Shown here: piece by piece, positions 1-64,000 of the stretch
Layout of the letters: each line of letters opens with the position of its first letter
How positions within the stretch are numbered: position 1 is the stretch's first letter
The notes under the pieces: model-generated
Databases searched by the model: none
What the model was told of the DNA's origin: nothing
What the model saw: only the letters and a program-made list of their open reading frames with translations
Program-made: the position numbers and the translations under genes
Assembly: GCA_040005235.1 (NCBI GenBank)
Contig: JBDTZG010000028.1
Span: forward strand, 6,940 to 70,939
Reading direction: 5' to 3'
Source of the DNA: Acidobacteriota bacterium
GTDB lineage: Bacteria; Acidobacteriota; Thermoanaerobaculia; Multivoradales; UBA5704
DNA length: 64,000 nucleotides

Positions 1-362
1 CGGCTGCCGGTCCCGGCGAGAAACGAGGGGGCCAAGTCGATCGCCGTCACCTCTTCGACCGCCGGTACGCGCGACAGGCGGGCGGTCGCCCAGCAGGTCC
101 CGGCGCCTAGATCCAGAACCCTACCGTGGACTCTCGGTCCGAGACGGGGATGGGCGAGCAACTGTTCGAGCTGCGGCATGCTCCCCGGCTCGTAGGCCGC
201 GATCACGTTCAGCCAGGGCTCGGCGTGCGGCCCTGGAACCGCTGCCGCCGCGCGATCCGCCGAGCCGTCCTCGTACTGCAGGTACTCGGGATACTCGGGG
301 TCGCGCGGCGTCGGGACGGTGCCGATCTCGACTTCGAGCGCTCCGGTCTGCGGTGGGGTCAT
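1..362 (-). CDS. class I SAM-dependent methyltransferase, N-terminal part only (gene runs off the window edge)
   Basis: ATG at 362. My translation MTPPQTGALEVEIG...RVLDLGAGTCWATARLSRVPAVEEVTAIDL contains SAM-binding motif I (VLDLGAGTC). Absent from the ORF track because it is truncated by the window edge. Confidence 0.6.
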   Translation of the reverse strand, partial: MTPPQTGALEVEIGTVPTPRDPEYPEYLQYEDGSADRAAAAVPGPHAEPWLNVIAAYEPGSMPQLEQLLAHPRLGPRVHGRVLDLGAGTCWATARLSRVPAVEEVTAIDLAPSFLAGTGS

Positions 363-398
363 GGTTCGTTTCTCCAGAACGGGATTCTCGGGGCTGCC

Positions 399-1559
399 TT
401 AGGGGCGCGGTCCCGCCAACCGATCGAGATGTCCGGCCAGCCGGTCCCGAAACCGGGCATATCTGAATTCCCGTTCCCAGCGGATCTTACCGGCTGCGCC
501 CATCCTGCGGCCGATCTCGGGTGACCCCAGCAACTGCGCGAGCGCCGCGGCCAGCTCTTGAACGTCCGAGGGATCGACCAACCGGCCGGTTTCGCCGTCT
601 TCCACCACCTCTGCGGCGGCGGTTCCGCGCACCGCGAGGCAGGGCCGGCCGGAGCGCATCGCCTCCAGGTAAACCAGCCCGAACCCCTCGCCCCGGCTGG
701 GCATCGCGAGCAGCGCCGCCCGCTCGTAGAGCACGGCGAGGGTCGCCTCGGAGACGAAGCCGGTGAAGAACACCCGGTCGGCGACCCCAAGTGCGGCGGC
801 TTTCGCTTCGAGCCGCGCCCGGTCGTCGCCCCCGCCCGCAATCACCAGGCGCGCATCGGCCACCTCGCGCGAGACCGCGGGGAGCGCTTCGAGCAATTCG
901 TCGTGCCCCTTGTAGCGTTCGCTCGCCGCCATCCGGCCGACGATCAGGGCGAACCCTTCGCCCGCCCGCTCGACCCGGGAAAGGTCGACTCCCCCCTCCG
1001 GCGTTCGCTCTTCGAGCGCGAGCGGCAGGATCTCGGCGTTCAACCCCGGATGGATCTCGCGCGCCCGGGCCAGGGTGTAGGCCGAGATCGAAAGCCGGAG
1101 CGCCGCGCCGGCAAGCGCCCGCTGCCGCGCCGGTTCGAGCGGGCGCCAGACCTCGATGCCATAGAGCATGACCAGGTAGGGCGTGCGGAGCGGAGCGGGG
1201 AGCAGCGCCTGGGTGCGGGCGAGGCCGAGCAAGTCGAACAGCAGCGCCGGGCGGCGAGCGGAGAGCTCGGCGCCCCAGGTGGCCGCGGCGAGCCGGCCGA
1301 AGCTCCGCCCGAAGAATCGCTTCCGCCCCGGCAGGCCATTCGGAAAGGTCGCGTTCAGAGCGTCGTCCAGCGCGGAGCCGGGAGAGCCGAGGGCCAGAAA
1401 ATCAGCGCTCACCCCGCGCGCGAGCGCCCATTCCGCCGCGGCACGCGCGATTAGCCGGCCGGCGAGCGCGCGGCCGCCGCCGTCGAGCTCGATCCCGGCG
1501 GAGACGAGCGTCAGGTCGCGCCGTCGGCCGGGCGGGAAGGGGGAGGGGCTCTCGGGCAT
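399..1559 (-). CDS. glycosyltransferase family 4 (GT-B fold)
   Basis: The C-terminal half has the typical GT4 signature (FTGFV...LYERAALLAMPSRGEGFGLVYLEAMRSGRPCLA...ETG). The ORF track starts at 1631, which overlaps divergent cls, so I prefer the ATG at 1559 (MPESPSPF). Confidence 0.8.
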   Translation of the reverse strand: MPESPSPFPPGRRRDLTLVSAGIELDGGGRALAGRLIARAAAEWALARGVSADFLALGSPGSALDDALNATFPNGLPGRKRFFGRSFGRLAAATWGAELSARRPALLFDLLGLARTQALLPAPLRTPYLVMLYGIEVWRPLEPARQRALAGAALRLSISAYTLARAREIHPGLNAEILPLALEERTPEGGVDLSRVERAGEGFALIVGRMAASERYKGHDELLEALPAVSREVADARLVIAGGGDDRARLEAKAAALGVADRVFFTGFVSEATLAVLYERAALLAMPSRGEGFGLVYLEAMRSGRPCLAVRGTAAAEVVEDGETGRLVDPSDVQELAAALAQLLGSPEIGRRMGAAGKIRWEREFRYARFRDRLAGHLDRLAGPRP

Positions 1560-1639
1560 TCTCGGGGGAGGCTGGATCGATCCGGTGGAATCCTCGCAGA
1601 TGGCGCCGGTTCGGGGAAGCCGTGCAATCATTCGGGTCT

Positions 1640-3052
1640 ATGTCCTCGCATTGGATTCTCGCGGTCATGGAGATTCTTTGGGTGTTCGGCATCGGGCTCT
1701 GGATCGTGCTCGAAAAGCGGAGCCCGGTCTCAACACTCGCCTGGGTCTTCGGTATGGCGTTTCTGCCCATTATCGGTTTCGTGGTCTATCTTTTGCTCGG
1801 CCCTCGCCGCATCGAGCGCAAGCGGAAGAAATACCTGACCGCGCGCGCCCTGCGCGGAGATGAGGCCGCGCTACGCCACCTGCCGGCGGTCTCGTCGGAC
1901 GTCATCCGTCAGGTGCGCCTGGCGGCGGCTTCCAGCGCGCCGCTTCACGTCGCGAACGAGCTTCAGATTTTCCAGGACGGTCCCCAGCTGTTCGCCGCGA
2001 TGGACCAGGCGATCGCAGCCGCGCGCCACCACGTCCACCTGGAGTACTACATCTGGGAACCCGATAACCTGGGCCGCGAGCTTCGCGATCGGTTGATCGA
2101 GCGCGCCCGGGCGGGGATCGAGGTCCGGCTGCTGGTCGATGCGCTCGGTTCGCCGCGCGCGGATCGGAAGTTTTTCGAGGAGCTGACCAAGGCCGGCGGC
2201 GAGGTCGCGTTCTTCAACCCGCCCCGCTTCTACCTGCCGAGCTTCCGCTTCCTCAATTTCCGCACCCACCGGAAAATCGTGGTCGTCGACGGCGCGGTCG
2301 CCTTTTCGGGCGGCATGAACGTCTCGGTCACCCACACCTCCGGGTCGTCCGGAGAGGTCGCCTGGCGCGACACCCACCTGCGGCTCGCCGGTCCGGCGGT
2401 CTGGGGGCTGCAGATGGCGTTCCTCGACGACTGGCAGTTCGCGGCCCACTGCTCGCCGCAGGGCGCGGCCTACTTTCCGTGCCTCGCGGTGGGGGAGGGA
2501 CCGAACACCTACGTTCAGGTGGTGGCCTCCGGCCCCGACCGCTCGACCTACCCGATCCACGAGCTGGTGGTCTCTGCGATCTCGGCGGCGGATGAGCGGG
2601 TGTGGATCGTCTCCCCCTACCTGGTCCCCGATGAGGCACTGCTAACCGCGCTCAAAACCGCCGGCCATCGCGGCGTGGATGTCCAAATCCTCGTGCCGTG
2701 CCACGGCGACAGCGGCCTGGTCACCGCCGCCATGCGCTCGTTCTTCGACGAGATGCTCGAAAGCGGCGTCAAACTCTTTGAGTACCTGCCCGGCATGCAC
2801 CACGCGAAGACCCTGATCGTCGATGACGAGCTGGCGATCGTCGGCACCGCCAACCTCGACAACCGGAGCTTCCGGCTGAACTTCGAGGTCGTGGTGGCGA
2901 TCCACGGCGGCGTTCGAACGGAGGAGCTGGCGCTCTCGTTCGAAAACGACCTCAAGAAGGCCCGCCCGATCACCGCGGAGAGCCGGTCGGCCCTGCCGTT
3001 CCCGCGGCGTCTCGCCGAGGCGAGCGCCCGGCTGTTCGCGCCGGTTCTCTGA
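1640..3052 (+). CDS. cls: cardiolipin synthase (PLD superfamily, two HKD motifs)
   Basis: N-terminal TM helices. HKD motifs HRKIVVVDG...GGMN and HHAKTLIVDDELAIVGTANLDNRSF. ATG at 1640; the ORF track starts at GTG 1622. Confidence 0.9.
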   Translation: MSSHWILAVMEILWVFGIGLWIVLEKRSPVSTLAWVFGMAFLPIIGFVVYLLLGPRRIERKRKKYLTARALRGDEAALRHLPAVSSDVIRQVRLAAASSAPLHVANELQIFQDGPQLFAAMDQAIAAARHHVHLEYYIWEPDNLGRELRDRLIERARAGIEVRLLVDALGSPRADRKFFEELTKAGGEVAFFNPPRFYLPSFRFLNFRTHRKIVVVDGAVAFSGGMNVSVTHTSGSSGEVAWRDTHLRLAGPAVWGLQMAFLDDWQFAAHCSPQGAAYFPCLAVGEGPNTYVQVVASGPDRSTYPIHELVVSAISAADERVWIVSPYLVPDEALLTALKTAGHRGVDVQILVPCHGDSGLVTAAMRSFFDEMLESGVKLFEYLPGMHHAKTLIVDDELAIVGTANLDNRSFRLNFEVVVAIHGGVRTEELALSFENDLKKARPITAESRSALPFPRRLAEASARLFAPVL

Positions 3053-3146
3053 GGGAAGCGTTTCCTCACCGATTCCTCACCGAGATTTCGCCCCTGGCGC
3101 CCGAGTGGGGAGTTAGGCTTGCCGCCAACCAACAAGGAGCCGCTCG

Positions 3147-3533
3147 ATGACCCCACCGATTCACATCACCGCCGTGGGCCAGATCGCCTGGTCGGTCAAG
3201 AATCTGGACGCCGCCACCGCGTTCTACCGCGACGTGGTCGGCCTCAAGTTTCTCTTTAGAGCGCCCCCTGGCCTGTCGTTCTTCGACTGCGGCGGCGTGC
3301 GCCTGATGCTTTCGGCCGAAGAGTCGAGCGGCGCCGCGGCGGGCGACACGTTTCTCTATTTTTCCACCGGCGACATCGAAGGGGCGACCGCGGCGCTCGA
3401 AGCGGGAGGGGCGGCGATCGTCCAAAAGCCGCACGCGGTGGCGGACCTGGGCGACCGGGTTCTCTGGCTCGCCGTCTTCCATGACTCCGAGGGGCGGGTG
3501 CAGCACCTGATGAGCGAGGTGCCGAAAGGGTAG
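3147..3533 (+). CDS. VOC/glyoxalase family protein
   Basis: 128 aa with a glyoxalase-like pattern (VGQIAWSVKNLDAATAFYRDVVGL...FHDSEGRV). Confidence 0.7.
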   Translation: MTPPIHITAVGQIAWSVKNLDAATAFYRDVVGLKFLFRAPPGLSFFDCGGVRLMLSAEESSGAAAGDTFLYFSTGDIEGATAALEAGGAAIVQKPHAVADLGDRVLWLAVFHDSEGRVQHLMSEVPKG

Positions 3534-3542
3534 GACCTGGCG

Positions 3543-4349
3543 TTAGCTTGTTTCGGCCCATTCCTTCAGGGAACGCCGGTGGACGGCATGCAGATTGGCG
3601 TTCGTAACGTCCAGCGTCGTCACCTTCGAAAGGTGAAAGCCGGTCGCCAGGAGCGTTTCGATCAGCTCCGCCAGCGGATAGACCGCGGGGTGATACTCGA
3701 TCGCCATCGAATCGATCCGGTCGAGCAGGGCGGGGTCGAGCGAGCGGAGGATCGCGAGCTCGCTCCCTTCGCAGTCGAGCTTGAGCAGCCGGATCCGCTC
3801 CAGGCCGAATTCCTCGATCACCGCGGGGAGCGAGCGGACCCGCACCTCCGTCCGCCCTGTAATCGGCAAAGTCGCGGCCAGCTCGGGATGGAGCGTGCTG
3901 GTCCCGCCGCCCAGGACCGGGCTGATCAGCAGCTCCGCGCGTCCCTCCTGTCCGGAGATCGCCTCAGGGAAAGTGCGCACCCGGTCCGCCAGGCCGTTGG
4001 CGGCGACGTTCTGCACCATCAGCTCGTAGACCTGCGGAGCGGGCTCGAAGGCGTAGACCCGCGCCCCGTGGTAGGCGAACCAGCAGGCCGCGAAACCGTG
4101 GTTCGCGCCCACGTCCAGCACCACGTCGCCAGGGCGCAAAGGGGCGGTTTCGATGTCGTAGACCCGCGAGTGGCAGATCTCGCCCAGCATCCGGTCCGCC
4201 CCGCGGAGGCACCGGAAGTGCAGCCCCGTGCGCCGGTCGATGACGGTGACCATCTCTCGGCCGAGGGCGCGTTGCGCGAGCAGGCTGAACGGCCGGCGAT
4301 AGTTGTGGACCGCCTTGGCGATGCGATACAGGCGGGCCGGGAGGCTCAT
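3543..4349 (-). CDS. FkbM family methyltransferase
   Basis: VVLDVGANHGFAACWFA...VYAFEP...GGTSTL pattern. Start trimmed to ATG 4349 (MSLPARLY), which forms an ATGA overlap with the upstream gene's stop. Confidence 0.8.
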   Translation of the reverse strand: MSLPARLYRIAKAVHNYRRPFSLLAQRALGREMVTVIDRRTGLHFRCLRGADRMLGEICHSRVYDIETAPLRPGDVVLDVGANHGFAACWFAYHGARVYAFEPAPQVYELMVQNVAANGLADRVRTFPEAISGQEGRAELLISPVLGGGTSTLHPELAATLPITGRTEVRVRSLPAVIEEFGLERIRLLKLDCEGSELAILRSLDPALLDRIDSMAIEYHPAVYPLAELIETLLATGFHLSKVTTLDVTNANLHAVHRRSLKEWAETS

Positions 4350-5596
4350 GAAAGGTCGGCGTCCGCCGCGAACAGATCCGCGAGCAGCACCACCCGGCGG
4401 GCGAGCGAGGTGAGATCGAGGAACTCTTCTCGCGTGTGCATACCGCCGCCCACCGGGCCGAGGCCGTCGAGGACCGGGACGCGGCCGGGGTCGGGGAGAA
4501 AGTTGGGAAACGAGATCCCGCCGCGGTCGTCCTCGACTTCGAGCGTCCAGCCGCGGGAGGCGGCGAGGGCGACCGCCCGGTCGCACCAGGAGCGCTGCGG
4601 GCCATGCGGATCGACCGGTGGCACGGTGTGGCCGATCGCCAGATCGAGGACGGTCCCCGTCTCCTCACCGATCTTCGTCGCGAGCGCCGCCAGATCCTCC
4701 GCGATCTTCTCTCCCTCCGCGGTGCGTAGAAAGCGAAACTCCCCCTCGGCGATCGCATGCTCGGGGACGACGTTCAAGCGCGACTCGGTGCCCAGCAGGG
4801 CGGCGTTGGCCGCCGGATCGGAGACGAATCCTGCATCGCCCGCGATCAGGCGGCCGACGTTGATCGTCGGACCTCCCCCGGGCGCCGAAAGAGCCTCGGC
4901 CTCGGCGCACCAGCGGGCCGCGGCGATCAGAGCCGAGTGCCCCTGCCAGTAGTGGAGCCCCGAGTGGGCGGGGGTGCCCGTGGCGGCGAGGCGCCAGTTG
5001 CGCATGCCACGCCGGCCGGCGACCATCGTCTCCGACCCCTCTCGCGGCTCACCCGGTTCGAGCACCCAGACCGCCCGCGCCGAGGCGCCCCAGCGGGCGG
5101 TCGCTTCGCGCGACAGCACGCCCCCCACTTCCTCGTCCGGCACCACGACCAAATGGATGTCGGCCGGCGGAGCGATGCCGCGCCGGGCGAGCAGGTCGAG
5201 CGCGCCGATCAGGGTCGCCAAGCCCCCCTTCATGTCGATCGCGCCGGTCGCGAGCAAGCGACCGTCCTGGCGCACGGGAGGAATCGCGGAGAGCACCGTA
5301 TCCATGTGGCCAAGCAGCAGCAGGCAGGGGGCGTCGTTTCGCGCCGCCGCGGGGCCGCGGGCGTGGAGCACCGGCAGCGTCGTCTCGCCCACCTGCCGCG
5401 GCTCGATCTCGACCGCCAGCCCGCGCGCTTCGAGCGCCTCGCGGAGGAACGCGGCGACCCGCTCCAGCCCCTGCTGATCGACGCTCGGCGAAGAAAGCGC
5501 CGCAAGCTCGGTGAGGAAGGCGAGGGTGGAGGCGAACAGGTCCGGCGGCAACAGCGGGTCGACGGTTTTGTCGGTCGGATCGGCCAGATCGGTCAT
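4346..5596 (-). CDS. M20 family metallopeptidase (carboxypeptidase G2/ArgE-like)
   Basis: LLLGHMDTV and AIDMKGGLA motifs. Start trimmed to ATG 5596 (MTDLADPTDK). Confidence 0.8.
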   Translation of the reverse strand: MTDLADPTDKTVDPLLPPDLFASTLAFLTELAALSSPSVDQQGLERVAAFLREALEARGLAVEIEPRQVGETTLPVLHARGPAAARNDAPCLLLLGHMDTVLSAIPPVRQDGRLLATGAIDMKGGLATLIGALDLLARRGIAPPADIHLVVVPDEEVGGVLSREATARWGASARAVWVLEPGEPREGSETMVAGRRGMRNWRLAATGTPAHSGLHYWQGHSALIAAARWCAEAEALSAPGGGPTINVGRLIAGDAGFVSDPAANAALLGTESRLNVVPEHAIAEGEFRFLRTAEGEKIAEDLAALATKIGEETGTVLDLAIGHTVPPVDPHGPQRSWCDRAVALAASRGWTLEVEDDRGGISFPNFLPDPGRVPVLDGLGPVGGGMHTREEFLDLTSLARRVVLLADLFAADADLS

Positions 5597-5600
5597 GGGG

Positions 5601-6356
5601 CTAGCGTATCGCGCCCCGGCCCTCGAACGCCCCGGTGGCGAGCACCTGGCGCCAGAGGCGACGCCAGGCGAACCAGGTGTGGCCGCCATGCGTGTGGAGC
5701 ACGCGATCGGGAGGCAGCAGCGAGGCGAGCAGGCGGTGCCCCCGGCGCAGACGGTCGGAATCGCCGAATCCAAGCAGCAGCGGAGGGCGCTCTGCTCCCG
5801 GGGTCTCAAACCCTTGGAACCACACCCAGAGCCGCCGCAGATCGCGCGGCTCGGGTGGAGCCGCGGGATGCCATTTGCGCGGGCCGCCGGCTTTCTCGAT
5901 CTCGTCCAAAATCGGATCGTCGCCCAGGTAGGGGGAAAGGAGGACCAACCCTTCTACCTCCCCGGGTCGGTCGCAGGCGTAGAGCGACGCGCCCAAACCG
6001 CCGAGCGAGATCCCGACGAGCCAGATCTTCTCGACCCCGCGGGCGCGGGCCGGCGCGATCACGTCCTGATGGAGACGCTCGACGATCGAGCCGTCGGCGA
6101 AATAACCGAAATGGCTTTCGACCGCGATCACCTCGCACGGAGATCCGCTGTCGCGGAACGCTTTCAGGAAGCCGCCCTTGTGGAAGAAGTCTTCTTTATG
6201 GTCGCCGAGACCGGGCAGGAAGACGACCAGGCATCGGCCGCCCGGCGCGCCGGGCAGGTCGGCGGTGGGGATTGGCACGGTGGTCGGCCCCGGTCGCGGT
6301 GGGCAGCCGGCGAGGATCAGCGCGGCGAGCAATCCCCAGATCGTTCGTAGGCTCAC
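5601..6356 (-). CDS. alpha/beta hydrolase lipoprotein (esterase-like)
   Basis: GTG 6356 gives VSLRTIWGLLAALILAGC, a lipobox (LAGC). Nucleophile elbow GISLGG. GTGA overlap with the upstream gene's stop. Confidence 0.7.
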   Translation of the reverse strand: MSLRTIWGLLAALILAGCPPRPGPTTVPIPTADLPGAPGGRCLVVFLPGLGDHKEDFFHKGGFLKAFRDSGSPCEVIAVESHFGYFADGSIVERLHQDVIAPARARGVEKIWLVGISLGGLGASLYACDRPGEVEGLVLLSPYLGDDPILDEIEKAGGPRKWHPAAPPEPRDLRRLWVWFQGFETPGAERPPLLLGFGDSDRLRRGHRLLASLLPPDRVLHTHGGHTWFAWRRLWRQVLATGAFEGRGAIR

Positions 6357-7762
6357 GGTCGTTCCTTTTCCGGCAAGACGTCCGGCCACCAGCCGCCCGG
6401 TTGGTTGAGCGGCAGAGGGCAGCGATCGACGATGTGCAGCTCGTGGAGCATTCTGTGGTCGGAGCGGAGCGCCAGATCCAACCCTTTCCGCCCGGCGCAG
6501 CGGTAATGGGTGGCGCCGAACGTCTGGGCGACCAGGAGCAACAGGGCGACCGGCGCCGCGACCCGGAGCGCCAGCTGGACCCGCTGTGCATGCCGGGTCC
6601 GGAGGAGCGAATTCAGCCACAAAAGCGGCGGCAGCACCGCGGCGTGGAGGATCACCAGCCCCTGCCAGTTCATCACCGTGGTCGGCGCTCCGCAGTAGAC
6701 GACCACGGCGGCGAGAAACGTCCACGCCGCGTACTCTTCGAGAAAGCGGCGGCCGCTCTTGCGAAGCACCGCGGGCGGCACCCGCCGACGCCAGCCGCGC
6801 CGGACGATCTTTTTGCCCAGGCGGAGATTCGCGATCAGCACCGCAATCATCGTCAACGCGCCGAGCGCGCCGAGCCCCTGGGCGAGCGGTGTCAGCCACG
6901 CGTCCATTCCGGGACCGAAATCGGGGGTGAAATCAAACACCGCCATCTTCCCGCCGATCGACAAGCTCGCATGGCGCAGCCAGTAGAGCAACCCGCGCAG
7001 CAGGGGGAAGACATAAATCAGCCCGCGGAACAGGAACCCCTGGTTCGCAGCGGAGATCTCCGGATGGGCCCCGAGGGCAAGAACCCAGGGGACGAGCGGC
7101 AGGGCTCCGAGAGCGATCCCGAGCACCACCCCCGGCCAGTGCGGTCGAAACGCGCGACGCAGCCAGAGCAGGCCGACAGAGCCGAGCAACAGCAGCGCCG
7201 AGGGGTGGATCTGAAACGACAGGACAATGCTTGCCGCGAGCACCAGCGACGCGAAGAACGAAGCCTTCTCGCGCTGGCGCCGGATCGACCACAGGTGGAG
7301 CGCGCCGAACAGGAACAGGTAGTTCGGATTCCACAAGAAAGCCGAGTGGTAGAGCCGCCACGGGTTCAGCCAATAGAGCAGGGCGAAAGGCAGGCGGGCG
7401 CGCGACCCCAGATCGCGATGGACGATCCGGTCGAGCAGCGCGTAGGCGGCGACGTGGAACAGCAGAATCAAGACGGTCGGCGCTCGGTGGTCGCGCCAAA
7501 GGTAGAGCGGCAGGGCGACCAGCAGGGTGGTGAATCCGCCCGCGGCATTGCCGCCGCTCGACAGCGGATTGCCGAACGGGATGAAGACCTGATCGACCAC
7601 CAGCAGCCAGCCGCGGGCGAGCAGATTTAGCTGGTCCCCTCCGACCTGACTGCGGAGCAACATAGCGATCGAGATCGCGAGCCCGGACAGAAAGCTAGCC
7701 GCGAGCAGCGCGCGTTCCCGTGGGGTCGTTTCCTGCCGAGGAGATGCTGCTTCGCGCGCCAT
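6353..7762 (-). CDS. polytopic membrane protein, GT-C-like glycosyltransferase (ArnT/PMT-like)
   Basis: ATG 7762 (MAREAASPRQ). More than 10 hydrophobic segments along 469 aa. The upstream 280 aa of the track ORF is Arg-rich read-through and was rejected. Confidence 0.55.
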   Translation of the reverse strand: MAREAASPRQETTPRERALLAASFLSGLAISIAMLLRSQVGGDQLNLLARGWLLVVDQVFIPFGNPLSSGGNAAGGFTTLLVALPLYLWRDHRAPTVLILLFHVAAYALLDRIVHRDLGSRARLPFALLYWLNPWRLYHSAFLWNPNYLFLFGALHLWSIRRQREKASFFASLVLAASIVLSFQIHPSALLLLGSVGLLWLRRAFRPHWPGVVLGIALGALPLVPWVLALGAHPEISAANQGFLFRGLIYVFPLLRGLLYWLRHASLSIGGKMAVFDFTPDFGPGMDAWLTPLAQGLGALGALTMIAVLIANLRLGKKIVRRGWRRRVPPAVLRKSGRRFLEEYAAWTFLAAVVVYCGAPTTVMNWQGLVILHAAVLPPLLWLNSLLRTRHAQRVQLALRVAAPVALLLLVAQTFGATHYRCAGRKGLDLALRSDHRMLHELHIVDRCPLPLNQPGGWWPDVLPEKERP

Positions 7763-7846
7763 GCCCGCCGAGGATAGCGCAGGCACTCGGAAGGGCACCG
7801 GACGCACAGGAGAGAGCCCCGGCGCCACGATAAGATCGAGGTAGCC

Positions 7847-9835
7847 GTGGAAAAACTCCGCCGACTCCTGCCGGGCTTCCTCGGCCTCGCGCTCTACGCC
7901 CTGCTGGCGACGCTTTTCCTCCGTCCGATCTGGCGGGTCTATTCCGATCACATCGCCCCTGGCCCGGGCGATCCGATTCTCAATATCTACTTCTTGAAGT
8001 GGGGGATGCATCAGATCGGGCTTGGTCTGCCGAACGTCTGGGATGCGAACTTCTTCTTTCCTATGAAGGGCACGCTCACGCTTTCGGACCATCTGCTCGG
8101 TCCGGCGCTCCAGCTGTTTCTGCTCCGGCCGCTCGTCCCGAGCGCGATCGTCGGTTACAACCTGTTGCTCTGGAGCTCGTTCGTGCTCACCGGAGCCTCG
8201 ACCGCCTGGGTGCTTCGGCAGACGGGCTGCTCGCGGCCGGCCGCGTTCCTGGGCGGCGCGCTGTTCGCGTTTTGCCCCTACCGCTGGAGTCAGCTCTGGC
8301 ACCTCCAGGTGTTGCTGATGCAATGGCTGCCGCTCACGCTCTGGAGCTTCGACCGGCTGCTCGCCGAACGGACGCCGCGCCGGGCGGGTCTGTTTCTGCT
8401 TTTTTACCTGCTCCACGTGACCGGCGGGGCCTATCTTGCCTACATGGTCCACGTTCCGCTCGCGGCGCTGCTGCTGGTGCGGCTCGCTCGCCCAACCGAA
8501 CGGCGCGAGTTGTTTTCGCCCCGCTCGCTGCGAATCCTGGGTGTCACGGCCGTCGCGGCGCTGCTGATGATCGGCGCGATCTTCGCCCCTTACGTGCGCT
8601 TTTCCCACGCCAACAAGCTCGAACGAAACGTGACCGACGTCGTGAGTGTCGGCGGCGCTTTCGCGAGCTATCTCTCGCCCGCGATGGGGGCCACGTACTT
8701 CGACGGCGGAACCAAGTATCTGCTGCGCAGGCGGGCTCCGAGCCTCGAAGGGGCGCTCACGCGGAATGAAAATTCACTCTTCCCCGGCTTCCTGGCCCTC
8801 GGATTCGGGCTCGCCGCGCTCCTGGCGGTGCGGGGTCGCCCGGCCGGGGAAATCCCCTGGTGGCGCCGACAGCCTCCTTCGGCGTGGACCGCGGCGGGGC
8901 TCTTGGCTGCCGCGGTCGCGGCTCTGGCGATCGGGGACCACCTTACCCTCCGCGGTCCCGGGTACGGCCCGCTTCCCGCGGAGGGTGTCTGGTGGGGCGT
9001 CGGGCTGGCCGCGTTGGCGGGGCTTGCCGGAGCGCTCTGGGTGCGGCATCGCGCGGGTGCTCCTCCTCTGCTCGATCGCTCCCGGCTGCCCCCCGAAACC
9101 GCCGACTGGTGGCTCGGCCTGGCGCTCGGCGGAGGGGTTTCGCTCCTCCTCTCGCTGCCGGCCATCTACATCCCGGCGATGCGCCTTCTGCCCGGGCTTT
9201 CCGGCATGCGGGTCTCCGCCCGGTTCGGCCTTTTCGTGGTCTTCACGCTCGCCGCCTTTGCCGCGCGCGGGGTCGATGCGGCGGCCGTCCAAATCTCGGC
9301 GGCGATCGGGAGCCAGAAAGCAAAACGACTCGCGCTTGGGGCGTTCGGGGTGCTGATCGCGATGGTCGCTTGCTTCGAGCTCGGCCCCAACGGCGTCCGC
9401 TGGATGCGGGTGCTCAAAGAGGCCGAGTTTCCTCCGGTCTACGGCTGGCTCGCGAACCGGCCCGAAGTGTTGGCGGTCGCCGAGATCCCGATGTTTGCGA
9501 CCCCGTCCGAGACCTCGTACATGTATTACTCGACCGCCCATTGGAAGCCGCTCGCGAACGGTTTTTCAGGCTACGACCCGCCGATCCATCGAGAGCTTGC
9601 GGCGCAGTTACGCACGGTACCGAGCCCCGCCGGCTTGGAACGGTTGCGCCAGTTGGGGGTCACTCACCTGGTGGTCCACGCGGGCAATCGCCGGGCGCAT
9701 CTCACCGAGGCGGATCTCGACCTTTGGACGATGCGCATGAACGGCGAGGTCGAGCGCGTGTTTTCGGCGCCGCCGGATTTCGTCTACGCGATCAAGCTCC
9801 CGAGCGACAGGAAGCCGAACCTCGCCGGTTGGTGA
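7847..9835 (+). CDS. large polytopic membrane protein, GT-C/YfhO-like (putative glycosyl- or mannosyltransferase)
   Basis: 662 aa with many TM segments and a soluble C-terminal domain. Divergent from the 6353-7762 gene. Confidence 0.5.
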   Translation: MEKLRRLLPGFLGLALYALLATLFLRPIWRVYSDHIAPGPGDPILNIYFLKWGMHQIGLGLPNVWDANFFFPMKGTLTLSDHLLGPALQLFLLRPLVPSAIVGYNLLLWSSFVLTGASTAWVLRQTGCSRPAAFLGGALFAFCPYRWSQLWHLQVLLMQWLPLTLWSFDRLLAERTPRRAGLFLLFYLLHVTGGAYLAYMVHVPLAALLLVRLARPTERRELFSPRSLRILGVTAVAALLMIGAIFAPYVRFSHANKLERNVTDVVSVGGAFASYLSPAMGATYFDGGTKYLLRRRAPSLEGALTRNENSLFPGFLALGFGLAALLAVRGRPAGEIPWWRRQPPSAWTAAGLLAAAVAALAIGDHLTLRGPGYGPLPAEGVWWGVGLAALAGLAGALWVRHRAGAPPLLDRSRLPPETADWWLGLALGGGVSLLLSLPAIYIPAMRLLPGLSGMRVSARFGLFVVFTLAAFAARGVDAAAVQISAAIGSQKAKRLALGAFGVLIAMVACFELGPNGVRWMRVLKEAEFPPVYGWLANRPEVLAVAEIPMFATPSETSYMYYSTAHWKPLANGFSGYDPPIHRELAAQLRTVPSPAGLERLRQLGVTHLVVHAGNRRAHLTEADLDLWTMRMNGEVERVFSAPPDFVYAIKLPSDRKPNLAGW

Positions 9836-10473
9836 AAATCGGGAGGATCGGCGAGGGTCGGCGACCAGGCGGAAAACTCGTGCGGAGTGTTCGGCGGGTT
9901 CGGCGGGCGTTCGATCCGATAGAAGTTCGCGCGCAGCAGCTCCGGAAGGGACTCCGGACCGATGAGCGAAGCCCACGGCAGCACCAGAACCGCCCACCAA
10001 TCCTGCTCGCCGACGCCCGTGTGAAGCAGATCGGTGCTTCCCGCGCCCCAGCGGATGTCCGGGCAGTTCCAGGCGGTCTCTACCTTTAGATCCTCGCGCC
10101 GGCCGGTCGGGTTCTCTACGCGCGCATCGAACAGCGCGCCGCGGGGGCTTACCTCGAATTCGAAGTACCGGCGCGGATCGTTGGCTCCGAAAGCCAGAAA
10201 CAGCTCGACCACCTCTTCCTGCCAGAGCGGATCGTCTCGCTCGGTGAAGGTCCCCCAGGCCGCGCGATCCGCGCAGTCAAAGCGCACGGCGAGGCCGAAC
10301 CGGTCGCGGCAGACGCGCACCGCCGTTTTCCAGATTGCGGCGCCGCCGGCGTCGGAACGGAGGAGCGGCGGCAACCGGGGAATGTGCTCCCAGGCCCAAA
10401 GGCCGACGACCGCATCGTCGTCGAGCGGTAGAGGCGCCATCGGTACGCGCCAGCGCGGCAAGGGAATCGTCAT
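9784..10473 (-). CDS. carbohydrate-binding family 9-like domain protein
   Basis: Pattern WQEEVVELFLAF...RYFEFEVSPRGALFDARV...NFYRIER...FHQPARFG matches the CBM9-like/DOMON-like layout. Confidence 0.7.
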   Translation of the reverse strand: MTIPLPRWRVPMAPLPLDDDAVVGLWAWEHIPRLPPLLRSDAGGAAIWKTAVRVCRDRFGLAVRFDCADRAAWGTFTERDDPLWQEEVVELFLAFGANDPRRYFEFEVSPRGALFDARVENPTGRREDLKVETAWNCPDIRWGAGSTDLLHTGVGEQDWWAVLVLPWASLIGPESLPELLRANFYRIERPPNPPNTPHEFSAWSPTLADPPDFHQPARFGFLSLGSLIA

Positions 10474-10558
10474 AGTGGTAGGCCCAACCTATTTGTAATA
10501 GCTTCTCACCCAATTGTCACCGCTTTTTCGTCCGTTTTCCCAAGAGGAGAGATCGGCC

Positions 10559-13369
10559 ATGAAGTTCCTTCGTACCCTCGGCCTCGTCGCGGGGCTCGCT
10601 TGGCTCGGTTCGGCAACCCTGTCGGCCCAAACCACCGGTTCGATCGTCGGCCGGGTGATCGACGAGAGCGGCGCGCCGCTGCCGGGGACCGCGGTCGAAG
10701 CGACCAGTCCGTCGCTCCAAGGAACGCGCTCTGCGACCGCCGACGCCAACGGCGACTACCGCCTGACCCTCCTGCCACCGGGCAGTTACACCGTGACCGC
10801 GAACCTCCAAGGTTTCGCACCCGAATCGCGCCAGGCTGTGGCCGTGGGGCTCGACAAAGGAACGACGATCGATCTGGCGCTCCGGGTGACGGCGTCCGAC
10901 GAGATCACCGTGACCGGCGAAGCGCCGGTGATCGACTCGACCTCGACCACCCTCGGTACCAGCCTCGACATCCGCGCCATCCAGACCCTCCCCACGGCGC
11001 GCAACTATTCGTCGGTGGTGCAGATCACCCCTGGCGCCTCCTCTGACGCTAACCCGGAAAACCAGGGGCAGACGACGATCTCGGTCTACGGCTCTTCCGG
11101 TGCCGAAAACGTCTTCTACATCGACGGCGTGAACACCACAGGGGTCGAATACGGCTTCCAGGGCAAGGAGCTGAACTTCGAGTTCATCGAGGCGATCGAC
11201 GTGAAGACCGGCGGATACCAGGCGGAGTTCGGCCGCGCGACCGGCGGGGTGATCAACGTCGTCACCAAATCGGGCGGCAACGAATTTCATGGCGATCTGT
11301 TCGGCTACCTGGATAACGACTCGCTCCAGTCGAGTCCCGACCCGATCGTCTCGACCGGTGGCACGGTCGAAGGCTTCTCGCGGAAAGACTACGGCATCGG
11401 TCTCGGCGGCTTTTTGAAGAAGGACAAGCTCTGGTTCTTCGCTGCCTACGACAAGGTGAGCAACACGCTCACCAGCGCGCTGCCGGCCGGCCCGCGGTCG
11501 GGCCAGGAGGTCGATTCCGACTCCGATCGAAAGCTCGGCGCGGCGAAGGTCACATACCGCTTGACCGAGAGCCAGTCGCTGATCGGCAGTTTCTTCCAGG
11601 ACCCGCGCGAGGACACCGGCGCGATCAACGATTCGAGCCATGCCCTGAACGGCGATCCCGACACCTACACCGGCCGGATCGAGCTGGGAGGCAAGGACTA
11701 TGCCTTGCGCTACCAGGGCATCGTCGCCTCCGAATGGGTTCTCACGGGGCAGGTCGCGCGGCACGAAGAGAAGAACTCCGTGGGTCCGTCGTCCGCCACC
11801 GGCGACACCGTGCAGTTTCGCGACGTGCAGAACGATTTCTTCCAAACCGGTGGCTTCGGCCTGATCCAGGACAAGAACTTCCAACGCGATCATGCCGGCG
11901 CCACTGCCGCGCGCTTCCTCGGCCGGCACGACCTGAAGCTCGGATTCGAGTACGAAAAGGAAAAGGCCGACGTGATCCGCCGCCAGTCGGGCGGCCAGTT
12001 GGTGGACGTCTTCCAGAATCCGTTGAACCCGAACCGGCCGATCTACCAGCACCACTACTGGACGACGCCGGACGCGACGGTCGCCAACGCACCCCTGGGC
12101 CAGCTCACGGCATCGCCGGAGCACAAGAACACCACCCTCTACTTGCAAGACGGCTGGTCGGTGCGGCCGAACCTGACGGTCAACCTCGGCGTGCGCTGGG
12201 ATCGCCAGCAGATCGTCGACGCCGAAGGCACCCAGCAGATCGACTTGAAGAAGGACTACGCGCCGCGCCTCGGCTTCGTCTGGGACCCGACCGCCGATAA
12301 CAAGAGCAAGGTATTCGGATCGTACGGGCGCTATTACGAGCAATTGCCGATGGACCTGGTGATCCGCTCGTTCTCATTCGAGCGCCAGCCGCGGATCGTC
12401 AACTTTTCGCCCACCGACATCCATCCGGATGCGGTGGCGGAAGGGATCTTGGGGACCGATTCGGCGATCCTCGGCGGATTCACCGAGCCGTCGGATCCGA
12501 ACATCAAGGGCCAGTACCTGACCGAGGTGCTGCTGGGCGGCGAGCGCGAGGTGATGCCCGACGTGGCGGTCGGCGCGAAGCTCATTTACCGCAAGTACGA
12601 CCGGGTGATCGAGGATTTCCTCTGCGCCGATGACGGCACCTACTGCATCGGCAACCCGGGAGAGGGTTTCTTCAAACAGGTGTTCACGCTCGACTATTCG
12701 CGCACCCTGCCGGCGCCGAAGCCGAAGCGGGAGTACAAAGGCGTTCAGCTCGACGTGACCAAGCGCTTCTCGAAGAATTGGCAGGCGCTCGCCTCGTACC
12801 TCTACTCGAAGCTCGACGGCAACTTCGACGGCGAATACGCGCCGTTCACCAACGTCGGCGCTGACCCGAATATCTCGGCCGCCTACGACTACTTCGACTT
12901 CTTCACCAACGGCAGCGACCTCACCCGCATCACCAACAAAGGTCCCCTGTCGAACGAACGACGTCACCAGTTCAAACTGTCGGGCATCTACCTCACCCCC
13001 TGGAATCTCCAGGTCGGCGCCTCGGCCTACTACCGCTCGGGCACTCCCCTCACCCGCTACGGCTACTCCGACGCCTATGGCCGCTACGAGTTCTTCCTCA
13101 CCCCGCGCGGCGGCGAAGGACGAGGCCCGGCGACCTACGAGGCCGATCTCCACTTCGGCTACCCGGTGAAGGCAGGACCCACGACGATCAACCTGCTGCT
13201 CGACGTTTTCAACGCCCTGAACGCCCAAAAGCCGATTCTGCTCGACCAGCGTTGGGGCTTCCAGGAGTCCGACAACACCCTGCCCAACCCGACCAATCCG
13301 GGCTACGGAAAACCGGTGCTGCGCACCGCCCCGACGTCGTTCCGAGTGGGTGTGAGGGTGAGCTTTTAA
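10559..13369 (+). CDS. TonB-dependent outer-membrane receptor with N-terminal carboxypeptidase-regulatory-like domain
   Basis: Signal peptide MKFLRTLGLVAGLAWLGSATLSAQ, then GSIVGRVIDESGAPLPGTAVEA (CarboxypepD_reg). Plug and beta-barrel follow, with a terminal aromatic (...RVGVRVSF). RBS AGGAGA lies before ATG 10559. Confidence 0.9.
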   Translation: MKFLRTLGLVAGLAWLGSATLSAQTTGSIVGRVIDESGAPLPGTAVEATSPSLQGTRSATADANGDYRLTLLPPGSYTVTANLQGFAPESRQAVAVGLDKGTTIDLALRVTASDEITVTGEAPVIDSTSTTLGTSLDIRAIQTLPTARNYSSVVQITPGASSDANPENQGQTTISVYGSSGAENVFYIDGVNTTGVEYGFQGKELNFEFIEAIDVKTGGYQAEFGRATGGVINVVTKSGGNEFHGDLFGYLDNDSLQSSPDPIVSTGGTVEGFSRKDYGIGLGGFLKKDKLWFFAAYDKVSNTLTSALPAGPRSGQEVDSDSDRKLGAAKVTYRLTESQSLIGSFFQDPREDTGAINDSSHALNGDPDTYTGRIELGGKDYALRYQGIVASEWVLTGQVARHEEKNSVGPSSATGDTVQFRDVQNDFFQTGGFGLIQDKNFQRDHAGATAARFLGRHDLKLGFEYEKEKADVIRRQSGGQLVDVFQNPLNPNRPIYQHHYWTTPDATVANAPLGQLTASPEHKNTTLYLQDGWSVRPNLTVNLGVRWDRQQIVDAEGTQQIDLKKDYAPRLGFVWDPTADNKSKVFGSYGRYYEQLPMDLVIRSFSFERQPRIVNFSPTDIHPDAVAEGILGTDSAILGGFTEPSDPNIKGQYLTEVLLGGEREVMPDVAVGAKLIYRKYDRVIEDFLCADDGTYCIGNPGEGFFKQVFTLDYSRTLPAPKPKREYKGVQLDVTKRFSKNWQALASYLYSKLDGNFDGEYAPFTNVGADPNISAAYDYFDFFTNGSDLTRITNKGPLSNERRHQFKLSGIYLTPWNLQVGASAYYRSGTPLTRYGYSDAYGRYEFFLTPRGGEGRGPATYEADLHFGYPVKAGPTTINLLLDVFNALNAQKPILLDQRWGFQESDNTLPNPTNPGYGKPVLRTAPTSFRVGVRVSF

Positions 13370-13379
13370 GATTCGAGTG

Positions 13380-13403
13380 GGGTGGGTCTTCGACGGCCCG
13401 CCC
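13380..13403 (+). terminator. GC-rich hairpin downstream of the TonB receptor gene
   Basis: GGGTGGGTC-TTCGAC-GGCCCGCCC gives a 9-bp stem including G-U pairs. There is no clear T-run. Confidence 0.3.
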
Positions 13404-13544
13404 AGTTAGTTCCGAGAACGAGATCCGCTAGTTTCCGAGGCCCAGCTCCTCGATCGAATCGACTTCCAAGATCCGATCGGCCAGTCCACCCAGGGCCGAA
13501 GCCCTCTGGCGGCATCGGAAGCCATCTGGGCTAGAATCCTTGGA

Positions 13545-13778
13545 ATGATCGGAATTCAGCCAAGCCTTGAGCCCCCGATTCGAACGGTTTCGCGCCGGCC
13601 CCCGGGCGAAAATTCCCTGCGCGACGCGGCGATCCTTCTCCGCACGGTCAACCGCCTGCGCGGTGGGGGTATCGCTCCGCGGGGCGTTTACCGGTTCGCG
13701 AGCCACGAGGAAGCCGAGACATGGATGATGAGGCAGATGGCCCTTTCTCCCGTGCGCCGGAGCTTGAAGATCTCCTGA
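13545..13778 (+). CDS. small hypothetical protein
   Basis: 77-aa ORF ending ...GVYRFASHEEAETWMMRQMA. It overlaps the next gene. Coding status is uncertain. Confidence 0.3.
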   Translation: MIGIQPSLEPPIRTVSRRPPGENSLRDAAILLRTVNRLRGGGIAPRGVYRFASHEEAETWMMRQMALSPVRRSLKIS

Positions 13779-14224
13779 AGCTTTGCGCCGACCTCAACCG
13801 TGAGGGCGCGCGCTATCTCCTGATTGGTGGCTTCGCCGTCATTCTTCACGGCTTTGTGCGCGCCACGAAGGACATCGATTTTCTCGTTGACGACTCAGTA
13901 GAGAACCTGCAGGCGATCAAGAGGGCCATGGCGTGCCTGCCGGATAATGCCGCGGCGCTTCTGGCGGACGATGAGGTTAGTCGCTACAAAGTCGTTCGAG
14001 TTGCCGATGAGTTTATCGTCGACCTGCTCGGCGCGGCCTGCGGCATCACCTATGCCGAGGCCGAGAAAGCAGGCGTAGAGCAGTTCGAGATCGAGGGAGT
14101 CAAGTTGCCGGTGGCAGGCAAAGGTCTCCTGATTCGCACGAAAGAGACAATCCGCGAGAGCGACGCGCTCGACGTAAGATTTCTCCGCATGAAAATCGCC
14201 GAGGAGGGCGGGCGGGAAGGGTAG
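13721..14224 (+). CDS. nucleotidyltransferase-fold protein (MNT/DUF-type)
   Basis: LLIGGFAVILHGFVRATKDIDFLV fits the G-G/S...DxD nucleotidyltransferase motif. Confidence 0.55.
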   Translation: MDDEADGPFSRAPELEDLLKLCADLNREGARYLLIGGFAVILHGFVRATKDIDFLVDDSVENLQAIKRAMACLPDNAAALLADDEVSRYKVVRVADEFIVDLLGAACGITYAEAEKAGVEQFEIEGVKLPVAGKGLLIRTKETIRESDALDVRFLRMKIAEEGGREG

Positions 14225-14241
14225 CAATCCATCTTTTCGCC

Positions 14242-15240
14242 CTACAGCTCGCCGGTCAGAATCCGCGCCATCACCTCGCCGTCGACGTTTCCTCCAGAGA
14301 GAATCACCCCGATCCGCGCGCCGCTCGGCGGCTCCACCGCTCCCGAAAGCAGCGCCGCCACCCCCAGCGCCCCGGAGGGTTCGACGACCAGTTTGGTGCG
14401 GGCGAAGAGGAATCGCACGGCTTCGGCGATGGCGGATTCCGAGACCGTCGCCATGTCAGCCACGTATTCGCGCACCAAGGGAAAGGTGAGCTTGCCGAGC
14501 GAGGGGGTGCGGGTGCCGTCGGCGATCGTCGGCGGGTTCTTCACCGTATGGAGCACTCCCGTGCGGAACGAGAGGGTAGCGTCGTTGGCGACCTCGGGCT
14601 CGACGCCGATCGTGCGGCAGTCGGGCGCGGTGCCTCGGGCCGCGATCGCTGAACCGGAGAGCAACCCGCCGCCGCCGCAGGGCACGAGCAGCAGAGCAAG
14701 ATCGGGCTGCTCTTCGAGCAATTCGAGCGCTGCTGTGGCCTGGCCGCTGATGATCCGCAGGTCGTCGTAGGGCGGAATCACCACGGAGCCCCGCTCGGCT
14801 TGAAGCTTGGCCGCCAGCTCTTCGCGCGCCGTCTCGTCGGGATCGTAGAGGATGATCTCGGCCCCGTATCCGGCCGTCGCCTCGCGCTTGCTCGCAGGAG
14901 AGTTAACCGGCATCACCACGGTCGCCGAGACCCCCTGCTCGCGGCAGGCGAGCGCGATCCCCTGAGCGTGGTTGCCGGAGGAGAACGTGAGCACGCCGCG
15001 CGCTTTTTCCTCGGTCGAAAGTTGTGAGACGGCGTTCCACGCGCCGCGGATCTTGAACGCCCCGACCCGCTGAAGGTTCTCGCACTTCAAAAAGACTCGC
15101 GCGCCGACCGTTTCATCCAGAGCGCGGGAGGTGGCCACGGGCGTCCGGTGGGCGATGGCCTTCACCCGCAATGCCGCGGCGCGGACCTCGGAAAACAGGG
15201 ACTCGAAGGAGGGGAGATCGGCAGAGGGGAGGGGGCTCAT
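14242..15240 (-). CDS. PLP-dependent threonine/serine dehydratase family enzyme
   Basis: ENLQRVGAFKIRGA (PLP lysine motif), SSGNHAQG and GGGGLLSG glycine loop. Confidence 0.85.
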   Translation of the reverse strand: MSPLPSADLPSFESLFSEVRAAALRVKAIAHRTPVATSRALDETVGARVFLKCENLQRVGAFKIRGAWNAVSQLSTEEKARGVLTFSSGNHAQGIALACREQGVSATVVMPVNSPASKREATAGYGAEIILYDPDETAREELAAKLQAERGSVVIPPYDDLRIISGQATAALELLEEQPDLALLLVPCGGGGLLSGSAIAARGTAPDCRTIGVEPEVANDATLSFRTGVLHTVKNPPTIADGTRTPSLGKLTFPLVREYVADMATVSESAIAEAVRFLFARTKLVVEPSGALGVAALLSGAVEPPSGARIGVILSGGNVDGEVMARILTGEL

Positions 15241-15378
15241 GGCGCCATCCTCCGCCGGAGGCGACGTGGGGTCAACCCTACCTCTAGGCTGCGGTCTAAG
15301 GGCGGTCCATCCGGAACGGGCTTTGGAGCGTAGACCCGCTTAGAGCCGCGCCGACTGCGGCTCGGGAATGGAGTTTCG

Positions 15379-15969
15379 ATGCCTCTGAGCGCACCCGCGG
15401 CCAGCCTTCCTCTCGATCCTCATCTCGCCCGGCTGGCGGCCGAGGTTGCCGAAATCAGCGCGGAGACCGAGACGCTCTGCGCCGGTCTTTCCCCGGCACA
15501 GCTCGCCTGGCGTCCGGCGCCGAACCGGTGGGGGGCGGCCGACTGCTTCATCCATCTGACGCAGGCGGCGGAGGTCTTCCACCCGCGATTCTTGAGCGCG
15601 ATCGAGCGCACCCGGGCGGCCGGTGCCAAGAGCCGTGGCGCATGGAACGGTACTTGGGCCGGGCGCCTGTTCCAGGCCGTTTCGGGTTCGAAAGTGCGCA
15701 TACCCCTTCCGGCGCCTCCAGCGCTCCGGGTGGTGGCTGCGGCGCCTCCGGACGCGCATCGACGCTTTCTCGCCCGCGAGGTCGAGCTGATGGAGATCCT
15801 TCGCCGCGCCGACGGTCTCGACCTCGGGTTCTCGACGACGGGCTCGCCGATTTCTCGCCGCTTGCGCCTGCCGCTGGGCGATGGTCTCGCGCTGGTCGTC
15901 GGCCACGCCCGGCGCCATCTGGAGCAGGCACGGCGGGTTATCCAGATGGCCAGGTTCCCGCGGAGCTGA
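15379..15969 (+). CDS. DinB-family (DinB_2) protein
   Basis: Four-helix-bundle pattern with conserved His residues (FIHLTQAAEVFHPRF ... LVVGHARRHLEQARRV). Confidence 0.6.
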   Translation: MPLSAPAASLPLDPHLARLAAEVAEISAETETLCAGLSPAQLAWRPAPNRWGAADCFIHLTQAAEVFHPRFLSAIERTRAAGAKSRGAWNGTWAGRLFQAVSGSKVRIPLPAPPALRVVAAAPPDAHRRFLAREVELMEILRRADGLDLGFSTTGSPISRRLRLPLGDGLALVVGHARRHLEQARRVIQMARFPRS

Positions 15970-16031
15970 GCGGCAGGGTCGTGGGCGCCCGGGGGGGCTC
16001 AAGCCCGGACGCCCAGTCTCCCCTGATCGAT

Positions 16032-17696
16032 CTACAGTCCGATCGGCTTCAATGTGGGTCCCACGATGTGACCGAACTCGCCGGGCTCCTCGTGGCTGAT
16101 GTCGTGGGTGAAGTGAGCGCCGTACCAGACCACGACGTCGGCGTTGTCGATCGCCTCGTGATTGACGAACCCGTCGATCCCCGCCTCGTACGGCGGACCG
16201 ATGGCCACCGAGCCGTCGTCGATCTCGTTGCCACGGTAGCGGACGAACCAGAGATCCCCCTTCGGATAGGGCCAATCGGGAGACTGGGTGGCGATCCCGT
16301 CGTGCGGCCCAGGCTGAATCTCGTAGCCGGTTCCGCTCGCGATGTTCTCGACCCGCCACTTGCGTTGGAAGATCGGTGCCCGCGCCCTCTGGGTCTCGAA
16401 CGGGACGGTCTTCCATTTGCCCGACTGGAACGGCAGCTTGTTGTACTCGCGGACCCGGTTGCCGCCCGCGGTTGCGATGTCGAGATCGAGCCGCCAATAG
16501 CAATGATGGTGATGGACGTTGCAGACGCAGGAAGAGGTGTCGACCGCGGTGAATCCGAACCGCGGGCTAATCGTGCCATCCACGTGCAACCGCCATTCGC
16601 TGACGTAGCGATACCAGCCGGCTTCCATCTCGCTCACCAGGACGACTTCGAGGCCGTCGACGTAGATGCCTACGCCGAGGTAATTGCCGAGATCCACTCC
16701 GGTGTCGAGGATCGTCTTCGCCTTAGAAGGGCAGATGCGAAAGCCGGGGGCCACGTCGTTGCCGGCCGGCGCCTGGATCATGCTCTCCTCGTTCTGCCAA
16801 TCGCGGTAGGGGCCGCAGGCGTCACCATCGTATTTGACGTTCAAGATCGGCACGTGCCCGCGATAGAGCACCCGTTTGCCCTTGTAGTCGACGTAGCGCA
16901 GCTCGATTCCAGAGCCGTTGGTGCCGGACGAGGCGGCCGGCCGGACCGCCAGAAACTTCCAGATCGTGGCCCCGCCGTATTTGACGGTGATCCAGACCTG
17001 GCCGGCAATGTTTTGTGCGGTCGCCTGGGTCGCGTGCGGCAAACCGCAGGTGCCGAACCGGGCGAGCGAGGCGGCGGGGGCCCGCTCGGGGAAACGCACG
17101 ACTTTCTTGGCTCCAAGGTTGACGCCGACGATCTCGTGCTCGCGGTTCGCGCCGCTTCCCGGGCCGAGCAGACCGACCGTGACGCCGCGCTCGCGGCTGC
17201 CGTCCTCGTGCTCGGTGATGTGCAACGGCGGCATCGGGGGATAAGCGCGAAGCTTTTGGTCTTTGAGCCGGGGGCCGATCTCCGGATCGCGCAGCAAGAT
17301 CCTCACCGCCTCGTCGAACTCCGCCGCGCTCGCCCGCGGCTGATCGCCCTTTACGCTCACATCCAGCTTGCGCGGATCGGCTAGGCTCCCGCGGGCGTTG
17401 ATCGTGCGCTCGTGGGTGTAGTCGTACCAGGTGGCGACGAATCGATCGGGGGGCGACGGGCGTGCGCTCTTGCCCGCGGCGTCCGGGTCCTCCCAGCGGA
17501 TCGAGAGCAGCCGGTTGCGCGTTCCGGCGAGCAGCTCGGCGATCTGGCGGCTCGCGATGAGGCGCTCGGCGAGCGCGGCCACCTCTTCAGGGCCCGGACC
17601 GTTGGTGCGGACCTGTACTTCAATCGCTGGGGATCTCACCGAGCGGGCGGCTCGGGCTTTCGGGGAGGACTTCTTCGGGGTTTTGCGTGTTGCCAT
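16032..17696 (-). CDS. copper amine oxidase-like catalytic domain protein (divergent)
   Basis: The layout parallels the CAO catalytic domain: IELRYVDYKGKRVLYRGHVPILNVKYD..., WYRYVSEWRLHVDGTI, the His cluster NVHHHHCYWRLDLDI, and the C-terminal VVWYGAHFTHD. Confidence 0.5.
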   Translation of the reverse strand: MATRKTPKKSSPKARAARSVRSPAIEVQVRTNGPGPEEVAALAERLIASRQIAELLAGTRNRLLSIRWEDPDAAGKSARPSPPDRFVATWYDYTHERTINARGSLADPRKLDVSVKGDQPRASAAEFDEAVRILLRDPEIGPRLKDQKLRAYPPMPPLHITEHEDGSRERGVTVGLLGPGSGANREHEIVGVNLGAKKVVRFPERAPAASLARFGTCGLPHATQATAQNIAGQVWITVKYGGATIWKFLAVRPAASSGTNGSGIELRYVDYKGKRVLYRGHVPILNVKYDGDACGPYRDWQNEESMIQAPAGNDVAPGFRICPSKAKTILDTGVDLGNYLGVGIYVDGLEVVLVSEMEAGWYRYVSEWRLHVDGTISPRFGFTAVDTSSCVCNVHHHHCYWRLDLDIATAGGNRVREYNKLPFQSGKWKTVPFETQRARAPIFQRKWRVENIASGTGYEIQPGPHDGIATQSPDWPYPKGDLWFVRYRGNEIDDGSVAIGPPYEAGIDGFVNHEAIDNADVVVWYGAHFTHDISHEEPGEFGHIVGPTLKPIGL

Positions 17697-17872
17697 GGAG
17701 AGTCAGCTCCTTTCGCGCCGAGCACGGCCGGACGGCCGCGCAGTGATGGCGTATGTGATGGGCGAAGAGGGAGAGTGGCGCGTTACAGCCGCGCCGGGTT
17801 GGAGCCCGTCCAACCTCCCGCGAGCGCCCTCGGAATCGAAACCTCCGCGCGCGATGCACGTAGTCTTCGGCT

Positions 17873-20314
17873 ATGCCAAAGACTCGCCTTTTCTACGGGC
17901 AAGACGTCCGTTACGCTTTTCGCCTCCTGGCCAAGAGCCCGCTTTCTTCGCTCCTGACGGTGGTCGTTCTCGCCGGGGGATTGAGCGTGAGCATCTTCAC
18001 TTTCTCCTTTCTCTATACGGCGATGCTCAAGCCGCTGCCGGTTCGGGAAGGGGAGGGCATCGTCAAGCTCCTCTCGGTGACGAACGGATCTTGGGGGGCG
18101 ATCGACGCCGCGGATCTTGCCGCCGTTCGGCGTCGACTGACAAGCCTCACGGACCTCGGCGCCTATTCCTCTCGGGAGTTGGTGGTCGGCACGGGAGAAG
18201 GGACTCGCGCGATCCAAGCAACCGAGACCGAGTGGAACATCTTCGAGGTGACCCGGACCTTGCCGGCGCTCGGGCGCGGCTTTCGGCGGGAGGATCAAGT
18301 GGCGGGAGCCGAGCCGACGGTGGTGTTGAGCGACGGGGTCTTCCGGAGCGTCTTCGGCGGCGACCGCGATCTCATCGACCGCCATGTCGTCCTCTCCGGC
18401 GTTTCGACCCGCTTGATCGGGGTAATGCCGCCCGGCTACGGCTTTCCCGTGGCCTCGGAAGCCTGGGTGCCGATTCGGCCCGAAATCCTCTCTGCTACCG
18501 TTCCCAATCAGCAGGCGGTCGAGGCCTACGCCCGGTTGGCGCCGGGATCGAGCCGTCGACGGGCGGCGGCCGAGCTTTCGGCGCTCTTGCTGGGGGTGCG
18601 GCGCGCGCGTCCCGCGGAGGCTACCGCGGAGGAGCGGGCCGAGCCGACCGGGATGCGGGTGGAGACCTTTCCGATCGCCCAGATCGGCGAGGTGGCTCCC
18701 CTCCTGCTCGCCGTTCTCAATACCCTCGCGACTCTGATCCTGCTACTCGCCTGCGTCAACGTCACGAATCTTCTCCTGGCGCGCGCCAACGAGCGGGCTC
18801 GCGAGACCGCCGTCCGGCTCGCCCTCGGCGCGCCCCGGCCGCGACTGATCATGCAGTGCCTTTGGGAAATCGTCCTCCTCTGTGTCGCGGGCGGATCGCT
18901 GGCGACGGGTATCGCTGCGGCGGCTCTGGGGACCCTCAACGATTGGGCTCATGCCCACCTGGCGGGAAACCTGGCGTTCTGGTGGGTCTGGGGCTTCGAC
19001 CGTACCCTCGGGTTCGCGGCCGGTGCCTTCGTCACCTTGGCGGTCGCGGTTTTGGGCGGAGTGGTCGCGGTGCGGGCTACCCGCACGGAGGTCAACTCCA
19101 TTCTTCAGGAGGGTGGTGCGCGGAGCGGCGACCGGCGCGAGGGCCGCATGGCCCGTGCCCTGGTGGTGACTCAGGTGGCGACGGTTTCGGTGTTGATGTT
19201 CGTCGGCTGCATGTCGGGCGTCATCGCCTGGCGGGTCGTCCACGTGGACTTAGGTTTCGACACCCGCAACCTCCTTGAATCCTCGGTCGAGCTTCCGGCG
19301 GAGCGGTATCCGGACGCGCCCGCCCGGGGCCGGTTCTACCAAACGCTCTACGAGCAGCTCGTTGCGCGGCCGGAGCTGCTCGGGGTGGTTTTGCGTGAAC
19401 CGCTCGCCTCGATCTCCGGCGAGGAGGGCGAGTTCGAGCTGAGGGAGCCGGGCGCCGCCTCGGCTCGTGCGCGGACTTTCGTCCAGGCGGTGCTCGGGCC
19501 GCTCACTCCGCTCGGTATCGATCTCCGCGCGGGCCGATTCTTTGACAGCCGAGACCGCGAATCCTCCGAACCGACGGTTTTGGTGAGCCGGGCCTTCGCC
19601 TCGCGGACCTGGCCGAACCAGTCGCCGATCGGACGCCAGATCCGGCTCGTGGGCCTTGAAGAAAAGCGATGGCGGACGGTGGTCGGCGTAGTGGACGACG
19701 CAATGTTGGGCAACCCGCTCTCCCGCGATCGGAGCACGATCGCGGCCTACCTCCCGCTGCGGCAAACCGGGGCGGAAGAGGCAATGGTCCTATTTCGCCA
19801 CCGCGGCAGCCGCCCCGCGGGCCAGTCGGCGTTCCACCAGACGCTCGCCGGACTTGATCCGCTGCTCACTCCGGCCGGCGTCCAGAGCTTCGAAGAGGTC
19901 TTGGCCAAGACTACGATGATCGCCCGATCGGTGGCCGGGCTGTTCGGAATTTGCTTCGGCTTCGCGCTCCTGCTAGCGGCGAGCGGCACTTTCGGGCTGA
20001 TGGCCCGCTCGATCGGCCGGCGCACGCGCGAAATCGGCGTCCGGCGCGCCCTGGGCGCTTCGGAGCGAAACATCCTCCGAATGCTCTTGGGTCAGGGCGG
20101 CCGGCAGCTGGGCATAGGCGCGCTCTTCGCGTTGCCGCTCACCGTGCTCGCGGGGTTCGGGTTCTCGCATTTCTTTCCTGTCTCGTTCGGTCTGTCGGTC
20201 GGTGTCGCACTCCTGGTCGCCGCCTCGGTCGGTGCGATGGTGCTCGCCGCGACCTGGGTGCCAGGTCGCCAGGCGGTCGCGGTCGAGCCGCGAGACGCCC
20301 TCTGGCGGGAGTGA
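17873..20314 (+). CDS. duplicated MacB/FtsX-like ABC permease (ADOP-type, no adjacent ATPase)
   Basis: 813 aa. Typical N-terminus (DVRYAFRLLAKSPLSSLLTVVVLAGGLSVSIFTFSFLY) and two MacB_PCD+FtsX halves. No ABC ATPase is next to it. Confidence 0.85.
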   Translation: MPKTRLFYGQDVRYAFRLLAKSPLSSLLTVVVLAGGLSVSIFTFSFLYTAMLKPLPVREGEGIVKLLSVTNGSWGAIDAADLAAVRRRLTSLTDLGAYSSRELVVGTGEGTRAIQATETEWNIFEVTRTLPALGRGFRREDQVAGAEPTVVLSDGVFRSVFGGDRDLIDRHVVLSGVSTRLIGVMPPGYGFPVASEAWVPIRPEILSATVPNQQAVEAYARLAPGSSRRRAAAELSALLLGVRRARPAEATAEERAEPTGMRVETFPIAQIGEVAPLLLAVLNTLATLILLLACVNVTNLLLARANERARETAVRLALGAPRPRLIMQCLWEIVLLCVAGGSLATGIAAAALGTLNDWAHAHLAGNLAFWWVWGFDRTLGFAAGAFVTLAVAVLGGVVAVRATRTEVNSILQEGGARSGDRREGRMARALVVTQVATVSVLMFVGCMSGVIAWRVVHVDLGFDTRNLLESSVELPAERYPDAPARGRFYQTLYEQLVARPELLGVVLREPLASISGEEGEFELREPGAASARARTFVQAVLGPLTPLGIDLRAGRFFDSRDRESSEPTVLVSRAFASRTWPNQSPIGRQIRLVGLEEKRWRTVVGVVDDAMLGNPLSRDRSTIAAYLPLRQTGAEEAMVLFRHRGSRPAGQSAFHQTLAGLDPLLTPAGVQSFEEVLAKTTMIARSVAGLFGICFGFALLLAASGTFGLMARSIGRRTREIGVRRALGASERNILRMLLGQGGRQLGIGALFALPLTVLAGFGFSHFFPVSFGLSVGVALLVAASVGAMVLAATWVPGRQAVAVEPRDALWRE

Positions 20315-20427
20315 ACCGCAGTGGGGGCTGAACGCCCGCCGACCTACCCGGCGGGTCGTTGCCTCGCCCTGGGCTTGCCTTTATCCTGTGCCTTCCGATC
20401 CGCCGAACCGACCTTCGAGGAGGCCGC

Positions 20428-22362
<1,935 letters not shown>

Positions 22363-22384
22363 GGGAAGGACCCCCTCCAGTATG

Positions 22385-23209
22385 CTACTCATTCGGGTGA
22401 ATGACAGGGAAGGTGATGCCGAACACGCTGTAAGCAACCTCCTGTTCGGTAGTCCATAGGCGATGGTCGATGCCTCGGTATTCGATAACGAACGGAATTC
22501 GTAGAGACCTCGGGCCCTGCGACGGCATGGGTACCTCTAATAGCGCGCGCTGGAGCGATGCGTTAAAGTTGCTGACGTTTTCATGAATGAACTCGCCAGG
22601 CTGGAGGCTTTGGAAAGGTCCTCTCACCAATGAGCTGCGGTCGCCGATACTGATCTTGGGTATATTGATGTTAACTGCTGACGCGAGACCAAGATTCACA
22701 ATGCGGACTCTCTCCACGGTGTACTCTTGGCCGGTCTCTTCGTGCTCGACTGCTTCGCGAAAATATTCGTCTATAACTACCCAGGGCCTCTGAGGCATCG
22801 TGACTATCGTTCCAGGAGCTCGGCTATCCAGTTCGCTGAGTGCAGTTTCCTCAGCTAATTGTTTCCAGGAGCGTAGGATAGTTTCGGGAAACCGATTTAC
22901 ATCAGAATCGATGAGTTTTGCGCAGGTTTGGCAAAGCCAAATCGCATTTTCTGCAGACTTTCTCTGTGACGCTGTAATTTCTGGATGGTAGCGAGGTCCG
23001 CCTGGAGAAGCGGAAGTGATATGAGCTGCCACGCCAACATTGATCACACCGTTCCCAAGGAGAGCTGGGCCGCAGGTTTGTTTTCGGCACTTTTCATTCG
23101 AACAGTGGTTGGCAACGCGGTGAGCCAGTTCTGCTTTGATTTTTGCGCTGAAGTCGTCTCTCATCCGTAGAGCCTCTAGTTCTTTTGTTGATCGAGAGAT
23201 CAGATACAT
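22385..23209 (-). CDS. HNH-nuclease-motif protein with unknown C-terminal domain
   Basis: CSNEKCRKQTC...AAHITSASPGGPRY...NAIWLCQTCAKLID shows a Cys pair, a His and an N...LC..C layout. It lies in visibly lower-GC DNA. Confidence 0.55.
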   Translation of the reverse strand: MYLISRSTKELEALRMRDDFSAKIKAELAHRVANHCSNEKCRKQTCGPALLGNGVINVGVAAHITSASPGGPRYHPEITASQRKSAENAIWLCQTCAKLIDSDVNRFPETILRSWKQLAEETALSELDSRAPGTIVTMPQRPWVVIDEYFREAVEHEETGQEYTVERVRIVNLGLASAVNINIPKISIGDRSSLVRGPFQSLQPGEFIHENVSNFNASLQRALLEVPMPSQGPRSLRIPFVIEYRGIDHRLWTTEQEVAYSVFGITFPVIHPNE

Positions 23210-23249
23210 CCACGGGCTCCTGGTTTAATTCTTGAAGGGCGAATTTCAA

Positions 23250-23331
23250 GGGCCGAAGGCCCATCCAATAATAGCCTAGGGCAACGCCCTAGGTTCCCGG
23301 TTCGCGCCCACCCCAAAAGGGCTGAAGGCCC
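23250..23331. repeat. REP-like hairpin cluster (3' side of the RAYT gene)
   Basis: GGGCCGAAGGCCC (23250-23262), CCTAGGGCAACGCCCTAGG (23275-23293), GGGCTGAAGGCCC (23319-23331). Confidence 0.65.
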
Positions 23332-23344
23332 GCACCATCCACCC

Positions 23345-23797
23345 TTAATCCCACACATACCGCTCATCGTAAGCCACTTTATATTTCGCCAGGAACGCCC
23401 GATATTCCTCCTGGAACGTGCGCGTTCGATGGTGCTCCTCCTGGTTGTCAATGTAGGCCACCAAAGCCTCCAGATCGCCGGGGCCGACAGAGAACACGCC
23501 GTAGCCGCGTTGCCACGCAAAGTTCTGAAGATCGGGCGACTGGGTCTTGAGCCATTTTGAGGAGGAAGTCTTGAGCTCTTCGACGAGGGCGGCAATCGTG
23601 ATCGTTCGAGAAAAGCGAATCGCCATGTGAACATGATCGGCCACGCCTCCGGCGCGATCGCAGAGGCAGCCCGCGTTGCGGGCGACGGTGGCCAAGTAGG
23701 CGTGTAGCGGTGTGCGGATCGTCGGTCCTATATATGCATAACGGTCCTTCGTGCTAAAGATCAGGTGAAGGACGACGTTGGCTAGCGATTGTGGCAT
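23345..23797 (-). CDS. IS200/IS605 family Y1 (HUH) transposase, REP-associated tyrosine transposase-like
   Basis: HUH motif (DHVHMAI), WQRGYGVFSV, and the Tyr region LVAYIDNQEEHH. 150 aa. Confidence 0.85.
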   Translation of the reverse strand: MPQSLANVVLHLIFSTKDRYAYIGPTIRTPLHAYLATVARNAGCLCDRAGGVADHVHMAIRFSRTITIAALVEELKTSSSKWLKTQSPDLQNFAWQRGYGVFSVGPGDLEALVAYIDNQEEHHRTRTFQEEYRAFLAKYKVAYDERYVWD

Positions 23798-23810
23798 GGT
23801 GAGTTAGGGC

Positions 23811-23893
23811 GGACTTTCAGTCCTTGGTGGGGTGCCAAACGGTCCTGTCCTGGGGCGTTGCCCCAGGCTTTTATAGGTTCGCGCCTTTGGCGC
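23811..23893. repeat. REP-like hairpin cluster (5' side of the RAYT gene)
   Basis: GGACTTTCAGTCC (23811-23823), CCTGGGGCGTTGCCCCAGG (23849-23867), GCGCCTTTGGCGC (23881-23893). Confidence 0.65.
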
Positions 23894-24046
23894 TGGCGGG
23901 ATCGTACACCTCGCCGACGGGTGGCGGCGACTCAGCTTCCTTAGCGTGTAATCCCCCTTACCGTTGGTGCCAAAGGGTAGACTGTGCTGAATCGGCACTG
24001 AGCACGGCCAGGAACCGCCGCAATCACCCTTCGATCTAAGCCAGGC

Positions 24047-24592
24047 ATGATCAACGTGAAGCCTTGGTTCCGCCGCACGGTCTTGATTCTCGGTAGCGCG
24101 ATTCCTGTCAGTTTCGCCATTGGCTTTCTCGGCCATGGCGAATTTCCCGTGACGCATGTTGCGGTCCAGGCACTGGTAGTTGGTGGGTTCGTCTTTCTGG
24201 TCGTTGGCGGCGTGCTTCCCGCTACGCTGGCACGAGGGAAGAGCAGTGTCCTTCGATCGGGGCTGGTGTGTCTCGTCGCCGCGTTGCTCGTTTTTCCGGC
24301 GGCGCGGCTCGCCTGGCGCATCGACCTCTTCCGGTTCGACCGCTACGTTCGCCGCGAGCTGACTACGAAGCTCGAATCGACCCGCGCCGCACGGGGCGAA
24401 TATCCGGAAAGTTTATCCGCCCTCGGCTTACCCTCCGCAGCGAGTCCCTGGCTCTTGAAGCGAAGCGGTTTTGTACCGAAAGGAGGAGGCTTCACGATCT
24501 CGGTAATGGACCCGGGGGTTTGCGGACACCTACTGACCTACGATTCCGTTAGCACTCGTTGGGCCGAGTCGTGGGAGTCGTGCTGGTTCTGA
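24047..24592 (+). CDS. hypothetical membrane protein
   Basis: 181 aa with about 3 hydrophobic helices at the N-terminus. No recognisable motif. Confidence 0.45.
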   Translation: MINVKPWFRRTVLILGSAIPVSFAIGFLGHGEFPVTHVAVQALVVGGFVFLVVGGVLPATLARGKSSVLRSGLVCLVAALLVFPAARLAWRIDLFRFDRYVRRELTTKLESTRAARGEYPESLSALGLPSAASPWLLKRSGFVPKGGGFTISVMDPGVCGHLLTYDSVSTRWAESWESCWF

Positions 24593-24711
24593 GGACCGGG
24601 TCTGCCCGTCCCATGGGATCCGGGATTCGGACCGGACACCACGGGCTGAGAGCTCGCGAGAGATAGGATCTCTTCTCCTGAGAGAGCACACAGGAAAGGG
24701 AAGCCTCACAG

Positions 24712-26853
24712 ATGAGCCCGTTTTCGAAGTCTGGCGCGGTGATCGCCGCTTTTGCGGTGGCCGCGGTCACGGCCACCCACGCGCAGGCGTCCTCACCCGC
24801 TGCCGCTGCCCCCACCCCCTTCGCCGCCCTCTACCAGGCGATCGGGAATCCCAAGATCGACGCCTCCATGCCCGCCCCGGCGCGCCTGATGATCGGCCGG
24901 GCGGAGATTCGTCCCGCGGCAGGCGCCCAACTCTGGCGGATGGTGGCGAATGGCCGTCCTTGCGGGGTGATGCTGGACGGTCCGGCGGTTTGGAGCTACC
25001 GGGTGGAGGATCGGTTCTCGCAGCCGATCGCCAAGCGGAATGCTCGGCGGGGATCGAAGTTGGAGGCAAAGGACGAGGACGGCGTGCTGGTGTTGAGCGG
25101 GAACCTTCGCGGGGTGGCGATCTGGAGTTGGTCGATCGCTTCGGAGTTGAGCTCGGCGGGGGCGACGGAGTGGCATGCTGGAGAGTCTCGGAAGCTCCCC
25201 GAGTGGGCGACGGATCGGTTGTCGCATCGCCTGTCGGCGAATCCCGCGCGCGACCTTCTTTTGAGCGACGGCAACGGCGATCCGCGGTATGCCTGGACAC
25301 TGCTTCATGGCGACAAGGTCGACTACGTGCTCGATTGGGATGCTCGGACGACCGTGGCGAGCGAATCGTTGTCGCGGGCGGAAACCGAGCCGCTCGCCAG
25401 CGAATACCGCGGGCGGTGGAGTGACGTCGAGATCGCAGCCCAGCCGATCGGCCGCTCTTGGTGGGATGCGCCCGGCGCGCTCGAATGGGTGAGCGTCGCG
25501 ACCGACCTCGACGTGAAGGAGCAGCCGGGAGACCGGGCGCGAGTGGCGAGCCGGGTGCGGATGGAGGCGAAGGCGCCGGGGCTCAAGGTGCTCGCCCTGG
25601 CGCTTCTCTCCGAGACGGCGAACAGCGCGGGCTCGCTCCGTCCGGCGACGCTCGAAAAGGTGACGATCGCCGGCCAGCCGGCCGACTACGTGATGGACCG
25701 CAACCACCTGTTGATCGCTCTGCCGCAGCCGGTGGCCAAGGGGGGAACCGTCGAGGTCGAGACGGTCTGGTCGGGCGAGTTGCTCGCCCGGCCGAACGGC
25801 GATAGCTATTGGCGGGTGGGCGGCATTCCTTGGTACCCCATGCCGGTCGGGGCGGGGAGCGCGCCGGCTTCGAGCTTTCACGTCGCGCTCGAAGTGCGGA
25901 AGCCGTTCGTCCCCTTCGCGCCCGGCAAGACCCTCGAACGGACCGAGACGGCGGAGACGAACAAGGTTGTCACCGAGCTGGCGGGGCCGATGTCGATCGC
26001 CTACATCGGCGCCGGAAAATACGCGACCGGCACCACGACCGAGGGGGATTTCAAGATCGGGATCTCGACCTACGGCGCCCGATTGCCGGGCGAGCTGGAG
26101 CACGCGGGCGAGATCGTCCTGGGCTCTCGACGGTGCCTGACCGACCTGTTGGCCGAGCCCTATCCGTTCGCCGAGCTGCACGTGCTCGAAGTGAACGAGT
26201 GGGGCTGGGGCCAGGCGCCCCCGGGGATGATCTTCATCACCAAAGAGGCTTTCTTGAGCAAGGCGCGGCTGCGGGCGATGAAGACCCAGCAGGGTCTCGC
26301 GCGCGCCATGGTCGCGAACGTCGATGCCCGAATCACCCACGAGGTGGCGCACGGTTGGTTTCCCCACGTGGCGCAGATCAACGATTCCGAGGACGCCTGG
26401 CTGTCGGAGAGCTTCGCGGAGTACGTCTCCTCCGTCTGCGTCAGCCTGCTCGCCTCGGGAGCGCGCGAGCGCGACGCCGCCTGGCAGTTCCAGCTCACGC
26501 AGTGGAAAGAGCTGGTCCGCTCGCTCGGCGATGAGCCCGCGGCGAGCGTCTTCTCCGCGAATCGCATCCCCATCGCCTCGGGCGAAGATTTCGCGATGCG
26601 CCGGGCACTCCTCTACGGCAAGGGGCCGCTCGTCCTCCACGCCTTGCGGCAAGAGCTGGAACGCCAGGCCGGCAACCAGGCCGACGGCGATCGCTTGTTC
26701 TTCAACTGGTTGCGCCGCATCCTCCACGACCACCGGTTCGCGATCACCCACACCCAGGACATCGTTGCGATTCTCGAAGAGATGACCGGCAAGCCATGGC
26801 GCCCGTGGTTCGAGAAATATATTTACAACAGCGACATCCCCAAAATCGACTGA
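24712..26853 (+). CDS. secreted M1-family (gluzincin) metallopeptidase
   Basis: Signal peptide. HEVAH followed exactly 18 residues later by E (THEVAHGWFPHVAQINDSEDAWLSESFAEY), i.e. HEXXH-X18-E. Confidence 0.8.
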   Translation: MSPFSKSGAVIAAFAVAAVTATHAQASSPAAAAPTPFAALYQAIGNPKIDASMPAPARLMIGRAEIRPAAGAQLWRMVANGRPCGVMLDGPAVWSYRVEDRFSQPIAKRNARRGSKLEAKDEDGVLVLSGNLRGVAIWSWSIASELSSAGATEWHAGESRKLPEWATDRLSHRLSANPARDLLLSDGNGDPRYAWTLLHGDKVDYVLDWDARTTVASESLSRAETEPLASEYRGRWSDVEIAAQPIGRSWWDAPGALEWVSVATDLDVKEQPGDRARVASRVRMEAKAPGLKVLALALLSETANSAGSLRPATLEKVTIAGQPADYVMDRNHLLIALPQPVAKGGTVEVETVWSGELLARPNGDSYWRVGGIPWYPMPVGAGSAPASSFHVALEVRKPFVPFAPGKTLERTETAETNKVVTELAGPMSIAYIGAGKYATGTTTEGDFKIGISTYGARLPGELEHAGEIVLGSRRCLTDLLAEPYPFAELHVLEVNEWGWGQAPPGMIFITKEAFLSKARLRAMKTQQGLARAMVANVDARITHEVAHGWFPHVAQINDSEDAWLSESFAEYVSSVCVSLLASGARERDAAWQFQLTQWKELVRSLGDEPAASVFSANRIPIASGEDFAMRRALLYGKGPLVLHALRQELERQAGNQADGDRLFFNWLRRILHDHRFAITHTQDIVAILEEMTGKPWRPWFEKYIYNSDIPKID

Positions 26854-26870
26854 GAGGAGAATCGAAAGCG

Positions 26871-27356
26871 ATGACCTCGACCCTGCGCACCGGTGCGATT
26901 GGCGCCATGCTTGACGAATACGATCGAGCTGCGGCGGAGCTGTACCGCCTGATCGAAAGCCTTCCGGAAGCGGACTATCTGCGGATTGACCCCAAGGTCA
27001 CCGACGAAGACGGCCGGTCCGTCCAGACGATCATGTCTCACGTCGTGGGCGCCGGATACAGCTACGCCTTCTACATCCGCCAAGCGCTCGGGATGGAAGC
27101 CGCGCGGCCCGCCCGCCCGCTGTTGTCTCAAACCGAGGTGCTCTCCGGTTTCCAGGCGATGCTCGCCCACACCGCCCAATCGTTGGAGGGTCGGTGGGAG
27201 ATGCCCTACGAAGAAATGGAGAGCATCGCGATCCAATCCCGGTGGGGGCCGACCTACAACCTCGAACAGATGCTGGAGCACGCGATCGTCCACATCCTGC
27301 GGCACCGCCGGCAGATCGAGAAGATGGGGTTGGGGGCGGCGGCGCCAAAGGCGTGA
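26871..27356 (+). CDS. DinB-family protein
   Basis: RBS GAGGAGA lies before ATG 26871. SHVVGAGYSY...LEHAIVHILRHRRQIEKM. Confidence 0.65.
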   Translation: MTSTLRTGAIGAMLDEYDRAAAELYRLIESLPEADYLRIDPKVTDEDGRSVQTIMSHVVGAGYSYAFYIRQALGMEAARPARPLLSQTEVLSGFQAMLAHTAQSLEGRWEMPYEEMESIAIQSRWGPTYNLEQMLEHAIVHILRHRRQIEKMGLGAAAPKA

Positions 27357-27393
27357 AGACGCCTGAGCTTTGCAGGCATCGGGTTCGAATTTC

Positions 27394-28071
27394 ATGTCAC
27401 CGTCCAACTTCCCTGCCACCGGTTTCGCACTCGTTCCGGAGGTCTTCTCCGCTGCGGAGTGCGAAACGCTCGCCGCGCTTGCACAGCCCTCGGATGGCGC
27501 TTCCCGAGGAACCCGCAGCCTCCTCCAGCAGCCGTGGTGCGCAGCGCTGGCGGAGCGCCTCCGGGCGCACCCGGTGCTGTCGGCTCTGATCCCGGCTGAT
27601 CTCGCGGCCGTTCAGTGTACATACTTCGAGAAATCGGCCGCGCGCAATTGGCTGGTTCCGTTCCACCAAGACTTGAGTATTCCGGTGGCCGAACGGGTCG
27701 AGGCTCCAGGGCTTCGGGGCTGGTCTAAGAAGGAGGGTGGCCTGTTCGTTCAGCCGCCTGTTACGCTTCTGGAGCAGATGCTCGCGGTTCGGCTCCATCT
27801 CGATGCGTGCTCGGAGAACGATGGTCCGCTGCGGGTCGTTCCGGGTTCTCACCTGGAGGGTCGCCTCGAACCGGAAGGGGCTGCGCGCGCACGGGCGCAC
27901 GGAACGGAAGTCGCGTGTATCGCGGACGCGGGCGCGGCGGTCGTTCTCCGGCCTCTTCTCCTACACGCATCCTCGAAGGCCACCGGCGAGAGTCGTCGTC
28001 GCGTGCTGCATTTCGTCTTTGGCCCCCGCGAGCTGCCGTTTGGCCTCCGTTGGCCGATTTCCACGCCGTAA
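27394..28071 (+). CDS. phytanoyl-CoA dioxygenase (PhyH) family Fe(II)/2OG oxygenase
   Basis: WLVPFHQDLSIPV (HxD), LRVVPGSHLEG and VLRPLLLHASS. Confidence 0.75.
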   Translation: MSPSNFPATGFALVPEVFSAAECETLAALAQPSDGASRGTRSLLQQPWCAALAERLRAHPVLSALIPADLAAVQCTYFEKSAARNWLVPFHQDLSIPVAERVEAPGLRGWSKKEGGLFVQPPVTLLEQMLAVRLHLDACSENDGPLRVVPGSHLEGRLEPEGAARARAHGTEVACIADAGAAVVLRPLLLHASSKATGESRRRVLHFVFGPRELPFGLRWPISTP

Positions 28072-28149
28072 CGTCGCTCTCGGCGACCGCAGTTGCTGAT
28101 GGCTCGGCGCGCTGCAAACTCCGGCGCGGATAGCGGCTATTCGGCGTTT

Positions 28150-28452
28150 TTACGCGGCTCCGCGCTCCAAAGCGGGAGAACAGCTAACGTCAACTCTGAC
28201 TCCGGCGCGAGCGAGCATGTCGACCAGGGAGTCGCTGCTAAAGAGATCGACTCGTCCTCGCACCAGGTCGCTGATCCGAGGTTGGGTGACGCCGAACAAC
28301 TGCGCGGCCTTGATCTGCGTCAGCTTGCGATCCTGCATCAGCTTGCGAATCGTGAACATCAACGACGAGCGTAATTCGAGATGCGCCGCTTCCTCCGCTC
28401 CGAAGCCTAGATCCAAGAAAACGTTGCCGCTCGAAGGTGTGATTTCACTCAT
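28150..28452 (-). CDS. XRE-family HTH protein, HigA/COG5606-like antitoxin (orphan)
   Basis: SSGNVFLDLGF...KLTQIKAAQLFGVTQPRISDLVRGRVDLFSSDSLVDMLARAGVRVDV. No toxin-sized ORF lies upstream. Confidence 0.7.
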   Translation of the reverse strand: MSEITPSSGNVFLDLGFGAEEAAHLELRSSLMFTIRKLMQDRKLTQIKAAQLFGVTQPRISDLVRGRVDLFSSDSLVDMLARAGVRVDVSCSPALERGAA

Positions 28453-28737
28453 GCGGAGCGGCTTCATTGGCAGAGAACTATACAAGCTTCAGTATGCCGC
28501 ACCAAGCGAGGCGCCACGCGCGCTTCAAAGATAACCGGCAAGTCCACATCCTGCGGCACCGTCGGCAGGTCGAGAAGATAGCCGCTGTCTCCACGCCGTA
28601 ACGTCGCTCTCGGCGACCGCAGTTGCTGATGCCTCGGCGGGCTGCGAAATCCGGTGCGGAAAGCGGCTATCCGGCGCGTAAAGCCGATTGCGGAGCCCGA
28701 TTGCCGGATTCGGGAGTTGAACCGCGTGTTTTGCGAC

Positions 28738-28997
28738 GGCAAGCCGCGTTTCGGGACCGCATTCGCGGTTCTGGGACCGCAAGCCGCTTCCTGAGACGGA
28801 TAGCCGCTTCCTGGGACTTCTCGCCGCTTTCTGGGACGGATAGCCGCTTCCTGGGACTTCTCGCCGCTTCCTGGGACGGATAGCCGCTTCCTGGGACCTC
28901 TCTCCGCTTCCTGGGACGGATAGCCGCTTCCTGGGACTTCAAGCCGCTTCCTGGGACGGATAGCGACTTCCTGGGACAGATCGCGGAGTTTCGGGAC
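28738..28997. repeat. tandem 20-bp minisatellite, about 13 units, with a 40-bp super-period
   Basis: The units keep an exact 20-bp phase. A 15-bp core GCCGCTTCCTGGGAC is preceded by alternating 5-mers GGATA / TTCTC (for example 28798, 28818, 28838, 28858, 28878). Confidence 0.9.
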
Positions 28998-29059
28998 GGC
29001 TACGCGCTTTCCGCGGCGCGGAGCCGACTGCGGCGACTTTTCTCCGTGATTCCTGACCG

Positions 29060-30850
29060 TTAACTCGCCACGGCCAATTCTGCAGGCCGGGGGAGCGCGG
29101 GAACCATCGTCGGCCGCCGTTCGCCGATCTGCTGGCGCCACATGGCGAAGTAGAGACCTTTCAAGGCGAGCAGCTCGTCATGGCGGCCCGATTCGACGAT
29201 CCGGCCGTGTTCCAGGACGTGGATGCGGTCGGCGTGCATGATGGTCGAAAGCCGGTGGGCGATCAGGATCGTGATGACCTGGCTCGACGCCACCTCGCGG
29301 ATCGTGTCGGTGATCTCTTCCTCGGTCAGCGAATCGAGCGACGAGGTCGCCTCGTCGAACACCAGCAGGCGCGGTCGGCGGAGAAGAGCGCGAGCGATCG
29401 ACAGCCGCTGCTTTTCGCCGCCGGAGACTTTGACGCCCCCTTCGCCGATCACCGTGTCGAGACCGCGGTCGGCGCGCGCGAGCAGGCTTTCGCAGGCCGC
29501 TTTGTGGAGGACTTCCAGGCACTCGTCGTCGGTCGCATCCGGATTCACGAACAGCAGATTCTCGCGGATCGATCCGGAGAACAGCTGGGTGTCCTGGGTG
29601 ACGAAGCCGATCTGTACCCGCAGTTCGTCGAGGTCGATCTCTTCGCCCGACTTGCCGTTGTAGAGGACCCGTCCCCGGCCCGGGGAGTAGAGACCGACCA
29701 GCAGCTTGACCAGCGTCGTCTTGCCCGAGCCGGAAGGGCCGACGAATGCAGCGGTCTCTCCCCGGTGCAGCGAGAACGAGATGTCGGAGAGCGCCGGGGC
29801 GGACGCGGTCTGGTGGGTGAAGCCGACGTTTTCGAAGTCGAGAGTGGTGAGCTGGCCCAAAGGAAGCGGATTCACCGGCTTCGCCTCGATCGGGGTGGCG
29901 AGCACGGTCTGGAACATCTCGAGCGACGCTTCCGTCTCGCGGTAGGTGTTGATCACCGTCCCCAGCTCCTGGAGCGGGCCGAAGATGAAGAAGGAGTAGA
30001 TGAACAGCGAGAAGAACTGCCCGACCGTGATCTGCTGGGTAAAGATCAGGTAGAGCATCAAGAACAGGATTGAGGTCCGCATCGCGTTGACCAGCGTCCC
30101 CTGGATGAAGCTCAACAGGCGGAGCGATTTAACCTTCTTGAGCTCCAGCTGGAGGATCTTCGCGGTCGTCGCATTCAGCCGGCCGATCTCTTGCCGCGCG
30201 AGGCCCAGGCTTTTGACCAGCTCGATGTTGCGCAGCGATTCGGTGGTCGCCCCGGCGAGCGCCGTAGTCTCGGCGACGATCACCTTCTGGATCTTCTTGA
30301 TCCGTTTCGACAGCACCGAACTCAAGATCCCGATCAACGGCACGGTGAGCAGATAGACCGGCGCGATGATCCAGTGCACGCTCGCGGCGTAGATCATCAC
30401 GAAGACCACGCCGACTAGCGTCGTGAACAACAGGTTGACCGCGATCGCGATCAGCTTTTCCACGTCCGACCGCACCTTCTGGAGACGTCCGAGCGTCTCG
30501 CCGCTCCGCTGGTCTTCAAACAGCGAGTAAGGCAGCTCCAGCGAATGGCGGACGCCGTCCGAATAGAGATCGGCACCGACCCGCTGAGTGACGACGTTGA
30601 CGAAATAGTCCTGGAAGTTCTTGGCCACGCGCGACACGAACGCCACACCGACCGCCGCGGCGAGCAGGAGCGACACGCCGCGGAAGAACTGCTCGGTGGT
30701 GTACTCGGAGTAACGAGTGGCGTATTCGTCGATGACGTGACGAAAAATCAGGGGATCGAGCAGAGAGAAGACCTGATTGATCGCCGCCAGCACCAGGGCG
30801 AGCACCACCAGACCCCAGTAGCGACGGAGGTAGGAGTAGAGAAGTTTCAT
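29060..30850 (-). CDS. ABC exporter, fused TMD-NBD (MsbA/type I exporter-like)
   Basis: Six-helix TMD, Walker A GPSGSGKTT, signature VSGGEKQRLSIARAL and Walker B LLVFDEATSSLD. Confidence 0.9.
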   Translation of the reverse strand: MKLLYSYLRRYWGLVVLALVLAAINQVFSLLDPLIFRHVIDEYATRYSEYTTEQFFRGVSLLLAAAVGVAFVSRVAKNFQDYFVNVVTQRVGADLYSDGVRHSLELPYSLFEDQRSGETLGRLQKVRSDVEKLIAIAVNLLFTTLVGVVFVMIYAASVHWIIAPVYLLTVPLIGILSSVLSKRIKKIQKVIVAETTALAGATTESLRNIELVKSLGLARQEIGRLNATTAKILQLELKKVKSLRLLSFIQGTLVNAMRTSILFLMLYLIFTQQITVGQFFSLFIYSFFIFGPLQELGTVINTYRETEASLEMFQTVLATPIEAKPVNPLPLGQLTTLDFENVGFTHQTASAPALSDISFSLHRGETAAFVGPSGSGKTTLVKLLVGLYSPGRGRVLYNGKSGEEIDLDELRVQIGFVTQDTQLFSGSIRENLLFVNPDATDDECLEVLHKAACESLLARADRGLDTVIGEGGVKVSGGEKQRLSIARALLRRPRLLVFDEATSSLDSLTEEEITDTIREVASSQVITILIAHRLSTIMHADRIHVLEHGRIVESGRHDELLALKGLYFAMWRQQIGERRPTMVPALPRPAELAVAS

Positions 30851-30952
30851 AGGCGAACTATATAGGATGTGGGGGCCTTGGGCCGATGCCCGCCGGCCTC
30901 AGGTGCTACGTTGGCTCAGGGGGAAGTGCCAGTGCGTGGACGCCGTTCGAGC

Positions 30953-31561
30953 TCAGGCGAGGTCATTCTCGCCTCCGATCACGAAGAGCTTCAGCTGGGA
31001 GGCGATGCGCGCGACAAAGGAGTCGTTGCGGGCGCGCTTGCCGCGCCATTCCGCGCGCGTCATCACGGTGGGATGGACCGGCCGGGAGAGGTGAGCCTCC
31101 GTAGGTTCGAGGGCGGCAAAGACATCGGCGTATTCTAGGTCGTCGCTCAATACCAGAAGGTCGAGATCGCTGTGAGCCCGGTCGCTCCCCTTCGCGAGTG
31201 AGCCATAGACGAAGGCTGCCGCAATGCGACGGCTGAGCGGTTCGAGGGCGGCGCGGATCGGCTCGACGATTCCGACGGTCTTTTCGACCAAGCCACGCAG
31301 CTCCGGGAAGATCGGCGACTTCGGGTCGGCCTGGTAGTACTTTTGATTTCCCGCGTGGGTGGCGAGGACGAGGCCGCTCGCTTCGAGTCTTTGGAGCTGA
31401 CGATGCACGGCGCCGGTGCCGCTGTCGGCGAGGCGAATCAGCTCGGCGCTCTGGAATCGCCTTTCGGGTTGTCCGAAGAGAAGGCCCAACACCCGCTGTT
31501 GAACCGGGGTGAACAGCGCTGCGGCGAGCCCGCTATCGGTGTTTTCTACGACCGTTCCCAT
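30953..31561 (-). CDS. winged-helix (ArsR-like) + nucleotidyltransferase (MNT-like) fusion protein
   Basis: ATG 31561 (MGTVVENTD). wHTH region FQSAELIRLADSGTGAVHRQLQRLEASGLV, then FVYGSLAKGSDRAHSDLDLLVL (GS...DxD). Confidence 0.65.
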   Translation of the reverse strand: MGTVVENTDSGLAAALFTPVQQRVLGLLFGQPERRFQSAELIRLADSGTGAVHRQLQRLEASGLVLATHAGNQKYYQADPKSPIFPELRGLVEKTVGIVEPIRAALEPLSRRIAAAFVYGSLAKGSDRAHSDLDLLVLSDDLEYADVFAALEPTEAHLSRPVHPTVMTRAEWRGKRARNDSFVARIASQLKLFVIGGENDLA

Positions 31562-31700
31562 AATGGGAATGATCCTACCCGAATTGGGAACGATTGTCGT
31601 CCCGCGACTCAACAACCGACACCCGCCCGCTTCCGGCCCCAAGGGGGTTAAGGCCGGGGGGCGGACGGGTGTCGCACTGCGGAACCTACGTTTCCTGCGG

Positions 31701-32975
31701 TCAGTCCATCTGCTTGCGCAGCACGGTCGGGATGTCGTAGTCGTCGACGTTCGACCAGTTCGGGCCGAAGCCGCCCGGATCTTCGCCGCGGCCTTGGGCG
31801 ATCACCTTGCGGTAGAACGGCACGTCCATCTCCGGCTCGGGCTCCGAACGGTCGAAGACCGGCGCTGCGGCGAGGCTCTGGACCGGCGAAATCGGCGAGA
31901 GGTTCTGCGGCGGCACCGCCATCGGCCGGTGGACGCCGAGGACGGGATTGGCCCGGGCGCGCAGGCCCTCGACCCGGTCGAAGCCGGTCGCGATCACGGT
32001 GACCTTCATCGCGTCGTCGAGCGTCGGGTCGATCACCATGCCGGTGATGATGTTGGCGTCCGGATCGACCGCTTCCTGAATGATCCGGGCCGCTTCGTTC
32101 ACCTCGTGGAGGGTGAGGTCGTGGCCGCCGGAGATGTTGATCAACACCCCCTTGGCCCCCTGGATCGAGGTCTCTTCGAGCAGCGGCGACGAGACCGCGC
32201 GCTGCGCCGCCTCGATCGCCCGGCTCTCGCCGCGGGCGATGCCGGTGCCCATCAACGCCATTCCCATGCCGGTCATGATCGTCCGTACGTCGGCGAAATC
32301 GACGTTGATCTCGCCCGGCACCGTGATCAAGTCGCTGATGCCCTGCACCGCCTGGCGCAGCACGTCGTCGGCGATCCGGAACGCCTCGGTGAGCGGCGTA
32401 CCGCGCTCGACGAAGTTGAGCAGGCGCTCGTTCGGAATCGTGATCAGCGTGTCGACCGACGCGCGCAGCTCTTCCACCCCCCGCTCGGCGAGCTGCATCC
32501 GGCGGCGTCCTTCGAAGCCGAAGGGCTTGGTGACGATCGCCACCGTCAGCGCACCGATTTGCGCCGCGAGCGAGGCGAGGATCGGCACCGCGCCGGTTCC
32601 CGTGCCGCCGCCCAGGCCGGCGGTCAGGAACACCATGTCCGCGCCGTCGAGCACTTCCAAAATCCGCTCGGAGTCTTCCAGAGCGGACTTCCTGCCCACC
32701 TCCGGATCTGCGCCCGCGCCGAGGCCTTTGGTCAACAGGGTGCCGAGCTGGATTTTGGTCCGTGCCCGGCACTTGGCGAGAGCTTGGAGGTCGGTGTTGG
32801 CGGCCACAAATTCGATGCCGCGCAAATTGGCATCGATCATCCGGTTGACCGCGTTACCGCCCCCGCCACCCACGCCGATGACCTTGATCCGAGCGGGAAC
32901 GATGTCGAGGCTCTGCATCACGATCGTGTGCTCGAGCTCCTCGTTCGCTGCATCCTGGTCGTCGAAGAGAATCAT
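31701..32975 (-). CDS. ftsZ: cell division GTPase FtsZ
   Basis: Tubulin signature [10 protein letters not shown] and conserved C-terminal peptide [11 protein letters not shown]. Confidence 0.97.
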
Positions 32976-33034
32976 GCGTTACCCCCTTGGTTCGATTTTC
33001 CGCTGCGTTTCATTCTTCGATTCCGAGTCAATTC

Positions 33035-34279
33035 CTAGAGCAGATCCGAGAACATGCCGCGCAGGCTCCCCATCACGCCGCGCACGCTAAAGCCTGCCTT
33101 CTTCTTCTGAGCTTTGCCCTGCCGCGATTCTTCCGCCGCGAGGCCGTAGAGCAAGAGTCCCGAGGCGGTCGACCAGCTCGGGTTGCTGATCACGTCGACC
33201 AGGCCGCCGAGCCCGCGCGGCAGGCCGTAGCGGACACCGGCGTCGAACATCTGCTCGGTCAGTTCGAGCAAACCGTCGAGCTGCGCGCCGCCTCCCGTCA
33301 AGACCACGCCGCCGCGCAGGGAGTCCTCCGAGGCGTGGCGCATCAGATCCTCGCGCAGCAGGCCGAAAAGCTCCTCGGCGCGCGGCTGAAGGATCTCGCA
33401 CAGCTCGCGGCGCGGCACCACGCGCGAGGAGCCTCCGGCGACCGTGGGGACCGAGATCCCTTCGTCGTCGGTGACCATGCTCGCCATGCAGCAGCCGTGT
33501 TTGGTCTTGATCTTTTCGGCTTCGGCAAACGGCGTGCGCAGCACCATCGCGATGTCGTTGGTGAAATGGCCCGCGCCGATCGGCGCCACCGCGCTGTATT
33601 GGATCTCGCCGTCGGCGAACAGGGCGTATTCGGTGGTGCCGGCGCCCACGTCGATCAACAGCGAGCCGAGCTCTCGCTCGTCCGGCGTCAGCACCGCCTC
33701 GGCGGTCGCGAGCGGCTCGAAGACCATCTCGATCACCTCGATGCCCGCGCGGTTGACGCAGGTGAGCAAGGTTTTCGAGCGGGTGATGTTGCCGGTCACG
33801 AGGTGGACCATCACCTCCAGGCGGCTGCCCAGCATGCCGAGCGGATCGCCAATTCCCCCCTGCTCGTCGACCAGGAACTCCTGCGGGATGGCGTGCAGGA
33901 TCTCGCGGTCGGAGGGGAGCGCCGCGGACTTTGCCGCGTCGAGCACGCGTTGGATGTCCGGCCGCGCGATTTCGCGATCCTTGCGCGCCACGGAGACCAT
34001 GCCGCGCGAGTTGACGCTCCGGATGTCGGCGCCCGAGATGCCCACGTAGGCGCGCGAGATCTCCTGGCCGGCCATCACCTCGGCCTCCTCGCTCGCCGCC
34101 TTGAGCGCCTCGACGGTCGCCTCGACGTTGACGATGTTGCCCTTGCGCGTGCCGCGATTGGGCGCAAGGCCCTTGCCCACGACCTCCAGGCCGCCTTTGG
34201 CGTCCCTTTGGCCGATGAGCACGCCCACTTTGGACGACCCGATGTCGATCGCTACGAAATACGGTTCCGGTTTCGCCAT
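33035..34279 (-). CDS. ftsA: cell division protein FtsA
   Basis: Actin-like ATPase pattern (VAIDIGSSKV...DVGAGTTE...) positioned between ftsQ and ftsZ. Confidence 0.95.
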   Translation of the reverse strand: MAKPEPYFVAIDIGSSKVGVLIGQRDAKGGLEVVGKGLAPNRGTRKGNIVNVEATVEALKAASEEAEVMAGQEISRAYVGISGADIRSVNSRGMVSVARKDREIARPDIQRVLDAAKSAALPSDREILHAIPQEFLVDEQGGIGDPLGMLGSRLEVMVHLVTGNITRSKTLLTCVNRAGIEVIEMVFEPLATAEAVLTPDERELGSLLIDVGAGTTEYALFADGEIQYSAVAPIGAGHFTNDIAMVLRTPFAEAEKIKTKHGCCMASMVTDDEGISVPTVAGGSSRVVPRRELCEILQPRAEELFGLLREDLMRHASEDSLRGGVVLTGGGAQLDGLLELTEQMFDAGVRYGLPRGLGGLVDVISNPSWSTASGLLLYGLAAEESRQGKAQKKKAGFSVRGVMGSLRGMFSDLL

Positions 34280-34290
34280 AGGCTCGACCC

Positions 34291-35238
34291 TCAGCTTGCC
34301 AATCTCGAAGCGGCTTCTTCCGAGCGCGCGCCGGCCGACGCGCCTTCAGCCGCAGGTTGCACCACGATCCGGTGGGAGAAGCGCAGATCCACGGCCGCGA
34401 GGGTGGGATACCGCTCGGCGAGCCGGGGGAGCAACGTCTCCAACCGGTGGACTTTGTCGATCACATCGCCGTCGCGGACCAGCAGCGGAAAAGGCAAAAC
34501 GCCGATCCGCAGACGGAAATCTTCCTCGCCCAACACCTCGATCTCAGCCAGGCGCGCGGCCCAGTCGGGATTTGCCTTGCCCAGCTCGGCGGCGACGCCG
34601 AGCGCACGGGCCACGCCATTGGGAACCGGCGTGGCGAAACTGACCACCAGAAAGCCACCCGCCGCCCTCGGCGCCCCCGGGCCCCCCGGCCCGACACTCG
34701 ATTCGGCCAAAGCGCGCTCGCGGGCGATCTCCTGCGCCGCCTCCGCCGCGGAAAGCGGCGCGATCGCCTTGCCGGCAGCATCGGCCCAGAACAGGCGACC
34801 GCCGCTGCGCAAGAAGACCGCGGGCTTCTTCTCGGACACCCGGACCACCAGCCGGCCCGGCAATTCCTTGGCGATCTCCAACGAATCGACCCAGGGGTGG
34901 ACCGACAGACGTTCCGCCGCCGCCGACAGCGGCAGCAACGGCAGATTGCGGCCGAGGAGAGGCGCGAGGCGGGCGCGAATCCAGCTCTCGCCCACCCGGC
35001 CGGCCCCTTCGATCTTGATCTCGGAGAGGGCGAACTGCGGCGCGGTAGCCACCCAGAATCCCCCCGCAAGCGGCACCCCGAGGATCGCGAGAGCGGAGCC
35101 CAAGGGGCGCATCAGCTTGCGCCATAGGCTCCGGCGCTTCCGCTTCGGCGGACCCTGGGAGCGGCGGAACGGGATCACGTTGCCGCCCGGGCCGTCCCCT
35201 TCCGCATGGCCTGCGGCTCCGAAGCCGTCGTGCTTCAT
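34291..35238 (-). CDS. ftsQ: cell division protein FtsQ (POTRA domain)
   Basis: Basic N-terminus, a single TM, and a POTRA-like region (FALSEIKIEGAGRV...). Its position fits. ATGA overlap with the murC stop. Confidence 0.8.
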   Translation of the reverse strand: MKHDGFGAAGHAEGDGPGGNVIPFRRSQGPPKRKRRSLWRKLMRPLGSALAILGVPLAGGFWVATAPQFALSEIKIEGAGRVGESWIRARLAPLLGRNLPLLPLSAAAERLSVHPWVDSLEIAKELPGRLVVRVSEKKPAVFLRSGGRLFWADAAGKAIAPLSAAEAAQEIARERALAESSVGPGGPGAPRAAGGFLVVSFATPVPNGVARALGVAAELGKANPDWAARLAEIEVLGEEDFRLRIGVLPFPLLVRDGDVIDKVHRLETLLPRLAERYPTLAAVDLRFSHRIVVQPAAEGASAGARSEEAASRLAS

Positions 35239-36656
35239 GACGCGGCCTCCACTTCCGCTGGAACCGTTTCCGCCACCAGCTCGCGGCCCAGTTTGTAGAT
35301 GTCGCCGGCTCCGAGCGTGAGCACCAGATCGCCCGGCGCGACCTCCGCGGCGAGCACTCCATGGGCGTCGTGCCAGGAGGGGCAGTAGACGACGTTGCGG
35401 TGACCGCTCTTCGTCGCCTCTTCGACCACCCGCTCGCCGGTGACTCCCGGGATCGGCTGCTCGCGCGAGGCGTAGACGTCGGTGACCACCGCGCGGTCGG
35501 CGCCCAGGAGCGCGCGGCCGAACGCCTCAGCCTGGTCCTGGGTGCGCGAATAGAGATGCGGCTGGAACACGGCGTGGACCTTGCCGCGCGGGAAGCTCTG
35601 GCGTGCCGCTTCGAGGGTGGCCGTCACCTCCGTCGGGTGGTGCGCGTAGTCGTCGACCACGGTAGCGCCGCGCCAGGTGCCGATCGTCTCGAACCGGCGG
35701 TGCACCCCTTTGAACGTCGCGATCGCCGCTGCGATCGCGGCGAATTCAAGCCCCAGCACAAGGCCGATGCCGATCGCGGCGAGCGCGTTTCGGACGTTGT
35801 GGCGGCCGGGCATCGGCAGCTCGATCGAACCCAGCAGGCCGCGCTCCCGGCTGCGCACGCCGAAGCGGACGCCGCCCGAGGCTCCGAAGGTCGGCTCCAT
35901 ATCGACCGCCGCGAGATCGGCCTGCGGCGCGAAGCCGTAGGTGATGATTCGGCGCTCGGCGATCCGCGGCAGGATGGTCTGGACGTTCGCGTCATCCAGG
36001 CAGACCAGCACCCGGCCGAAGAACGGCACCCGGTTGGCGAACGCCACGAACGCGTCGAGGATCGCCTCCATCGTGCCGTAGGTGTCCAGGTGGTCGCGGT
36101 CGATGTTGGTGAGCACCGCGACGATCGGCGCGAGGGTCAAGAAGCTGCGATCGAACTCGTCGGCCTCGGCCACCAGGTACTGGCTGTGGCCCAGGCGGGC
36201 CCCGGTGCCGAGTACCCGGACTCTGCCGCCGACGATGACCGTCGGGTCGAGCCCCGCCTCGGTGAGCACGTGGCCGACCAGCGAGGTGGTGGTCGTCTTG
36301 CCGTGGGTGCCGGCGATCGCGAGGCCGTATTTGAGGCGCATCAGCTCGGCGAGCATCTCGGCGCGGCGGACCACCGGAATGCCGCGTCGCCGCGCCTCGC
36401 GGATCTCCGGGTTCTCTTCCGGCACGGCCGAGGAGACCACCACCACGTCGGCGCGGTCGACGTTTTCGGTCGCGTGGCCGATCTGGATCGTCGCGCCGAG
36501 CGAGGCGAGCCGCTCGGTCGCTTCGCCTCCGGCCTGATCGCTGCCCGAGACCTCCAGGTCGTATTCGAGCAGGATCTCGGCGATGCTGCTCATCCCGGCG
36601 CCGCCGATGCCGACGAAATGAATGCGCGAGAGGTCGGCGAATTGGGCGAAGCTCAT
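35235..36656 (-). CDS. murC: UDP-N-acetylmuramate--L-alanine ligase
   Basis: IHFVGIGGAGMS N-terminus and the Mur ligase motif GTHGKTTT. Confidence 0.95.
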   Translation of the reverse strand: MSFAQFADLSRIHFVGIGGAGMSSIAEILLEYDLEVSGSDQAGGEATERLASLGATIQIGHATENVDRADVVVVSSAVPEENPEIREARRRGIPVVRRAEMLAELMRLKYGLAIAGTHGKTTTTSLVGHVLTEAGLDPTVIVGGRVRVLGTGARLGHSQYLVAEADEFDRSFLTLAPIVAVLTNIDRDHLDTYGTMEAILDAFVAFANRVPFFGRVLVCLDDANVQTILPRIAERRIITYGFAPQADLAAVDMEPTFGASGGVRFGVRSRERGLLGSIELPMPGRHNVRNALAAIGIGLVLGLEFAAIAAAIATFKGVHRRFETIGTWRGATVVDDYAHHPTEVTATLEAARQSFPRGKVHAVFQPHLYSRTQDQAEAFGRALLGADRAVVTDVYASREQPIPGVTGERVVEEATKSGHRNVVYCPSWHDAHGVLAAEVAPGDLVLTLGAGDIYKLGRELVAETVPAEVEAAS

Positions 36657-37828
36657 CGCGACCCTCCCGATCCGGTGGCTGCGGCGGGCCGCGCCACGGC
36701 TTCCAGCGCGTCGGCGATCGCCGCGACGGCGCGCGGCTTGGAGAGCGACCGGGCAGCCGCCGCCCGGCGCGCCAGGCCTTCCCGATCCGCCAACAGGTCG
36801 ATCAATTTATTTGCGAGCCGGGCGGCCAAGCGCTCGGCGAACGGCTCTCCCGACTCGCTGGAATCGCCTTCGACCAGCACCTCCGCCGCTCCCGCCCGTT
36901 CGAGCAGACGAGCGTTTTCGATCTGGTGCCCCTTGGCGATCGTAAGCGGCAGGAACAGCGCCGGCCGACCCGCGGCGCAGATCTCGGCGACCGTCACCGC
37001 CCCGGCGCGCGAAACGATCAGATGGCTCTGGGAGAGTGCCGAGGCGACGTCCTCGATGAACGGCACGACGGAGACCCGCGCGAGCAACGCGTCGTCGAGC
37101 CCCGCCGCGCGATAGGCGGCGAGCGTCTCGTCGACGTTCTTGCCCCCGGCCTGGTGGCGGATCGAAAGATCGGGGATCTCGGTCAGCAGCCGGCGGGCGG
37201 CCTCCGGCATCGCCCGGTTGACCTGGCGCGCCCCCTGGCTGCCGCCGAGCACCAGCAGCCGCGGCGGTCCGGCCGGCAGGTCGGCCGCAATCTCGAAGAA
37301 CGCTTCGCGCACCGGCACGCCGGTCACCGTGGAGCGGCAGGCGAGATCGCGGCGGGTGTCTTCGAAAGCGACGGCCGCCGCGGTGGCACAGCGCGCGAGC
37401 ATCCGATTTGCCACTCCGGCTCGGGCGTTCAGCTCCAGCAGCAGGATCGGCCGTCCGGCGAGGCGCGCGCCGACCACCGCGGGCGCCGAGGCGTAGCCGC
37501 CGGTTCCAAGCACCGCGTCGACGTCGAGCCGCTTTACCAATGCGCGCGCCGCCACACTCGACCGGACCAGTGTGGCGAGGGCGCCGATCTTCGCGCCGAC
37601 GCCCCGGCCGAGGAACGCTTTGGCCGGCAACGGATGAAACGGCCAGCCCTCCTGCGGCACCAGGCGCGCTTCGAGGCCCGCGGCCGAACCGGCGTAGCTG
37701 ATGGTCCAGCCGCGCGACGCCAGCTCCCGGCCGACGGCGATCGCCGGGAAGACGTGGCCCCCCGTGCCGCCCCCTGCGAGCAGGGCGTGGCGGGGGCGCG
37801 CGGCGGAGGCGGAGGTCGCTTCGCTCAT
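36653..37828 (-). CDS. murG: undecaprenyldiphospho-muramoylpentapeptide beta-N-acetylglucosaminyltransferase
   Basis: LLAGGGTGGHVFPA motif. Start trimmed to ATG 37828, an ATGA overlap with the ftsW stop. The longer track ORF is read-through. Confidence 0.93.
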   Translation of the reverse strand: MSEATSASAARPRHALLAGGGTGGHVFPAIAVGRELASRGWTISYAGSAAGLEARLVPQEGWPFHPLPAKAFLGRGVGAKIGALATLVRSSVAARALVKRLDVDAVLGTGGYASAPAVVGARLAGRPILLLELNARAGVANRMLARCATAAAVAFEDTRRDLACRSTVTGVPVREAFFEIAADLPAGPPRLLVLGGSQGARQVNRAMPEAARRLLTEIPDLSIRHQAGGKNVDETLAAYRAAGLDDALLARVSVVPFIEDVASALSQSHLIVSRAGAVTVAEICAAGRPALFLPLTIAKGHQIENARLLERAGAAEVLVEGDSSESGEPFAERLAARLANKLIDLLADREGLARRAAAARSLSKPRAVAAIADALEAVARPAAATGSGGSR

Positions 37829-38910
37829 CCGTGTTGCGACAGGTTGAGCAGCACGCCGCAGGCGGTCATCGTGACCACCAGAGACGAGCCGCCGTAAGAG
37901 ATGAACGGCAGCGGAATGCCCTTGGTCGGCAGAAGCGCGAGCGCCACGCTGATGTTCAAGAGCGCCTGGAGCACGAGGACGATCGTGAAGCCCCAGGCGA
38001 GATAGCGGCCGAAGGCGTCCGGCGCCTTGGCCCCCGCGACATAGCCGCGCCAAGCGACGATCCCGAACAGGCCGATCACGAACAGCGCGCCGGCCATCCC
38101 CAGCTCTTCGCAGACGATCGCGTAGACGAAATCCGATTCCGGATGCGGCAGGAACCACAATTTCTGCAGGCTCTGCCCGGCGCCGAGCCCGAATGCGCCG
38201 CCCGAGCCGATCGCGATCAGCGATTGGAGCGCCTGGAAGCCCGAGCCGAGCGGATCGCGCTCGGGATCGAGAAAGGCGAAGAAGCGCTCTCTGCGATAGG
38301 GCACCGCGATCACCAGCGCGTAGAGGAGCGGCACCGCGAGCGCGAAGCCGCCGACCACGTAGCGCCAGGAGAGCCCGGCGAGGAAAAGCAGGAAGAAGAC
38401 CGTGCTGCCGAGCAGCACCGCGGTGCCGAAGTCCGGCTGGATCAAGATCAGACCGCAGACCAGGCCGCAGCCGAGCGCGATCGGCAGCAGCAGGTCGCGC
38501 TGGTTCACCCGATCGAGCTTCCGCGAGATCTGGTAGGCGGCGAACGGGATCAGCGCGAGCTTCGCGATCTCCGACGGCTGGATCGAGATCGGCCCGAGCA
38601 GGAACCAGCGTTGGGTGCCGTTCAGATGGCCGGAGAAGAGGACGGCGACCAGCAGTAACGTGATGCTCGCGAGCAGGCCATAGACCACCTCCGCCCGGCG
38701 CAGCACCCGGTAGTCGATGTGCATCACGACTGCCATCGCGACCAGACCGATGATCCCGGCGATCGACTGCTTGAGCAGGAACGGATTGATCCCCGCGGCG
38801 CGGTCGCGGGCGATCGCCGCGCTCGCCGAATAGACCATCACCAGGCCGAAGCCCGCGAGCAGGGCGACCGCGCCGAACAGCAGCTTGTCGTAGGCGAGCT
38901 TTTTGGCCAT
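37825..38910 (-). CDS. ftsW: SEDS-family lipid II flippase/peptidoglycan polymerase FtsW
   Basis: [18 protein letters not shown]..., 10-TM SEDS pattern, and ...LPTKGIPLPFISYGGSS. Confidence 0.93.
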   Translation of the reverse strand: MAKKLAYDKLLFGAVALLAGFGLVMVYSASAAIARDRAAGINPFLLKQSIAGIIGLVAMAVVMHIDYRVLRRAEVVYGLLASITLLLVAVLFSGHLNGTQRWFLLGPISIQPSEIAKLALIPFAAYQISRKLDRVNQRDLLLPIALGCGLVCGLILIQPDFGTAVLLGSTVFFLLFLAGLSWRYVVGGFALAVPLLYALVIAVPYRRERFFAFLDPERDPLGSGFQALQSLIAIGSGGAFGLGAGQSLQKLWFLPHPESDFVYAIVCEELGMAGALFVIGLFGIVAWRGYVAGAKAPDAFGRYLAWGFTIVLVLQALLNISVALALLPTKGIPLPFISYGGSSLVVTMTACGVLLNLSQHG

Positions 38911-40343
38911 CAGGCGTTCCCTCCGGCCTCGCCGAGCACCCGCGTGCGCACCAGCTCCTGGAACACCTGCCCCCGGTGCTCGAAGTTCTTGAATTGGTCG
39001 AAGCTCGCGCAGGCCGGCGAAAGCACCACGACATCGCCCGCCCGGGCGTGCCGGGTCGCCGCCTCGACCGCCCGGTCGAGCGTTCCGACGTTTTCGATCG
39101 GCGCGGCACGGCCAAGCGCCTGATCGAAATCCTCGGCCGATTCGCCGATCAGATAGACCCGGCGCGCCTTCACGGCGACCAGCGGCGCGAGCACCGAAAG
39201 GTCGGCGCCTTTGTTGCGGCCGCCGAGAATCAGATGGACGGTGCCGTCGGCGAACCCTTCGATCGACTTGCATGTCGCCGCCGGGTTGGTGCCTTTGGAG
39301 TCGTCGTACCAGGCAACACCCTCGTGCTCGCAGACCCGTTCCAGCCGGTGGGGGAGGCCGCGGAACGCCCGGATCGCTTCGCGGATCGCGCCCGCGCCGG
39401 CTCCGATTGCGCGAGCGAGCAGGGCGGCGGCCATCGCGTTTTCGACGTTCTGCACCCCGGCGAGCGGAACGTCGGCGGCCTCGAACAGGGGAGTCTTTCG
39501 ACCGTCCGGCTCTACCTCTACCACCCAGCCGTCTTCAAGCTGGCAGCCGTCGGTGACCGGCGCCAGACGCGAAAACACCCGCCGCCGCGCCGCGGTCGCC
39601 AATTCGAGCGTCCACGGGTCGTCGGCGTTCAGCACCGCGATGCCATCGGGCCGCATGCGGGCAAACAGCCGCTTCTTTGCGTGGGCATACGCCGCGAGGC
39701 TCGGATAGCGGTCGAGGTGATCCTCCGAGAGGTTGAGCAGCGCCGCGGCGTCCGGCCGGAAACGGTCGAGCCCTTCGATCTGGAAGCTCGACACCTCGAC
39801 CACGAACGCCCGGCCGGGCGCGGCCCCCGGCTCCGCATCGGCCCGTTCGGTGAGGGGAGTGCCGATGTTGCCGCAGACCTCCACCCGGCGGCCCGCGACG
39901 CGGAGGATCGCGCCGAGCATTTCGGTCACCGTGCTCTTGCCGTTGCTGCCGGTGATCGCGGCGATATTGGCGCCCTCCGCTTCGAGCGCGGGAAACGCCA
40001 GCTCGACCTCGGCGATGACGGGCAAGCCCTCGGCCCGCGCTTCATGGATCAGCGGCTGGTCCATCGGCACGCCGGGGGAGACGACGACCGCGTCGAGTCG
40101 ATCCAGCAGGCCCAACCGCGTGGCCGAGTCGGCGCCCAGGCGCAGCTCAACGCCGGGATCGTGGGCCAGCTCTTCGAGATGGAGGTCCTCGGCGAGCTTC
40201 TTGTCGACCCCGACCACGGCGACGCCTCGCTTCCTTAAAAAGCGCGCGGCCGAGATCCCCGACACTTTAAGCCCATAGACCAGCACCCGCTCGAAGCGGC
40301 CGGTGCCCCAAGGGGCGAACAGGGATGGATTCGTGCCGCTCAT
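38910..40343 (-). CDS. murD: UDP-N-acetylmuramoylalanine--D-glutamate ligase
   Basis: GSNGKSTV motif. Start at ATG 40343, an ATGA overlap with the mraY stop. Confidence 0.93.
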
Positions 40344-41416
40344 CGCAGTTTCAACGTCGAGATGGAAAGCAGCGCGAACAGGATCGAGAGAATCCAGAAG
40401 CGCACGATCACCTTGGGTTCGGCCCAGCCCGACAGCTCGAAATGGTGGTGGAGGGGCGCCATGCGGAACACTCTCTTTCCGCGCAGCTTGAACGAGGCGA
40501 CCTGGATGATCACCGACAGGGCTTCCATCACGAACACGCCGCCGACCACCACGAGTAGGATTTCCTGCTTCGCGAGCACGGCGACGCTGCCGATCGCCGC
40601 GCCGAGCGACAGCGAGCCGACATCGCCCATGAACACTTCGGCCGGATGGGAGTTGAACCAGAGGAATCCCAGGCCCGCGCCCACCAGGGCGGAGCAGAAC
40701 ACCGCCACCTCGCCGACACCGGGAACGTAGGAGATCTGGAGGTAGTTGGCGATCACCTTGTTGCCACCGACGTAGGTGAACAGGGCGTAGGTTCCCGCGG
40801 CGACCGTGGTGGCGCCGATCGCCAGGCCGTCGAGCCCGTCGGTCAGGTTGACCGCGTTCGAGGCGCCGACCAGCACCAGGACCACGAACGGCACGTAGGC
40901 GAGGCCGAGCGGAATCACCAGGCGCTTGAAGAACGGAAACGCCAGGGTCGAATCGAATTCCGGAATCGCCCACAAGGCGAGCCCCAGCCCGAGGCCGGCC
41001 ACGACCTGCAACAAAAACTTGGTGCGCGCGGTGAGCCCTAGGTTCTGCCGCCGCTTCACCTTCAGATAGTCGTCGAGGAAGCCGACGGCGCCGAAGGCGA
41101 CGGTCACCCCCATCGCGAGCCAGAGGTATCGGTTGCGTAGGTTGCCCCAAAGGAGCGTCGGCACGATCAGGGCGAACAGGATCAGCAGTCCCCCCATCGT
41201 GGGGGTGCCGGCTTTCACCTGATGCGCCTGCGGTCCCAGCTCGCGGATGTTCTGGCCGACCGACAGGCGCCGGAGAGTGCGGATGAACCAGGGACCGAGC
41301 AGCCAGGAGAGCAGCAGCGCGGTGACGATCGCCGCCGCCGCCCGGAACGTGATGTAGCGGAAGACGTTGAAGACCGCGAACCGCTCGTGGAGCGGATAGA
41401 GCAGCTCGTAGAGCAT
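40340..41416 (-). CDS. mraY: phospho-N-acetylmuramoyl-pentapeptide transferase
   Basis: Typical MraY sequence ([25 protein letters not shown]...[13 protein letters not shown]...HHHFE). Confidence 0.97.
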
Positions 41417-42927
41417 CAGGCCCTTTCCTCTCCGCGCATCCGATCAACCACCCGATCGAGATGCACCCCGCGCGAGCCCTTCACCAGCACGACGTCTCCC
41501 GGCACGACATGGCTTGCCGCCCACTCCGCCGCCGCATTGGCTTCGGAAAAGTGAATCGCTTCGGCGCCGCCCGCCGCGGCGCCGGCCACCAGCTCGCGCG
41601 CCAGCTCGCCCACTCCCACGACCGGGGAAAAGCCGAGCGCCGCGGCTTGTTTTCCGGCTTCGCGATGAAACGCCGGACCGCTGGCCCCCAGCTCCAGCAT
41701 GTCGCCGAGGATCGCCACCCGGCGATGGCTGCAGCCAACCCGGCCGTTTGGCCGGTTGCTTGAAACAAGACCCGCAGCTCCGGCGAGAGCCTTGCCCACC
41801 GCATCGGGATTCGAGTTGTAGGAGTCGTCGATCAAAACCGCGATCCCGCCTTCCAGCTCCAGGCGATGGACCTCGCCGCGCCCTTTGGCGCTCGGCATCT
41901 CGGCGGCGACTTCGAGGATCTCTTCGAGCGGCACGCCGATCGACCAGGCGGCCGCGGCGGCGGCGAGGAAGTTCTCGACGTTGTAGGCGCCGTGGAGAGC
42001 CAGGTGAACCGGCCGGCGCTCCCCCTCGACTTCGAGGGTGAAGCGGCTGCCGAGGCCGTCCGGATCGGCGAGGACGTCCAGCGCGCGAAGGTCGAGGCGA
42101 TCCTCGCCGTCGGCGAAACCGTCCACCGGCTCGCCCAAGGCGTACCAGATGATTCGTCCCCCTTGCTGCTCATCGCGCTCATCGCGCTCGTCGCGATGCC
42201 GGCGGACGATCCGGACGATCTCCGGGTCGCAGGCGTTGGCGACCACCCAGCCATCGCTCGCCAGACCGGCGAGCAGCTCGGCCTTCGCCTCGGCGATCGC
42301 CCGCACCGAATCGAAGAATTCGAGGTGCGCCGGCCGGACGACCGTAAACACCGCGAGGTCCGGCCGGGCCAGCAAGGAGAGCTCGCGCAGCTCGCCGGCC
42401 GACGACATGCCCATCTCGGCGACCATCCATTCGGTGTCGTCGGGGACGTTGAGCAGCGAGACCGGCAGGCCGATCCGGTTGTTGAAGTTGCCCACCGTGC
42501 GCCCGACCCGGAAGCGGCGGGCGAGCATCGCGGCCAGCAGCTCCTTGGTCGTCGTCTTGCCCGCCGAGCCGGTGATCCCCGCCAGCTGCTCCGGCGCCCG
42601 GTCCCGCAGGCTGCGAGCCAGCTCGACCAGCGCGTCGCCGACGTCGCCGACCTCGATTAGGAATCCATCGGAACCGGCCGGCAGGCGCGCCGCCGGATCG
42701 CCAGCCCCGCTCTCGGCGCTTTCAACGACCGCTCCCGCGGCGCCTCGGGCAAACGCATCGGCCACGAACGAGCGACCGTCGACCCGCTCGCCGCGGAAGG
42801 CGAAGAACAGCTCGCCGCCGCGGATCGTTCGCGAATCGATCGCCGCGCCGCCGAAACGCGCGGCGGGATCGCCCGCGGCGAGCCGGCCGGCCATCGCGAG
42901 CACCGCTTCAGCAGCCGAGGCGTGCAC
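41416..42927 (-). CDS. murF: UDP-N-acetylmuramoyl-tripeptide--D-alanyl-D-alanine ligase
   Basis: [12 protein letters not shown] motif. GTG 42927 overlaps the murE end by 20 nt; an alternative start is ATG 42894. Confidence 0.9.
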
Positions 42928-44437
42928 CGAATCTCTCCGTGAGCGCGCGCTCGATCTCTTCGAAATCCGAAAACGGCAGCTTGCGGTCGCCGATCGTCTG
43001 GTCGCGTTCGTGCCCTTTGCCGGCGATCAGCACGGCCGACCCCTCTTCGGCGGCGGCGATCGCGGTGCGGATCGCATCGCGCCGGTCGGGGATCAATAGA
43101 TAGTTGTTGCGCCCGGTCGAGCGCAGACCCTCTTCCACCGCGGCGAGGATCGCGTGCGGATCTTCGCTGCGCGGGTTGTCGGAGGTGGCGATCGCGAGAT
43201 CTGCCAGCTCGCCCGCGACCCGGCCCATCACCGGCCGCTTGCCCGGATCGCGGTCGCCGCCGCAACCGAAGACGACGATCGTCCGGCCCGGCGCGATCTC
43301 GCGCACCGAGGCGATCGCGGCGGAAAGGGCCGCGTCGGTATGGGCGTAATCGACGATCGCGGCAAACGGCTGGCCGCATTCGACCGGCTCCAGGCGGCCG
43401 GGAACCGGCTGCTGCGCCGCGGCGGCTGCGACCACGGCCGAGACCGGAATTGCCGCCGTCTGGAGCGCCAGGGCGCCCGCGATCGCGGCGGTCAGATTCG
43501 ACAGGTTGTAGCGGCCGAGCAGCGCCGAGGCGATCTCGAATTCATCCAGATTTCCGGAGTCGGAATCGGCCACGACGATCGTCGCGGAGAGCCCATGGCG
43601 ATCGAGCTTCGCGTCGCGCGCCGAGACGGTGGCCGCGTTCCCTTCGACGCTGTAGGTCCAGGCCCCGGGCAGCTCGGCTGCCAGCCGTCGGCCGTACTCG
43701 TCGTCGACGTTGATCACCGCCCGGCCGTTCGGCTTCAAGCGCGTAAACAGCCGGCGCTTCGCGGCGAAGTAGCTCTCCATGTCGCCGTGCAGATCGAGAT
43801 GGTCGCGCGACAGGTTGGTGAACAGAGCGAGATCGAATTCCGCGCCGTCGGCCCGGCCCTGTTCGAGGGCGTGCGACGACACCTCCATGGCCACCGCCGC
43901 CGCCCCGGCGTCGCGCATGGCGCGCAGGGTGCGGAACAGGTCGCTCGCCTCAGGCGTCGTCCGCTCGCCGGGAAAGCTCTTCCCGCGCAGGCGATAGCCG
44001 AGCGTGCCGATGAATCCCGCCGGCTGCCCGGCCTTTTCGAAGATCGCAGCGAGCAGCGTCGCGACGGTCGATTTGCCGTTCGTGCCGGTCACCCCGGCGA
44101 GGATCAGCTCGCGATCCGGATGGCCGTAGATCCGCGCCGCGAGCGGCGGGAGCAGCGCGCGGGGATTCGCCGCCGAAAGCCAGGGGATTTCGGTCCCGAG
44201 CCCCGCCGGACGGTTCCCCGGTGCGACCACCGCGACGGCGCCCCGCTCGACCGCCTGGGGCGCGAACTCCCGGCCGTCGAACCGTCCGCCGGACCAGGCG
44301 ACGAACAGGTCGCCGGGCCGGACCGCGCGCGAGTCGTGGCAAACGCCGGAAATCGTCGGGTCGCCCGGCAGACCGCCGTCGGCTTCCACCGCTAGCCTGA
44401 GCCCGTCGATCAGCTCCGAGAGGGGGAGCGCGCTCAT
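42908..44437 (-). CDS. murE: UDP-N-acetylmuramoyl-L-alanyl-D-glutamate--2,6-diaminopimelate ligase
   Basis: VTGTNGKSTV motif. Start trimmed to ATG 44437, an ATGA overlap with the ftsI stop. The 1134-aa track ORF is read-through. Confidence 0.93.
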   Translation of the reverse strand: MSALPLSELIDGLRLAVEADGGLPGDPTISGVCHDSRAVRPGDLFVAWSGGRFDGREFAPQAVERGAVAVVAPGNRPAGLGTEIPWLSAANPRALLPPLAARIYGHPDRELILAGVTGTNGKSTVATLLAAIFEKAGQPAGFIGTLGYRLRGKSFPGERTTPEASDLFRTLRAMRDAGAAAVAMEVSSHALEQGRADGAEFDLALFTNLSRDHLDLHGDMESYFAAKRRLFTRLKPNGRAVINVDDEYGRRLAAELPGAWTYSVEGNAATVSARDAKLDRHGLSATIVVADSDSGNLDEFEIASALLGRYNLSNLTAAIAGALALQTAAIPVSAVVAAAAAQQPVPGRLEPVECGQPFAAIVDYAHTDAALSAAIASVREIAPGRTIVVFGCGGDRDPGKRPVMGRVAGELADLAIATSDNPRSEDPHAILAAVEEGLRSTGRNNYLLIPDRRDAIRTAIAAAEEGSAVLIAGKGHERDQTIGDRKLPFSDFEEIERALTERFGARLGC

Positions 44438-46353
44438 CCTTCGCCTCCCGGAGTTACGGGCGTTGCCGCCGGGGTAATGCTGAGGGTGCTCGCCGGGATC
44501 GGCCGAACCGCCGGCCGGCCGGTCGGCTGGGTCGCCGGCTGGGCGGCCGGTGTGGCGCGGGCCTTGGGAGCCGCCGGAGGTCCCGGAGCGGCCCCCTCCG
44601 GTGCCGGAGTCAACCCCGCCGTCACCATTTTCGGCATCGCCTGGCCGTCCGGCCAGTCGGGCCGGGCCCGCTCCGGGCGGACGCCGAGGTAGAGCAGGAC
44701 CTGGCGGGCGATCGCGCCGAACACCGGCGCCGCGACCTGTCCGCCGTGATATTCGAAACCCTGCGGCGCGTCGATCGCGACGACGCCGACGATCTGCGGC
44801 CGGTCGCCCGGCGCGAAACCGACGAAGCTCGGCACGTAGTGGTTCCGATCGTAGCCGCCGTCGAGTGGAATCTGCGCCGTCCCGGTCTTGCCGGCCACGT
44901 TGTACCCCTCGACCGCGGCGGACTTGCCCGTTCCTCCGGTCACCACCCCTTCGAGCAGGCGCGTCACTTCGGCGGCGGTGGCCACCGACATGGCGCGCCC
45001 GACCGGCAGCGCCGCGGCATGAAGCGGCTCGATCTGCCCGGCGGCGCCGGTCGCGGCGACCATGTAAGGCCGAAGGCGGACGCCGCCATTGGCGACGGTC
45101 GCCGCCGCCACCGCGAGCTGGAGAGGCGTCACCGACACCCCCTGGCCGAACGAGATGTACGCCTTGCTGAGCGGAAAGCGGCGCCACTCGGACAGGGGGT
45201 GGAGGATGCCCGAGGCCTCGCCGGGCAGGTCGATGCCGCTCTTCCGGCCGAAGCCGAGCGCGCTCGCCATCCCGTACAGCCGCTCGTCGCCGAGCAGCAG
45301 GGCGGTCTTGATCATGCCGACGTTGCTCGATTTGGCGATCGCCTCGGCGAAGGTCAGGAGCCCGAACGGCTTGTGGTCGCGAATCCGGATGCCGGCCAGG
45401 GTGATGCCACCCATGCCGCAGTCGAAGGTGTCGCTCGCCTTGACCACGCCGCTTTCGAGCGCCGCCGAGGCGGTGACGAGCTTGAACGTCGAGCCCGGCT
45501 CGTAGGAATCGGTAACCGCCCGATTGCGCGCCCGGTTGCGCAACAGGTCTTTCGACGTCTCGCCGTACTGGTTCGGATCGAAGCTCGGGTAGCTCGCGAG
45601 AGCCAAAATGCCGCCGGTTCGCGGGTCGAGAAACACCGCCATCCCTTTGCGCGCGCCCCGCTCGTCGACCGTCTGGGCCAGCTCGCGCTCGACGATGTGC
45701 TGGATCGTCGCGTCGAGCGTCAGGTGCAGATCGCGCCCCGGCTCCGGATCGGTGAACGACAGCTCGGGGTCCATCACGGTCCCCTTGCGCGCATCGCGAA
45801 GGACGGTTCGGCGGCCCGGTTTGCCGGCGACGGTCGAGTCGTAGAGCTTCTCCAGCCCTTCCAGGCCATGGTTCTCGGTGCCGACGAACCCGAGCACTTG
45901 GGCGGCCAGCTCGCGCATCGGGTAGTAGCGCTTGCTCTCGGTGACGAACCGTAGTCCTTTGACCTGGAGCGCGCGAATCTGATCGGCGAACTGTGGATCG
46001 AGCTTCCTTTTGATCCAAACGAAGTCGCGGCTCTTGTCGCCCAACTGCTTGGCGAGCTTCTCCGGCTCTTTGTCGACGAGCTTCGAAAGCTGGCGCGCCA
46101 CCGCGGCCGGGTCGGCGATCTCCGAGGGGATGGCGTAGACCGAATCGACCTCGATCGAGACCGCGAGCTCCCTTCCCCGCGCGTCGTAGATCGTGCCGCG
46201 CGGGGCATCGAGCTCGACCACCCGCTGCTGCTGATTGCCGGCGCGCTGGGTGTAGTGCGCGTGGCGGATGACCTGGAGGTAGTAGAGCCGTCCGGTGATC
46301 AGCGCCACCCAAGCGAGGCCGAGGCCGGCGACCACCCGGAGCCGCGTCTTCAC
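44434..46353 (-). CDS. ftsI: class B penicillin-binding protein (division transpeptidase, FtsI/PBP3-like)
   Basis: N-terminal TM anchor. Motifs STFK, SSN and KTGT. Pro/Ala-rich C-terminal tail. Confidence 0.92.
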   Translation of the reverse strand: MKTRLRVVAGLGLAWVALITGRLYYLQVIRHAHYTQRAGNQQQRVVELDAPRGTIYDARGRELAVSIEVDSVYAIPSEIADPAAVARQLSKLVDKEPEKLAKQLGDKSRDFVWIKRKLDPQFADQIRALQVKGLRFVTESKRYYPMRELAAQVLGFVGTENHGLEGLEKLYDSTVAGKPGRRTVLRDARKGTVMDPELSFTDPEPGRDLHLTLDATIQHIVERELAQTVDERGARKGMAVFLDPRTGGILALASYPSFDPNQYGETSKDLLRNRARNRAVTDSYEPGSTFKLVTASAALESGVVKASDTFDCGMGGITLAGIRIRDHKPFGLLTFAEAIAKSSNVGMIKTALLLGDERLYGMASALGFGRKSGIDLPGEASGILHPLSEWRRFPLSKAYISFGQGVSVTPLQLAVAAATVANGGVRLRPYMVAATGAAGQIEPLHAAALPVGRAMSVATAAEVTRLLEGVVTGGTGKSAAVEGYNVAGKTGTAQIPLDGGYDRNHYVPSFVGFAPGDRPQIVGVVAIDAPQGFEYHGGQVAAPVFGAIARQVLLYLGVRPERARPDWPDGQAMPKMVTAGLTPAPEGAAPGPPAAPKARATPAAQPATQPTGRPAVRPIPASTLSITPAATPVTPGGEG

Positions 46354-46694
46354 GGCAGCTCCTCCCAGAAGATCACGCGATTGAGCGCGGGCGGTTCGAG
46401 CCCCAGCTCGTGCCGGGCGCGCTCCTCGATCCGCTGCGGGCTCGCCAGGTAGGCCGCTTCGAGCGACAGTTGCCGTTCGGTGCGGGTCATCTCCCGAAGT
46501 TGGGTTTCGAGTTTGTCGATCTTGTAGCCGGTCGACAGCACTTCGAGATGGATCCAGGTGTACGACAGCAAGCCGACGCCCAGAGCGCCGACCGCCGCCA
46601 GCACCAGACCCAGCTCGCGGAAGCGCTTGCGATCGCGCTCCCGAACCAGGTAGGCGTTGGCGACCGGCCGCGTGAAGGCGTAGGCATTCCTCAC
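46350..46694 (-). CDS. ftsL: cell division protein FtsL
   Basis: 114 aa, a single TM plus a coiled-coil-like region, positioned between rsmH and ftsI. GTGA overlaps at both ends. Confidence 0.8.
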   Translation of the reverse strand: MRNAYAFTRPVANAYLVRERDRKRFRELGLVLAAVGALGVGLLSYTWIHLEVLSTGYKIDKLETQLREMTRTERQLSLEAAYLASPQRIEERARHELGLEPPALNRVIFWEELP

Positions 46695-47635
46695 CGCGTC
46701 TCCAGTCTCCGACCCGCGCGCAGGCGCGCCGAGCGCGACCGGGGGTTGATCGCGATTTCTTCCTCGGTCGGGCGCACCGACCGCTTTGTCAGCAGCTCGA
46801 TCGCCTGGCTCTCCGAGCGGGGACGGCCGGTGACGAGATCGATCTCGCCGCGGTGCAGATCGCGCAGCGTGTTCTTGACGATCCGATCCTCCAGGCTGTG
46901 GTACGAGATGATCACCAGACGCCCTTCGGCGTCGAGCTGGTCGACTGCTTGGTCGAGAAAGCTAAGGAGTCCGGAAAGCTCCTCGTTGACCTCGATGCGC
47001 AGCGCCTGGAACACGCGGGTCGCCGGATCGACCCGCCCTTCGCGATTACGGTGTCCGGCCTCATGCCCCTTGCCGCGGTCGATCGCGCGGCGCAGCTCCG
47101 AGGTGGTCTCGATCGGTTTCTCGCGGCGCGCCGCGACGATCGCGCGCGCGATCCGCCGCGATTGCCGCTCCTCGCCGTACTCCCAGAAGATCTTGGCCAA
47201 TTCTTCCTCCGAGCTTTCGTTCACGATGTCCGCCGCGGTAAGGCCTTCGTGGCCCATCCGCATGTCGAGCGGTCCGCCGAACCGGAAACTGAAGCCCCGT
47301 TCCGGCGAATCGATTTGCAACGACGAAACGCCGAGGTCGGCGAGAATCCCCGCCACCCGGCCGATCCCTTCCGCCCCGAGCAGCTCACCCAGGTCGGCAA
47401 AATTCCCCTCGACCAGCCGCACCCGGGGGCCGAAACGCGCCAACCGTTCGCGCGCGAGCCCGAGCGCTTGGCGGTCGCGATCGATCCCCACCAGCTCGAC
47501 CCCGGGGCCGGCCTCGAGGATCGCTTCCGCGTGACCGCCGAGCCCAAGCGTCGCGTCGACGAACACGCCGCCCCGCTCTGGCGCGAGAAGCTCGACGACC
47601 TCGCGGAGCAGGACGGGGACGTGACGTGCGGCCAC
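46691..47635 (-). CDS. rsmH: 16S rRNA (cytosine1402-N4)-methyltransferase
   Basis: GTG 47635 gives VAARHVPVLLREVVELL...DATLGLGGHAEAIL, the typical RsmH/MraW N-terminus. The longer track ORF is rejected. Confidence 0.92.
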   Translation of the reverse strand: MAARHVPVLLREVVELLAPERGGVFVDATLGLGGHAEAILEAGPGVELVGIDRDRQALGLARERLARFGPRVRLVEGNFADLGELLGAEGIGRVAGILADLGVSSLQIDSPERGFSFRFGGPLDMRMGHEGLTAADIVNESSEEELAKIFWEYGEERQSRRIARAIVAARREKPIETTSELRRAIDRGKGHEAGHRNREGRVDPATRVFQALRIEVNEELSGLLSFLDQAVDQLDAEGRLVIISYHSLEDRIVKNTLRDLHRGEIDLVTGRPRSESQAIELLTKRSVRPTEEEIAINPRSRSARLRAGRRLETR

Positions 47636-47670
47636 GGGCTCTCGATCTCGGCGCGCGGAAGTCGCACGGA

Positions 47671-48114
47671 CTAGATTCCGCCGCGCTCCGCCAGGGCGCG
47701 GGAGTCGTCCTCGGTGAACGGCTGCTCGGCCATCCGCGCGACCAGGCGCTCGTGGTTCCAGACGATCAGGTGGTCGATCTGCGCCATCACCACCACGTCG
47801 CCGCTCATCCCGGCGCTCTCCCGCAGGATCTGCGGAATCACCAACCGCCCCTGGTCGTCCAACCGCACCTGCTGGCCGTAGTAGCTCGCGCGCTCCAGGA
47901 ACCGCTGCTTCGAGGGATCGGCCGAGGGCATCGCTTGGAGCTTCCCCTCGATCTCTTCCCAGACCGGCAGCGGGTAGAGCCGTGCGCAATCGCCGTGGAC
48001 CGAGGTCACGAACAGCTCGCGCCCATACCTCTCCTCAACGAACCGGCGGAAATCCGTCGGCACCTTGAGGCGGCCCTTCTCGTCGATCTTCGCTGGTGAG
48101 CTACCCCGGAACAT
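47671..48114 (-). CDS. mraZ: division/cell wall cluster transcriptional regulator MraZ
   Basis: MFRGSSPAKIDEKGRLKVP and a second DxxxR-type repeat DDQGRLVIP. First gene of the dcw cluster. Confidence 0.95.
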   Translation of the reverse strand: MFRGSSPAKIDEKGRLKVPTDFRRFVEERYGRELFVTSVHGDCARLYPLPVWEEIEGKLQAMPSADPSKQRFLERASYYGQQVRLDDQGRLVIPQILRESAGMSGDVVVMAQIDHLIVWNHERLVARMAEQPFTEDDSRALAERGGI

Positions 48115-48165
48115 GACCCCCGCCTTTGGGTCCAGCTATTTGGAGGGTGATTCTAGTCTGGTTGC

Positions 48166-48190
48166 TCCACTTCTGTCCAATTTTATCCAC
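48166..48190 (-). promoter_or_regulatory. putative MraZ operator: three direct pentamer boxes at 10-bp phase, overlapping a candidate -35
   Basis: The minus strand reads GTGGA-N5-TTGGA-N5-GTGGA (plus-strand tccac 48166, tccaa 48176, tccac 48186). A candidate -10 TAGAAT lies at 48150-48155. Confidence 0.5.
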
Positions 48191-48427
48191 TAGGGGCCAC
48201 CAGGACCCCGCGGTGGGCTCTGAAACCTCTTTCCGCAGGGTCGGCGCGGGCGGCAGAGTCGGCACGGGTGTTGAGTACCCGGTCCGGGCACGAGGCGTAC
48301 CTCAGGGGCTGTCGGCGCAAAAATTTGCGAAATTTGCCGCCCAGGGGTCCCGCTGTCTCGCATTGACGCGCCGAAGCACCGTAACATTGCAGAGACCACA
48401 CAATTGATTCGACCGAGGAGACCCCCC

Positions 48428-49888
48428 GTGTCGCAAAATCCTGTGCCGCTGCTTGCCGTGGTGTTGCGGAATCTCCGCGAGCGAGCCGGCTGGACCCAAG
48501 TCCGGCTCGAACGCGAGGCTCGCCTCAGCAAGGGATCGCTCTGCCGGCTGGAGAAGGGCAGCCAGACGGTCGATCGTTTCCTGCTCAATCGGCTGGCGAA
48601 GGTGATGAGAATCGCCGAGGGTGACGTGGAACAGGCGCTCGCAGTGCTGGAGCAGCTCCCGGCGGAGACCGGCGCCGGTTCGTCCGCGGACCTGCCGGTT
48701 CGCGACCGGCAGACGATCGAAACCGTCAGCGCGCGCTTTTCCCGCATGGTTCGCGAGAAGGCCCAGAACCGAATCGGGGGGAAGGTCCGCGCCCGGCGCT
48801 GGCGTCTCGACCGCGCGGCGGCCGCCGTGGCGTGGCAGCGGCTGCGCAAAATGCCCTCCGAGGATCGCCGGCTGATCGTTAAAGCGGTTGAGGCCTTTCA
48901 CACCTGGGCGGTGGTGGAACGGCTTTGCGAGGAGAGCGTAAGGGCGGCGGCCAGCGATATGGAGGAGGCCCGTAGGCTGGCGCAGCTTGCCCGGCAGGCC
49001 TCGACGGCCGCGAGCGGTGCCGAGCGAAGATATAAGTCGCTCGAAAATTACGCGGCGGCCTTCGAAGCGAACGCCTGGTGCGCTGCCGGCGAATTTCGGA
49101 AAGCCGAGCAGATTTTTGCCGAGGTCGATGCGCTCCATGGAGAAGGGCTGGACATCGCGGCAGTACCGGTCGATTGGGCCAGGCCACTGATCTTTCGAGC
49201 GGTGCTTATGATTTATCGGGCGAACCTCGATCCGGCATTGGAATGGCTGAACGAGGCGCTTTCGCTCACTCGCTCGCCGACCGTCAAGACTTGGGCGTTA
49301 ATCTGGCGAGCCGCTGTGCTCAAGCGGAAGCTCCAATTTCCCGCGGCGCTTGAGGAGCTGGAAAAGGCTCGGCCGTACGCCGAGCTTGCAGGCGATGCCC
49401 GGCTTCGATGGGCCATCGCCTTCAATGAAGCGGGTTATTTATGCGAAGCCGGCCATTTGGCGGAGGCTGCCGCCCGCCTTCCAGCCCTGAAGCTGGCAGC
49501 GTTGGAGCTCGGAGGAGCTCTGGATCGCCTGCGGCTCCGCTGGTTGACCGCGAGAGTGGCTGCTGCTTCAGGCCTGTTCCAGGAAGCCGCGACGAACCTC
49601 TCCGAGGTTTGGAATGCCTTTGCCGACCGGAACCTCTGGCTCGACGCGGCGATCGCGGTTCTCGAGCTGGCCAGCATCAACCTGGAGATGGGTCTGTCTG
49701 CCCAGGTCAAGAAGCTCGCCACGGCATCTGCTCACGTCTTCGCGGCGCAGACCCTGCCCGACCACCTTCTCGCGGCGGTTCGACTATTCTGGCAGGCCGC
49801 CCTTCAGGAAGCGGCCACTTCACAAATGGCGCGACAGCTGGTTGGGGACCTTCGCCGCGCCATGGTGGCAAACGCCGAAGCCTCCTGA
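48428..49888 (+). CDS. long XRE-HTH regulator with helical-repeat (TPR-like) C-terminal domain (R1)
   Basis: HTH LRNLRERAGWTQVRLEREARLSKGSLCRLEKG. Family signature FHTWAVVERLCEESV. About 300 aa of helical repeats. GTG 48428 has RBS GAGGAG; the track start is TTG 48404. Confidence 0.75.
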   Translation: MSQNPVPLLAVVLRNLRERAGWTQVRLEREARLSKGSLCRLEKGSQTVDRFLLNRLAKVMRIAEGDVEQALAVLEQLPAETGAGSSADLPVRDRQTIETVSARFSRMVREKAQNRIGGKVRARRWRLDRAAAAVAWQRLRKMPSEDRRLIVKAVEAFHTWAVVERLCEESVRAAASDMEEARRLAQLARQASTAASGAERRYKSLENYAAAFEANAWCAAGEFRKAEQIFAEVDALHGEGLDIAAVPVDWARPLIFRAVLMIYRANLDPALEWLNEALSLTRSPTVKTWALIWRAAVLKRKLQFPAALEELEKARPYAELAGDARLRWAIAFNEAGYLCEAGHLAEAAARLPALKLAALELGGALDRLRLRWLTARVAAASGLFQEAATNLSEVWNAFADRNLWLDAAIAVLELASINLEMGLSAQVKKLATASAHVFAAQTLPDHLLAAVRLFWQAALQEAATSQMARQLVGDLRRAMVANAEAS

Positions 49889-49907
49889 AGTCGTCGTCTC
49901 GCTTGGG

Positions 49908-50195
49908 CTAGGTCCCACACAGACCGTTCGGGTTGATCTCGCAGCCGACTTCGCCGAGAGGAGGCTTACTTCTCGGGCGACCGGAGTCGGAAGCACTGCG
50001 TCCGTCTGGGCTTGCGCCGCGGCGCCCGCTGGGCTCGATCTCGCAACCGCTCGGCGCCCACAGCGCGGAAAAGAATCTCCCGGCTTTGGCGAGCAGGTTC
50101 CCGAGATCCCACGGTGCGGCGGAGGCCTGGGTCGGGAAGGCGAGGACCACGACGAGAAGCAAGAGCGGCAGACGGCGGGGCGACGAAGCGGACAT
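49908..50195 (-). CDS. small secreted Cys-loop repeat peptide (pepA, 95 aa)
   Basis: Signal peptide MSASSPRRLPLLLLVVVLAFPTQASA, then FFSALW, module GCEIEPSGRRGAS and the terminal GCEINPNGLCGT. Paralogous to 58620-58952. Confidence 0.65.
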   Translation of the reverse strand: MSASSPRRLPLLLLVVVLAFPTQASAAPWDLGNLLAKAGRFFSALWAPSGCEIEPSGRRGASPDGRSASDSGRPRSKPPLGEVGCEINPNGLCGT

Positions 50196-50395
50196 GACCG
50201 ACTCCTATTCCGAGGGGACCGGCGCCGCGGCCTCCATGGCCGAACGGGCACCCTGCGAGTTCTTCCAGGCGCGCCTGGGCGAAGCTTGGACGCAAAATTT
50301 TGTGCTGCCAGGCGTACGGTGGGGTCTATCTTAGGAGCAAGCCCCGCCCTGCACGCTCTTTCGATACGATTCCCTCCAGAAACTCGGGAGGTGAC

Positions 50396-51220
50396 ATGAA
50401 CGACGCCTTGGATCGCCGCGCGGCAGGCTTGGTGATGCAGTTGTTTCGCTTCATGGCCGGCCGCCACCAGCACGACCTGAGCGAACGGACCGGGATCGAC
50501 ATAAAGCGGATTTCGCGTTACGAGCAGGGAAAAGTTCTGCCTCTTCGGCCGACGCTCGAACGACTCGCTGCGGGCGTCGGCGTCTCCGCGACCCGGCTCG
50601 ATCAGCTTCTCGCGTTGATTCGCACCGTGTGCGCCGAGGGCGAGGCGGCGACCGCCCAAAAGGAGCACGCCACAGCAGACCCCGACGAGTCCGATTGGCC
50701 GGACGATCTCGCCGAGCTGGCGGCGGAGATCGCCGAAGACCTACAGCCCGAGATTTACCAAGCCCTGAAGGAATTGAACGCCGAGCTGAACGCGCCGCCT
50801 CCGCCACTCGCCCCGGAAGCGGCGCGCGCCCAGGCTCGGGAGCTATGGGGAAGGTTCGAACCCTTGCCGGATCGCGTTCGCCGCCTGGTGATCGAACATG
50901 GCAAGGAGTACCAAACCTGGGCCTTTTGCGAACGGCTCTGCGAAGCAAGCCTCGACGCCGGATCGCGCGCGCCGGAGGACGGTCAGGCCTTGGCCGACCT
51001 GGCGCTCTCGGTCGCCGAGGCCGCCCAAGGGTCCGACGTGCTGCGCCAGCGCCTGACCGCCTTCGCCCTCGCCTGCGCCGCCCACGCGGATGTCCTCGCC
51101 GGGGACTCGGAAGAGGCCGCCGAGAAGCTGGGCCGGGCCAAGGCGCTCTGGACGGCCGGGGACGGCACCGACGATCTCGACCTCGGCCAGATCGCCGATC
51201 TGGTGCCCGCCGACTCGTAA
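50396..51220 (+). CDS. short XRE-HTH regulator paralog (R2)
   Basis: RBS GGGAGG lies before ATG 50396. HTH HQHDLSERTGIDIKRISRYEQG. Signature YQTWAFCERLCEASL. It lacks the long C-terminal repeat domain. Confidence 0.7.
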   Translation: MNDALDRRAAGLVMQLFRFMAGRHQHDLSERTGIDIKRISRYEQGKVLPLRPTLERLAAGVGVSATRLDQLLALIRTVCAEGEAATAQKEHATADPDESDWPDDLAELAAEIAEDLQPEIYQALKELNAELNAPPPPLAPEAARAQARELWGRFEPLPDRVRRLVIEHGKEYQTWAFCERLCEASLDAGSRAPEDGQALADLALSVAEAAQGSDVLRQRLTAFALACAAHADVLAGDSEEAAEKLGRAKALWTAGDGTDDLDLGQIADLVPADS

Positions 51221-51229
51221 GGAGTCCCC

Positions 51230-51631
51230 TCAGTTCGGCGCCCGCCGACTTGCGTCCGGCGGAAGCTCCGGCGGCGGCGGGCCGAGACGGCGCTCCAGGT
51301 CGGCGATCTTCTGTTCGAGATCTTCCGCCAGGATTTCGAGAGCCTGACAGAGCCGGTCCTCTTCCTCGGTCACCGTCGAGAGCCGCCGGGTCGCGGCGAG
51401 CCCGGCGAACGCCTGCTTTGTATGCCAGAGGTCGTCGATGCCGGCGCGCGTTCCCGCCTTGAGCCACGGTTCTCCGAACCCCGAGCCGTCTTCCAGCTCC
51501 AGCGCTTCCTCGGCGATCTTTTCGCAGGCATCCTGGACGCGTTGGCGCAAACCCGGCCGGGTGAAATGGACCAGGACCGACTCGCGGAACGGCGCCATCT
51601 CTCTCCAGCGGCGCTTGATCGGGTTGGTCAT
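51230..51631 (-). CDS. hypothetical cytoplasmic protein (S1)
   Basis: 133 aa, with a 4-nt overlap with the upstream S2 gene. No recognisable motif. Confidence 0.5.
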   Translation of the reverse strand: MTNPIKRRWREMAPFRESVLVHFTRPGLRQRVQDACEKIAEEALELEDGSGFGEPWLKAGTRAGIDDLWHTKQAFAGLAATRRLSTVTEEEDRLCQALEILAEDLEQKIADLERRLGPPPPELPPDASRRAPN

Positions 51632-52062
51632 CCTGGGGATGCCCGTCGCTCAGTCCGCACGGCGGCCCGGTGCCGGCCCAGGCGTCTCTCCTGCACCAGA
51701 CCCAGGAATGCGTCCCGATTCGCGGCCCCATGGGTCATCAGCGCCGCGAAGACCCGAAGGTTCAGACGGGCACCTTCCGGGGGCGGTGTACCTTCCAAGA
51801 GGGCGAGCAGTCGGGCGGCCAGCTCCGGCAAGATGCCCCCTCGCCCCTGGCGCAACAATACGGTTCCCAGCTCGATGTAGGCGTCCGCCGCTGCCATCAC
51901 CTCGCCCGATGCGCGCCAGGTTCCCGCGGCGCGGCCGAACAGTCGCGCCGCCTCTTCGAGGTTCCCATCGTCCCGCTCGCGCTCGGCCCGGTCGAAGATC
52001 TCTCCGGCGGCCCGCCGCAACTCGCCGGGTGCGAGGGGAGAGGCCGGACTTACAGAGGCCAT
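51628..52062 (-). CDS. hypothetical helical protein (S2), resembles the C-terminal module of R1/R3
   Basis: 144 aa. ...DDGNLEEAARLFGRAAG...AADAYIELGTVLLRQG...LAARLLALL... parallels the R1 and R3 C-termini and paralog S3. Confidence 0.55.
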   Translation of the reverse strand: MASVSPASPLAPGELRRAAGEIFDRAERERDDGNLEEAARLFGRAAGTWRASGEVMAAADAYIELGTVLLRQGRGGILPELAARLLALLEGTPPPEGARLNLRVFAALMTHGAANRDAFLGLVQERRLGRHRAAVRTERRASPG

Positions 52063-52499
52063 TCCATTCCTTTTCTGTGCTTCCGGACGTCCGCGAGCAA
52101 CTCGCCTAGTAACGGCGAGCTCGGCGGGGTGATCTCGAGCAAGAGCAAAAGGTTGGAAAAAAGCTCGATTTCCGGCGGCGCCACGGCGAGCGTCGCCGGC
52201 TTGGCGGCGAGCCAGTCCGGCAGGTCGACACGTTCAAGGCGATAGACCGCGGCCAGCGAGAGCGCCGCTAGCCCTTCGAGCCAGGGTTGCTCCGCTTTGC
52301 CGAAGGCATGGACGGCGAGAATAAAACTCTCTTCTGCCTGGGACAGGTTGCCCGCCGCCGCGGCGCGCTCGGCAAAATCCATCGAGCGCCAAGCCAACCG
52401 GAAAAAAGCCGGATGCGCCGGTTCCTTAGCCGGCGCATCCGCGGGCCCTGCGAGCGCGAGAGGGGGTGCGGGTCGCCCGCAGGGGAAAAAGGAGTCCAT
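52050..52499 (-). CDS. hypothetical helical protein (S3), paralog of S2
   Basis: 149 aa. ...AAGNLSQAEESFILAVHAF...LAALSLAAVYRLE... has the same layout as S2. 13-nt overlap with S2. Confidence 0.5.
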   Translation of the reverse strand: MDSFFPCGRPAPPLALAGPADAPAKEPAHPAFFRLAWRSMDFAERAAAAGNLSQAEESFILAVHAFGKAEQPWLEGLAALSLAAVYRLERVDLPDWLAAKPATLAVAPPEIELFSNLLLLLEITPPSSPLLGELLADVRKHRKGMEWPL

Positions 52500-52694
52500 G
52501 CGTGCGAGGGTAGGTCCAGGGATTCAGCTTTCGCGCTAGCCTGCCGCTCGTGGATGGCGTAGTTATCCATTTCGATAACATTTCTTGGGATGCCGGGGAA
52601 CTTTCCCAGCTCGTCATGCCGAGCGAGAGCTCTGCACACTCCAGCGGAGGCGGGGGGGAGTTCCGGCACTACATTCAATATTGCAGGAACCACC

Positions 52695-53810
52695 CTAGGG
52701 CTGCAGGCCGCCGTTCCACGAAGTGTCCTTGAGCAGATCGGCCCAATTCACGTCGGCGCTCAGCACATTGAATTCGTCGCTGCCGTCCGAGAAGACGTTG
52801 AGGTGTGCCGCCCGCCGAAAGACCTCCTCGCCTTGAATTTCGAAGCCGGGCCGTAGCGGCGGCAAGATGTAGAGGCCCATCCACGGACTACCGGTTGGGT
52901 TACAGCCCGTCTGGCCGGAAGCGGTGCAGAAGGGGAGCGCCGTGATTTCGCCCGTCGTCAAGCGTCCCTGGGTATCGGTGTGCAGGCGCAGCAGGAAGGG
53001 GATTTCCAGGTCACTGTAGACACACACTCCGTCGTCATCGCAGGAAAGGGCAGAGTCATAGGCGTCAATCCGGTAAGTCAGCGGCTCCTCCGCCCGGTAG
53101 AGAGCGGTCTTGTAGGAAATAAAGGCGCAGAACGGATTGGGAATGGGTTCCGCCAGGCAGCCTGTCGGCCGAACCGTCCGCGCGAGGATCGAGTAGACCT
53201 TGAGGTCAAAGTCGGTCACTTCGGTATGGCAGGGAGAGAGTAGGTCGTCGACGGTCAAACCGCGTCCCGCGGTGTCCGCGTGGTCCGCCTGCGCGTCCTG
53301 GAGAGTGGTGATCCGAATCGAATTCTTCGGCTGAAAAGGGTCTGGCGGCTCCCGGGACAGGATGAGATCCACGAGCATCGAGAACCGGGTCGTCCCCTCG
53401 AGATTCGAAGACGCATCCCGCCGAACCAAGGTGGCCTGGGGCCGGCGATCCCTTCGGGGGTTCAAGAAGTCCTCGTCCTCGCGAAGGATCAGGTCGAACG
53501 CCAGCTGTTTCTCCTGTCGCTCGCGGTCGCCTTGAACCGTGGTGTGTCGCAACTGGCTGGTGCTGGCCAATCCTCTGTAGGTGCCGCCATTGGCGCTCGA
53601 CCGCCAGAGGAGGAGGCTCGACTCCCCGTAGGAAACCCCCATGCGGTGCAGCAACCTCCCCATTTGCCGCTCTTCGCAGGCGACCTGCTCGGACGTGAGG
53701 GGGCGGCCGAAGGGCTGGGCCACAGCATTGCGTACCGCACATGCGCCGAAGACCAGGGCCACGGCCCAAGCCGGCACCCGCCACCCTACGGCTGCAGGCC
53801 GCCGTTCCAC
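52695..53810 (-). CDS. secreted Cys-containing protein of unknown function (P1), tandem paralog of P2
   Basis: Collinear with P2 over the full length (QPFG.PLTSEQVACEERQMGRLLHRMGVSYGE ... NWADLLKDTSWNGGLQP). GTG start at 53810; an alternative is GTG 53777. Confidence 0.7.
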   Translation of the reverse strand: MERRPAAVGWRVPAWAVALVFGACAVRNAVAQPFGRPLTSEQVACEERQMGRLLHRMGVSYGESSLLLWRSSANGGTYRGLASTSQLRHTTVQGDRERQEKQLAFDLILREDEDFLNPRRDRRPQATLVRRDASSNLEGTTRFSMLVDLILSREPPDPFQPKNSIRITTLQDAQADHADTAGRGLTVDDLLSPCHTEVTDFDLKVYSILARTVRPTGCLAEPIPNPFCAFISYKTALYRAEEPLTYRIDAYDSALSCDDDGVCVYSDLEIPFLLRLHTDTQGRLTTGEITALPFCTASGQTGCNPTGSPWMGLYILPPLRPGFEIQGEEVFRRAAHLNVFSDGSDEFNVLSADVNWADLLKDTSWNGGLQP

Positions 53811-54889
53811 GAGGTGTCCTTGAGCAGGTCCGCCCAGTTGACGTCGGCACGTAGAATGTTCAAGTCAGGAAAGGCAACCGAGAAAAGGTTCAGGTGGGCC
53901 GCACGCCGAAAGACTTCCTCTCCCTGAACCTCGATGCCGGGTCTCAGGGGAGGTAAGACGTAAAGGCCCATCCAAGGACTGTCCTCCGGGCTGCATCCGG
54001 TTTGGCCCGACGCTGTGCAAAACGGCAGCAGCGAGACCTCCCCGGATGCCAACCGGCCTTGGGCGTCGGCTTGGATGCGAAACAGCAGTGAATTCTGCTC
54101 GTCGCTGTAAACGCACACGCCGTCTTCGTCGCAGGACAACGAGGAGAGATATACGTCGGCCCGATAGGTCAGCGGCTCCTCCGCGCGGTAGAACGCGGTT
54201 TTAAAGGAAATGAATCCGCAGACCGGGTTGGGAATGGGTTCCGCCAGGCAGCCCGTCGGCCGCACCGTCCGGGCGAGGATCGAGTAGACCTTTAGGTCGA
54301 AATCGGTCACCTCAGTATGGCAGGTATTCAAAAGGTCGTCGACGGTCAGACCGCGTCCGGCGGTGTCCGCGTGGTCCTCCGGCGCTTCCTGGAGGGTGGT
54401 GATCCGGATCGAATTCTTTGGGTGGAAAGGGTCGGGCGGCTCCGGGGACAGGATGAGATCTACGAGCATCGAGAACCGGGTCGTTCCCATCGGGTCGAGG
54501 TTCGACGCCGCGTCCCGCCGGACCAGCGTCGCCTGCGGGCGGCGTTCCCGCCGGGGGTTCAAGAAGTCTTCATCGGCGCGGAGAATCAGGTCAAACGCCA
54601 GCTGTTTCTCATCGCGCATCCGGATGTCTACGGTCGTCGTAGGATCGAAATAAAGGTGGTCCGTACTGGCCAAGCCTCTGTAGCTGCCGCCGTTGGCCGC
54701 CGATCGCCAAAGGTAGAGGCCAGCCTCGCCATATGAGACCCCCATACGATGAAGCAATCGCCCCATCTGGCGCTCCTCGCAGGCGACCTGCTCGGACGTG
54801 AGGGGGCTGCCGAAGGGCTGGGCCGCCATAATTCCCGGGGCGATGATTACCAGGAAGAGAATCGCGAACAACGCGCTTTTGGGTTTCAT
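53786..54889 (-). CDS. secreted Cys-containing protein of unknown function (P2)
   Basis: ATG 54889 with signal peptide MKPKSALFAILFLVIIAPGIMAAQ. The track ORF's N-terminal extension is rejected. Confidence 0.75.
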   Translation of the reverse strand: MKPKSALFAILFLVIIAPGIMAAQPFGSPLTSEQVACEERQMGRLLHRMGVSYGEAGLYLWRSAANGGSYRGLASTDHLYFDPTTTVDIRMRDEKQLAFDLILRADEDFLNPRRERRPQATLVRRDAASNLDPMGTTRFSMLVDLILSPEPPDPFHPKNSIRITTLQEAPEDHADTAGRGLTVDDLLNTCHTEVTDFDLKVYSILARTVRPTGCLAEPIPNPVCGFISFKTAFYRAEEPLTYRADVYLSSLSCDEDGVCVYSDEQNSLLFRIQADAQGRLASGEVSLLPFCTASGQTGCSPEDSPWMGLYVLPPLRPGIEVQGEEVFRRAAHLNLFSVAFPDLNILRADVNWADLLKDTSWNGGLQP

Positions 54890-55098
54890 AGCTTCCCCGC
54901 TGAACCTGTCTTCTGTTGGACCTGGAGAACGATGTCGAAGGAATAGAACGGCGAAACGATCTCGCAACTTCCCCCGTTGCAGGTTTTGTGGATGGGATCC
55001 CAATTGATGGTCTGGACTGCCGTCATGGTTCCCGTTGCCGGCGTGACCCACTGGACCTCGAACCGATCGGCCGTCGGTCCGAGGTTCAAGAGCGTCAA
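54886..55098 (-). CDS. small protein X, translationally coupled to P2; the true N-terminus is probably further upstream
   Basis: ATGA overlap with the P2 start. The frame stays open and protein-like up to about 55320, but the first ATG/GTG/TTG in frame is TTG 55098. Confidence 0.5.
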   Translation of the reverse strand: MTLLNLGPTADRFEVQWVTPATGTMTAVQTINWDPIHKTCNGGSCEIVSPFYSFDIVLQVQQKTGSAGKL

Positions 55099-55321
55099 GC
55101 GGTCTTGGTATTTCTGCGCCAGCCAGATCCGCGCGTCGAAAGCGTTGCGCGGGAGAAATATCGGTTTGGCGCTCGGAGACGTGGACTCTTTGGGGCATCC
55201 GTTCGCAGTGAACTCCGCCTCGGGCGCGTTCGATGCCGTGCTGGCCGCGCAGCGGATCGTGCTGTGGTGTAGATAGAGCAGGAAAAGCCGGTTCGGCTCC
55301 GGTCTCCGACCTGGATCGGCA

Positions 55322-56821
55322 TCAATCGGTATCCGTCGGAGATTGAGGGCCTTGATGTAGGTCGGGTCTCGCAGCGCTATTGGGCAGCCCTCCAGACCAA
55401 GCTGACCGGGACGAGGTGAGGCGCCCGAGCGGCAGCGCGTTGACGAATTTCTTGAGTACGCCGAGTTGGCGCCGAATGGTCGCGGGGGTGTTCGGGTCGC
55501 CTCCGGAGAGATATCCGAAATGGTCGTAGGTGGCGCCCTGGTCGAACAGAAACTCCCAGGCTTCGGCGCGCGCCGGTTCGGCGAGCTTTTCTGTCAGGGC
55601 GCCGTTGGTATGGGCGCGGGTGCCGCTCTTGCCTCCGACATCTGGGTTGCCGATGAACTGACCGGCGCCTTTGGTCGTAAACGGCTGTACCGCCACCAAA
55701 TGCCCGCCGGCGGCCAAGCGCGGGTATTTCGCTTCCTGAAAGGTGACCTGGGCAATCATGTCGCGCTGCCACTTGGCGACCTCGAGGGGATCGACGGTCT
55801 GGGCCTCCGGCTCGTTGGCGATCTCCCAATAGACGGTGTCGAAGCACCAGAGTTCTTGGACCGTCCACTCGATCACTTTGGCCTGGGCCACGCGCATGCG
55901 CTCGTTCGTCAGGGCCTCCTGGGTGCCTCGCGTGTCGTGGGTCACGAAGTACTCGGGCTTTGAGAACTTCACCGTCTCGAACGTCCCGTCCGACTTCGGC
56001 ATCATCCCCTTGCCGCCCCAGGGACCCTGGGAGAAGAAATCTCCCTCGAACGGCGCGAAGATGGTCACTTCGACGATCATCTTCCTCGGGTCCTGGGCGT
56101 AGGCCACGACATCGCGCAAGCGTTGGAAATACCGCGTGTTCGGCTTGTCCAGGCGCCAGAACGGGTAGGCGTTGGCCGGGAAGTTGGCGCAGTCGGGGCT
56201 CGCCACGGCGCTCGGGCAATAGAGGAACGGGACGTTGTTCGGGTTTTTCTCTCCGGCCAGGGCGATCCAGAGGCGGAGCTTGTTCAGGCCCGCTTCGAAG
56301 GCGGCTTGGATCGTCGTGGGGTAGTTGGTCCAGTTGCATTTGTCGGAGGAGAGTTCGAGGTGGCAGCCGTTGTCAGCCGAGACGCCGACGAGGGTCTGGA
56401 TCGTGTTGCGGTACGAAAAGTAGCGCGAGGCGAAAGGCAGGGCGGCGGTCGTTTTGCCGATCTTGATCGGGGTGATCGTCTGCGTGATGTTGCCGCAACC
56501 GGTGGCGGAAATCGTGGGATCGGCCGGAACGTCGGGGTCGGTGCCCAGCAGCTCGGGCGGATAGAGATCCTCCGAGTCGAGCGAATTCGGGTCGCCGTCG
56601 TAGGGGAGCAAGTCGTCGCCGAGGGTCCACAGCTCGGCGGGCAAGCTGGGGTCGGTGGTCGAGCCACCGTCGCCGAAGACGGAAGAGAGGGGTGGCTCTT
56701 CTTCGGGTCCGGGTGGGGGTTGGGCGGGAAGGGGGGCACCGACCGAGAGGAACGAAAGAAAGATGAAGGCGAGGGTCGCACGGTGGCAGAGGGATAAGAG
56801 TAGCGAGCGAGTTCGGTCCAC
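55322..56821 (-). CDS. secreted glycoside hydrolase clan GH-A (GH5-like) candidate
   Basis: Signal peptide, a Pro/Asp-rich linker and a TIM-barrel-like domain with YWEIANEPE (the NEP acid/base motif). GTG start at 56821 with RBS AAAGGA. Confidence 0.5.
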   Translation of the reverse strand: MDRTRSLLLSLCHRATLAFIFLSFLSVGAPLPAQPPPGPEEEPPLSSVFGDGGSTTDPSLPAELWTLGDDLLPYDGDPNSLDSEDLYPPELLGTDPDVPADPTISATGCGNITQTITPIKIGKTTAALPFASRYFSYRNTIQTLVGVSADNGCHLELSSDKCNWTNYPTTIQAAFEAGLNKLRLWIALAGEKNPNNVPFLYCPSAVASPDCANFPANAYPFWRLDKPNTRYFQRLRDVVAYAQDPRKMIVEVTIFAPFEGDFFSQGPWGGKGMMPKSDGTFETVKFSKPEYFVTHDTRGTQEALTNERMRVAQAKVIEWTVQELWCFDTVYWEIANEPEAQTVDPLEVAKWQRDMIAQVTFQEAKYPRLAAGGHLVAVQPFTTKGAGQFIGNPDVGGKSGTRAHTNGALTEKLAEPARAEAWEFLFDQGATYDHFGYLSGGDPNTPATIRRQLGVLKKFVNALPLGRLTSSRSAWSGGLPNSAARPDLHQGPQSPTDTD

Positions 56822-57041
56822 GGCGCTGTCCTTTCAAGGTTTCCGCGTTACGCGGAAGACTGCTGGAACGGTAGCAGCGCCGACGATATTTTCGCAAACA
56901 ATTTCATCACATTCGGTATGGCTTTCAGATTTCTGCGGCTCTGGGGTGACCTGGGAACTGAGACGGATGGGAGCGGGCGTTTTCTGCCCGCGGGGCGATG
57001 ACGATGAACGGTGAGGACCCTAAGAGCCAAATGCTCCCAAT

Positions 57042-57060
57042 GAGGAAACCAGGTTTCCTC
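57042..57060. promoter_or_regulatory. perfect 19-bp palindrome in the divergent GH5-like/R3 intergenic region
   Basis: GAGGAAACC-A-GGTTTCCTC, about 100 bp upstream of the R3 start. Confidence 0.4.
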
Positions 57061-57158
57061 TCTGTGCGGCGGGCAGGCGTCCCAATTTATTTGTTGTCAC
57101 GAAAAGTGCCTCAGCGGCAACAAGATGTATTAAAGACACCAGACCCCGGAGAACCGCG

Positions 57159-58613
57159 ATGCCCAAGGTGGACCTGCCGCCGACGAATGCGGCGCTATTG
57201 ATTTTGCGCATCCTGTGTCGCCTGACACAGGATGAGTTCGGCGAGCTGACCGGCATGAAGAGCCGGATCGTCGAGATCGAGAATGGCCGGTATGTCCTTA
57301 AGCGCGCCGAGCTCGAAGATCTGGTGGAGGAGCTCAAGGTGTCGGCCTACGCGGTGCCGGTCGCCCTCGGCCTATCGGAGCTGGTGTTGCCGTCGACCGA
57401 CAAGACCCCCCACCCCTGGGAGGCGACGCCCGACGCGCGGTTTCAGGCCGAGCGCGCGACCCTCGAATCGTCCGCCATCGTGCGCCGTCTGTTCCTCGCC
57501 GAAGCGCGCGCGGAGCGCTACGCGGCGGACCGCGAGGAGGCCGAGCGCCTCTGGAAGCTGCTTGCGCCGCTCAATCGCGACCGGCGGCGGGTGATGGCCC
57601 GGATCGTCGATTTCTCGACCTGGGCGGTGGTCGAGCGCCTCTGCATCGAGAGCCTCAGGGGAGCGCCTCGGGATCCCGGGGCCGCCCGCTCGCTCGCCGA
57701 GCTGGCCGTTGAGGTGGCCCAGAGGATTCCGCCGCTGCCCAGGTTCAGCGATCGGGTGGAAGGGTACGCCCAGGCCCACTTGGGCAACGCCTTTCGAGTC
57801 GGGAACGACTTTGACGAGGCGGTTCGCGCTTTCGCGCTCGTCGCGAAACTTTGGATCGAGTTCCTGCCGGGCGAGGCCTGCCCGTTTGACGTGACGCTGA
57901 TCCCCGACCTAGAAGCTTCTCTGCGCCGCGATCAGCGTCAATTCTCCTTAGCGTTCGCTGGGCACGACCGGGCTCTTTCCTTCGCTGTCGAGGATGCGAT
58001 CCGCGGGCGCATCCTCCTCAATAAGGCAGTGACATTCGAGCATTCCGGCGATCCAGTTGGTGCGGTTGCAACTCTCAGCGCTGCTCAGCCTCTTATCGAC
58101 ACGAGCAACGAAACCCGGCTGGGTTGTGTCGCGCGTTTCAACTTGGCGGTCAACCTCCTCCATCTTGGAAACGCCTTAGATGCCGAGCCGCTGATCGCCG
58201 AGGTGCGGGCGCTTGCGATCGAACAGCGAAACGAGCTTGACCTGATCCGGGTCCTTTGGCTCTCCGGCCGCCTTGCCGCCGCGCAAGGAGATCGGGCGAA
58301 GGCGATGGTCTCGATCGATGACGCGGCCTGTCGCTTCGCCGAACAGGGCCTCGGATATGACGCCGCACTGGCGGTGCTCGACCTCGCGGGGCTGCTCTTG
58401 GAAGAAGGCAACCCGAGAGAGGCAGCCCGGAGGGTGGCCGAGGTGCAACCCACTTTCCACGTGCGAAACATTCACCGGGAGGAACTGGCGAGCCTGGTTC
58501 TGTTCCTCCAAGCCGTCGAAACCGAAGCGGCGACCGCCGCGCTGGCGCGCGCGGCGGCCGAGGCCTGGAGGTTGTTCGGCACGCCCGTTCCTTTCGGAAG
58601 TCTGGCCGACTGA
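57159..58613 (+). CDS. long XRE-HTH regulator with helical-repeat (TPR-like) C-terminal domain (R3)
   Basis: HTH LTQDEFGELTGMKSRIVEIENG. Signature FSTWAVVERLCIESL. The C-terminal repeats are collinear with R1. Confidence 0.75.
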   Translation: MPKVDLPPTNAALLILRILCRLTQDEFGELTGMKSRIVEIENGRYVLKRAELEDLVEELKVSAYAVPVALGLSELVLPSTDKTPHPWEATPDARFQAERATLESSAIVRRLFLAEARAERYAADREEAERLWKLLAPLNRDRRRVMARIVDFSTWAVVERLCIESLRGAPRDPGAARSLAELAVEVAQRIPPLPRFSDRVEGYAQAHLGNAFRVGNDFDEAVRAFALVAKLWIEFLPGEACPFDVTLIPDLEASLRRDQRQFSLAFAGHDRALSFAVEDAIRGRILLNKAVTFEHSGDPVGAVATLSAAQPLIDTSNETRLGCVARFNLAVNLLHLGNALDAEPLIAEVRALAIEQRNELDLIRVLWLSGRLAAAQGDRAKAMVSIDDAACRFAEQGLGYDAALAVLDLAGLLLEEGNPREAARRVAEVQPTFHVRNIHREELASLVLFLQAVETEAATAALARAAAEAWRLFGTPVPFGSLAD

Positions 58614-58619
58614 AATGAA

Positions 58620-58952
58620 CTACTGGCCGCAGCGACCCTCTGGGTCGACGACGCAACCCGCGTCGCGAAGGATCGGCGCCGGGGCACTCGACGAACCGCA
58701 GCGGCCGTAGGGATCGAGGCTGCAGCCCACGTCGCTGAGGATCGGCACCGGGGCGCTCGACGGGCCGCGGCCGCCGTGGGGGTCGAGGCTGCAGCCCTCC
58801 TCCTCCCAGAGGGCCGAAAGAAACGACCAGCCGCGGGCGAACAGGTCGGGGAGGGTGCGATCGAGCGGCAAGGCGCCGGCCGGGAAGGCACTGAGGAGGA
58901 AGAGGGCTAGCAGAGCGACGGCGAGGGCGAGGTGACGCTTCGGTTGGGGCAT
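58620..58952 (-). CDS. small secreted Cys-loop repeat peptide (pepB, 110 aa)
   Basis: Signal peptide MPQPKRHLALAVALLALFLLSAFPAGA, then FLSALW and three modules: GCSLDPHGGRGPSS, GCSLDPYGRCGSS and the terminal GCVVDPEGRCGQ. The modules are encoded by 69-bp tandem DNA repeats. Confidence 0.7.
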   Translation of the reverse strand: MPQPKRHLALAVALLALFLLSAFPAGALPLDRTLPDLFARGWSFLSALWEEEGCSLDPHGGRGPSSAPVPILSDVGCSLDPYGRCGSSSAPAPILRDAGCVVDPEGRCGQ

Positions 58953-59028
58953 GGCGGTGGGCTCCTGGTCAGCCCGGGAACCTCCGGCCGGGATGGCCGG
59001 CGGCCCGGTACGAAGGGGTTCAGAGGGT

Positions 59029-59046
59029 AACCCAAGTTTTTGGGTT
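59029..59046. promoter_or_regulatory. AT-rich inverted repeat between pepB and R4
   Basis: AACCCAA-GTTT-TTGGGTT, with perfect 7-bp arms, 22 bp upstream of the R4 ATG. Confidence 0.4.
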
Positions 59047-59067
59047 CATTTTTCTCTTGGAGGGATC

Positions 59068-59955
59068 ATGGAACGGAAATCCGGCAGAACGCGAGACGTT
59101 CGCTCAGGACTCAGTGCGGCACCCACCCCTGGCGCCGCCGCGAAGGGGGGAAGGGCCGCGGCCAAAGCGCGGGACGCCGAGTACTCGGCTCTGTTGGTCC
59201 GGTATATGGATGCGACGGTCGGCCCGCGGCACGACCAGTTCGCGGAGTTGGTCGAGATCAGCGCGGCGCGGGCGAGCCTCTACCGCTACGGCTACAAGGT
59301 GCCCCGGCCCGAGACGAAGGCCCGTTTCTCCGGCCGGGTCGGGCTGCCGATCGAATGGTTCGAGGCGATGACCGCCGACTCGTTGTTTCTCCGCGGCAAA
59401 AGCTCAAAGCCGGCGGGAAGTACTCCCGCAGCCCTGGCGGAAGACCTCTCCCGCCGGCTCGCGGGCCAGCTCGCCCCGCGGTTCGCGGCGTTGCGCAGCG
59501 TAGCCCCCGCCGCCCCTCCTCCTCCTCCTCCTTCGCTCGAACGGGCGGCGGCCGATCGAGCCGAGGCGGACCGGCATTGGACCGAAATCGAGCCGCTCAC
59601 CGCCGCCGAGCGCGCCCTCGCGGTGCCGGAGATCCCGAGGTTCCACTCCTGGGCGCTGGTCGAGCTGCTCTGCGGAAAAAGTGTAGAGGCCGCGCCCGTG
59701 TCGCCGGCCGAAGCGCTCGCCCTCGCCAAGCTGGCCATACGACTGGCCCGCCGGGTCCAAGCAAGCCAAGGATTTCGCGACCGCCTGATGGGCTACGCCC
59801 TCCTCCACTCGGCCGCCGCACTCAAGAGCCTGAACGACCTGCCGCGAGCCCGGGAAGCCCGCGCGCGCGGGCTACGGCTTTTCGCGGCGGGGCGGAAGGA
59901 GGATCCGGGGTTGCTGGATGAAGCGATCGCCGAGGGACTCGCGTCGTCGTCGTAG
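59068..59955 (+). CDS. short XRE-HTH regulator paralog (R4)
   Basis: RBS GGAGGG lies before ATG 59068. HTH-like HDQFAELVEISAARASLYRYG. Signature FHSWALVELLCGKSV. Confidence 0.65.
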   Translation: MERKSGRTRDVRSGLSAAPTPGAAAKGGRAAAKARDAEYSALLVRYMDATVGPRHDQFAELVEISAARASLYRYGYKVPRPETKARFSGRVGLPIEWFEAMTADSLFLRGKSSKPAGSTPAALAEDLSRRLAGQLAPRFAALRSVAPAAPPPPPPSLERAAADRAEADRHWTEIEPLTAAERALAVPEIPRFHSWALVELLCGKSVEAAPVSPAEALALAKLAIRLARRVQASQGFRDRLMGYALLHSAAALKSLNDLPRAREARARGLRLFAAGRKEDPGLLDEAIAEGLASSS

Positions 59956-59985
59956 GGCCGGCGGCATTCTGGGAAAGGGGAGCGC

Positions 59986-60013
59986 GGGCGCCGTCGAGGA
60001 GCGGGCGGCGCCC
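59986..60013. terminator. GC hairpin between convergent R4 and Q1 (bidirectional terminator candidate)
   Basis: GGGCGCCG-N12-CGGCGCCC. An identical copy lies 722 bp away. Confidence 0.45.
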
Positions 60014-60023
60014 GGGAATGCAT

Positions 60024-60584
60024 TCAGGGTGTGGATGCCTGAGCGAGGAAGGCACCAAAGACATCAGTAGGCACGTGGTCGATCTGGGCGCCGGGGCTGT
60101 TTGCGGCTTCAGAGAAGAAGTCCTCTATCGCTTGGACCGACCGAGCGAACGCATCGCTGCAAATTGTTGGAAATGCAGCGCCGAAGCCGAAGGTTTTTGT
60201 CACTTTGCTCGTGCCTTTCCTACCGAACCAAGTGACCGCGGAGACGAAGACTTCGCCTTGTCCTGGAACGTCCCGATAAGCGCAGTGGCCACGCTCGGAA
60301 CCGAATCGGTTCTCGGACAGGGCCTGCTGTAGCCGGCGGACGGCATCCGAAGTACCCCGGGCTCGAATCAGGGTCGTTTGGCCGGGCGACCGCTGGGTGC
60401 TGATCAACAGGCCATCGCGAAAGATGACGTAGTCGATATTTGTCTTGAAGCCGGTCACCTCGTCGTCGACGTGGGCCGTGCGACGAACGAGGTAGCTTTC
60501 GGGTGCCGGCGTCTGAGCCAGCGCCAGCGTGGGCAGGATCAGTGCCAGGGCATAGAGCCAGAAAACGGGTCTAGTTGCTCTCAT
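60024..60584 (-). CDS. secreted protein of unknown function (Q1), tandem paralog of Q2
   Basis: ATG 60584 with RBS GGAGG. Signal peptide ...LALILPTLALAQ. Near-identical to Q2 over 186 aa. Confidence 0.7.
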   Translation of the reverse strand: MRATRPVFWLYALALILPTLALAQTPAPESYLVRRTAHVDDEVTGFKTNIDYVIFRDGLLISTQRSPGQTTLIRARGTSDAVRRLQQALSENRFGSERGHCAYRDVPGQGEVFVSAVTWFGRKGTSKVTKTFGFGAAFPTICSDAFARSVQAIEDFFSEAANSPGAQIDHVPTDVFGAFLAQASTP

Positions 60585-60707
60585 ACGACACCTCCGGGGC
60601 GAGTATTCCACGGAACTACACGAACAATACCGGTTTGCCGGTTACAGCTTGTCAGTGGAGCGAGACATCCGGTTGTCGCCCAGGATTCTTACGGCGAAGG
60701 GACAAGC

Positions 60708-60735
60708 GGGCGCCGTCGAGGAGCGGGCGGCGCCC
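60708..60735. terminator. GC hairpin downstream of Q2 (duplicate of 59986-60013)
   Basis: The same GGGCGCCG-N12-CGGCGCCC hairpin at a +722 bp offset. Confidence 0.4.
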
Positions 60736-60745
60736 GGGCATGCAT

Positions 60746-61306
60746 TCAGGGTATGGATGCCTGAGCGAGGAAGGCACCAAAGACATCTGTAGGCACGTGG
60801 TCGATCTGGGCGCCGGGACTGTTCGCGGCCTCAAAGAAGAAATCCGCGATCGCTCGGACCGAGCGAGCAAATGACTCGCTGCATTGGGACGGGAATGCGG
60901 CGCCAACGCCGAAAGTTTTCGTCACCTGGCTGGTTCCCGTTCTTCCGAACCAAGTTACCGCTGAGACAAAGACTTCGCCTTGCCCCGGGAAGTCGCGATA
61001 CGAGCAGCGATTACCCGCGGTGCCGAACCGGTTCTGGGAAAGCACCTGCTGCAGCCTTCGGACGGCATCTGCCGTGCCCCGGGCTCGAATCAGGGTCGTT
61101 TGGCCCGGCGACCGTTGGGTGCTGATCAATAGGCCGTCTCGAAAGATGACGTAGTCGATATTTGTCTTGAAGCCGGTCACCTCGTCATCGACGTGGGCCG
61201 TCCTCCGGACGAGGTAGCTCTCGGCTGCCGGTGTTTGTGCCAGGGCCAACGTTGGCGGGTTCAGCCCCAGGGTACAGATCCAGAAAAGGTAACTTCTCGC
61301 TCTCAT
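60746..61306 (-). CDS. secreted protein of unknown function (Q2)
   Basis: ATG 61306 with RBS GGAGG. Signal peptide and the same sequence family as Q1. Confidence 0.7.
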   Translation of the reverse strand: MRARSYLFWICTLGLNPPTLALAQTPAAESYLVRRTAHVDDEVTGFKTNIDYVIFRDGLLISTQRSPGQTTLIRARGTADAVRRLQQVLSQNRFGTAGNRCSYRDFPGQGEVFVSAVTWFGRTGTSQVTKTFGVGAAFPSQCSESFARSVRAIADFFFEAANSPGAQIDHVPTDVFGAFLAQASIP

Positions 61307-61332
61307 TCGCCACCTCCAAGCCACAAAGTGCT

Positions 61333-62958
61333 CTAAGGTACTACCTGAACGATACCAGTTTGCCAGTTACAGCTCGCACCCGCAGGGCCAAAGTTCTCAC
61401 CGGCAAGCCACAGGCTCCCGCCAGATGGATCAGCCTGCGCACCTGAGTAGTCGCCCGTTTTGCCTGAGCTTCCCCCTCTTGAGCAGGTTCCCGGCCGCAG
61501 GACGTTCAGGGGTGAGAAAGCCGCAGAGCCCGAGACCCTCGTGAGCCAGCCCGAACCGTGATGCAAGCTAGCCGACCCCATGTGCAGCGCCAGCCCTATT
61601 CGGCCGCTGTTCGTCACAGCGATCGAGGGCATCCAGAGGAAGTTATTAGCCGACAAGCCAACGGTGGTTTGCTCGGCGAGGGGCGCCAGAAATCCGCTGG
61701 TCGTAGGTGCAAGGTTGAAGCGGAGGACCCGGAAGCAAGCTTCATTGTTTCCAGCGGCGATCTGGCATCCGGTAGTCTGAACAGCCCAGATGGAATCACC
61801 GATTCCCGCGACTTGGAGGATTCGGGAATCCCCCGTCTCCAGAGAGATTCCGGCCGGTTGGGGGGCGTCGGGAGGCGTCGTATACATCCGCAGGCCCAGA
61901 ACTTCGGTCATCTCTAGGCGCGGAGCCGTCGTTGCGCCATCGCGAATCCTCCAGACCCGATAACCCTTCGCGGGCGATCCCTTCGCGCTGATCAGATATC
62001 CGGAGGTGCCGCCGGTGGCGCTGGGGAGCGTGTAGTGCTGCACGGGCTGGAGAGTTTGGGCGTTCGCGGCTTCAAACGCGGCAAGCGGGAGAGGGCGGAA
62101 GGTCACAGCGGCAGGAAGTGCCGGGCAAGTTGCGACGTTATTGACCAAAGCTGCCTTGGCTAGTATCCGGAGAAGTGGATATCCACGCGATACATTGGCG
62201 TTATCCACCACGAACTGATTCGTCGTCACCATCACCACGTCTCGCCCCACGCCCAGGCTCGGGTAGTCGGCAATCGCCTTGTCGGCCGTGGTGATGTCCG
62301 TTCGGGCCTCCGTGGAATACCGGCACCACTGTGCGGCATCCAGGCCTGTCGGGTTGGCGCTCCGCGACACGGCGAGAAACAGCTTTTGCGGGTCGCCGTT
62401 GACCACCTTCTCCAGGACGACGACAAAGAAACGCTGGGAGTTGCGATCGTAGAAGACCTTGGGGTCGAAGACCCCCGGCGACTCGGGGATTCCGAAGAAT
62501 GCCGCGGTGGTCCGTGTCACACGGATCGTTCCGTCCGTATTGAACAGCCGCAGGGCGGCGTTGACCGCTTCGAGGACTCGATCGGTGCTGCGGGCGATGC
62601 CGACGTCTGGAGGCGTCTTCTGGCCGCCGGCCAGGTAGTCGAGCCCCGGAAAGCTCGCCGCGAGTGTCGCCGTGCCGGAGCGCGACGCAAGAGCCAGCAC
62701 CACATCGGGCGGCTCGGCGTTGGGATCTATGAGCGCCGCTTCCTGCGCCTTCGTTAGTTCCTCAGGCGTCAAGCCGAAGGGTTCCGGCATCTCTTCGGCC
62801 ACCGAATCGCCGGGGGCCGGGTCGGGGTAGTCCACCTCGGGCAGCGGCTCGACCGGCGCTTCCATCTCCGGTTCGAAGATTTCAACGTCCTGGCTGCGCC
62901 CGGGCCAGGCGGCGAGGACGATTGCGACGCAGAAAATACCGAGCACTCTCGAATACAT
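61333..62958 (-). CDS. large secreted protein of unknown function (Y)
   Basis: Signal peptide MYSRVLGIFCVAIVLAAWPGRSQ and an acidic Pro-rich linker. The body is beta-rich and has no motif I can name. Confidence 0.65.
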   Translation of the reverse strand: MYSRVLGIFCVAIVLAAWPGRSQDVEIFEPEMEAPVEPLPEVDYPDPAPGDSVAEEMPEPFGLTPEELTKAQEAALIDPNAEPPDVVLALASRSGTATLAASFPGLDYLAGGQKTPPDVGIARSTDRVLEAVNAALRLFNTDGTIRVTRTTAAFFGIPESPGVFDPKVFYDRNSQRFFVVVLEKVVNGDPQKLFLAVSRSANPTGLDAAQWCRYSTEARTDITTADKAIADYPSLGVGRDVVMVTTNQFVVDNANVSRGYPLLRILAKAALVNNVATCPALPAAVTFRPLPLAAFEAANAQTLQPVQHYTLPSATGGTSGYLISAKGSPAKGYRVWRIRDGATTAPRLEMTEVLGLRMYTTPPDAPQPAGISLETGDSRILQVAGIGDSIWAVQTTGCQIAAGNNEACFRVLRFNLAPTTSGFLAPLAEQTTVGLSANNFLWMPSIAVTNSGRIGLALHMGSASLHHGSGWLTRVSGSAAFSPLNVLRPGTCSRGGSSGKTGDYSGAQADPSGGSLWLAGENFGPAGASCNWQTGIVQVVP

Positions 62959-63129
62959 GATCCCTCCGTAGGCAAAAAATGACGTTTCTGTGGTCCTGTA
63001 TAAAAGAGAGAGTGCAAACCGAAAAAGAAGCGAGACAGCCGAAGTGTGGATTGGTACGAAACACCCTGCCGGCCCGCCGTGTCCGCCTCCGCCAGGGATC
63101 GGCGAAAAGAGAGGCCTTCATGGCGGCGA

Positions 63130-63891
63130 TCACCCCCGGTGACGTTGCAGCAATGAGAACAGGTAGCGGATGCGGGTGAGAAGGTCGTCGGCCGCCCGCT
63201 CGAAGGCGGTTTCCCGCTCCTTGTCGGTGCCTTCGACGCCGGAAGGGTCGGGGATGCTCCAATGGATCCGGTTACGCGCACCGGGGAAGATGGGGCAGGA
63301 CTCGCGGGCGTTGTCGCAGACCGAAATCACATAGTCGAACGGTTGGTCGATAAATTCGTCCAGGGGCTTGGACCTCTGGCCGCCGATGTCGATGCCCCGG
63401 GCTGCCATGGTCTTGATCGCCAGCGGGTGCACACGGGTGACCTCGGTGCCGGCGCTCCGCACTTCGACCTGGTCGCCGGCCATGTGGCGCAAGATCCCCT
63501 CGGCCATCTGAGATCGCGCGCTGTTGTGGGTACAAAGGAAGAGCACCCGGCCCCGCCTTCCTGCCTCGGTCAGCGGCAGCTCCCGGGTGTCGGGCTCACT
63601 CCCAAGACCTGGATGCAAAATTTCACCTGTGCTCATGAGCATCCCCTTCAGTCGGTCCAGATCCAAGCTGTAGTAGACATCCCGTCGATCCGCGGCGCTG
63701 CGCCGCTCCTTGACCAGAGCGAATTCCCGCAGCTTCCGAAGGTGGTAGGAGACGAGGTTCTGCGGTTGCTGGAGCACCCCGACCAGCTCCTGCACGCGCC
63801 GATCGCTGTACGCCAGAGCTTCGAGAAGCTTCCAGCGTTGCTCATCGGCAAGGAGCTTGAGGAACGGGGGAAAGGCCGAGGTTGCGTCCAT
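63130..63891 (-). CDS. ArsR-family HTH fused to LMW-PTP-type arsenate reductase
   Basis: N-terminal ArsR wHTH (RVQELVGVLQQPQNLVSYHLRKLREFALV). C-terminal ArsC/LMW-PTP P-loop VLFLCTHNSARSQMAEG (CX5R) and ...DYVISVCD... Confidence 0.85.
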   Translation of the reverse strand: MDATSAFPPFLKLLADEQRWKLLEALAYSDRRVQELVGVLQQPQNLVSYHLRKLREFALVKERRSAADRRDVYYSLDLDRLKGMLMSTGEILHPGLGSEPDTRELPLTEAGRRGRVLFLCTHNSARSQMAEGILRHMAGDQVEVRSAGTEVTRVHPLAIKTMAARGIDIGGQRSKPLDEFIDQPFDYVISVCDNARESCPIFPGARNRIHWSIPDPSGVEGTDKERETAFERAADDLLTRIRYLFSLLQRHRG

Positions 63892-64000
63892 GGCCCATCA
63901 ATATAGATTGATGCAGTTTGGGTTGCAAGAGCCTCGCCGCCGGGGCGCACATTCCTGCGCAGCGGGGTGACTGGCACTGAAAATGCCCGGAAGGTCGGCG

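Follow-up and report, generated by a model that had tools for sequence, protein, structure and literature searches.

Genetically encoded peptide signaling with receptors of the TPR type in the cytoplasm is regarded as a distinguishing trait of the Gram-positive Bacillota and of their phages and plasmids, and Gram-negative bacteria are thought to use small molecules for signaling. The peptide-based systems concerned, RRNPP(A), comprise Rap-Phr, PlcR-PapR, NprR-NprX, PrgX, Rgg-SHP and AimR-AimP and are described as a family of Bacillota (PMC10075063; PMC9765709; PMC12700828). Tandemly duplicated Phr propeptides are established in the Rap-Phr systems of the phages phi3T and phi105 (PMC11343458).

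The locus analyzed here, from an Acidobacteriota bacterium, resembles these systems in several respects. As in RRNPP(A), a gene for a small secreted propeptide (pepA, with the signal judged by heuristics) lies beside the gene for a cytoplasmic receptor of the TPR type, which carries an N-terminal XRE HTH domain, as RRNPP(A) receptors other than Rap do, and contains a predicted TPR-type superhelix; the receptor model can be superposed on Rap, NprR, AimR and PlcR in their peptide-bound forms; the active part of the propeptide, a candidate in the case of pep, is located at or near the C-terminus, and many divergent paralogous cassettes can occur in one genome. In contrast to RRNPP(A), the receptor shows no detectable sequence homology to Rap, Rgg, NprR, PlcR, PrgX or AimR; the host is a diderm member of Acidobacteriota, whereas RRNPP(A) systems range over Bacillota and the mobile elements of these bacteria; a loop with paired Cys residues takes the place of a linear unmodified peptide as the candidate signal; each peptide gene is flanked by two receptor paralogs; and the long receptor gene is convergent with pep, not co-directional or divergent. 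The Phr repeats of phi3T and phi105 are linear penta- or hexapeptides that are cut out by extracellular proteases, whereas the pep repeats span about 12–16 residues and include a Cys pair. The location of pep, nearly always between two HTH/TPR regulator genes, suggests a possible peptide-based cell-to-cell signaling cassette in a Gram-negative phylum.

The 64-kb stretch of DNA that was analyzed (hereafter, the window) has a G+C content of 66% and is crowded with spurious ORFs, so that pepA (49908..50195, minus strand; 95 amino acids and a stop codon in the ORF list and in our translation, which is exactly that of the initial annotation) might be taken for an untranslated chance open frame. This possibility, to which we give next to no credence, is already refuted. 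Pairwise dN/dS values for pepA among eight orthologs (seven compared with pepA) are 0.13–0.45, third codon positions are the most variable (90 variable columns vs. 63 and 59 at the other two positions), the RBS AGGAG located 6 nt before the ATG (50202..50206, minus strand) is invariant in eight orthologous upstream regions, and the gene has 429 homologous clusters and conserved synteny. The identical 95-aa product was also called by other gene callers on two independent assemblies. Thus, pepA is a real gene under purifying selection and, as indicated by the dN/dS values and the conserved RBS, is translated, in line with the initial annotation.

The predicted product starts with a Sec-type signal peptide, MSASSPRRLPLLLLVVVLAFPTQASA (residues 1–26; 50118..50195, minus strand), in which the n-region is positively charged, the core is strongly hydrophobic and cleavage probably occurs between ASA and A, in keeping with the n/h/c pattern of Sec (SPase I) signals. 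These features were judged by hydropathy, charge and AXA heuristics in pepA and 260 family members, among which a core of strong hydrophobicity is present in 97%, with Lys or Arg ahead of the core in 99%; the earlier description of an exported small protein is thereby upheld. The signal peptide is followed by a conserved amphipathic helical region, APWDLGNLLAKAGRFFSALWAP (residues 27–48; 50052..50117, minus strand), which is recovered both in the family alignments and as helix 31–45 in the AF2 model, as had been proposed from the single sequence, and which may represent a pro-region. Next comes module 1, GCEIEPSGRRG (residues 50–60; 50016..50048, minus strand), correctly recognized in the initial annotation as a degenerate loop copy that lacks the closing Cys, with Arg in its place. 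The basic, Ser/Arg/Pro-rich spacer between modules 1 and 3 (residues 61–83) contains the remnant of a second module, PDGRSAS (49989..50009, minus strand), which, in the alignment of orthologs, corresponds to the second half of the orthologous CEIxPDGRCAS and has lost both Cys residues. The protein ends with the intact module 3, GCEINPNGLCGT (residues 84–95; 49911..49946, minus strand), in which the C-X7-C loop (C85 and C93), described as such previously, is followed by two residues and the stop codon. Module 3 is the candidate mature peptide; set beside the loop alone, GEVGCEINPNGLCGT is a candidate pepA module peptide. The initial annotation suggested that this loop could be released as a disulfide-cyclized nonapeptide. 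The conserved unit extends beyond the nine residues of the Cys loop and takes in, ahead of the first Cys, two paired hydrophobic residues, an acidic one and an invariant Gly. The mature part of PepA contains three Cys residues, of which C51 is left without a partner given that the closing Cys of module 1 is replaced by Arg and both Cys of module 2 are lost. The AF2 model of pepA, based on an alignment of 127 sequences (pLDDT 61, pTM 0.26), includes helices 8–19 and 31–45, a disordered linker (62–83) and a small C-terminal beta-hairpin, and shows no compact fold. The module 2 remnant and the unpaired C51 had been overlooked by the initial annotation, along with the tandem-repeat nature of the family, the size of the family and the three-gene cassette; its observation is confirmed, and on the whole its interpretation of pepA is partly supported and considerably extended.

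A six-frame search of the 64-kb window with the regular expression C-x2-[DEN]-P-x-G-x(1,2)-C produced matches only in the pepA ORF and in pepB, the two genes to which the shared loop motif had originally been ascribed. Homologs with the conserved motif are numerous: pepA has 11 close homologs, and a profile search against 1.84 billion representative proteins retrieved 429 clusters (50% identity) at E<=1e-3, including 74 at E<=1e-10, nearly all of them 80–185 aa long; a second profile search of the family yielded 427 proteins. The named sources of these sequences are Thermoanaerobaculia, Holophagales and Acidobacteriota MAGs only. The common architecture consists of the signal peptide, a helix (LLxRxWxxLxxLW) that is the most conserved element of the family outside the loops, and one to six (typically three) modules separated by linkers that are rich in Pro, Ala, Ser and Thr and are mostly 8–18 residues long. 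The module consensus is [DEK]-x-G-C-x-[ILV]-D-P-[NDSH]-G-x-C, where the position before the last Cys can also be given as [RG]. Within the modules, the Gly preceding the first Cys is conserved in 99% of the cases, Asp3 in 89%, Pro4 in 97% and Gly6 in 99%, and both Cys are retained in 758 of the 810 modules (94%); together with the C-terminal module, which is always intact, this bears out the view of the Cys loop as a conserved functional unit. The stop codon is located exactly two residues past the last Cys in 112 of 161 family members. Loop position 1 is identical in 51% of the module pairs within one protein vs. 11% between proteins, as expected of a precursor-specific specificity residue in repeated copies of one product.

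The pepA subfamily has E-I-x-P instead of x-I-D-P, and its upstream modules erode while the C-terminal module remains intact in all close homologs; one of these (P0002) shares its last 18 residues exactly with pepA even though both of its upstream modules are decayed. No match to pepA or pepB was found in Pfam, NCBIfam or PADLOC, and none to the family profile among PDB sequences; likewise, the loop sequences are absent from the papers found by literature search, and searches for RRNPP in Acidobacteria or diderms and for peptide signaling in Thermoanaerobaculia returned nothing relevant. The uncharacterized DUF6799 (PF20606) partially matches 13 of 127 pep members at E<=0.01, two of them above the gathering score, over one or two loop modules; pepA, pepB (both also in the gathering-score test) and most other members are not matched, and no publication on this domain was found in the literature search. 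Some relatives show weak matches to the Copsin, conotoxin and metallothionein models of Pfam that we judged to be Cys-pattern noise. The initial annotation assigned pepA to no recognized family, and indeed nothing that covers the pepA family was found in Pfam, NCBIfam, PDB or the literature; the pep family and its cassette are undescribed in the databases and literature searched.

In the pepA cassette, an HTH-TPR gene (R2) lies downstream of pep in convergent orientation and an HTH or HTH-TPR gene (R1) lies upstream in divergent orientation. A genome scan seeded with the receptor alone yielded 15 loci, in 14 of which a pep ORF is adjacent, usually with 15–25 nt between the stop codons. In a metagenome scan, where the only seed was a degenerate DNA pattern written by hand for the loop, 38 loci were retrieved, and local HMM searches detected a convergent receptor homolog in 26 of the 29 loci with enough downstream flank and a divergent receptor/HTH homolog in 24 of the 27 with enough upstream flank. 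The outer flanks vary from locus to locus and include the dcw cluster, a ribosomal protein operon, the seryl-tRNA synthetase gene (serS), IS66 and toxin-antitoxin genes; the trio is present in every context examined and forms tandem arrays, R-pep-R-pep-R, in loci L033 and L046. No conserved enzyme, transporter or immunity gene was found in the cassette across the contexts inspected, and the Rfam search over positions 47000–61000 returned nothing. Neither the loop pattern nor a receptor relative was found in viral contigs, which speaks against an arbitrium-like phage link.

The window holds two such cassettes, and a third from the same organism is found on another contig (P0063), so that this organism has at least three divergent cassettes; the presence of several per genome is a pattern shared with Rap-Phr. 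The second cassette of the window is centered at pepB (58620..58952, minus strand), which encodes a 110-aa paralog with three modules, GCSLDPHGGRG, GCSLDPYGRCG and GCVVDPEGRCGQ. The gene for R2B, a 484-aa HTH and TPR protein that is 30% identical to R2A, is convergent with pepB (57159..58613, plus strand), and the short paralog R1B, with the probable start MERKSG, is divergent from it (59068..59955, plus strand).

In the pepA cassette, R2A (48428..49888, plus strand) is a 486-aa protein with an XRE-HTH domain (Pfam HTH_31) and TPR, encoded convergently with pepA, with a GAGGAG RBS before the GTG at 48428; the stop codons of R2A and pepA are 19 nt apart, and no intrinsic terminator was found between them. 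R1A (50396..51220, plus strand), divergent from pepA, is a 274-aa XRE-HTH protein (Pfam HTH_31, E 7.5e-8, and HTH_3) and a truncated paralog of R2A that includes the HTH, the linker and the first TPR-like helices (BLASTP E 2e-11). Orthologs of R1A, 275–277 aa in length, are found in L003, L006 and L026; the long receptor of the cassette is about 485 aa. Among 34 receptor homologs, Pfam HTH_3 was detected in all 34, HTH_31 in 32 and TPR families in most. Where R1 is full-length (L051, L024 and L025), it is 50–76% identical to R2 of the same cassette from approximately residue 140 to the C-terminus, whereas the HTH and linker regions of the two proteins do not align in BLASTP; the aligned stretch is the sensor domain, for which identity between different cassettes is only about 40%. 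This combination of a shared TPR domain with dissimilar HTH regions fits two regulators sensing one cassette-specific ligand and suggests that R1 and R2 combine different DNA-binding parts with recognition of the same ligand. Rgg2/Rgg3-SHP of Streptococcus pyogenes, where two paralogous regulators of the HTH-TPR type respond to the same peptide class and share operators, may serve as an analogy, with the difference that R1 and R2 resemble each other in the sensor domain but not in the HTH region.

The AF2 model of R2A (pLDDT 84, pTM 0.73) is all-helical, with an HTH of five helices, then a linker of low prediction quality, and finally a long helix and a TPR superhelix. In a Foldseek search with this model, the best TM-score was that of RapJ-PhrC (0.67, normalized by target), a range that generic TPR proteins such as APC subunits and LGN reach as well. 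A profile of the 34 receptors run against all PDB sequences retrieved only generic TPR and XRE-HTH chains, and no RRNPP, among the top 60, and the receptors match none of the RRNPP-specific Pfam or NCBIfam models. The likeness of the fold is generic and no RRNPP protein is found by sequence profile; the receptor could work in the way of an RRNPP receptor and may or may not belong to that family.

Putative operators lie at two places in the pepA cassette. An operator-like palindrome, CGCAAAATTTTGTG (50291..50304), lies between pepA and R1A and is invariant in all eight orthologous regions, and a second copy of the same palindrome type, GCAAAAATTTGCGAAATTTGCC (48317..48338), is located about 100 nt upstream of R2A. 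The operator pattern has four matches on both strands (two palindromic sites) in the window vs. 0.16 expected; the CGCAAAATTTTGTG-type motif recurs upstream of pep in L003, L008 and L010–L013, and the same motif also precedes the R2 orthologs of L003 and L008. Conservation of the region between pepA and R1A is unusually high. This region includes a block, CCTAAGATA (50328..50333, minus strand; TAAGAT on the pepA strand), that is nearly invariant in the alignment of eight regions and could possibly be the -10 element of the pepA promoter; a simple sigma-70 scan did not call it. The 5' leader of pepA is highly conserved as well, and RNAalifold found only two covarying pairs in it. The pepB cassette has a different palindrome, AACCCAA-N4-TTGGGTT (59029..59046), read from the sequence between pepB and R1B, in agreement with each cassette being autoregulated through HTH proteins of its own.

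Taken together, the conservation of the cassette, the HTH and TPR fold of the receptor, the Sec signal, the tandem modules with an invariant scaffold, the retention of the C-terminal module while the upstream ones decay, the lack of a compact fold in the pepA model, the sensor domain shared by R1 and R2, the common operators, the several paralogous cassettes and the precedent of tandemly duplicated Rap-Phr propeptides (PMC11343458) point to pepA as the pro-signal of an RRNPP-like propeptide/receptor signaling cassette, a proposition to which we would give an even chance. Under this scenario, the Sec signal peptide of newly made PepA would direct it to the periplasm, where the paired Cys of each intact module would be oxidized to yield a small beta-hairpin loop. 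The disordered precursor would then be cut into short loop peptides, which in the case of pepA could come only from the intact C-terminal unit GCEINPNGLCGT. The loop peptide would build up with cell density and be perceived through the TPR domains of both cytoplasmic regulators, either directly, once taken up, or indirectly; the regulators in turn would bind the palindromic operators before pepA/R1 and before R2. The outcome would be an autoregulated signaling circuit specific to the cassette, a functional analog of RRNPP quorum sensing in Bacillota.

Several observations weigh against signaling by pepA. The receptor profile finds no RRNPP structure, no RRNPP-specific model of Pfam or NCBIfam is matched, and the likeness in the TPR fold is generic. 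The host is a diderm, such that a periplasmic peptide must cross the outer membrane and then be re-imported, and the cassette includes no transporter; the disulfide of the loop peptide probably would be reduced in the cytoplasm, and the known RRNPP pheromones are linear and unmodified. Finally, the model assigns no role to the N-terminal helix despite its strong conservation, and the three Cys of pepA leave one unpaired.

The strongest competitor, which we nevertheless consider unlikely, holds that the Pep proteins are secreted or periplasmic effectors, for instance, hairpins of a defensin-like or antimicrobial kind, protease inhibitors that are multi-headed and have 9-residue disulfide loops, or modules for adhesion or binding, and that the HTH/TPR proteins are dedicated regulators answering another cue. 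Sec export combined with disulfide-type loops is typical of extracellular effectors, and hypervariability of the loop is a trait of toxins and inhibitors, too; however, the two regulators are the only conserved partners of pep, with no immunity, export or target gene conserved alongside it, and a cue unrelated to the cassette would not readily account for the near-identical sensor domains of R1 and R2 within one cassette. Class II bacteriocins have a double-glycine or Sec leader along with an adjacent immunity gene, a dedicated ABC exporter or both; pep has the Sec-type signal, but the cassette contains no conserved gene for immunity or export. The free decay of the upstream modules, with one module being enough, also argues against an effector. 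As for more specific resemblances, some members match Copsin and conotoxin models of Pfam weakly by their Cys pattern, the defensin and conotoxin matches being short and marginal, and the C-X7-C loop with its central Pro recalls the reactive loops of Bowman-Birk inhibitors and SFTI-1, which are equal in length, but the pep consensus C-x-[ILV]-D-P-[NDSH]-G-x-C differs from the Bowman-Birk consensus C-T-x-S-x-P-P-x-C (C-T-P1-S-x-P-P-x-C with the P1 residue marked), which is absent from the family.

Less probable still is that Pep acts as an intact protein, either as an unexported precursor that is held by the TPR domains via its helix and the export of which frees the regulators, in the manner of FlgM, or as a periplasmic thiol, redox or metal buffer. 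Such a role would take into account the conserved N-terminal helix that the pheromone model leaves unexplained; helical or extended segments are frequent ligands of TPR domains, metal could be bound by paired Cys together with Asp, and bufferins provide an example of Sec-exported, Cys-rich, metal-binding peptides. Yet the AF2 model has no compact fold, the number of modules ranges from one to six and modules are lost while the gene stays, the cassette contains no MNIO/DUF692, metal-transport or redox gene, and we know of no XRE-TPR proteins that function as metal sensors. Multi-core RiPP precursors, for example, those of cyanobactins, and bufferins contain repeated core-like units with conserved flanks, and the bufferins also a Sec signal and conserved Cys. 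Hence the idea that Pep is a multi-core RiPP precursor, the Cys residues of which are modified (thioethers onto Asp/Asn, heterocycles) by enzymes encoded elsewhere; pep resembles such precursors in its tandem core-like repeats, in the conservation of their flanks and in the positions at which Cys, Asp and Pro/Gly are invariant. We regard this as very improbable: a Sec signal peptide takes the place of the cytoplasmic leader, the motifs differ from those of the known precursors, no radical-SAM, MNIO, YcaO or lanthionine synthetase gene and no peptidase or ABC exporter gene adjoins pep in the annotated contexts inspected, with none of the modifying enzymes that accompany the precursors of ranthipeptides, sactipeptides, lanthipeptides and bufferins (radical SAM, LanM/LanB, MNIO/DUF692) in the annotated neighborhoods of eight pep genes, and the flanks of the cassette vary among loci.

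If signaling by pepA holds, the cassette is a variant of the propeptide and cytoplasmic HTH-TPR receptor arrangement in a new phylum, and its signal chemistry is new as well. A broader proposition, for which the chances appear to be somewhat short of even, is that it represents the first quorum sensing by peptide pheromones of the RRNPP type outside Bacillota, in the form of a large, diversifying family of Acidobacteriota (Thermoanaerobaculia) in which disulfide-closed beta-hairpins would be derived from tandem, Sec-exported precursors and perceived by two flanking HTH-TPR regulators with a shared sensor and different DNA-binding domains; such a family would have either originated independently or diverged from the Gram-positive systems in the very distant past. 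Should the Pep proteins be effectors instead, they would still constitute a large uncharacterized set of secreted mini-hairpins with a simple, synthesizable scaffold. If, on the other hand, the cassette is a signaling module, peptide quorum sensing would extend to a widespread, poorly cultured soil phylum, the disulfide-stapled hairpin would be a new chemical class of signal, and hundreds of natural peptide/receptor pairs would become available for the study of the evolution of specificity.

The convergent genes for the exported Cys-loop peptide PepA and the HTH-TPR regulator R2A are tightly packed: their stop codons lie 19 nt apart (49889-49907), and the junction contains no terminator-like hairpin. 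The two transcripts should overlap, so R2A/pepA regulation could involve antisense effects or transcriptional interference. A convergent spacing of 15-25 nt is repeated across genome loci. The pepA leader (50196-50322, minus strand; ~125 nt) is conserved far above the expectation for intergenic DNA and contains a GGCC-ATGAA-GGCC hairpin as well as an ACCG...CGGT pairing located in the spacer that separates the RBS from the start codon. Because the paired bases are invariant, this structure cannot be confirmed by covariation; the leader has no match in Rfam.

The pepA cassette directly adjoins the start of the dcw cell-division/cell-wall cluster (~31000-48114, minus strand; mraZ, rsmH, ftsL, PBP, murE, murF, mraY and others), in which mraZ is preceded by a sigma-70-like promoter, TGGACA-18-TAGAAT (48150-48179). 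The cassette likewise neighbours mraZ in locus L003, but not in L006.

A second complete cassette, consisting of R2B, the paralogous peptide gene pepB and the shorter HTH gene R1B (57159-59955), has its own palindrome (59029-59046). Locus L013 carries the orthologous pepA-type and pepB-type cassettes just ~3.6 kb from each other, and accordingly the six genes that separate the two cassettes in the window look like an insertion. Convergent with R1A, the HTH gene divergent from pepA, are three small overlapping genes (51230-52382, minus strand; 133, 144 and 110 aa), of which the 144-aa product shows a weak TPR_12 match; this trio is found in L001 and is absent beside the L003 ortholog, and might represent vestiges of the cassette or TPR proteins accessory to it. 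The interval between the pepA and pepB cassettes includes two tandem paralogs (52695-55198, minus strand; listed as 371 and 470 aa), 79% identical across 346 residues, which carry probable signal peptides, share several conserved Cys and match no Pfam or NCBIfam family.

Beyond the pepB cassette lie tandem duplicate genes (60024-61324, minus strand) encoding 83% identical, probably secreted ~195-aa proteins with hydrophobic N-termini; the one duplicate scanned (60024-60611) has no Pfam match. The next gene is a 541-aa ORF (61333-62958), whose N-terminus is likewise hydrophobic and which matches no Pfam family. At 63130-63891 (minus strand) an ArsR-type HTH is fused to a low-molecular-weight phosphotyrosine phosphatase/arsenate-reductase-like domain (LMWPc, E 1.7e-20).

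In the family member at 577-1005 of locus L046 (sequence identical to P0149), three consecutive loop modules contain GCLIDPxG and lack the closing Cys, which is present in the last module only; thus, modules can keep their first Cys and DPxG turn without a disulfide partner. On the receptor side, the two paralogs of one cassette in loci L024, L025 and L051 are 50-76% identical over the TPR domain, with HTH/linker regions that fail to align. This pattern suggests gene conversion limited to the TPR domain or co-evolution of the paired receptors with the same ligand.

What the first reader, a model, noticed from the sequence alone, without database searches (positions are those of the whole stretch)
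51628..52499. S2 and S3 look like free-standing copies of the C-terminal module that the short regulator R2 lacks
S2 (...GNLEEAARLFGRAAGTWRASGEVMAAADAYIELGTVLLRQGRGGILPELAARLLALL...) and S3 are paralogs. By eye they align with the last ~110 aa of R1 (...LFQEAATNLSEVWNAFADRNLWLDAAIAVLELASINLEMGLSAQVKKLATASAHVF...) and of R3. They sit immediately downstream of and convergent with R2, which is truncated before this module. This may be a domain-fission arrangement in which sensor and adaptor modules are supplied in trans. The similarity is modest, so this is tentative.
Basis: inference. Interest (0 to 1): 0.55.

Follow-up and report, generated by a model that had tools for sequence, protein, structure and literature searches.

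The report
Free-standing copies of a regulator's tail
Two small genes really do encode stand-alone copies of the last six helices of neighbouring helix-turn-helix/TPR regulators, but they belong to a conserved multi-copy cassette built around a full-length regulator rather than supplying the missing end of the truncated one.

Summary
S2 (51628-52062, minus) and S3 (52050-52499, minus) are real genes under purifying selection and are distant paralogs (hhalign 96.8%, E 3e-10). Their profile matches the C-terminal module of the R regulators best (92.9-94.4%, E 4e-7 to 9e-8; reversed-profile controls E 0.1-0.5). The AlphaFold models of S2 and R3 both have pLDDT 90. Their six helices and the odd H4-H5 loop map one-to-one without indels.

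The domain-fission reading tied to R2 is not supported.
- In 15 of 17 distinct related loci from 5 Thermoanaerobaculia/Holophagales MAGs, S2-like genes are transcribed divergently from a full-length R.
- In six of those loci the second R is also full length.
- Short R forms end at a fixed point about 100 residues before the S2-like module begins.
- Only the window's lineage has R2 convergent with the S genes.
- In the window the ancestral R3-S intergenic region has been split by three inserted genes.

S2 is translationally coupled to S1, an unrelated conserved small protein.

My best reading, which is inferred, is that S3-S2-S1 is the R3-linked output or feedback operon. S2/S3 would act through the same protein-interaction surface as the regulator's cap, following SinI/SinR-like logic. 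The family is uncharacterised. Interest is moderate.

The parts
51628..52062 (-). S2: 144-aa free-standing six-helix TPR-like protein, homologous to the C-terminal module of the R regulators.
52050..52499 (-). S3: 149-aa diverged paralog of S2 and first gene of the operon. It overlaps the S2 start by 13 nt.
   Evidence: hhalign of the S2 superfamily against S3 gives 96.8%, E 3e-10. Few homologues were found: P0042 at 70% identity, plus S3-like ORFs in L014-L016. dN/dS is 0.43. NCBI annotates only the last 110 aa.
51230..51631 (-). S1: 133-aa conserved small protein of unknown family. Its start overlaps the S2 stop by 4 nt. It is unrelated to R, S2 and S3.
   Evidence: It follows S2 in 13 full cassettes, plus contig-end fragments L005, L007 and L009 and a fragmentary second cassette in L016, usually with a 4-nt overlap. 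hhalign against R/S2/S3 gives probability 0.1%. No hit in Pfam, NCBIfam, PADLOC, PHROGs or PDB.
52500..52694 (-). Upstream region of the S operon. The last ~90 bp are collinear with the S2-proximal half of the L001 and L010 R-S2 intergenic regions. It contains the inverted repeat GTTATC-N6-GATAAC at 52562-52579.
   Evidence: Alignment. The pattern GTTRYC-N(4-24)-GRYAAC occurs only twice in the 64 kb window, here and upstream of R3. The pattern was derived from these same regions.
52410..52441 (-). A 12-bp GC-rich hairpin followed by a T-run, lying inside the 5' part of the S3 ORF (codons ~20-33, 'ADAPAKEPAHPAFF').
   Evidence: Terminator scan. The hairpin is conserved in S3-like genes of L014, L015 and L016: 13 predicted pairs, one of them compensatory.
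57159..58613 (+). R3: full-length 484-aa XRE-HTH plus TPR-superhelix regulator. By synteny it is the conserved divergent partner of the S operon.
   Evidence: Pfam HTH_19 and TPR_MalT. More than 254 homologues of ~490 aa. AF2 pLDDT 90.4. Foldseek hits LGN and Rap proteins (RapJ TM 0.62). Synteny.
58224..58613 (+). C-terminal module of R3 (residues ~356-484). It has two 40-residue TPR-like hairpins, a loop, a short helix and a final helix. This is the segment homologous to S2/S3.
   Evidence: hhalign registers. Helix map.
49496..49888 (+).
   Evidence: hhalign places S2 32-107 on R1 389-464 and S3 43-142 on R1 383-487.
57010..57158 (+). R3-proximal half of the ancestral R3-S intergenic region. 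It contains the perfect palindrome GAGGAAACC-A-GGTTTCCTC (57042-57060) and GTTGTC-N17-GGCAAC (57093-57121).
   Evidence: The palindrome has 0 matches in 100 shuffles.
50396..51220 (+). R2: conserved short R form of 274 aa (HTH, linker and first TPR-like pair). Its 3' end faces S1 across a 9-nt gap.
   Evidence: Alignment. R-family HMM positions 8-256 only. dN/dS 0.29 against L001. Sequence.
52695..56821 (-). Three genes for secreted proteins (P371, P470, P499). They lie between the two halves of the ancestral R3-S intergenic region and are absent at this position in L001.

Best explanation
Shown:
- S2, and its diverged upstream paralog S3, is a stand-alone six-helix TPR-like protein. It is homologous to the C-terminal module (two TPR-like hairpins plus a two-helix cap) of the XRE-HTH/TPR 'R' regulators.
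- It is not a fragment of R2.
- S3-S2-S1 is a translationally coupled operon belonging to a conserved, multi-copy cassette of Thermoanaerobaculia/Holophagales: [second R, short or long] <- [small Cys-repeat secreted-peptide gene on the opposite strand] [full-length R] <- | -> [S3 optional] S2 S1.
- In this window the full-length partner is R3. It is separated from the S operon by three inserted genes, and the S operon keeps its own ancestral upstream region.

Inferred:
- R3 controls the divergent S operon through related inverted repeats upstream of R3 and of S3.
- S2/S3 act through the same protein-protein surface as the regulator's own C-terminal cap. Either they heteromerise with the R cap, or they compete with it for a shared partner, for which S1 is the obvious candidate.
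- They would thereby modulate the regulator's oligomeric state or activity. This is the logic of SinI, a free-standing copy of SinR's C-terminal multimerisation domain.
For: Homology: hhalign 68-94% with the C-terminal module as the top match, reversed controls negative, and reciprocal HMM hits. Six helices and the H4-H5 loop are collinear in two pLDDT-90 models.

Real genes: 40 free-standing homologues and dN/dS 0.2-0.4.

Cassette: S2-like genes are divergent from a full-length R in 15 of 17 distinct loci, and S1 follows S2 with a 4-nt overlap in most.

Link to R3: L001's intergenic region maps to window 57010-57158 and 52500-52590. GTTRYC...GRYAAC repeats occur only at these two places in the window.

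A route of origin can be seen directly: L013 carries a 108-codon duplicate of only residues 371-478 of its neighbouring R, at 93.5% identity.

Precedents: the SinR-SinI heterodimer forms through residues conserved between the two proteins (PMC3163267). AimR, an HTH plus 8-TPR regulator, dimerises through its C-terminal capping helix (PMC6340889).

Weak hint: S2 divergence tracks the partner's C-terminal module (rho 0.32) more than the rest of R (rho 0.01).
Against: S2 is far more conserved between cassettes (mean 65% identity) than the partner R (38% overall, 42% for its C-terminal module). That fits a common conserved partner better than paralog-specific pairing with each R.

It is unknown whether the R C-terminal module is an oligomerisation surface.

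The S2 profile also hits generic multi-repeat TPR proteins in a search of 1.84 billion representative proteins, and R proteins do not reach E 1e-3 there. The R-specific signal is therefore modest.

The operator motif was derived from the very regions in which it was then counted.

Many R genes have no S2 nearby, including R1 in this window.
Confidence: 0.4

Rival explanations
1. Output-only model. S2-S1 (plus or minus S3) is simply the effector or adaptor pair that the R cassette switches on. S2 is a small TPR scaffold whose partner is S1 (or, in distant relatives, a fused C-terminal domain), and it does not feed back on R. Its similarity to the R cap reflects an old partial duplication only.
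For: S2 and S1 are tightly coupled translationally. S2 is very highly conserved while the R proteins diverge. Distant S2-like proteins carry a fused extra domain in place of S1. S2-like genes occur without any R in L021 and L022.
Against: It does not explain why the module retained is precisely the regulator's own cap. It also does not explain why S2-like genes sit next to a full-length R in 15 of 17 loci. There is a weak preferential co-divergence with the R C-terminal module.
Confidence: 0.3
2. R2 is a fission product, and S2/S3 supply its missing C-terminal sensor or adaptor module in trans, restoring a full-length-like regulator.
For: R2 lacks the module, and S1-S2-S3 lie next to it. The homology of S2/S3 to the module is real.
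Against: Only one lineage has R2 convergent with the S genes. In six loci S2-S1 sits beside two full-length R genes, and in two loci beside none. Short R forms end at R3 ~258 while S2 starts at ~356, so five helices are unaccounted for. S3 maps to the same module, not the gap. The genes are convergent, not co-oriented. The upstream region of the S operon is syntenic with the R3 side.
Confidence: 0.06
3. Generic TPR resemblance. S2/S3 are unrelated small TPR proteins, and the match to the R C-terminus is no more than any TPR pair would give.
Against: The C-terminal module beats every other R repeat by a factor of 500 in E-value (3.6e-7 against 1.7e-4). The match extends through the non-TPR cap, with identical helix lengths and an identical 7-8-residue loop and no indels. 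Among 1717 neighbouring ORFs the reciprocal hits are exclusive. The genes are physically linked. A recent module-only duplicate exists in L013.
Confidence: 0.08
4. Decaying remnants. S2 and S3 are non-functional leftovers of partial R duplications.
For: A partial duplicate of an R 3' end, without an obvious start codon, exists in L013.
Against: There are 40 homologues at 59-82% identity, with conserved starts and conserved lengths. dN/dS is 0.2-0.4. Codon-position GC is coding-like. S2 is translationally coupled to S1.
Confidence: 0.02

Closest known systems
SinI/SinR (and SlrA/SlrR) of Bacillus subtilis
   Same: An XRE-type HTH regulator is paired with a small linked protein that is a free-standing homologue of the regulator's own C-terminal protein-interaction domain. 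SinI heterodimerises with SinR through residues conserved between the two and abolishes its DNA binding (PMC3163267).
   Different: The fold is unrelated: a two-helix 'helical hook' of ~40 aa against a six-helix TPR-like module of ~125 aa. There was no Pfam SinI hit. Here the small gene is transcribed divergently and coupled to a second protein, S1. The phylum is different. No interaction has been shown here.
RRNPP-type HTH-TPR receptors (NprR, PlcR, AimR; Rap proteins lacking the HTH)
   Different: There is no significant sequence match. To my knowledge RRNPP systems are described in Firmicutes and their phages. The adjacent peptide genes here encode 82-144-aa multi-repeat Cys-loop precursors on the opposite strand. 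I know of no RRNPP system with a free-standing copy of the receptor's C-terminal module.
TrlR/TraS of Agrobacterium (a truncated TraR paralog acting as anti-activator); plant 'microProteins'
   Same: A free-standing copy of only the protein-interaction part of a transcription factor acts as a dominant modulator by forming non-functional heteromers. This comparison is from my own knowledge and was not checked in the library.
   Different: In those cases the copy is the N-terminal ligand or dimerisation domain of a LuxR-type protein, or an HD-ZIP or bHLH dimerisation motif. Fold, lineage and gene context are all unrelated.
Generic small TPR adaptor proteins (e.g. FLU-TPR, SNAP/Sec17, type III secretion chaperones)
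   Different: No sequence family membership. The repeats are 40 residues long. S2 has a distinctive short-helix plus long-helix cap that it shares with the R regulators.

Membership tests
Homologue of the R-regulator C-terminal module | Significant profile-profile similarity located at the C-terminal module rather than at other repeats | tested here: met
   hhalign 92.9-94.4% (E 3.6e-7 to 9e-8) at R3 369-454. The next-best repeat gives 37-49% (E 2-4e-4). Reversed controls give E 0.13-0.46. The official tool gives 68.3%.
Homologue of the R-regulator C-terminal module | Same order, number and length of secondary-structure elements | tested here: met
   Six helices and the H4-H5 loop coincide at a constant offset of +344 in two models of pLDDT 90. 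No 3-D superposition was possible with these tools.
Homologue of the R-regulator C-terminal module | Reciprocal detection by sequence HMMs | tested here: met
   In 1717 ORFs the R C-terminal HMM finds S2 ORFs (E 4e-5 to 1e-4), and the S2 HMM finds R-long C-termini (E 2e-5 to 1e-4), with no unrelated ORF below E 0.1. R proteins did not reach E 1e-3 against 1.84 billion representatives.
TPR superfamily | Match to a curated TPR model above its threshold | tested here: inconclusive
   For S2, TPR_12 gives E 1.8e-4 and 22.1 bits against a cutoff of 30.1. S3 has no hit. Six of 40 homologues carry precomputed TPR_16 or TPR_12 hits.
TPR superfamily | Antiparallel helical-hairpin repeat fold | tested here: met
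Gene fission (split R gene: R2 plus S2/S3) | The fragments together cover the full-length protein without a gap | tested here: not met
   R2 and all other short R forms end at R3 ~245-258. S2 and S3 both map to R3 ~356-484. Helices 262-355 are missing from both.
Gene fission (split R gene: R2 plus S2/S3) | The fragments co-occur and are adjacent (typically co-oriented) across genomes, replacing the full-length gene | tested here: not met
   S2-like genes are next to a full-length R in 15 of 17 loci. In six loci there is no short R. R2 convergent with S1 occurs only in the window and in L001/L002/L006.
SinI-type antagonist of an XRE regulator | A small protein homologous to the regulator's own C-terminal domain and genetically linked to it | tested here: met
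   Homology as above. Adjacent and divergent gene pair in 15 of 17 loci.
SinI-type antagonist of an XRE regulator | Sequence membership of the SinI/SinR helical-hook family | tested here: not met
   No Pfam SinI or other hit. The fold is a six-helix TPR-like repeat.
SinI-type antagonist of an XRE regulator | The shared domain is the regulator's oligomerisation surface, and the small protein forms a heteromer that changes DNA binding | not testable with these tools
   No multimer prediction or experiment was available. There is only precedent from AimR and SinR.
RRNPP peptide-receptor family (for the R proteins) | HTH plus TPR architecture with Rap/NprR-like fold, and an adjacent gene for a small secreted peptide | tested here: inconclusive
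   The architecture and the Foldseek hits to Rap (TM ~0.6, E 1e-5) are met. An adjacent secreted Cys-repeat ORF is present in every locus. There is no sequence-level membership, and peptide binding is untested.

The most novel reading that the evidence does not exclude
The whole island may be a peptide-signalling cassette of RRNPP-like design in a diderm phylum (Acidobacteriota). Its parts would be a Rap/NprR-like HTH-TPR receptor, a multi-core precursor of disulfide-looped 'C-x-[ILF]-[DN]-P-x-G-x-C' peptides, a conserved truncated receptor paralog, and a divergent output operon. The first products of that operon (S3/S2) would be 'micro-receptor' copies of the receptor's own cap. They would feed back on the receptor by capping or heteromerising with it, with S1 as the shared partner. 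This would be a SinI-like antagonist invented independently on a TPR scaffold.
Probability: 0.2. Interest if true: 0.75.

Novelty: new variant of a known kind. Interest (0 to 1): 0.5.

Why it matters
If S2/S3 act on the R regulators through the shared cap module, this would be an independent, TPR-based instance of the SinI/SinR principle, in which a regulator is controlled by a free-standing copy of its own interaction domain. It would sit in a poorly studied phylum and inside a cassette present in 2-5 copies per genome. It also gives a concrete handle on a large uncharacterised family of ~490-aa XRE-TPR regulators (more than 254 clusters). Their pairing with Cys-repeat secreted peptides suggests peptide signalling outside the Firmicutes. 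For annotation, it shows that S2, S1 and the short R forms are conserved genes rather than debris. It also shows that the adjacency of R2 and the S genes here is an accident of one lineage.

Tried and rejected
- Pairwise BLASTP of S2/S3 against each other and against R1 was not significant on its own, so profiles were needed.
- S1 was tested as another missing piece of R. hhalign probability against R, S2 and S3 was 0.1%, so this was rejected. The one weak hit was its C-terminal 'helix plus PPPP' motif against the R2 linker (E 0.026).
- The extra C-terminal domain of distant S2-like proteins was tested against S1. They are unrelated.
- S1, S2 and S3 had no hit in NCBIfam, PADLOC or PHROGs. Profile searches of PDB sequences gave nothing meaningful. 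Toxin-antitoxin, defence-system and phage readings were therefore dropped.
- The AFDB Foldseek library was unavailable, so I could not ask whether S2 retrieves the C-termini of R-like models.
- The S2 profile against 1.84 billion representatives returned small S2-like proteins and generic TPR proteins, but no ~490-aa R protein at E <= 1e-3.
- The mirror-tree test gave only weak correlations.
- The sigma-70 promoter scan found nothing in 50900-57300. The inverted-repeat tool at its default length missed the short operator-like repeats, which I found by pattern instead.
- S3 plus S2 as two consecutive halves of the region missing from R2 was rejected, because both map to the same module.

Full report
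**What is at the coordinates**

The minus strand of 51230-52499 carries three overlapping ORFs:
- S3, 52050-52499, 149 aa.
- S2, 51628-52062, 144 aa. Its start overlaps the end of S3 by 13 nt.
- S1, 51230-51631, 133 aa. Its start overlaps the S2 stop by 4 nt.

All three show the high-GC1, low-GC2, high-GC3 pattern of real genes, unlike the Arg-rich shadow ORFs over them. dN/dS against orthologues is 0.2-0.4, like the neighbouring regulator genes.

The regulators are:
- R1, 48404-49888, 494 aa.
- R2, 50396-51220, 274 aa.
- R3, 57159-58613, 484 aa.
- A fourth short one, R4, ~59068-59955.

All have XRE-type HTH domains, and the long ones have TPR-like repeats. The source is a Thermoanaerobaculia (Acidobacteriota) MAG (locus tags).

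**Is the similarity real?**

Pairwise BLAST is not convincing on its own: S2-S3 E 0.013, S2/S3-R1 E 0.2-0.5. Profiles are convincing.

S2 has 40 homologues, all free-standing at 116-219 aa and very conserved. S3 has few.

| Comparison (hhalign) | Probability | E-value |
|---|---|---|
| S2 family vs 25 R proteins from related loci | 59.5% | 9e-5 |
| S2 family vs 95 R-family proteins (official tool) | 68.3% | 4.7e-5 |
| Diverse S2 superfamily profile (68 sequences) vs R family | 92.9% | 3.6e-7 |
| Merged S2+S3 profile vs R family | 94.4% | 9e-8 |

- The next-best R segment is the preceding repeat, at E ~2e-4.
- S3 alone matches the same module more weakly (26-49%).
- S3 matches the S2 superfamily at 96.8% (E 3e-10, 119 columns).
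- Column-reversed profiles, which keep composition and helical periodicity, score 13-18 against 53-57 for the real comparison.
- In 1717 ORFs from the window and 22 related loci, the R C-terminal HMM and the S2 HMM find each other and nothing else.

The AlphaFold models of S2 (pLDDT 90.0) and R3 (pLDDT 90.4) have the same six terminal helices. S2 12-31/35-52/55-71/75-90/98-110/116-141, shifted by +344, gives R3 359-375/379-395/399-415/419-435/444-454/460-472. This includes the unusual 7-8-residue loop before a short fifth helix.

**Where the genes belong**

Related loci show a conserved cassette. These are 18 genome loci from 5 MAGs (17 distinct, since L006 repeats L001), with 2-5 copies per MAG, plus metagenome contigs. 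The cassette is:

[second R] <- [small ORF on the opposite strand] [full-length R] <- | -> [S3-like, optional] S2 S1

- S2-like genes are transcribed divergently from a full-length R in 15 of 17 distinct loci.
- In L021 and L022 an S2-like gene stands alone next to smpB.
- The second R is short in about nine cassettes, but full length in six (L011-L015, L018).
- S1 follows S2 in the 13 full core-type cassettes, in contig-end fragments L005, L007 and L009, and in a fragmentary second cassette in L016. In most of these the overlap is 4 nt.

The closest relative (L001, R3 84% identical) has the order mraZ | R1 pep R2 > < S1 S2 | R3 pep R4. That is the window's order without S3 and without the three secreted-protein genes at 52695-56821.

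L001's 275-bp R3like-S2 intergenic region aligns to two separate pieces of the window. One lies just upstream of R3 (57010-57158) and the other just upstream of S3 (52500-52590). The S operon therefore descends from a divergent partnership with R3. The 4.6-kb block was inserted here or lost there. The proximity to R2 is specific to this lineage.

**Why the fission model fails**

- Short R forms from at least nine loci all end at the same place, R3 residues 245-258, and are under purifying selection. They are a conserved isoform lacking 12 helices.
- S2 and S3 both correspond to the last six helices. Helices 262-355 are in neither protein.
- S2-S1 sits just as often beside two full-length regulators.
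- The genes are convergent with R2, not co-oriented.

Each of the usual criteria for a split gene was tested and not met.

**What it probably does**

The regulators look like peptide receptors of RRNPP design. They have an HTH followed by a TPR superhelix that superposes on Rap proteins and LGN (Foldseek E 1e-5, TM ~0.6).

The S operon has its own conserved upstream region. It contains an inverted repeat (GTTATC-N6-GATAAC, 52562) related to one upstream of R3 (GTTGTC-N17-GGCAAC, 57093). These are the only two matches of that pattern in the 64 kb window. The pattern was derived from these regions, so this is suggestive only.

I infer that R3 controls S3-S2-S1, and that S2/S3 use the surface they share with the regulator's cap. 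There are two precedents:
- SinI is a free-standing copy of SinR's C-terminal domain and inactivates SinR by heterodimerisation (PMC3163267).
- AimR, an HTH plus 8-TPR regulator, dimerises through its C-terminal capping helix (PMC6340889).

A recent duplicate of only residues 371-478 of an R gene (93.5% identical, L013) shows how such genes can arise.

There is evidence against a strictly cognate S2-R pairing. S2 is much more conserved between cassettes (65% mean identity) than the partner R (38%), and co-divergence is weak (rho 0.32 with the R C-terminal module, 0.01 with the rest of R). An output-only role for an S2-S1 complex is therefore a serious rival.

**Comparison with known systems and verdict**

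S2/S3 are members of the TPR fold class and homologues of the R cap. They are not members of the SinI family or of any curated family.

The arrangement works like SinI/SinR or TrlR/TraR in design, but on a different scaffold, coupled to a second small protein, and in a different phylum. None of this has been shown experimentally.

I rate it a new variant of a known kind, of moderate interest.

Noticed in passing
window 49908-50195 (-) and 58620-58952 (-); the same position in L001, L003, L008 and L010-L020: Between each pair of R genes, on the opposite strand, there is a small ORF of 82-144 aa. It has a signal peptide, a conserved 'W..FLSALW' segment, and 1-5 repeats of GC-x-[ILF]-[DN]-P-x-G-x-C separated by APAP-type linkers. 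It looks like a multi-core precursor of disulfide-looped peptides, placed next to Rap/NprR-like HTH-TPR receptors in an Acidobacteriota genome. In L003 the public gene call at this position is a shadow ORF on the wrong strand.
   Followed up: partly
window 52410-52441 (-): A terminator-like hairpin (12-bp GC-rich stem plus T-run) lies inside the 5' part of the S3 ORF. It is conserved in S3-like genes of L014, L015 and L016, with one compensatory pair, and encodes the conserved 'ADAPAxxPAHPxFF' motif. It may be an attenuator in the leader of the S operon. NCBI starts S3 after it, at M40.
   Followed up: partly
window 52695-56821 (-): This block holds three genes for secreted proteins. P371 and P470 are paralogs. 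P499 carries a 'WEIANEPE' motif that recalls glycoside hydrolase family 5; that reading is from memory and was not tested. The block interrupts the ancestral R3-S intergenic region and is absent at this position in the closest relative, L001.
   Followed up: partly
window 57042-57060 (+): The perfect 9-1-9 palindrome GAGGAAACC-A-GGTTTCCTC lies upstream of R3. It is conserved in L001 and nearly so in L010, and had 0 matches in 100 shuffles. It may be an operator.
   Followed up: partly
L013 609-932 (-): A 108-codon segment is 93.5% identical to residues 371-478 of the R gene 2.4 kb away (L013 3361-4806). It is a recent duplicate of only the C-terminal module, with no obvious start codon.
   Followed up: partly
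window 51230-51330 (S1 C-terminus) and 50750-50850 (R2 linker): The nearly invariant 'helix + LGPPPPELP' end of S1 resembles the 'helix + NAPPPPLAPEA' linker found in short R forms, where long R forms have one continuous helix. The S1 HMM hits R2 at E 0.026 in 1717 ORFs. It may be a shared docking motif or a compositional artefact.
   Followed up: no
proteins P0052, P0055, P0056, P0061, P0064, P0047: Distant S2-like proteins carry an extra ~90-aa C-terminal domain with the pattern W-x-L-x-x-D/E-G-x-W-F-V...RVVVKV. It is unrelated to S1. P0047 gives a weak Pterin_4a (PCD/DCoH) hit at E 0.006, and a Pterin_4a-like gene lies near the L003 cassette.
   Followed up: partly
L019 6929-7435 and L020 6848-7411: In other MAGs, orthologues of the R1-pep-R2 triplet have their own divergent S2-like gene without an S1. 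In the window, R1 faces mraZ instead, so this triplet appears to have lost its S2-like gene.
   Followed up: no
protein P0184: One R-family relative (604 aa) combines the TPR region with a GGDEF diguanylate cyclase domain. The TPR sensor module is therefore reused with other outputs.
   Followed up: no

Follow-up and report, generated by a model that had tools for sequence, protein, structure and literature searches.

Tandem paralogues of a new, predicted secreted protein family beside a decayed GH5-like glycosidase gene in a Thermoanaerobaculia genome

Introduction

Thermoanaerobaculia are widespread, mostly uncultured Acidobacteriota of soils and sediments whose extracellular biology is barely known. 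In the 64,000-nt stretch of genome analysed here (hereafter the window), two adjacent genes, P1 and P2, had been predicted to encode secreted, Cys-containing paralogues, which raises the question of what these proteins are, with which other genes they travel and what they might do outside the cell. As shown below, they belong to a protein family that offers a concrete handle on the extracellular biology of this class.

Results

P1 and P2 are paralogues in tandem, both intact and kept by selection, and belong to a family of secreted proteins (Table 1). The two proteins are identical at 275 of 345 positions (BLASTP, 80%, E = 0, an overall value that overstates how evenly they have diverged) and differ by only two 2-residue gaps, in agreement with the full-length collinearity first proposed, and the shared motifs listed at that time (QPFG.PLTSEQVACEERQMGRLLHRMGVSYGE, TRFSMLVDLILS.EPPDPF.PKNSIRITTLQ and NWADLLKDTSWNGGLQP) were all found in both. 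At the DNA level, the repeat unit (53781-54824 vs. 52690-53721, 78% identical over 1045 nt) begins in the final codons of the signal peptide and ends 5 nt after the stop codon. The ratio of non-synonymous to synonymous divergence between the copies is low (dN 0.127, dS 0.915, dN/dS 0.14), and both are under purifying selection.

Table 1. Features of the P1/P2 locus (window coordinates).
Feature	Position	Strand	Details and basis
P2 CDS	53786..54889	-	367 aa; NCBI ABJC13_14660; ORF list and sequence, exact match to P0001
P1 CDS	52695..53810	-	371 aa from GTG at 53810; NCBI ABJC13_14655 has 355 aa
SD-like GGGGAAG before P2 ATG	54892..54898	-	sequence
Overlap of P2 3' end and putative P1 GTG start	53786..53810	-	25 nt; read from sequence
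P2 signal peptide	54821..54889	-	MKPKSALFAILFLVIIAPGIMAA, then QPFG; cleavage site inferred from sequence
P1 signal peptide	53718..53810	-	VERRPAAVGWRVPAWAVALVFGACAVRNAVA, then QPFG; inferred from sequence
Partner pseudogene (secreted GH5-like glycosidase with C-terminal beta-sandwich)	54886..56821	-	homologues, PF00150, fold match, lesions
WEIANEPE (clan GH-A acid/base "NEP" motif, retained in partner)	55805..55828	-	sequence comparison
In-frame deletion junction in partner	55636..55637	-	~56 aa lost; alignment with intact P0224, P0225, P0227
Inverted partner segment	55291..55411	+	orthologue residues ~514-549 on opposite strand; tblastn 69% identity, E 3e-13
Divergent HTH(XRE)+TPR regulator R3	57159..58613	+	Pfam HTH_19/HTH_3/TPR; 337 bp from partner start codon
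Terminator-like hairpin	52410..52441	-	12-bp stem, 10 G-C pairs, T-tract; ~255 nt after P1 stop; consensus scan

The duplication is old, as had been supposed: dS is ~0.9, and a different metagenome-assembled genome (MAG; locus L009) carries an orthologous tandem pair, P2-like and P1-like, which indicates that the pair predates speciation. Divergence between P1 and P2 is mosaic, with a homogenised central third and a more diverged C-terminal third, in which P1 is less similar to P2 (identity 0.73) than to its L009 orthologue (0.89). From this pattern we infer that gene conversion homogenised the central segment.

Although the open frame of P2 reaches 55198, its ATG at 54889 is preceded by a Shine-Dalgarno-like sequence and begins the signal peptide. 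The case of P1 is less straightforward. Its longest open reading frame opens with a GTG that lies 25 nt within the 3' end of P2, as predicted, with AAGGA 7-11 nt upstream of this codon, whereas the NCBI product begins at a downstream GTG. The same overlapping arrangement is seen in L009, where the long N-terminus (VERRPAAVGWRVPAWAVALVFG) is kept in frame in the downstream orthologue (VERRLAAVRGQLTAWAVALVFG), and only the long version of P1 has a charged n-region; taken together, these two points make the overlapping start plausible.

Both proteins begin with a hydrophobic signal peptide ending in an A-x-A site followed by Q. The two signal peptides are unrelated to each other in sequence, and the combination of a signal peptide with an "AAAQxFGxPLT" junction is common to 60 homologues, in line with the predicted secretion. 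The mature proteins (~340 residues) each hold eight Cys, an even number that is in keeping with an extracytoplasmic location and suggests stabilisation by disulfides. These Cys occupy equivalent positions, as expected from the original prediction, and among the 60 homologues three of the eight are invariant and two nearly so. The AlphaFold model of P2 (pLDDT 86, pTM 0.87) comprises two alpha+beta lobes, each half being a long helix on a long twisted antiparallel sheet. Alpha+beta rolls of the cystatin, NTF2, VirB8 or PepSY type may be among the nearest known folds. The idea that one half arose from the other by duplication was rejected (hhalign of N-half against C-half, probability 0.1%). The residues invariant across the family are C, R, W, G, P, D and Y, and no conserved His/Ser/Glu set that could serve as a catalytic signature was found across the aligned members.

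Searches with P1 and P2 returned no match above threshold in Pfam-A, NCBIfam, PADLOC or PHROGs (the sole sub-threshold match, to HTH_33, scored 16 bits where 25 are required and is spurious) and none in the PDB by sequence or by profile. A fold search with the model likewise gave no significant match to a solved structure, including any enzyme, and no carbohydrate-binding module (CBM) was among its matches. The proteins thus do lack a recognisable domain, and the match to a characterised enzyme or adhesin family that would have made them ordinary did not appear in library, PDB or fold searches. No description of the family was found in the literature, and both family and fold are new relative to the curated libraries and the PDB, although a structural relative of known function may exist beyond these sets.

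P1 and P2 are nonetheless not orphans. The family is rare, with 173 representatives in a set of 1.84 billion proteins. Every organism that a source names is a Thermoanaerobaculia/Acidobacteriota MAG, and the distant members, once named, are likewise Thermoanaerobaculia, to which the family is therefore restricted as far as organisms are named. Up to 10 or more copies occur per genome. Proteins of a distant sister subfamily carry this domain joined to M10/M12 proteases with FN3, to Calx-beta and cupredoxin modules, to ELWxxDGT repeats and, in six representatives, to PIG-L deacetylases; the domain lies at the N- or the C-terminus of these fusions and occurs as two tandem copies in nine proteins. 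Members of this subfamily also often occur by themselves, without an adjacent enzyme gene.

In about 25 of 29 loci, the gene directly upstream of the family gene encodes a secreted GH5-like (clan GH-A) glycosidase, separated from it by 10-27 nt or overlapping it as ATGA, while the neighbours of these loci are otherwise unrelated. A conserved two-gene cassette is thus observed, with the family gene downstream of the glycosidase gene, and the ancestral unit appears to have been a GH5-like glycosidase followed by a P1/P2-type protein. Assignment of the partner to clan GH-A comes from a PF00150 match in 23 of 43 members, a fold match to the GH5 mannanase ManDH5 (E 2e-14; also to GH140 and to BT/BVU GH5-like proteins) and a conserved R/NE/HY/E/W pattern, in which N326-E327 is invariant, E433 nearly invariant, and H391-Y392 and W466 conserved in intact orthologues. 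Intact partners thus combine a predicted (beta/alpha)8 barrel with the Asn-Glu acid/base (on beta4) and Glu nucleophile (on beta7) of this clan and, like GH5 and GH140 enzymes, a C-terminal beta-sandwich, but they are very divergent, with most members below the Pfam threshold, and carry a long Pro/Asp-rich N-terminal linker. A fusion of the domain to this very partner family was sought among the distant members, none of which the partner profile matched; the closest case is a weaker one, P0206, in which the domain is joined to a GH-A-like barrel that shows GNE and ITETGW motifs. Mean identity is 0.50 for the P1/P2 family and 0.46 for the enzyme (family higher in 54 of 66 comparisons), which suggests that the P1/P2 family evolves slightly more slowly than its partner.

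The locus in the window departs from this arrangement in that the partner is a pseudogene, of which NCBI ABJC13_14670 is the 499-aa 5' part. Its ancestral stop (TGA, 54886-54888) still overlaps the P2 ATG as ATGA, and the acid/base motif is retained. However, an in-frame deletion has removed beta6 "NGHYT" and beta7 "GFNETKIT", including the predicted nucleophile Glu, so that this copy no longer has the make-up of a clan GH-A enzyme; further downstream ~100 bp are inverted and the frame is broken. This combination replaces the simple frameshift considered earlier. A reversible switch within the gene (inverton) was rejected too: turning 55306-55402 around repairs the upstream frame and leaves the downstream beta-sandwich off by 1 nt, the catalytic segment would be missing in either orientation, and the 9-nt inverted repeat at the edges (55297-55305/55403-55411) is weak, with only 7 of 9 nt matching. 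The description of P1 and P2 as the core cargo of the operon was thus incomplete, as a glycosidase gene, here decayed, heads it.

Discussion

What might such a protein do? We tentatively favour a non-catalytic extracellular binding module serving secreted hydrolases, a reading suggested by the glycosidase linkage, the fusions, the tandem copies, the lack of a catalytic signature and the slightly slower evolution of the family relative to the enzyme. A P1/P2-type protein would be exported by Sec, acquire its disulfides and bind a polymer through an invariant Arg/Trp/Tyr-rich surface (predicted from sequence conservation), the polymer being most likely a glycan, either the substrate of the enzyme or a cell-surface polysaccharide; it would thereby target or retain the hydrolase. 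Members of the P1/P2 subfamily would act in trans for the co-transcribed GH5-like enzyme, and the sister subfamily would use the same domain in cis with metalloproteases, sugar deacetylases and a GH-A-like barrel. Units with two copies recur, either as neighbouring genes or as repeated domains of one protein, so the module may function in pairs.

The family resembles CBMs and other accessory modules in being extracellular, apparently non-catalytic, often tandem, rich in conserved aromatic and Arg residues, and encoded with or appended at either terminus to carbohydrate-active enzymes, with the qualification that fusions to proteases and adhesion modules occur too. Classical CBMs are mostly beta-sandwiches of 40-200 aa. 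Unlike these, the P1/P2 domain has no Pfam CBM match, its ~340-aa model shows two helix-plus-sheet lobes rather than a known CBM fold, and the family consists mostly of stand-alone secreted proteins. That members of the sister subfamily often lack an enzyme neighbour also speaks against this reading. The decay of the partner sits uneasily with a role only as its helper, P1 and P2 having stayed under purifying selection, and would imply either that the enzyme was lost recently or that their role is independent of this enzyme.

The same decay, with both downstream genes maintained, would suit a secreted or periplasmic proteinaceous inhibitor or immunity protein that binds and blocks the co-encoded enzyme, the tandem copies then being orphan immunity genes. 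The family gene does sit immediately downstream of the enzyme gene, one enzyme gene can be followed by two to four family genes in tandem (L003, L016), and genomes hold many cassettes, all as in effector-immunity pairs with orphan arrays. We nevertheless consider this unlikely: conservation is higher in the downstream protein than in the enzyme, and no secretion-system or toxin-delivery genes and no toxin-type domains were seen in the cassettes. The domain is also found without an enzyme in its vicinity and linked to a range of unrelated modules (Calx-beta, cupredoxin, ELWxxDGT repeats, PIG-L, proteases), which is atypical of a specific immunity protein. To our knowledge, GH5 enzymes do not act as antibacterial effectors.

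Similarly doubtful is a new-fold enzyme (e.g., an esterase, lyase or isomerase) that would work on the extracellular polymer targeted by the glycosidase and, when fused, add a second activity. Charged residues are very highly conserved in both subfamilies (R44, R124, R179, R210, R235, D198, E38 and E94), the family is better conserved than its glycosidase partner, and fusions to PIG-L and GH-A-like catalytic domains are typical of multi-catalytic enzymes as well. Yet the His/Ser/Cys/Glu constellation typical of hydrolases is missing. The conserved Cys are even in number, as expected if paired in disulfides, and H191, the neighbour of invariant C190, is variable among P1/P2 subfamily members. 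Tandem domains within one polypeptide are also more typical of binding modules, and the fold search with the model matched no enzyme.

The helix-on-sheet build of each predicted half recalls TULIP/BPI-like carriers, and a lipid or hydrophobic-ligand carrier, or a structural surface protein functionally unrelated to the glycosidase, could be imagined; this is improbable, as the fold scores are at noise level among unrelated matches, and the strict glycosidase synteny and hydrolase fusions would go unexplained. That the two ORFs are non-functional relics or annotation artefacts is effectively refuted, for although the adjoining partner is a pseudogene and broken family copies are common in other MAGs, both are full length with all invariant residues, have a low dN/dS, possess orthologues conserved across species and yield a confident structure prediction.

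Should the favoured binding-module reading hold and the ligand be a glycan, the family would add both a new accessory-module family and a new fold to carbohydrate-active enzymes; should P1 and P2 inhibit the enzyme, they would represent a new class of bacterial glycosidase inhibitor. In either case, a protein with a confident model yet no counterpart in the PDB travels closely with a divergent GH5-like enzyme and recurs as a module on proteases and deacetylases, and the locus records how gene conversion can hold tandem secreted-protein genes similar as the enzyme gene next to them decays.

The transcription unit itself likely ends at the hairpin downstream of P1. The consensus scan found six terminator-like sites in total against 4.7 expected from shuffles, and support for this one comes from the strength of the hairpin, not from the site count. 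A sigma-70 promoter scan gave no match, the sigma-70 consensus being uninformative for this phylum. At the other end, R3 is divergently oriented, as first proposed, and its control of the P1/P2 operon is plausible. It is tempting to go further and to imagine that a genuinely new fold gives Thermoanaerobaculia a lineage-specific, multi-copy system for extracellular recognition. Gene conversion would reshuffle its members, divergent glycosidases would be their partners, and neighbouring HTH-TPR regulators would turn the system on in response to small secreted Cys-repeat peptides. This scenario is speculative and quite unlikely as a whole; if true, it would extend RRNPP-like peptide signalling beyond Firmicutes, with a hitherto unrecognised class of binding or inhibitor proteins under its control. 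As a general feature of the family the link to R3 held less well, homologous HTH-TPR regulators lying near the cassette in about a third to half of the loci, with varying orientation.

A lineage-restricted family of secreted proteins

The tandem secreted-protein genes P2 and P1 are collinear paralogues (BLASTP 275/345 identities, 80%, E = 0), as the original prediction had it, and share every motif quoted there as well as eight cysteines at equivalent places in each mature protein. The repeated DNA (53781-54824 vs. 52690-53721, 78% identity across 1045 nt) starts at the last codons of the signal peptide and ends 5 nt beyond the stop, and the two signal peptides have no sequence relationship to each other. 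P2 carries a typical, Lys-rich signal of the Sec type and P1 a putative signal peptide containing a twin-arginine (VERRLAAV in the orthologue at L009, the locus of MAG La3_concoct.109 with an orthologous tandem pair); judging from these signals, the paralogues might use different export routes. The longest P1 reading frame starts 25 nt within P2, and NCBI picks a later GTG (355 aa). The proposed overlap of the P1 start with the P2 3' end is nonetheless plausible, since another MAG keeps the long N-terminus in frame in its orthologous downstream copy, and this is the only version with a charged n-region.

Features of the P1/P2 region and of homologous loci
Feature	Position	Strand	Remarks
P2	53786-54889	-	367 aa; ATG with GGGGAAG upstream; ABJC13_14660
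P1	52695-53810	-	371 aa from GTG; ABJC13_14655
Putative P1 signal peptide	53718-53810	-	twin-arginine VERRPAAV
GH5-like partner pseudogene	54886-56821	-	operon head; three lesions; ABJC13_14670, 499 aa
Terminator-like hairpin	52441-52410	-	strong; downstream of P1
Small ORFs	51230-52693	-	3' of P1; several, 133-149 aa; TPR-like, Ala/Leu-rich
R3	57159-58613		XRE-HTH + TPR protein
Regulator + peptide modules	48404-50195; 57159-59955		on both cassette sides
Broken/truncated copies	L001:9143-9436; L003:9140-10272; L006:5830-7473; L005:2252-2798

Neither Pfam, NCBIfam, PADLOC and PHROGs nor sequence and profile searches of the PDB returned a match, which bears out the claim of no recognisable domain, and a literature search found no description of the family. 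A word-indexed search of 5.8 billion proteins gave 79 clusters (~360 aa each, all labelled hypothetical) whose named members are without exception Acidobacteriota/Thermoanaerobaculia MAGs; ABJC13_09195 is a third paralogue of P1/P2. Among 1.84 billion representatives, searched exhaustively with an HMM, just 173 relatives emerged; 185,579 GTDB species genomes gave 30 loci, every one of them in a MAG of Thermoanaerobaculia or 'Holophagales', and one genome alone had 10 or more. The profile of a distant sister subfamily likewise returned only Thermoanaerobaculia/Acidobacteriota names, including ABJC13_00605 of the window's genome. Lineage-specific 'dark' families are common; this one is uncharacterised and lineage-restricted, and the libraries searched contain no relative of it detectable by sequence or structure.

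The AlphaFold2 model (pLDDT 86, pTM 0.87, 60-sequence alignment) is two-lobed, and in each lobe a long helix precedes an antiparallel sheet; the protein's two halves show no detectable homology to each other. Foldseek found no structural match in the PDB (best E 0.011, TM <0.2), the resemblance being a generic helix-on-sheet likeness of one sub-domain that gives no fold assignment. Invariant in the P1/P2 subfamily are C37, R44, W61, G72, R124, R179, C190, D198, R210, R235, P239, Y242, G283, C299, P313, W352 and W361. The C, R, G, P, W pattern recurs in the distant subfamily, and the conserved residues of either subfamily include no catalysis-type constellation of His, Ser or Glu.

Selection and gene conversion

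Across 340 mature codons (Nei-Gojobori), P1 and P2 differ by dN 0.127 and dS 0.915, and the resulting dN/dS of 0.14 corresponds to clear purifying selection on both; together with orthology, this excludes an artefact or pseudogene reading of the pair. Along the pair dS is uneven (~0.4 in codons 100-220, >2 in the C-terminal third), which comparison with the L009 pair explains by an old duplication combined with central gene conversion. In the C-terminal third, P1 is closer to the L009 downstream copy (0.89 identity) than to P2 (0.73), and the duplication, already suspected to be old, therefore predates the split of the two organisms. In the central segment the closest resemblance is between copies of one genome (window 0.88, L009 0.91, ~0.75 between genomes), which is concerted evolution by gene conversion.

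Pairing with a GH-A glycosidase

At seven of the first eight loci examined, the upstream neighbour is a Pfam-poor, ~680-800-aa protein, and this partner lies directly upstream in about 25 of the 29 loci with an upstream flank, at gaps of 10-27 nt and amid otherwise unrelated genes. This upstream protein is secreted and is a divergent glycosidase of clan GH-A: PF00150 is matched by 23 of 43 members (best E 6.6e-9), the GH5 signature residues R174, N326-E327, H391-Y392, E433 and W466 are kept, and its model (pLDDT 89) finds matches in the GH5 mannanase ManDH5 (E 2e-14), in GH5-like proteins of Bacteroides and in a GH140 apiosidase, C-terminal beta-sandwich included. Family and partner co-diverge (r = 0.88), the family being slightly more conserved (mean identity 0.50 vs. 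0.46; in 54 of 66 comparisons it has the higher value).

Several family copies behind one partner are recurrent: two in tandem at L006, L009 and L013, about four at L016, and a full, a broken and a second full copy at L003. Decayed or truncated copies of family and partner alike (N-terminal fragments, split ORFs) are frequent in other MAGs, and reflect either genes decaying fast in these arrays or faulty assembly of tandem repeats. At one distant locus (L007:1-12274), the cassette of partner and family gene has divergently transcribed GH13/GlgE genes on one side and, immediately downstream, a TonB-dependent receptor, a layout resembling a polysaccharide-utilisation locus.

In the window, the partner is dead. 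An in-frame deletion of ~56 residues (junction 55636/55637) removed beta6 'NGHYT' and beta7 'GFNETKIT', with the predicted nucleophile; an inversion of ~100 bp (55291-55411) placed orthologue residues ~514-549 on the opposite strand (55291-55398, 69% identity, E 3e-13); and a residual 1-nt frame break lies ahead of the C-terminal beta-sandwich. Flipping 55306-55402 in silico restored the upstream frame and left the beta-sandwich (55293-54886) one nucleotide out of frame. The 499-aa product also occurs in an independent Logan assembly.

The ancestral partner stop TGA overlaps the P2 ATG as ATGA, which indicates former translational coupling; given this overlap and the hairpin after P1, the transcription unit probably runs from partner pseudogene to P2 to P1. 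P2 and P1, described as the operon's core cargo, are its only intact cargo; the pseudogene heads it. The coding status of the small ORFs beyond P1 is doubtful because the hairpin falls inside one of them; by analogy with a regulator fragment after the L009 pair, they may be regulator-gene remnants. Far from the cassette, at 22001-24000, G+C falls to 0.57, the remainder of the window having 0.62-0.72.

Domain fusions and putative function

In sister-subfamily proteins, from Thermoanaerobaculia wherever the organism is named, the same domain forms the C-terminus of matrixin/reprolysin-like metalloproteases that have FN3 or Calx-beta, follows cupredoxin + Calx-beta or ELWxxDGT repeats, or forms the N-terminus of PIG-L/LmbE-type deacetylases (six representatives) and of P0206, a GH-A-like barrel in which GNE and ITETGW motifs occur. 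Two tandem copies are present in nine proteins, and stand-alone members had no GH5-like neighbour at the loci examined. At L040:7001-9996, from the MAG or sample series of the window, the window's genome also holds a distant-subfamily copy, ABJC13_00605 (318 aa), overlapping by 4 nt the gene of a 680-aa cupredoxin + Calx-beta protein; this architecture ends in the same domain in relatives such as P0174, P0160 and P0215, and the two genes may be another tandem arrangement of it.

It is thus tempting, if tentative, to regard the P1/P2 domain as a non-catalytic binding or targeting module, since it is secreted, has an even set of conserved cysteines and no catalytic signature, occurs at either terminus, is often duplicated, and is found in cis with diverse secreted hydrolases or adhesion-type modules and in trans with a glycosidase. 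The even cysteine number is consistent with disulfide bonding, and the abundance of invariant Arg, Trp and Tyr residues would be compatible with glycan binding. An inhibitor or immunity protein for the glycosidase would fit the family gene's place immediately downstream of the enzyme gene, the tandem arrays and the persistence of intact P1 and P2 next to a partner that is dead, but the promiscuous fusions, the slower evolution of the family than of its partner and the lack of delivery genes in the cassettes make it unlikely. We also consider a new-fold enzyme improbable, and a lipid-binding or structural protein highly improbable. By its behaviour, the family can be classed with accessory modules for secreted hydrolases; a confident unmatched fold, strict enzyme pairing, reuse on other enzymes, a gene-conversion mosaic and a peptide/regulator neighbourhood set it above an ordinary hypothetical protein.

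Regulators and small Cys-repeat peptides

R3 and the partner point away from each other with 337 bp between them, and about a third to half of loci have a homologous regulator no more than 6 kb from the cassette. Control of the cassette by R3 is plausible, not established, because regulator orientation varies and many cassettes have no regulator. These regulators usually adjoin a small secreted peptide (95-110 aa; a signal peptide, then 2-3 repeats of GC.[IL][DEN]P.G.CG), and such modules also occur near cassettes of other MAGs at L001, L009, L010, L014, L017, L025, L027, L034 and L035. The XRE-HTH + TPR/peptide module looks like an acidobacterial counterpart of RRNPP-style, peptide-sensing regulator pairs.

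Follow-up and report, generated by a model that had tools for sequence, protein, structure and literature searches.

Inversion in 'premature stop' intragenic invertons often gives two ORFs, and the repeat of the thiC inverton is 11 bp long (Chanin et al., PMC10028968). Among the glycoside hydrolases of clan GH-A, a C-terminal beta-sandwich is found in ManDH5 (9gpe), the GH140 apiosidases (8t9w, 5msy), 4n0r and 3kzs, and the structure modelled for P0003, a homolog of the gene considered here, is alike. In the window, by which we mean the whole 64-kb stretch of DNA that was analysed, the frame ending at position 54886 of the minus strand (gene X) is very probably, as judged by homology, the orphaned 3' end of a glycoside-hydrolase gene broken by an inversion, an extra base and a deletion.

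Coding signal and gene architecture

Read directly from the sequence, the gene X frame closes with a TGA at 54888–54886 on the minus strand and overlaps the start of the P2 gene (53786–54889, ABJC13_14660) as ATGA (54889–54886); the coordinates and hand translation in the initial annotation were exact. The frame is open upstream as far as a TGA at 55596–55594, that is for 235 codons, and TTG 55098 is its first canonical start. The earlier suggestion that the stretch upstream of this TTG is protein-like was borne out by GC3, the codon model and third-position bias relative to the L003 ortholog. GC at codon positions 1, 2 and 3 of 55099–55320 was 0.59, 0.55 and 0.76 in the X frame, and a codon model trained on the long genes of the window favoured this frame between about 55405 and 54955, with a frame switch near 55420. 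Over 55290–55099, protein identity to L003 was 79%, with 8, 10 and 32 differences at codon positions 1, 2 and 3. An ortholog starting at the equivalent of 55098, or non-coding statistics upstream of it, had been named at the outset as evidence against coding; no such ortholog was found, which favours coding, and 55099–55300 scores as coding. The frame that ends at 54886 truly codes for protein far upstream of TTG 55098, and it is still protein-like because purifying selection acted until recently. Genuine same-strand coding stops at about 55290–55304, and 55305–55325, the last 16–20 nt of the interval initially annotated, is the inverted segment described below in backward reading.

Comparison with relatives indicated where this frame belongs. 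In P0002–P0006 the GH5-like ORF and gene X are joined in a single ORF of 672–686 aa; these homologs cover 91–99% of a fused GH+X query at roughly 50% identity, and a fused single ORF was observed in every intact homolog. The C-termini of the homologs are 54–79% identical to gene X overall; for the part at 54886–55290 identity was 52–62% with residues ~540–686 of P0002–P0006 and 72% with L003. The closest homolog, P0007, has 75% identity. All parts of the gene lie on a single strand at the orthologous loci L002–L006 (direct orientation in 5/5), the DNA of L006 carries an intact gene, and the 4-nt stop/start overlap with P2 recurs in L002 (7060–7063) and L003 (2204–2207). Gene X had been treated as an independent gene, but its frame belongs to the glycoside-hydrolase gene upstream, of which it is very probably the tail and not a separate gene. 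The ancestral gene would have encoded a barrel of clan GH-A (GH5/GH140-like) with a beta-sandwich C-terminal to it, its stop overlapping the P2 start as ATGA, and the product would have been secreted and ~694 aa long, as estimated from the 644-aa restored ORF plus 50 deleted codons.

The family assignment draws mainly on structure. An AF2 model of P0003 gave a (beta/alpha)8 barrel (pLDDT 79, pTM 0.82), and its top Foldseek matches were GH5 ManDH5, GH140, 4n0r and 3kzs (E 1e-14 to 1e-10). Ten of 19 homologs matched PF00150 with E values no higher than 0.1 (best 6.6e-9), and 2 of 19 matched PF13204; P0003 itself scored 13.2 bits, below the PF00150 gathering cut-off of 23.5. Pfam gave no match at all for the window glycoside-hydrolase protein and no useful one for the X frame, P2 or P2', and no PDB sequence was matched by P2.

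Lesions of the hydrolase gene

The 5' part of the gene (55637–56821, minus strand) lies within the annotated 499-aa ORF P0001 (ABJC13_14670) and comprises a signal peptide, a Pro/Asp-rich linker and the strands of the barrel as far as 'FIGNPDV'. This part is colinear with homolog residues ~26–385 at 49–57% identity and holds the Asn-Glu-Pro motif with the acid/base Glu after strand 4 (EIANEPE in the window protein; N326 and E327 are invariant). At the junction 55637|55636 on the same strand, DNA alignment with L002 and L003 revealed an in-frame deletion of 150 nt (50 codons), with 'tcg' microhomology at its ends. The lost stretch, 'DILNGHYT...FGFNETKITPF', corresponds to P0003 residues ~385–436, and six invariant residues went with it (H391, Y392, G414, N432, E433 and I436). 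The invariant E433 stands in the GFNETK motif of the homologs, a region deleted in the window copy, and from what is known of GH5 it is presumably the nucleophile Glu after strand 7. Two barrel strands fall in the deletion, with the His-Tyr pair and the Glu predicted as nucleophile among their residues. The frame disruption had been placed near 55280–55320, an incomplete account given this deletion further upstream.

Past the junction, the C-terminal part of the barrel and its last helix (GGKSGTRAH...LPLGRLTSSRS; 55404–55636, minus strand) continue in the hydrolase frame to the left breakpoint of the inversion. The 33 codons missing between this part and gene X, SPTWIGINRYPSEIEGLDVGRVSQRYWAALQTKL, which correspond to the linker between barrel and sandwich and to the first strand of the beta-sandwich, were found on the plus strand of 55305–55403 by tblastn, blastn and alignment of a model in which the segment was flipped. 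Five homologs matched the opposite strand at 55291–55416 in tblastn (59–67% identity, E 3e-10 to 6e-16), so that homolog residues ~26–520 were placed on the minus strand, ~514–556 on the plus strand and 555–686 on the minus strand again. L002 and L003 matched the segment in minus orientation in blastn, and the flipped model was colinear with both base by base, one 1-nt gap being left. Both breakpoints adjoin a 6-bp inverted repeat, read directly on the plus strand as CCGGTC (55299–55304) and GACCGG (55404–55409). The chance of a perfect inverted repeat of at least 6 bp abutting both breakpoints exactly is 0.0004, rising to 0.022 when ±3 nt of slack is allowed. We propose that the 99-bp internal segment was flipped through this repeat, the inversion arising spontaneously by template switching or illegitimate recombination.

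In backward reading the inverted segment gives ~27 junk codons and then the TGA at 55322–55324 (minus strand) that closes the annotated 499-aa ORF. On the alignments, this TGA is an artefact of antisense reading and the native stop lies elsewhere. The ATG at 55322–55320 overlaps it as TGATG, as initially described, and begins an Arg-rich 76-aa junk ORF in a third frame, which was confirmed.

An inversion preserves length and hence cannot bring the hydrolase frame into the X frame, so that one extra nucleotide is needed. A MAFFT gap locates it in accggagccgaaccgg (55289–55304, minus strand), where its exact place is ambiguous: it is either a G beside the junction or a C before CGG, and removal of 55291 or of 55301 gives an uninterrupted ORF either way. 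Lying just downstream of the inversion, it would shift the remaining gene to another frame, and it may or may not have arisen together with the inversion. Flipping 55305–55403 and dropping one base yielded a stop-free 644-aa ORF colinear with the homologs, 67% identical to P0009 and 55% to P0003. The 3' remnant in that other frame, gene X proper (54886–55290, minus strand; RLFLLYLHHST...DIVLQVQQKTGSAGKL plus stop), corresponds by homology and an all-beta AF2 model to the C-terminal beta-sandwich. An indel or frameshift had been suspected at 55280–55320; the frame is indeed disrupted there, but by a ~99-bp inversion with one extra nucleotide and not by a simple indel. Two simpler models were discarded. 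A +1 frameshift near 55420, drawn from codon statistics and the fused query, was rejected when tblastn showed the middle piece to be inverted, and a pure inversion was rejected on account of the remaining offset of one nucleotide.

With homologs that are continuous ORFs, lesions that break the frame and invariant residues lost, we infer from the sequence a non-functional pseudogene, with no product that would begin inside gene X. An intact allele may coexist with it in a mixed population. Outside the lesions the reading frames are stop-free, which fits a recent event and equally a switchable state. A chain of overlaps also runs across the break (TGATG 55324–55320, TTGA 55098–55095 and ATGA 54889–54886); through it, ribosomes might in principle still be passed on to P2, so that the arrangement may not be fully neutral.

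Artefact, inverton and independent gene as alternatives

An assembly or sequencing artefact, in which the real gene is intact and the inversion, indel or deletion stems from misassembly or chimeric reads, is improbable. The source is a metagenome-assembled genome, and orthologs in other such genomes carry single-base frameshifts, 3 of them in G/C homopolymer runs (L002, L004 and L005), so that errors or real slippage are frequent in this gene family. Against this, 5044 bp with all lesions included recur at 100% identity in the Logan contig SRR26386603_44995, both assemblies probably deriving from one run. Since this independent assembly is identical, the arrangement does not hinge on a single assembler, and the assembly error considered initially is unlikely in that form. 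A 6-bp repeat is, moreover, far below assembler k-mer sizes, making a graph-induced inversion implausible, and three separate lesions, two of them 99–150 bp long, are atypical of base-calling errors.

Disruption was also observed elsewhere in the family. Six of the 11 best matches (the window, L002, L003, L004, L005 and P0007) are disrupted independently, each at a different site, and three of the six disruptions lie in G/C runs. The downstream gene P2 stays intact and is even duplicated.

A reversible intragenic inverton, in which a site-specific invertase flips the 99-bp segment between the full-length enzyme and a truncated form, is very improbable. The inversion is wholly intragenic, its perfect inverted repeat is unlikely by chance, and by the structural model the protein would be split at a domain boundary, in the linker between barrel and beta-sandwich, all of which resembles the published cases where two ORFs often result (PMC10028968). 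However, the repeat has 6 bp against the 11 bp of the thiC inverton (PMC10028968), no inverted repeat of at least 8 bp flanks the segment at its breakpoints, where a recombinase site would be ~10 bp or longer, and CCGGTC/GACCGG is not conserved in L002 or L003 in the flipped-model alignment. Flipping the segment back leaves the +1 offset, with the frame still broken; the region of the predicted catalytic nucleophile is missing in any case, and all five orthologous loci are in direct orientation. A search of the ORFs across the 64-kb window found no serine or tyrosine recombinase, the sole transposase there being of the IS200-like Y1 type (23345–23797). An invertase encoded at another place in the genome could act in trans. 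Only the inverted state was seen in the two assemblies, and an exact-match scan of genome_contigs for the segment gave 0 matches. Two exact matches in metagenome_contigs (L007 and L008) were set aside as unrelated chance 20-mers, and no second allele was found. It is quite improbable, too, that the flip is a genuine, perhaps formerly reversible, inverton uncoupling the barrel from the C-terminal domain and, more broadly, that the hydrolase is a recurrently silenced contingency locus, a reading for which the six independent disruptions and the intact, duplicated P2 speak.

Least probable of all, and hardly to be credited, is that gene X is an independent small gene, started at CTG 55281, an ATT/ATA or TTG 55098, or a programmed frameshift product: its long open frame, good codon statistics and ATGA coupling to P2 speak for it, but intact homologs are single fused ORFs, the CTG 55281 put forward as a non-canonical start is an internal Leu of the conserved RLFLLYLHHST motif, 33 codons on the opposite strand are unbridgeable by any frameshift, break positions differ in every ortholog, products of 70, 67 or 46 aa had no exact counterpart in the protein collection, and the 70-aa product would, by the model, hold only the last few strands of the beta-sandwich. 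Free-standing gene X orthologs with their own start were not found among the homologs, and the fragment ORFs in L002 (179 aa, downstream of the frameshift) and L005 are frameshift by-products.

Relation to known systems

Read as the 3' remnant of a broken hydrolase gene, gene X is mainly an annotation matter: it is best joined to ABJC13_14670 and the whole labelled a pseudogene, in place of an entry for a gene whose start is unusual. In genomes of high GC content, coding potential that lacks a start codon is typical of a longer gene that has been disrupted, and the piece that is missing may be found on the other strand. The repeated disruption of this hydrolase family in Acidobacteriota metagenome-assembled genomes may merit a look at read level.

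The P0003-type homologs are like the GH-A enzymes in their NEP motif, the conserved Glu after strand 7 and the C-terminal all-beta domain. They differ in that sequence similarity is marginal (PDB profile E 2e-6, to 4n0r only), the family being uncharacterised, and the window copy differs further in being without the nucleophile region. The locus shares with the invertons of Chanin et al. (PMC10028968) a short intragenic inversion, a flanking inverted repeat, a premature stop and two apparent ORFs; unlike them it has a 6-bp non-conserved repeat, no invertase found within the 64-kb window and a re-inversion that does not restore the ORF.

The locus is very probably an ordinary pseudogene remnant. 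As in bacterial pseudogenes and gene remnants, the homologs are intact single ORFs, the lesions break the frame and invariant catalytic residues are lost; in the downstream fragment, codon bias and third-position substitutions still follow the frame it once had. A natural 99-bp intragenic inversion with a 6-bp inverted repeat is, in addition, a clean case of a small rearrangement presumably mediated by a short repeat, though of minor interest. The usual bacterial pseudogene results from a point frameshift, a nonsense mutation or an IS insertion, whereas here the gene carries a very small inversion bounded by a short inverted repeat, which is less common.

Reading frames downstream of the GH gene

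The minus-strand sequence of 54700–55500 agreed exactly with that read in the initial annotation, and the frame, overlaps and translation reported there stand as written. The stop of the X frame (TGA, 54888–54886) overlaps the ATG of the downstream gene P2 as ATGA, and upstream the frame runs open through 235 codons as far as a TGA at 55596–55594, its earliest ATG, GTG or TTG being the TTG at 55098. The annotated ORF of the upstream, GH5-like GH gene (minus strand, 55322–56821, 499 aa) stops at a TGA sharing bases with an ATG (TGATG), and from this ATG a third-frame, Arg-rich ORF of 76 aa is read. An open frame alone is little evidence here, since G+C of roughly 62% leaves all three minus-strand frames mostly open. 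Composition and a codon model trained on 16 long genes of the window do tell the frames apart: GC1/2/3 of the X frame over 55099–55320 was 0.59/0.55/0.76, and the model favoured the GH frame down to roughly 55450 and the X frame from roughly 55405 to 54955. The coding signal in the X frame is therefore real and starts upstream of the annotated GH stop.

When the GH protein was joined to the X-frame translation and used as a protein query, the search retrieved the window's own 499-aa protein, P0001, together with the homologs P0002–P0006 (672–686 aa, 91–99% query coverage, 48–53% identity). Their C-termini (...RLFLLYLHHST.RC...GCP...YDARIW...KYQ...L.LGP..G.F.VQWITPATG...TCNGGSC.I.SP.Y.FDI.L.VQQ) match gene X, a match that marks it, by homology, as the C-terminal part of the GH gene. 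Protein-like coding upstream of TTG 55098, as first proposed, thus agrees with GC3, codon model and homolog C-termini alike, while the proposal of a separate gene X falls, the homologs carrying it as their own C-terminus.

Stop/start overlaps are chained across the broken gene on the minus strand: at TGATG (55324–55320) the GH ORF gives way to the 76-aa junk ORF, at TTGA (55098–55095) the latter gives way to a 70-aa X ORF with its start at TTG 55098, and at ATGA (54889–54886) the X frame gives way to P2. The chain may be coincidence or a route for termination-reinitiation bringing ribosomes to P2.

Inversion, extra nucleotide and deletion

Searching five full-length homologs against the region with tblastn resulted in three pieces: homolog residues ~26–520 at 56750–55397 (minus strand), residues ~514–556 at 55291–55416 on the plus strand (59–67% identity, E 3e-10 to 6e-16), translated as RSPTWIGINRYPSEIEGLDVGRVSQRYWAALQTKLTG, and residues 555–686 at 55299–54910 (minus strand). 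A blastn comparison with L002 (GCA_031404815.1) and L003 (GCA_031390765.1), the closest two of the orthologous loci, reproduced the strand flip; in the orthologous loci L002–L006 every piece lies on a single strand. The inverted segment (55305–55403) is bounded by the arms CCGGTC (55299–55304) and GACCGG (55404–55409). The chance of a perfect inverted repeat this long abutting both breakpoints was 0.0004, or 0.022 with ±3 nt slack, and no flanking repeat longer than 6 bp was found there. An inversion preserves length and alone cannot account for the difference between the GH and X frames. L002 and L003 both lack the repeat; aligned with them, the flipped model has exactly one extra nucleotide, inside 'accggagccgaaccgg' (55304–55289). 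Flipping 55305–55403 and dropping one base (55291 or 55301) gave an uninterrupted 644-aa ORF, containing ...LPLGRLTSSRSPTWIGINRYPSEIEGLDVGRVSQRYWAALQTKLTGAERLFLLYLHHST..., that is colinear with the homologs P0009 (67% identity) and P0003 (55%). The indel or frameshift suggested initially was right as to the frame problem, caused by one extra nucleotide, and wrong as to a simple indel, an inversion being involved.

The window further shows an in-frame deletion of exactly 150 nt, or 50 codons, at 55637/55636, whose ends share 'tcg' microhomology. The residues lost (DILNGHYT...FGFNETKITPF) include six columns invariant in 19 homologs, namely H391, Y392, G414, N432, E433 and I436. Immediately past the P2 stop in L002, the 65-bp 'GGKGGTRAHTNGALTERLAEPA' coding stretch occurs a second time (8158–8223, 85% identity); this copy starts where the right end of the window's deletion falls, and behind it, at 8219–8853, come degenerate copies of the sequence preceding the GH gene (4745–4949). 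Such an arrangement is suggestive of tandem duplication and deletion in the past, possibly at a recombination-prone site.

All three lesions lie within 54778–59821, where the window has 100% identity to a Logan contig independently assembled from run SRR26386603, and a repeat of just 6 bp is too short to mislead a k-mer assembler. An intact allele may exist as a population minority beside the assembled broken one.

Besides the window, 5 of the 11 best homolog matches are broken, each at a different position: by 1-nt deletions in homopolymer runs (C5/G5/G6) in L002 (6302–6323), L004 (~2170–2190) and L005 (~4420–4430), by a 1-nt insertion in L003 (~940–960), and by loss of frame after GGHLVA at the C-terminus of the homolog P0007. 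Adjoining genes called on the same contigs have ordinary full-length domain sets. The breaks could reflect recurrent pseudogenisation, slippage or sequencing error.

Predicted fold and genomic neighbourhood

The window GH protein gave no Pfam match; of 19 intact homologs, 10 matched PF00150 (GH5) at E up to 0.1 (best 6.6e-9) and 2 matched PF13204 (apiosidase-like). A PDB profile search returned 4n0r (E 2e-6) and weak GH5 matches around the NEP motif. The AlphaFold model of P0003 (pLDDT 79, pTM 0.82) resembles clan GH-A structures (GH5 mannanase ManDH5, GH140 apiosidases, 4n0r and 3kzs; E 1e-14 to 1e-10) and runs from a barrel through a long helix (489–509) and coil linker into an all-beta domain from ~residue 541. 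By GH5 analogy, we take EIANEPE to be the site of the acid/base residue, HY to be the strand-6 pair and the Glu of GFNETK to be the predicted nucleophile. Strands 6 and 7, the predicted nucleophile included, would then be what the deletion takes out, the inverted piece would be the linker and first beta-sandwich strand, and gene X the remainder of the sandwich.

P2 (53786–54889) and P2' (52695–53810), both on the minus strand, are tandem paralogs of ~370 aa, 80% identical, with signal-peptide-like N-termini and neither a significant Pfam match nor a relative in the PDB. L002, L003 and L005 each have just one P2 after the GH gene, and the ATGA overlap of the GH stop with P2 is kept in L002 and L003. 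Three XRE-type HTH regulators surround the cluster on the plus strand (48404–49888, 50300–51220 and 57159–58613), TPR matches being confined to the last (484 aa). Since in both L002 and L005 the GH gene has a similar HTH protein (~480–490 aa; TPR matches in L005 only) as its neighbour, regulator, GH gene and P2 look like a conserved module. Pfam matches also delineate a dcw (cell division and cell wall) cluster at 33035–48114 (minus strand; MraZ, FtsL/DivIC-like protein, PBP transpeptidase, Mur ligases, MraY, FtsW, FtsQ and FtsA), and the window is therefore ordinary chromosomal DNA. Scanning the window ORFs for transposase- or recombinase-type proteins turned up a single one, an IS200-like Y1 transposase (PF01797, E 9e-23) on the minus strand at 23345–23797, 31 kb away from the inverted segment.

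Origin of the disrupted locus

A recently inactivated gene is the best-supported explanation, as the frames are still without stops, codon bias is kept and differences from L003 lean to the third codon position (8/10/32 over 55290–55099; 24/25/60 over the whole X region). The inversion would most likely have arisen spontaneously via the 6-bp inverted repeat, and the extra base may be a product of the same imprecise event. No plausible X products were found in the protein collection, and between P2 (locus tag ABJC13_14660) and the GH gene (ABJC13_14670) tag 14665 is left for the interval, consistent with the depositor's pipeline having perhaps marked it as a pseudogene.

The most interesting rival is a reversible intragenic inverton, as in Chanin et al. 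(PMC10028968). The repeat is, however, of insufficient length and not conserved, re-inversion would not restore the frame, no serine or tyrosine recombinase turned up among the window ORFs scanned, and the catalytic deletion would make any switch pointless. With the codons in between lying on the opposite strand, both the non-canonical start initially proposed and a programmed frameshift are excluded. The locus is best read as an ordinary gene remnant, of which the small inversion is the slightly unusual part.
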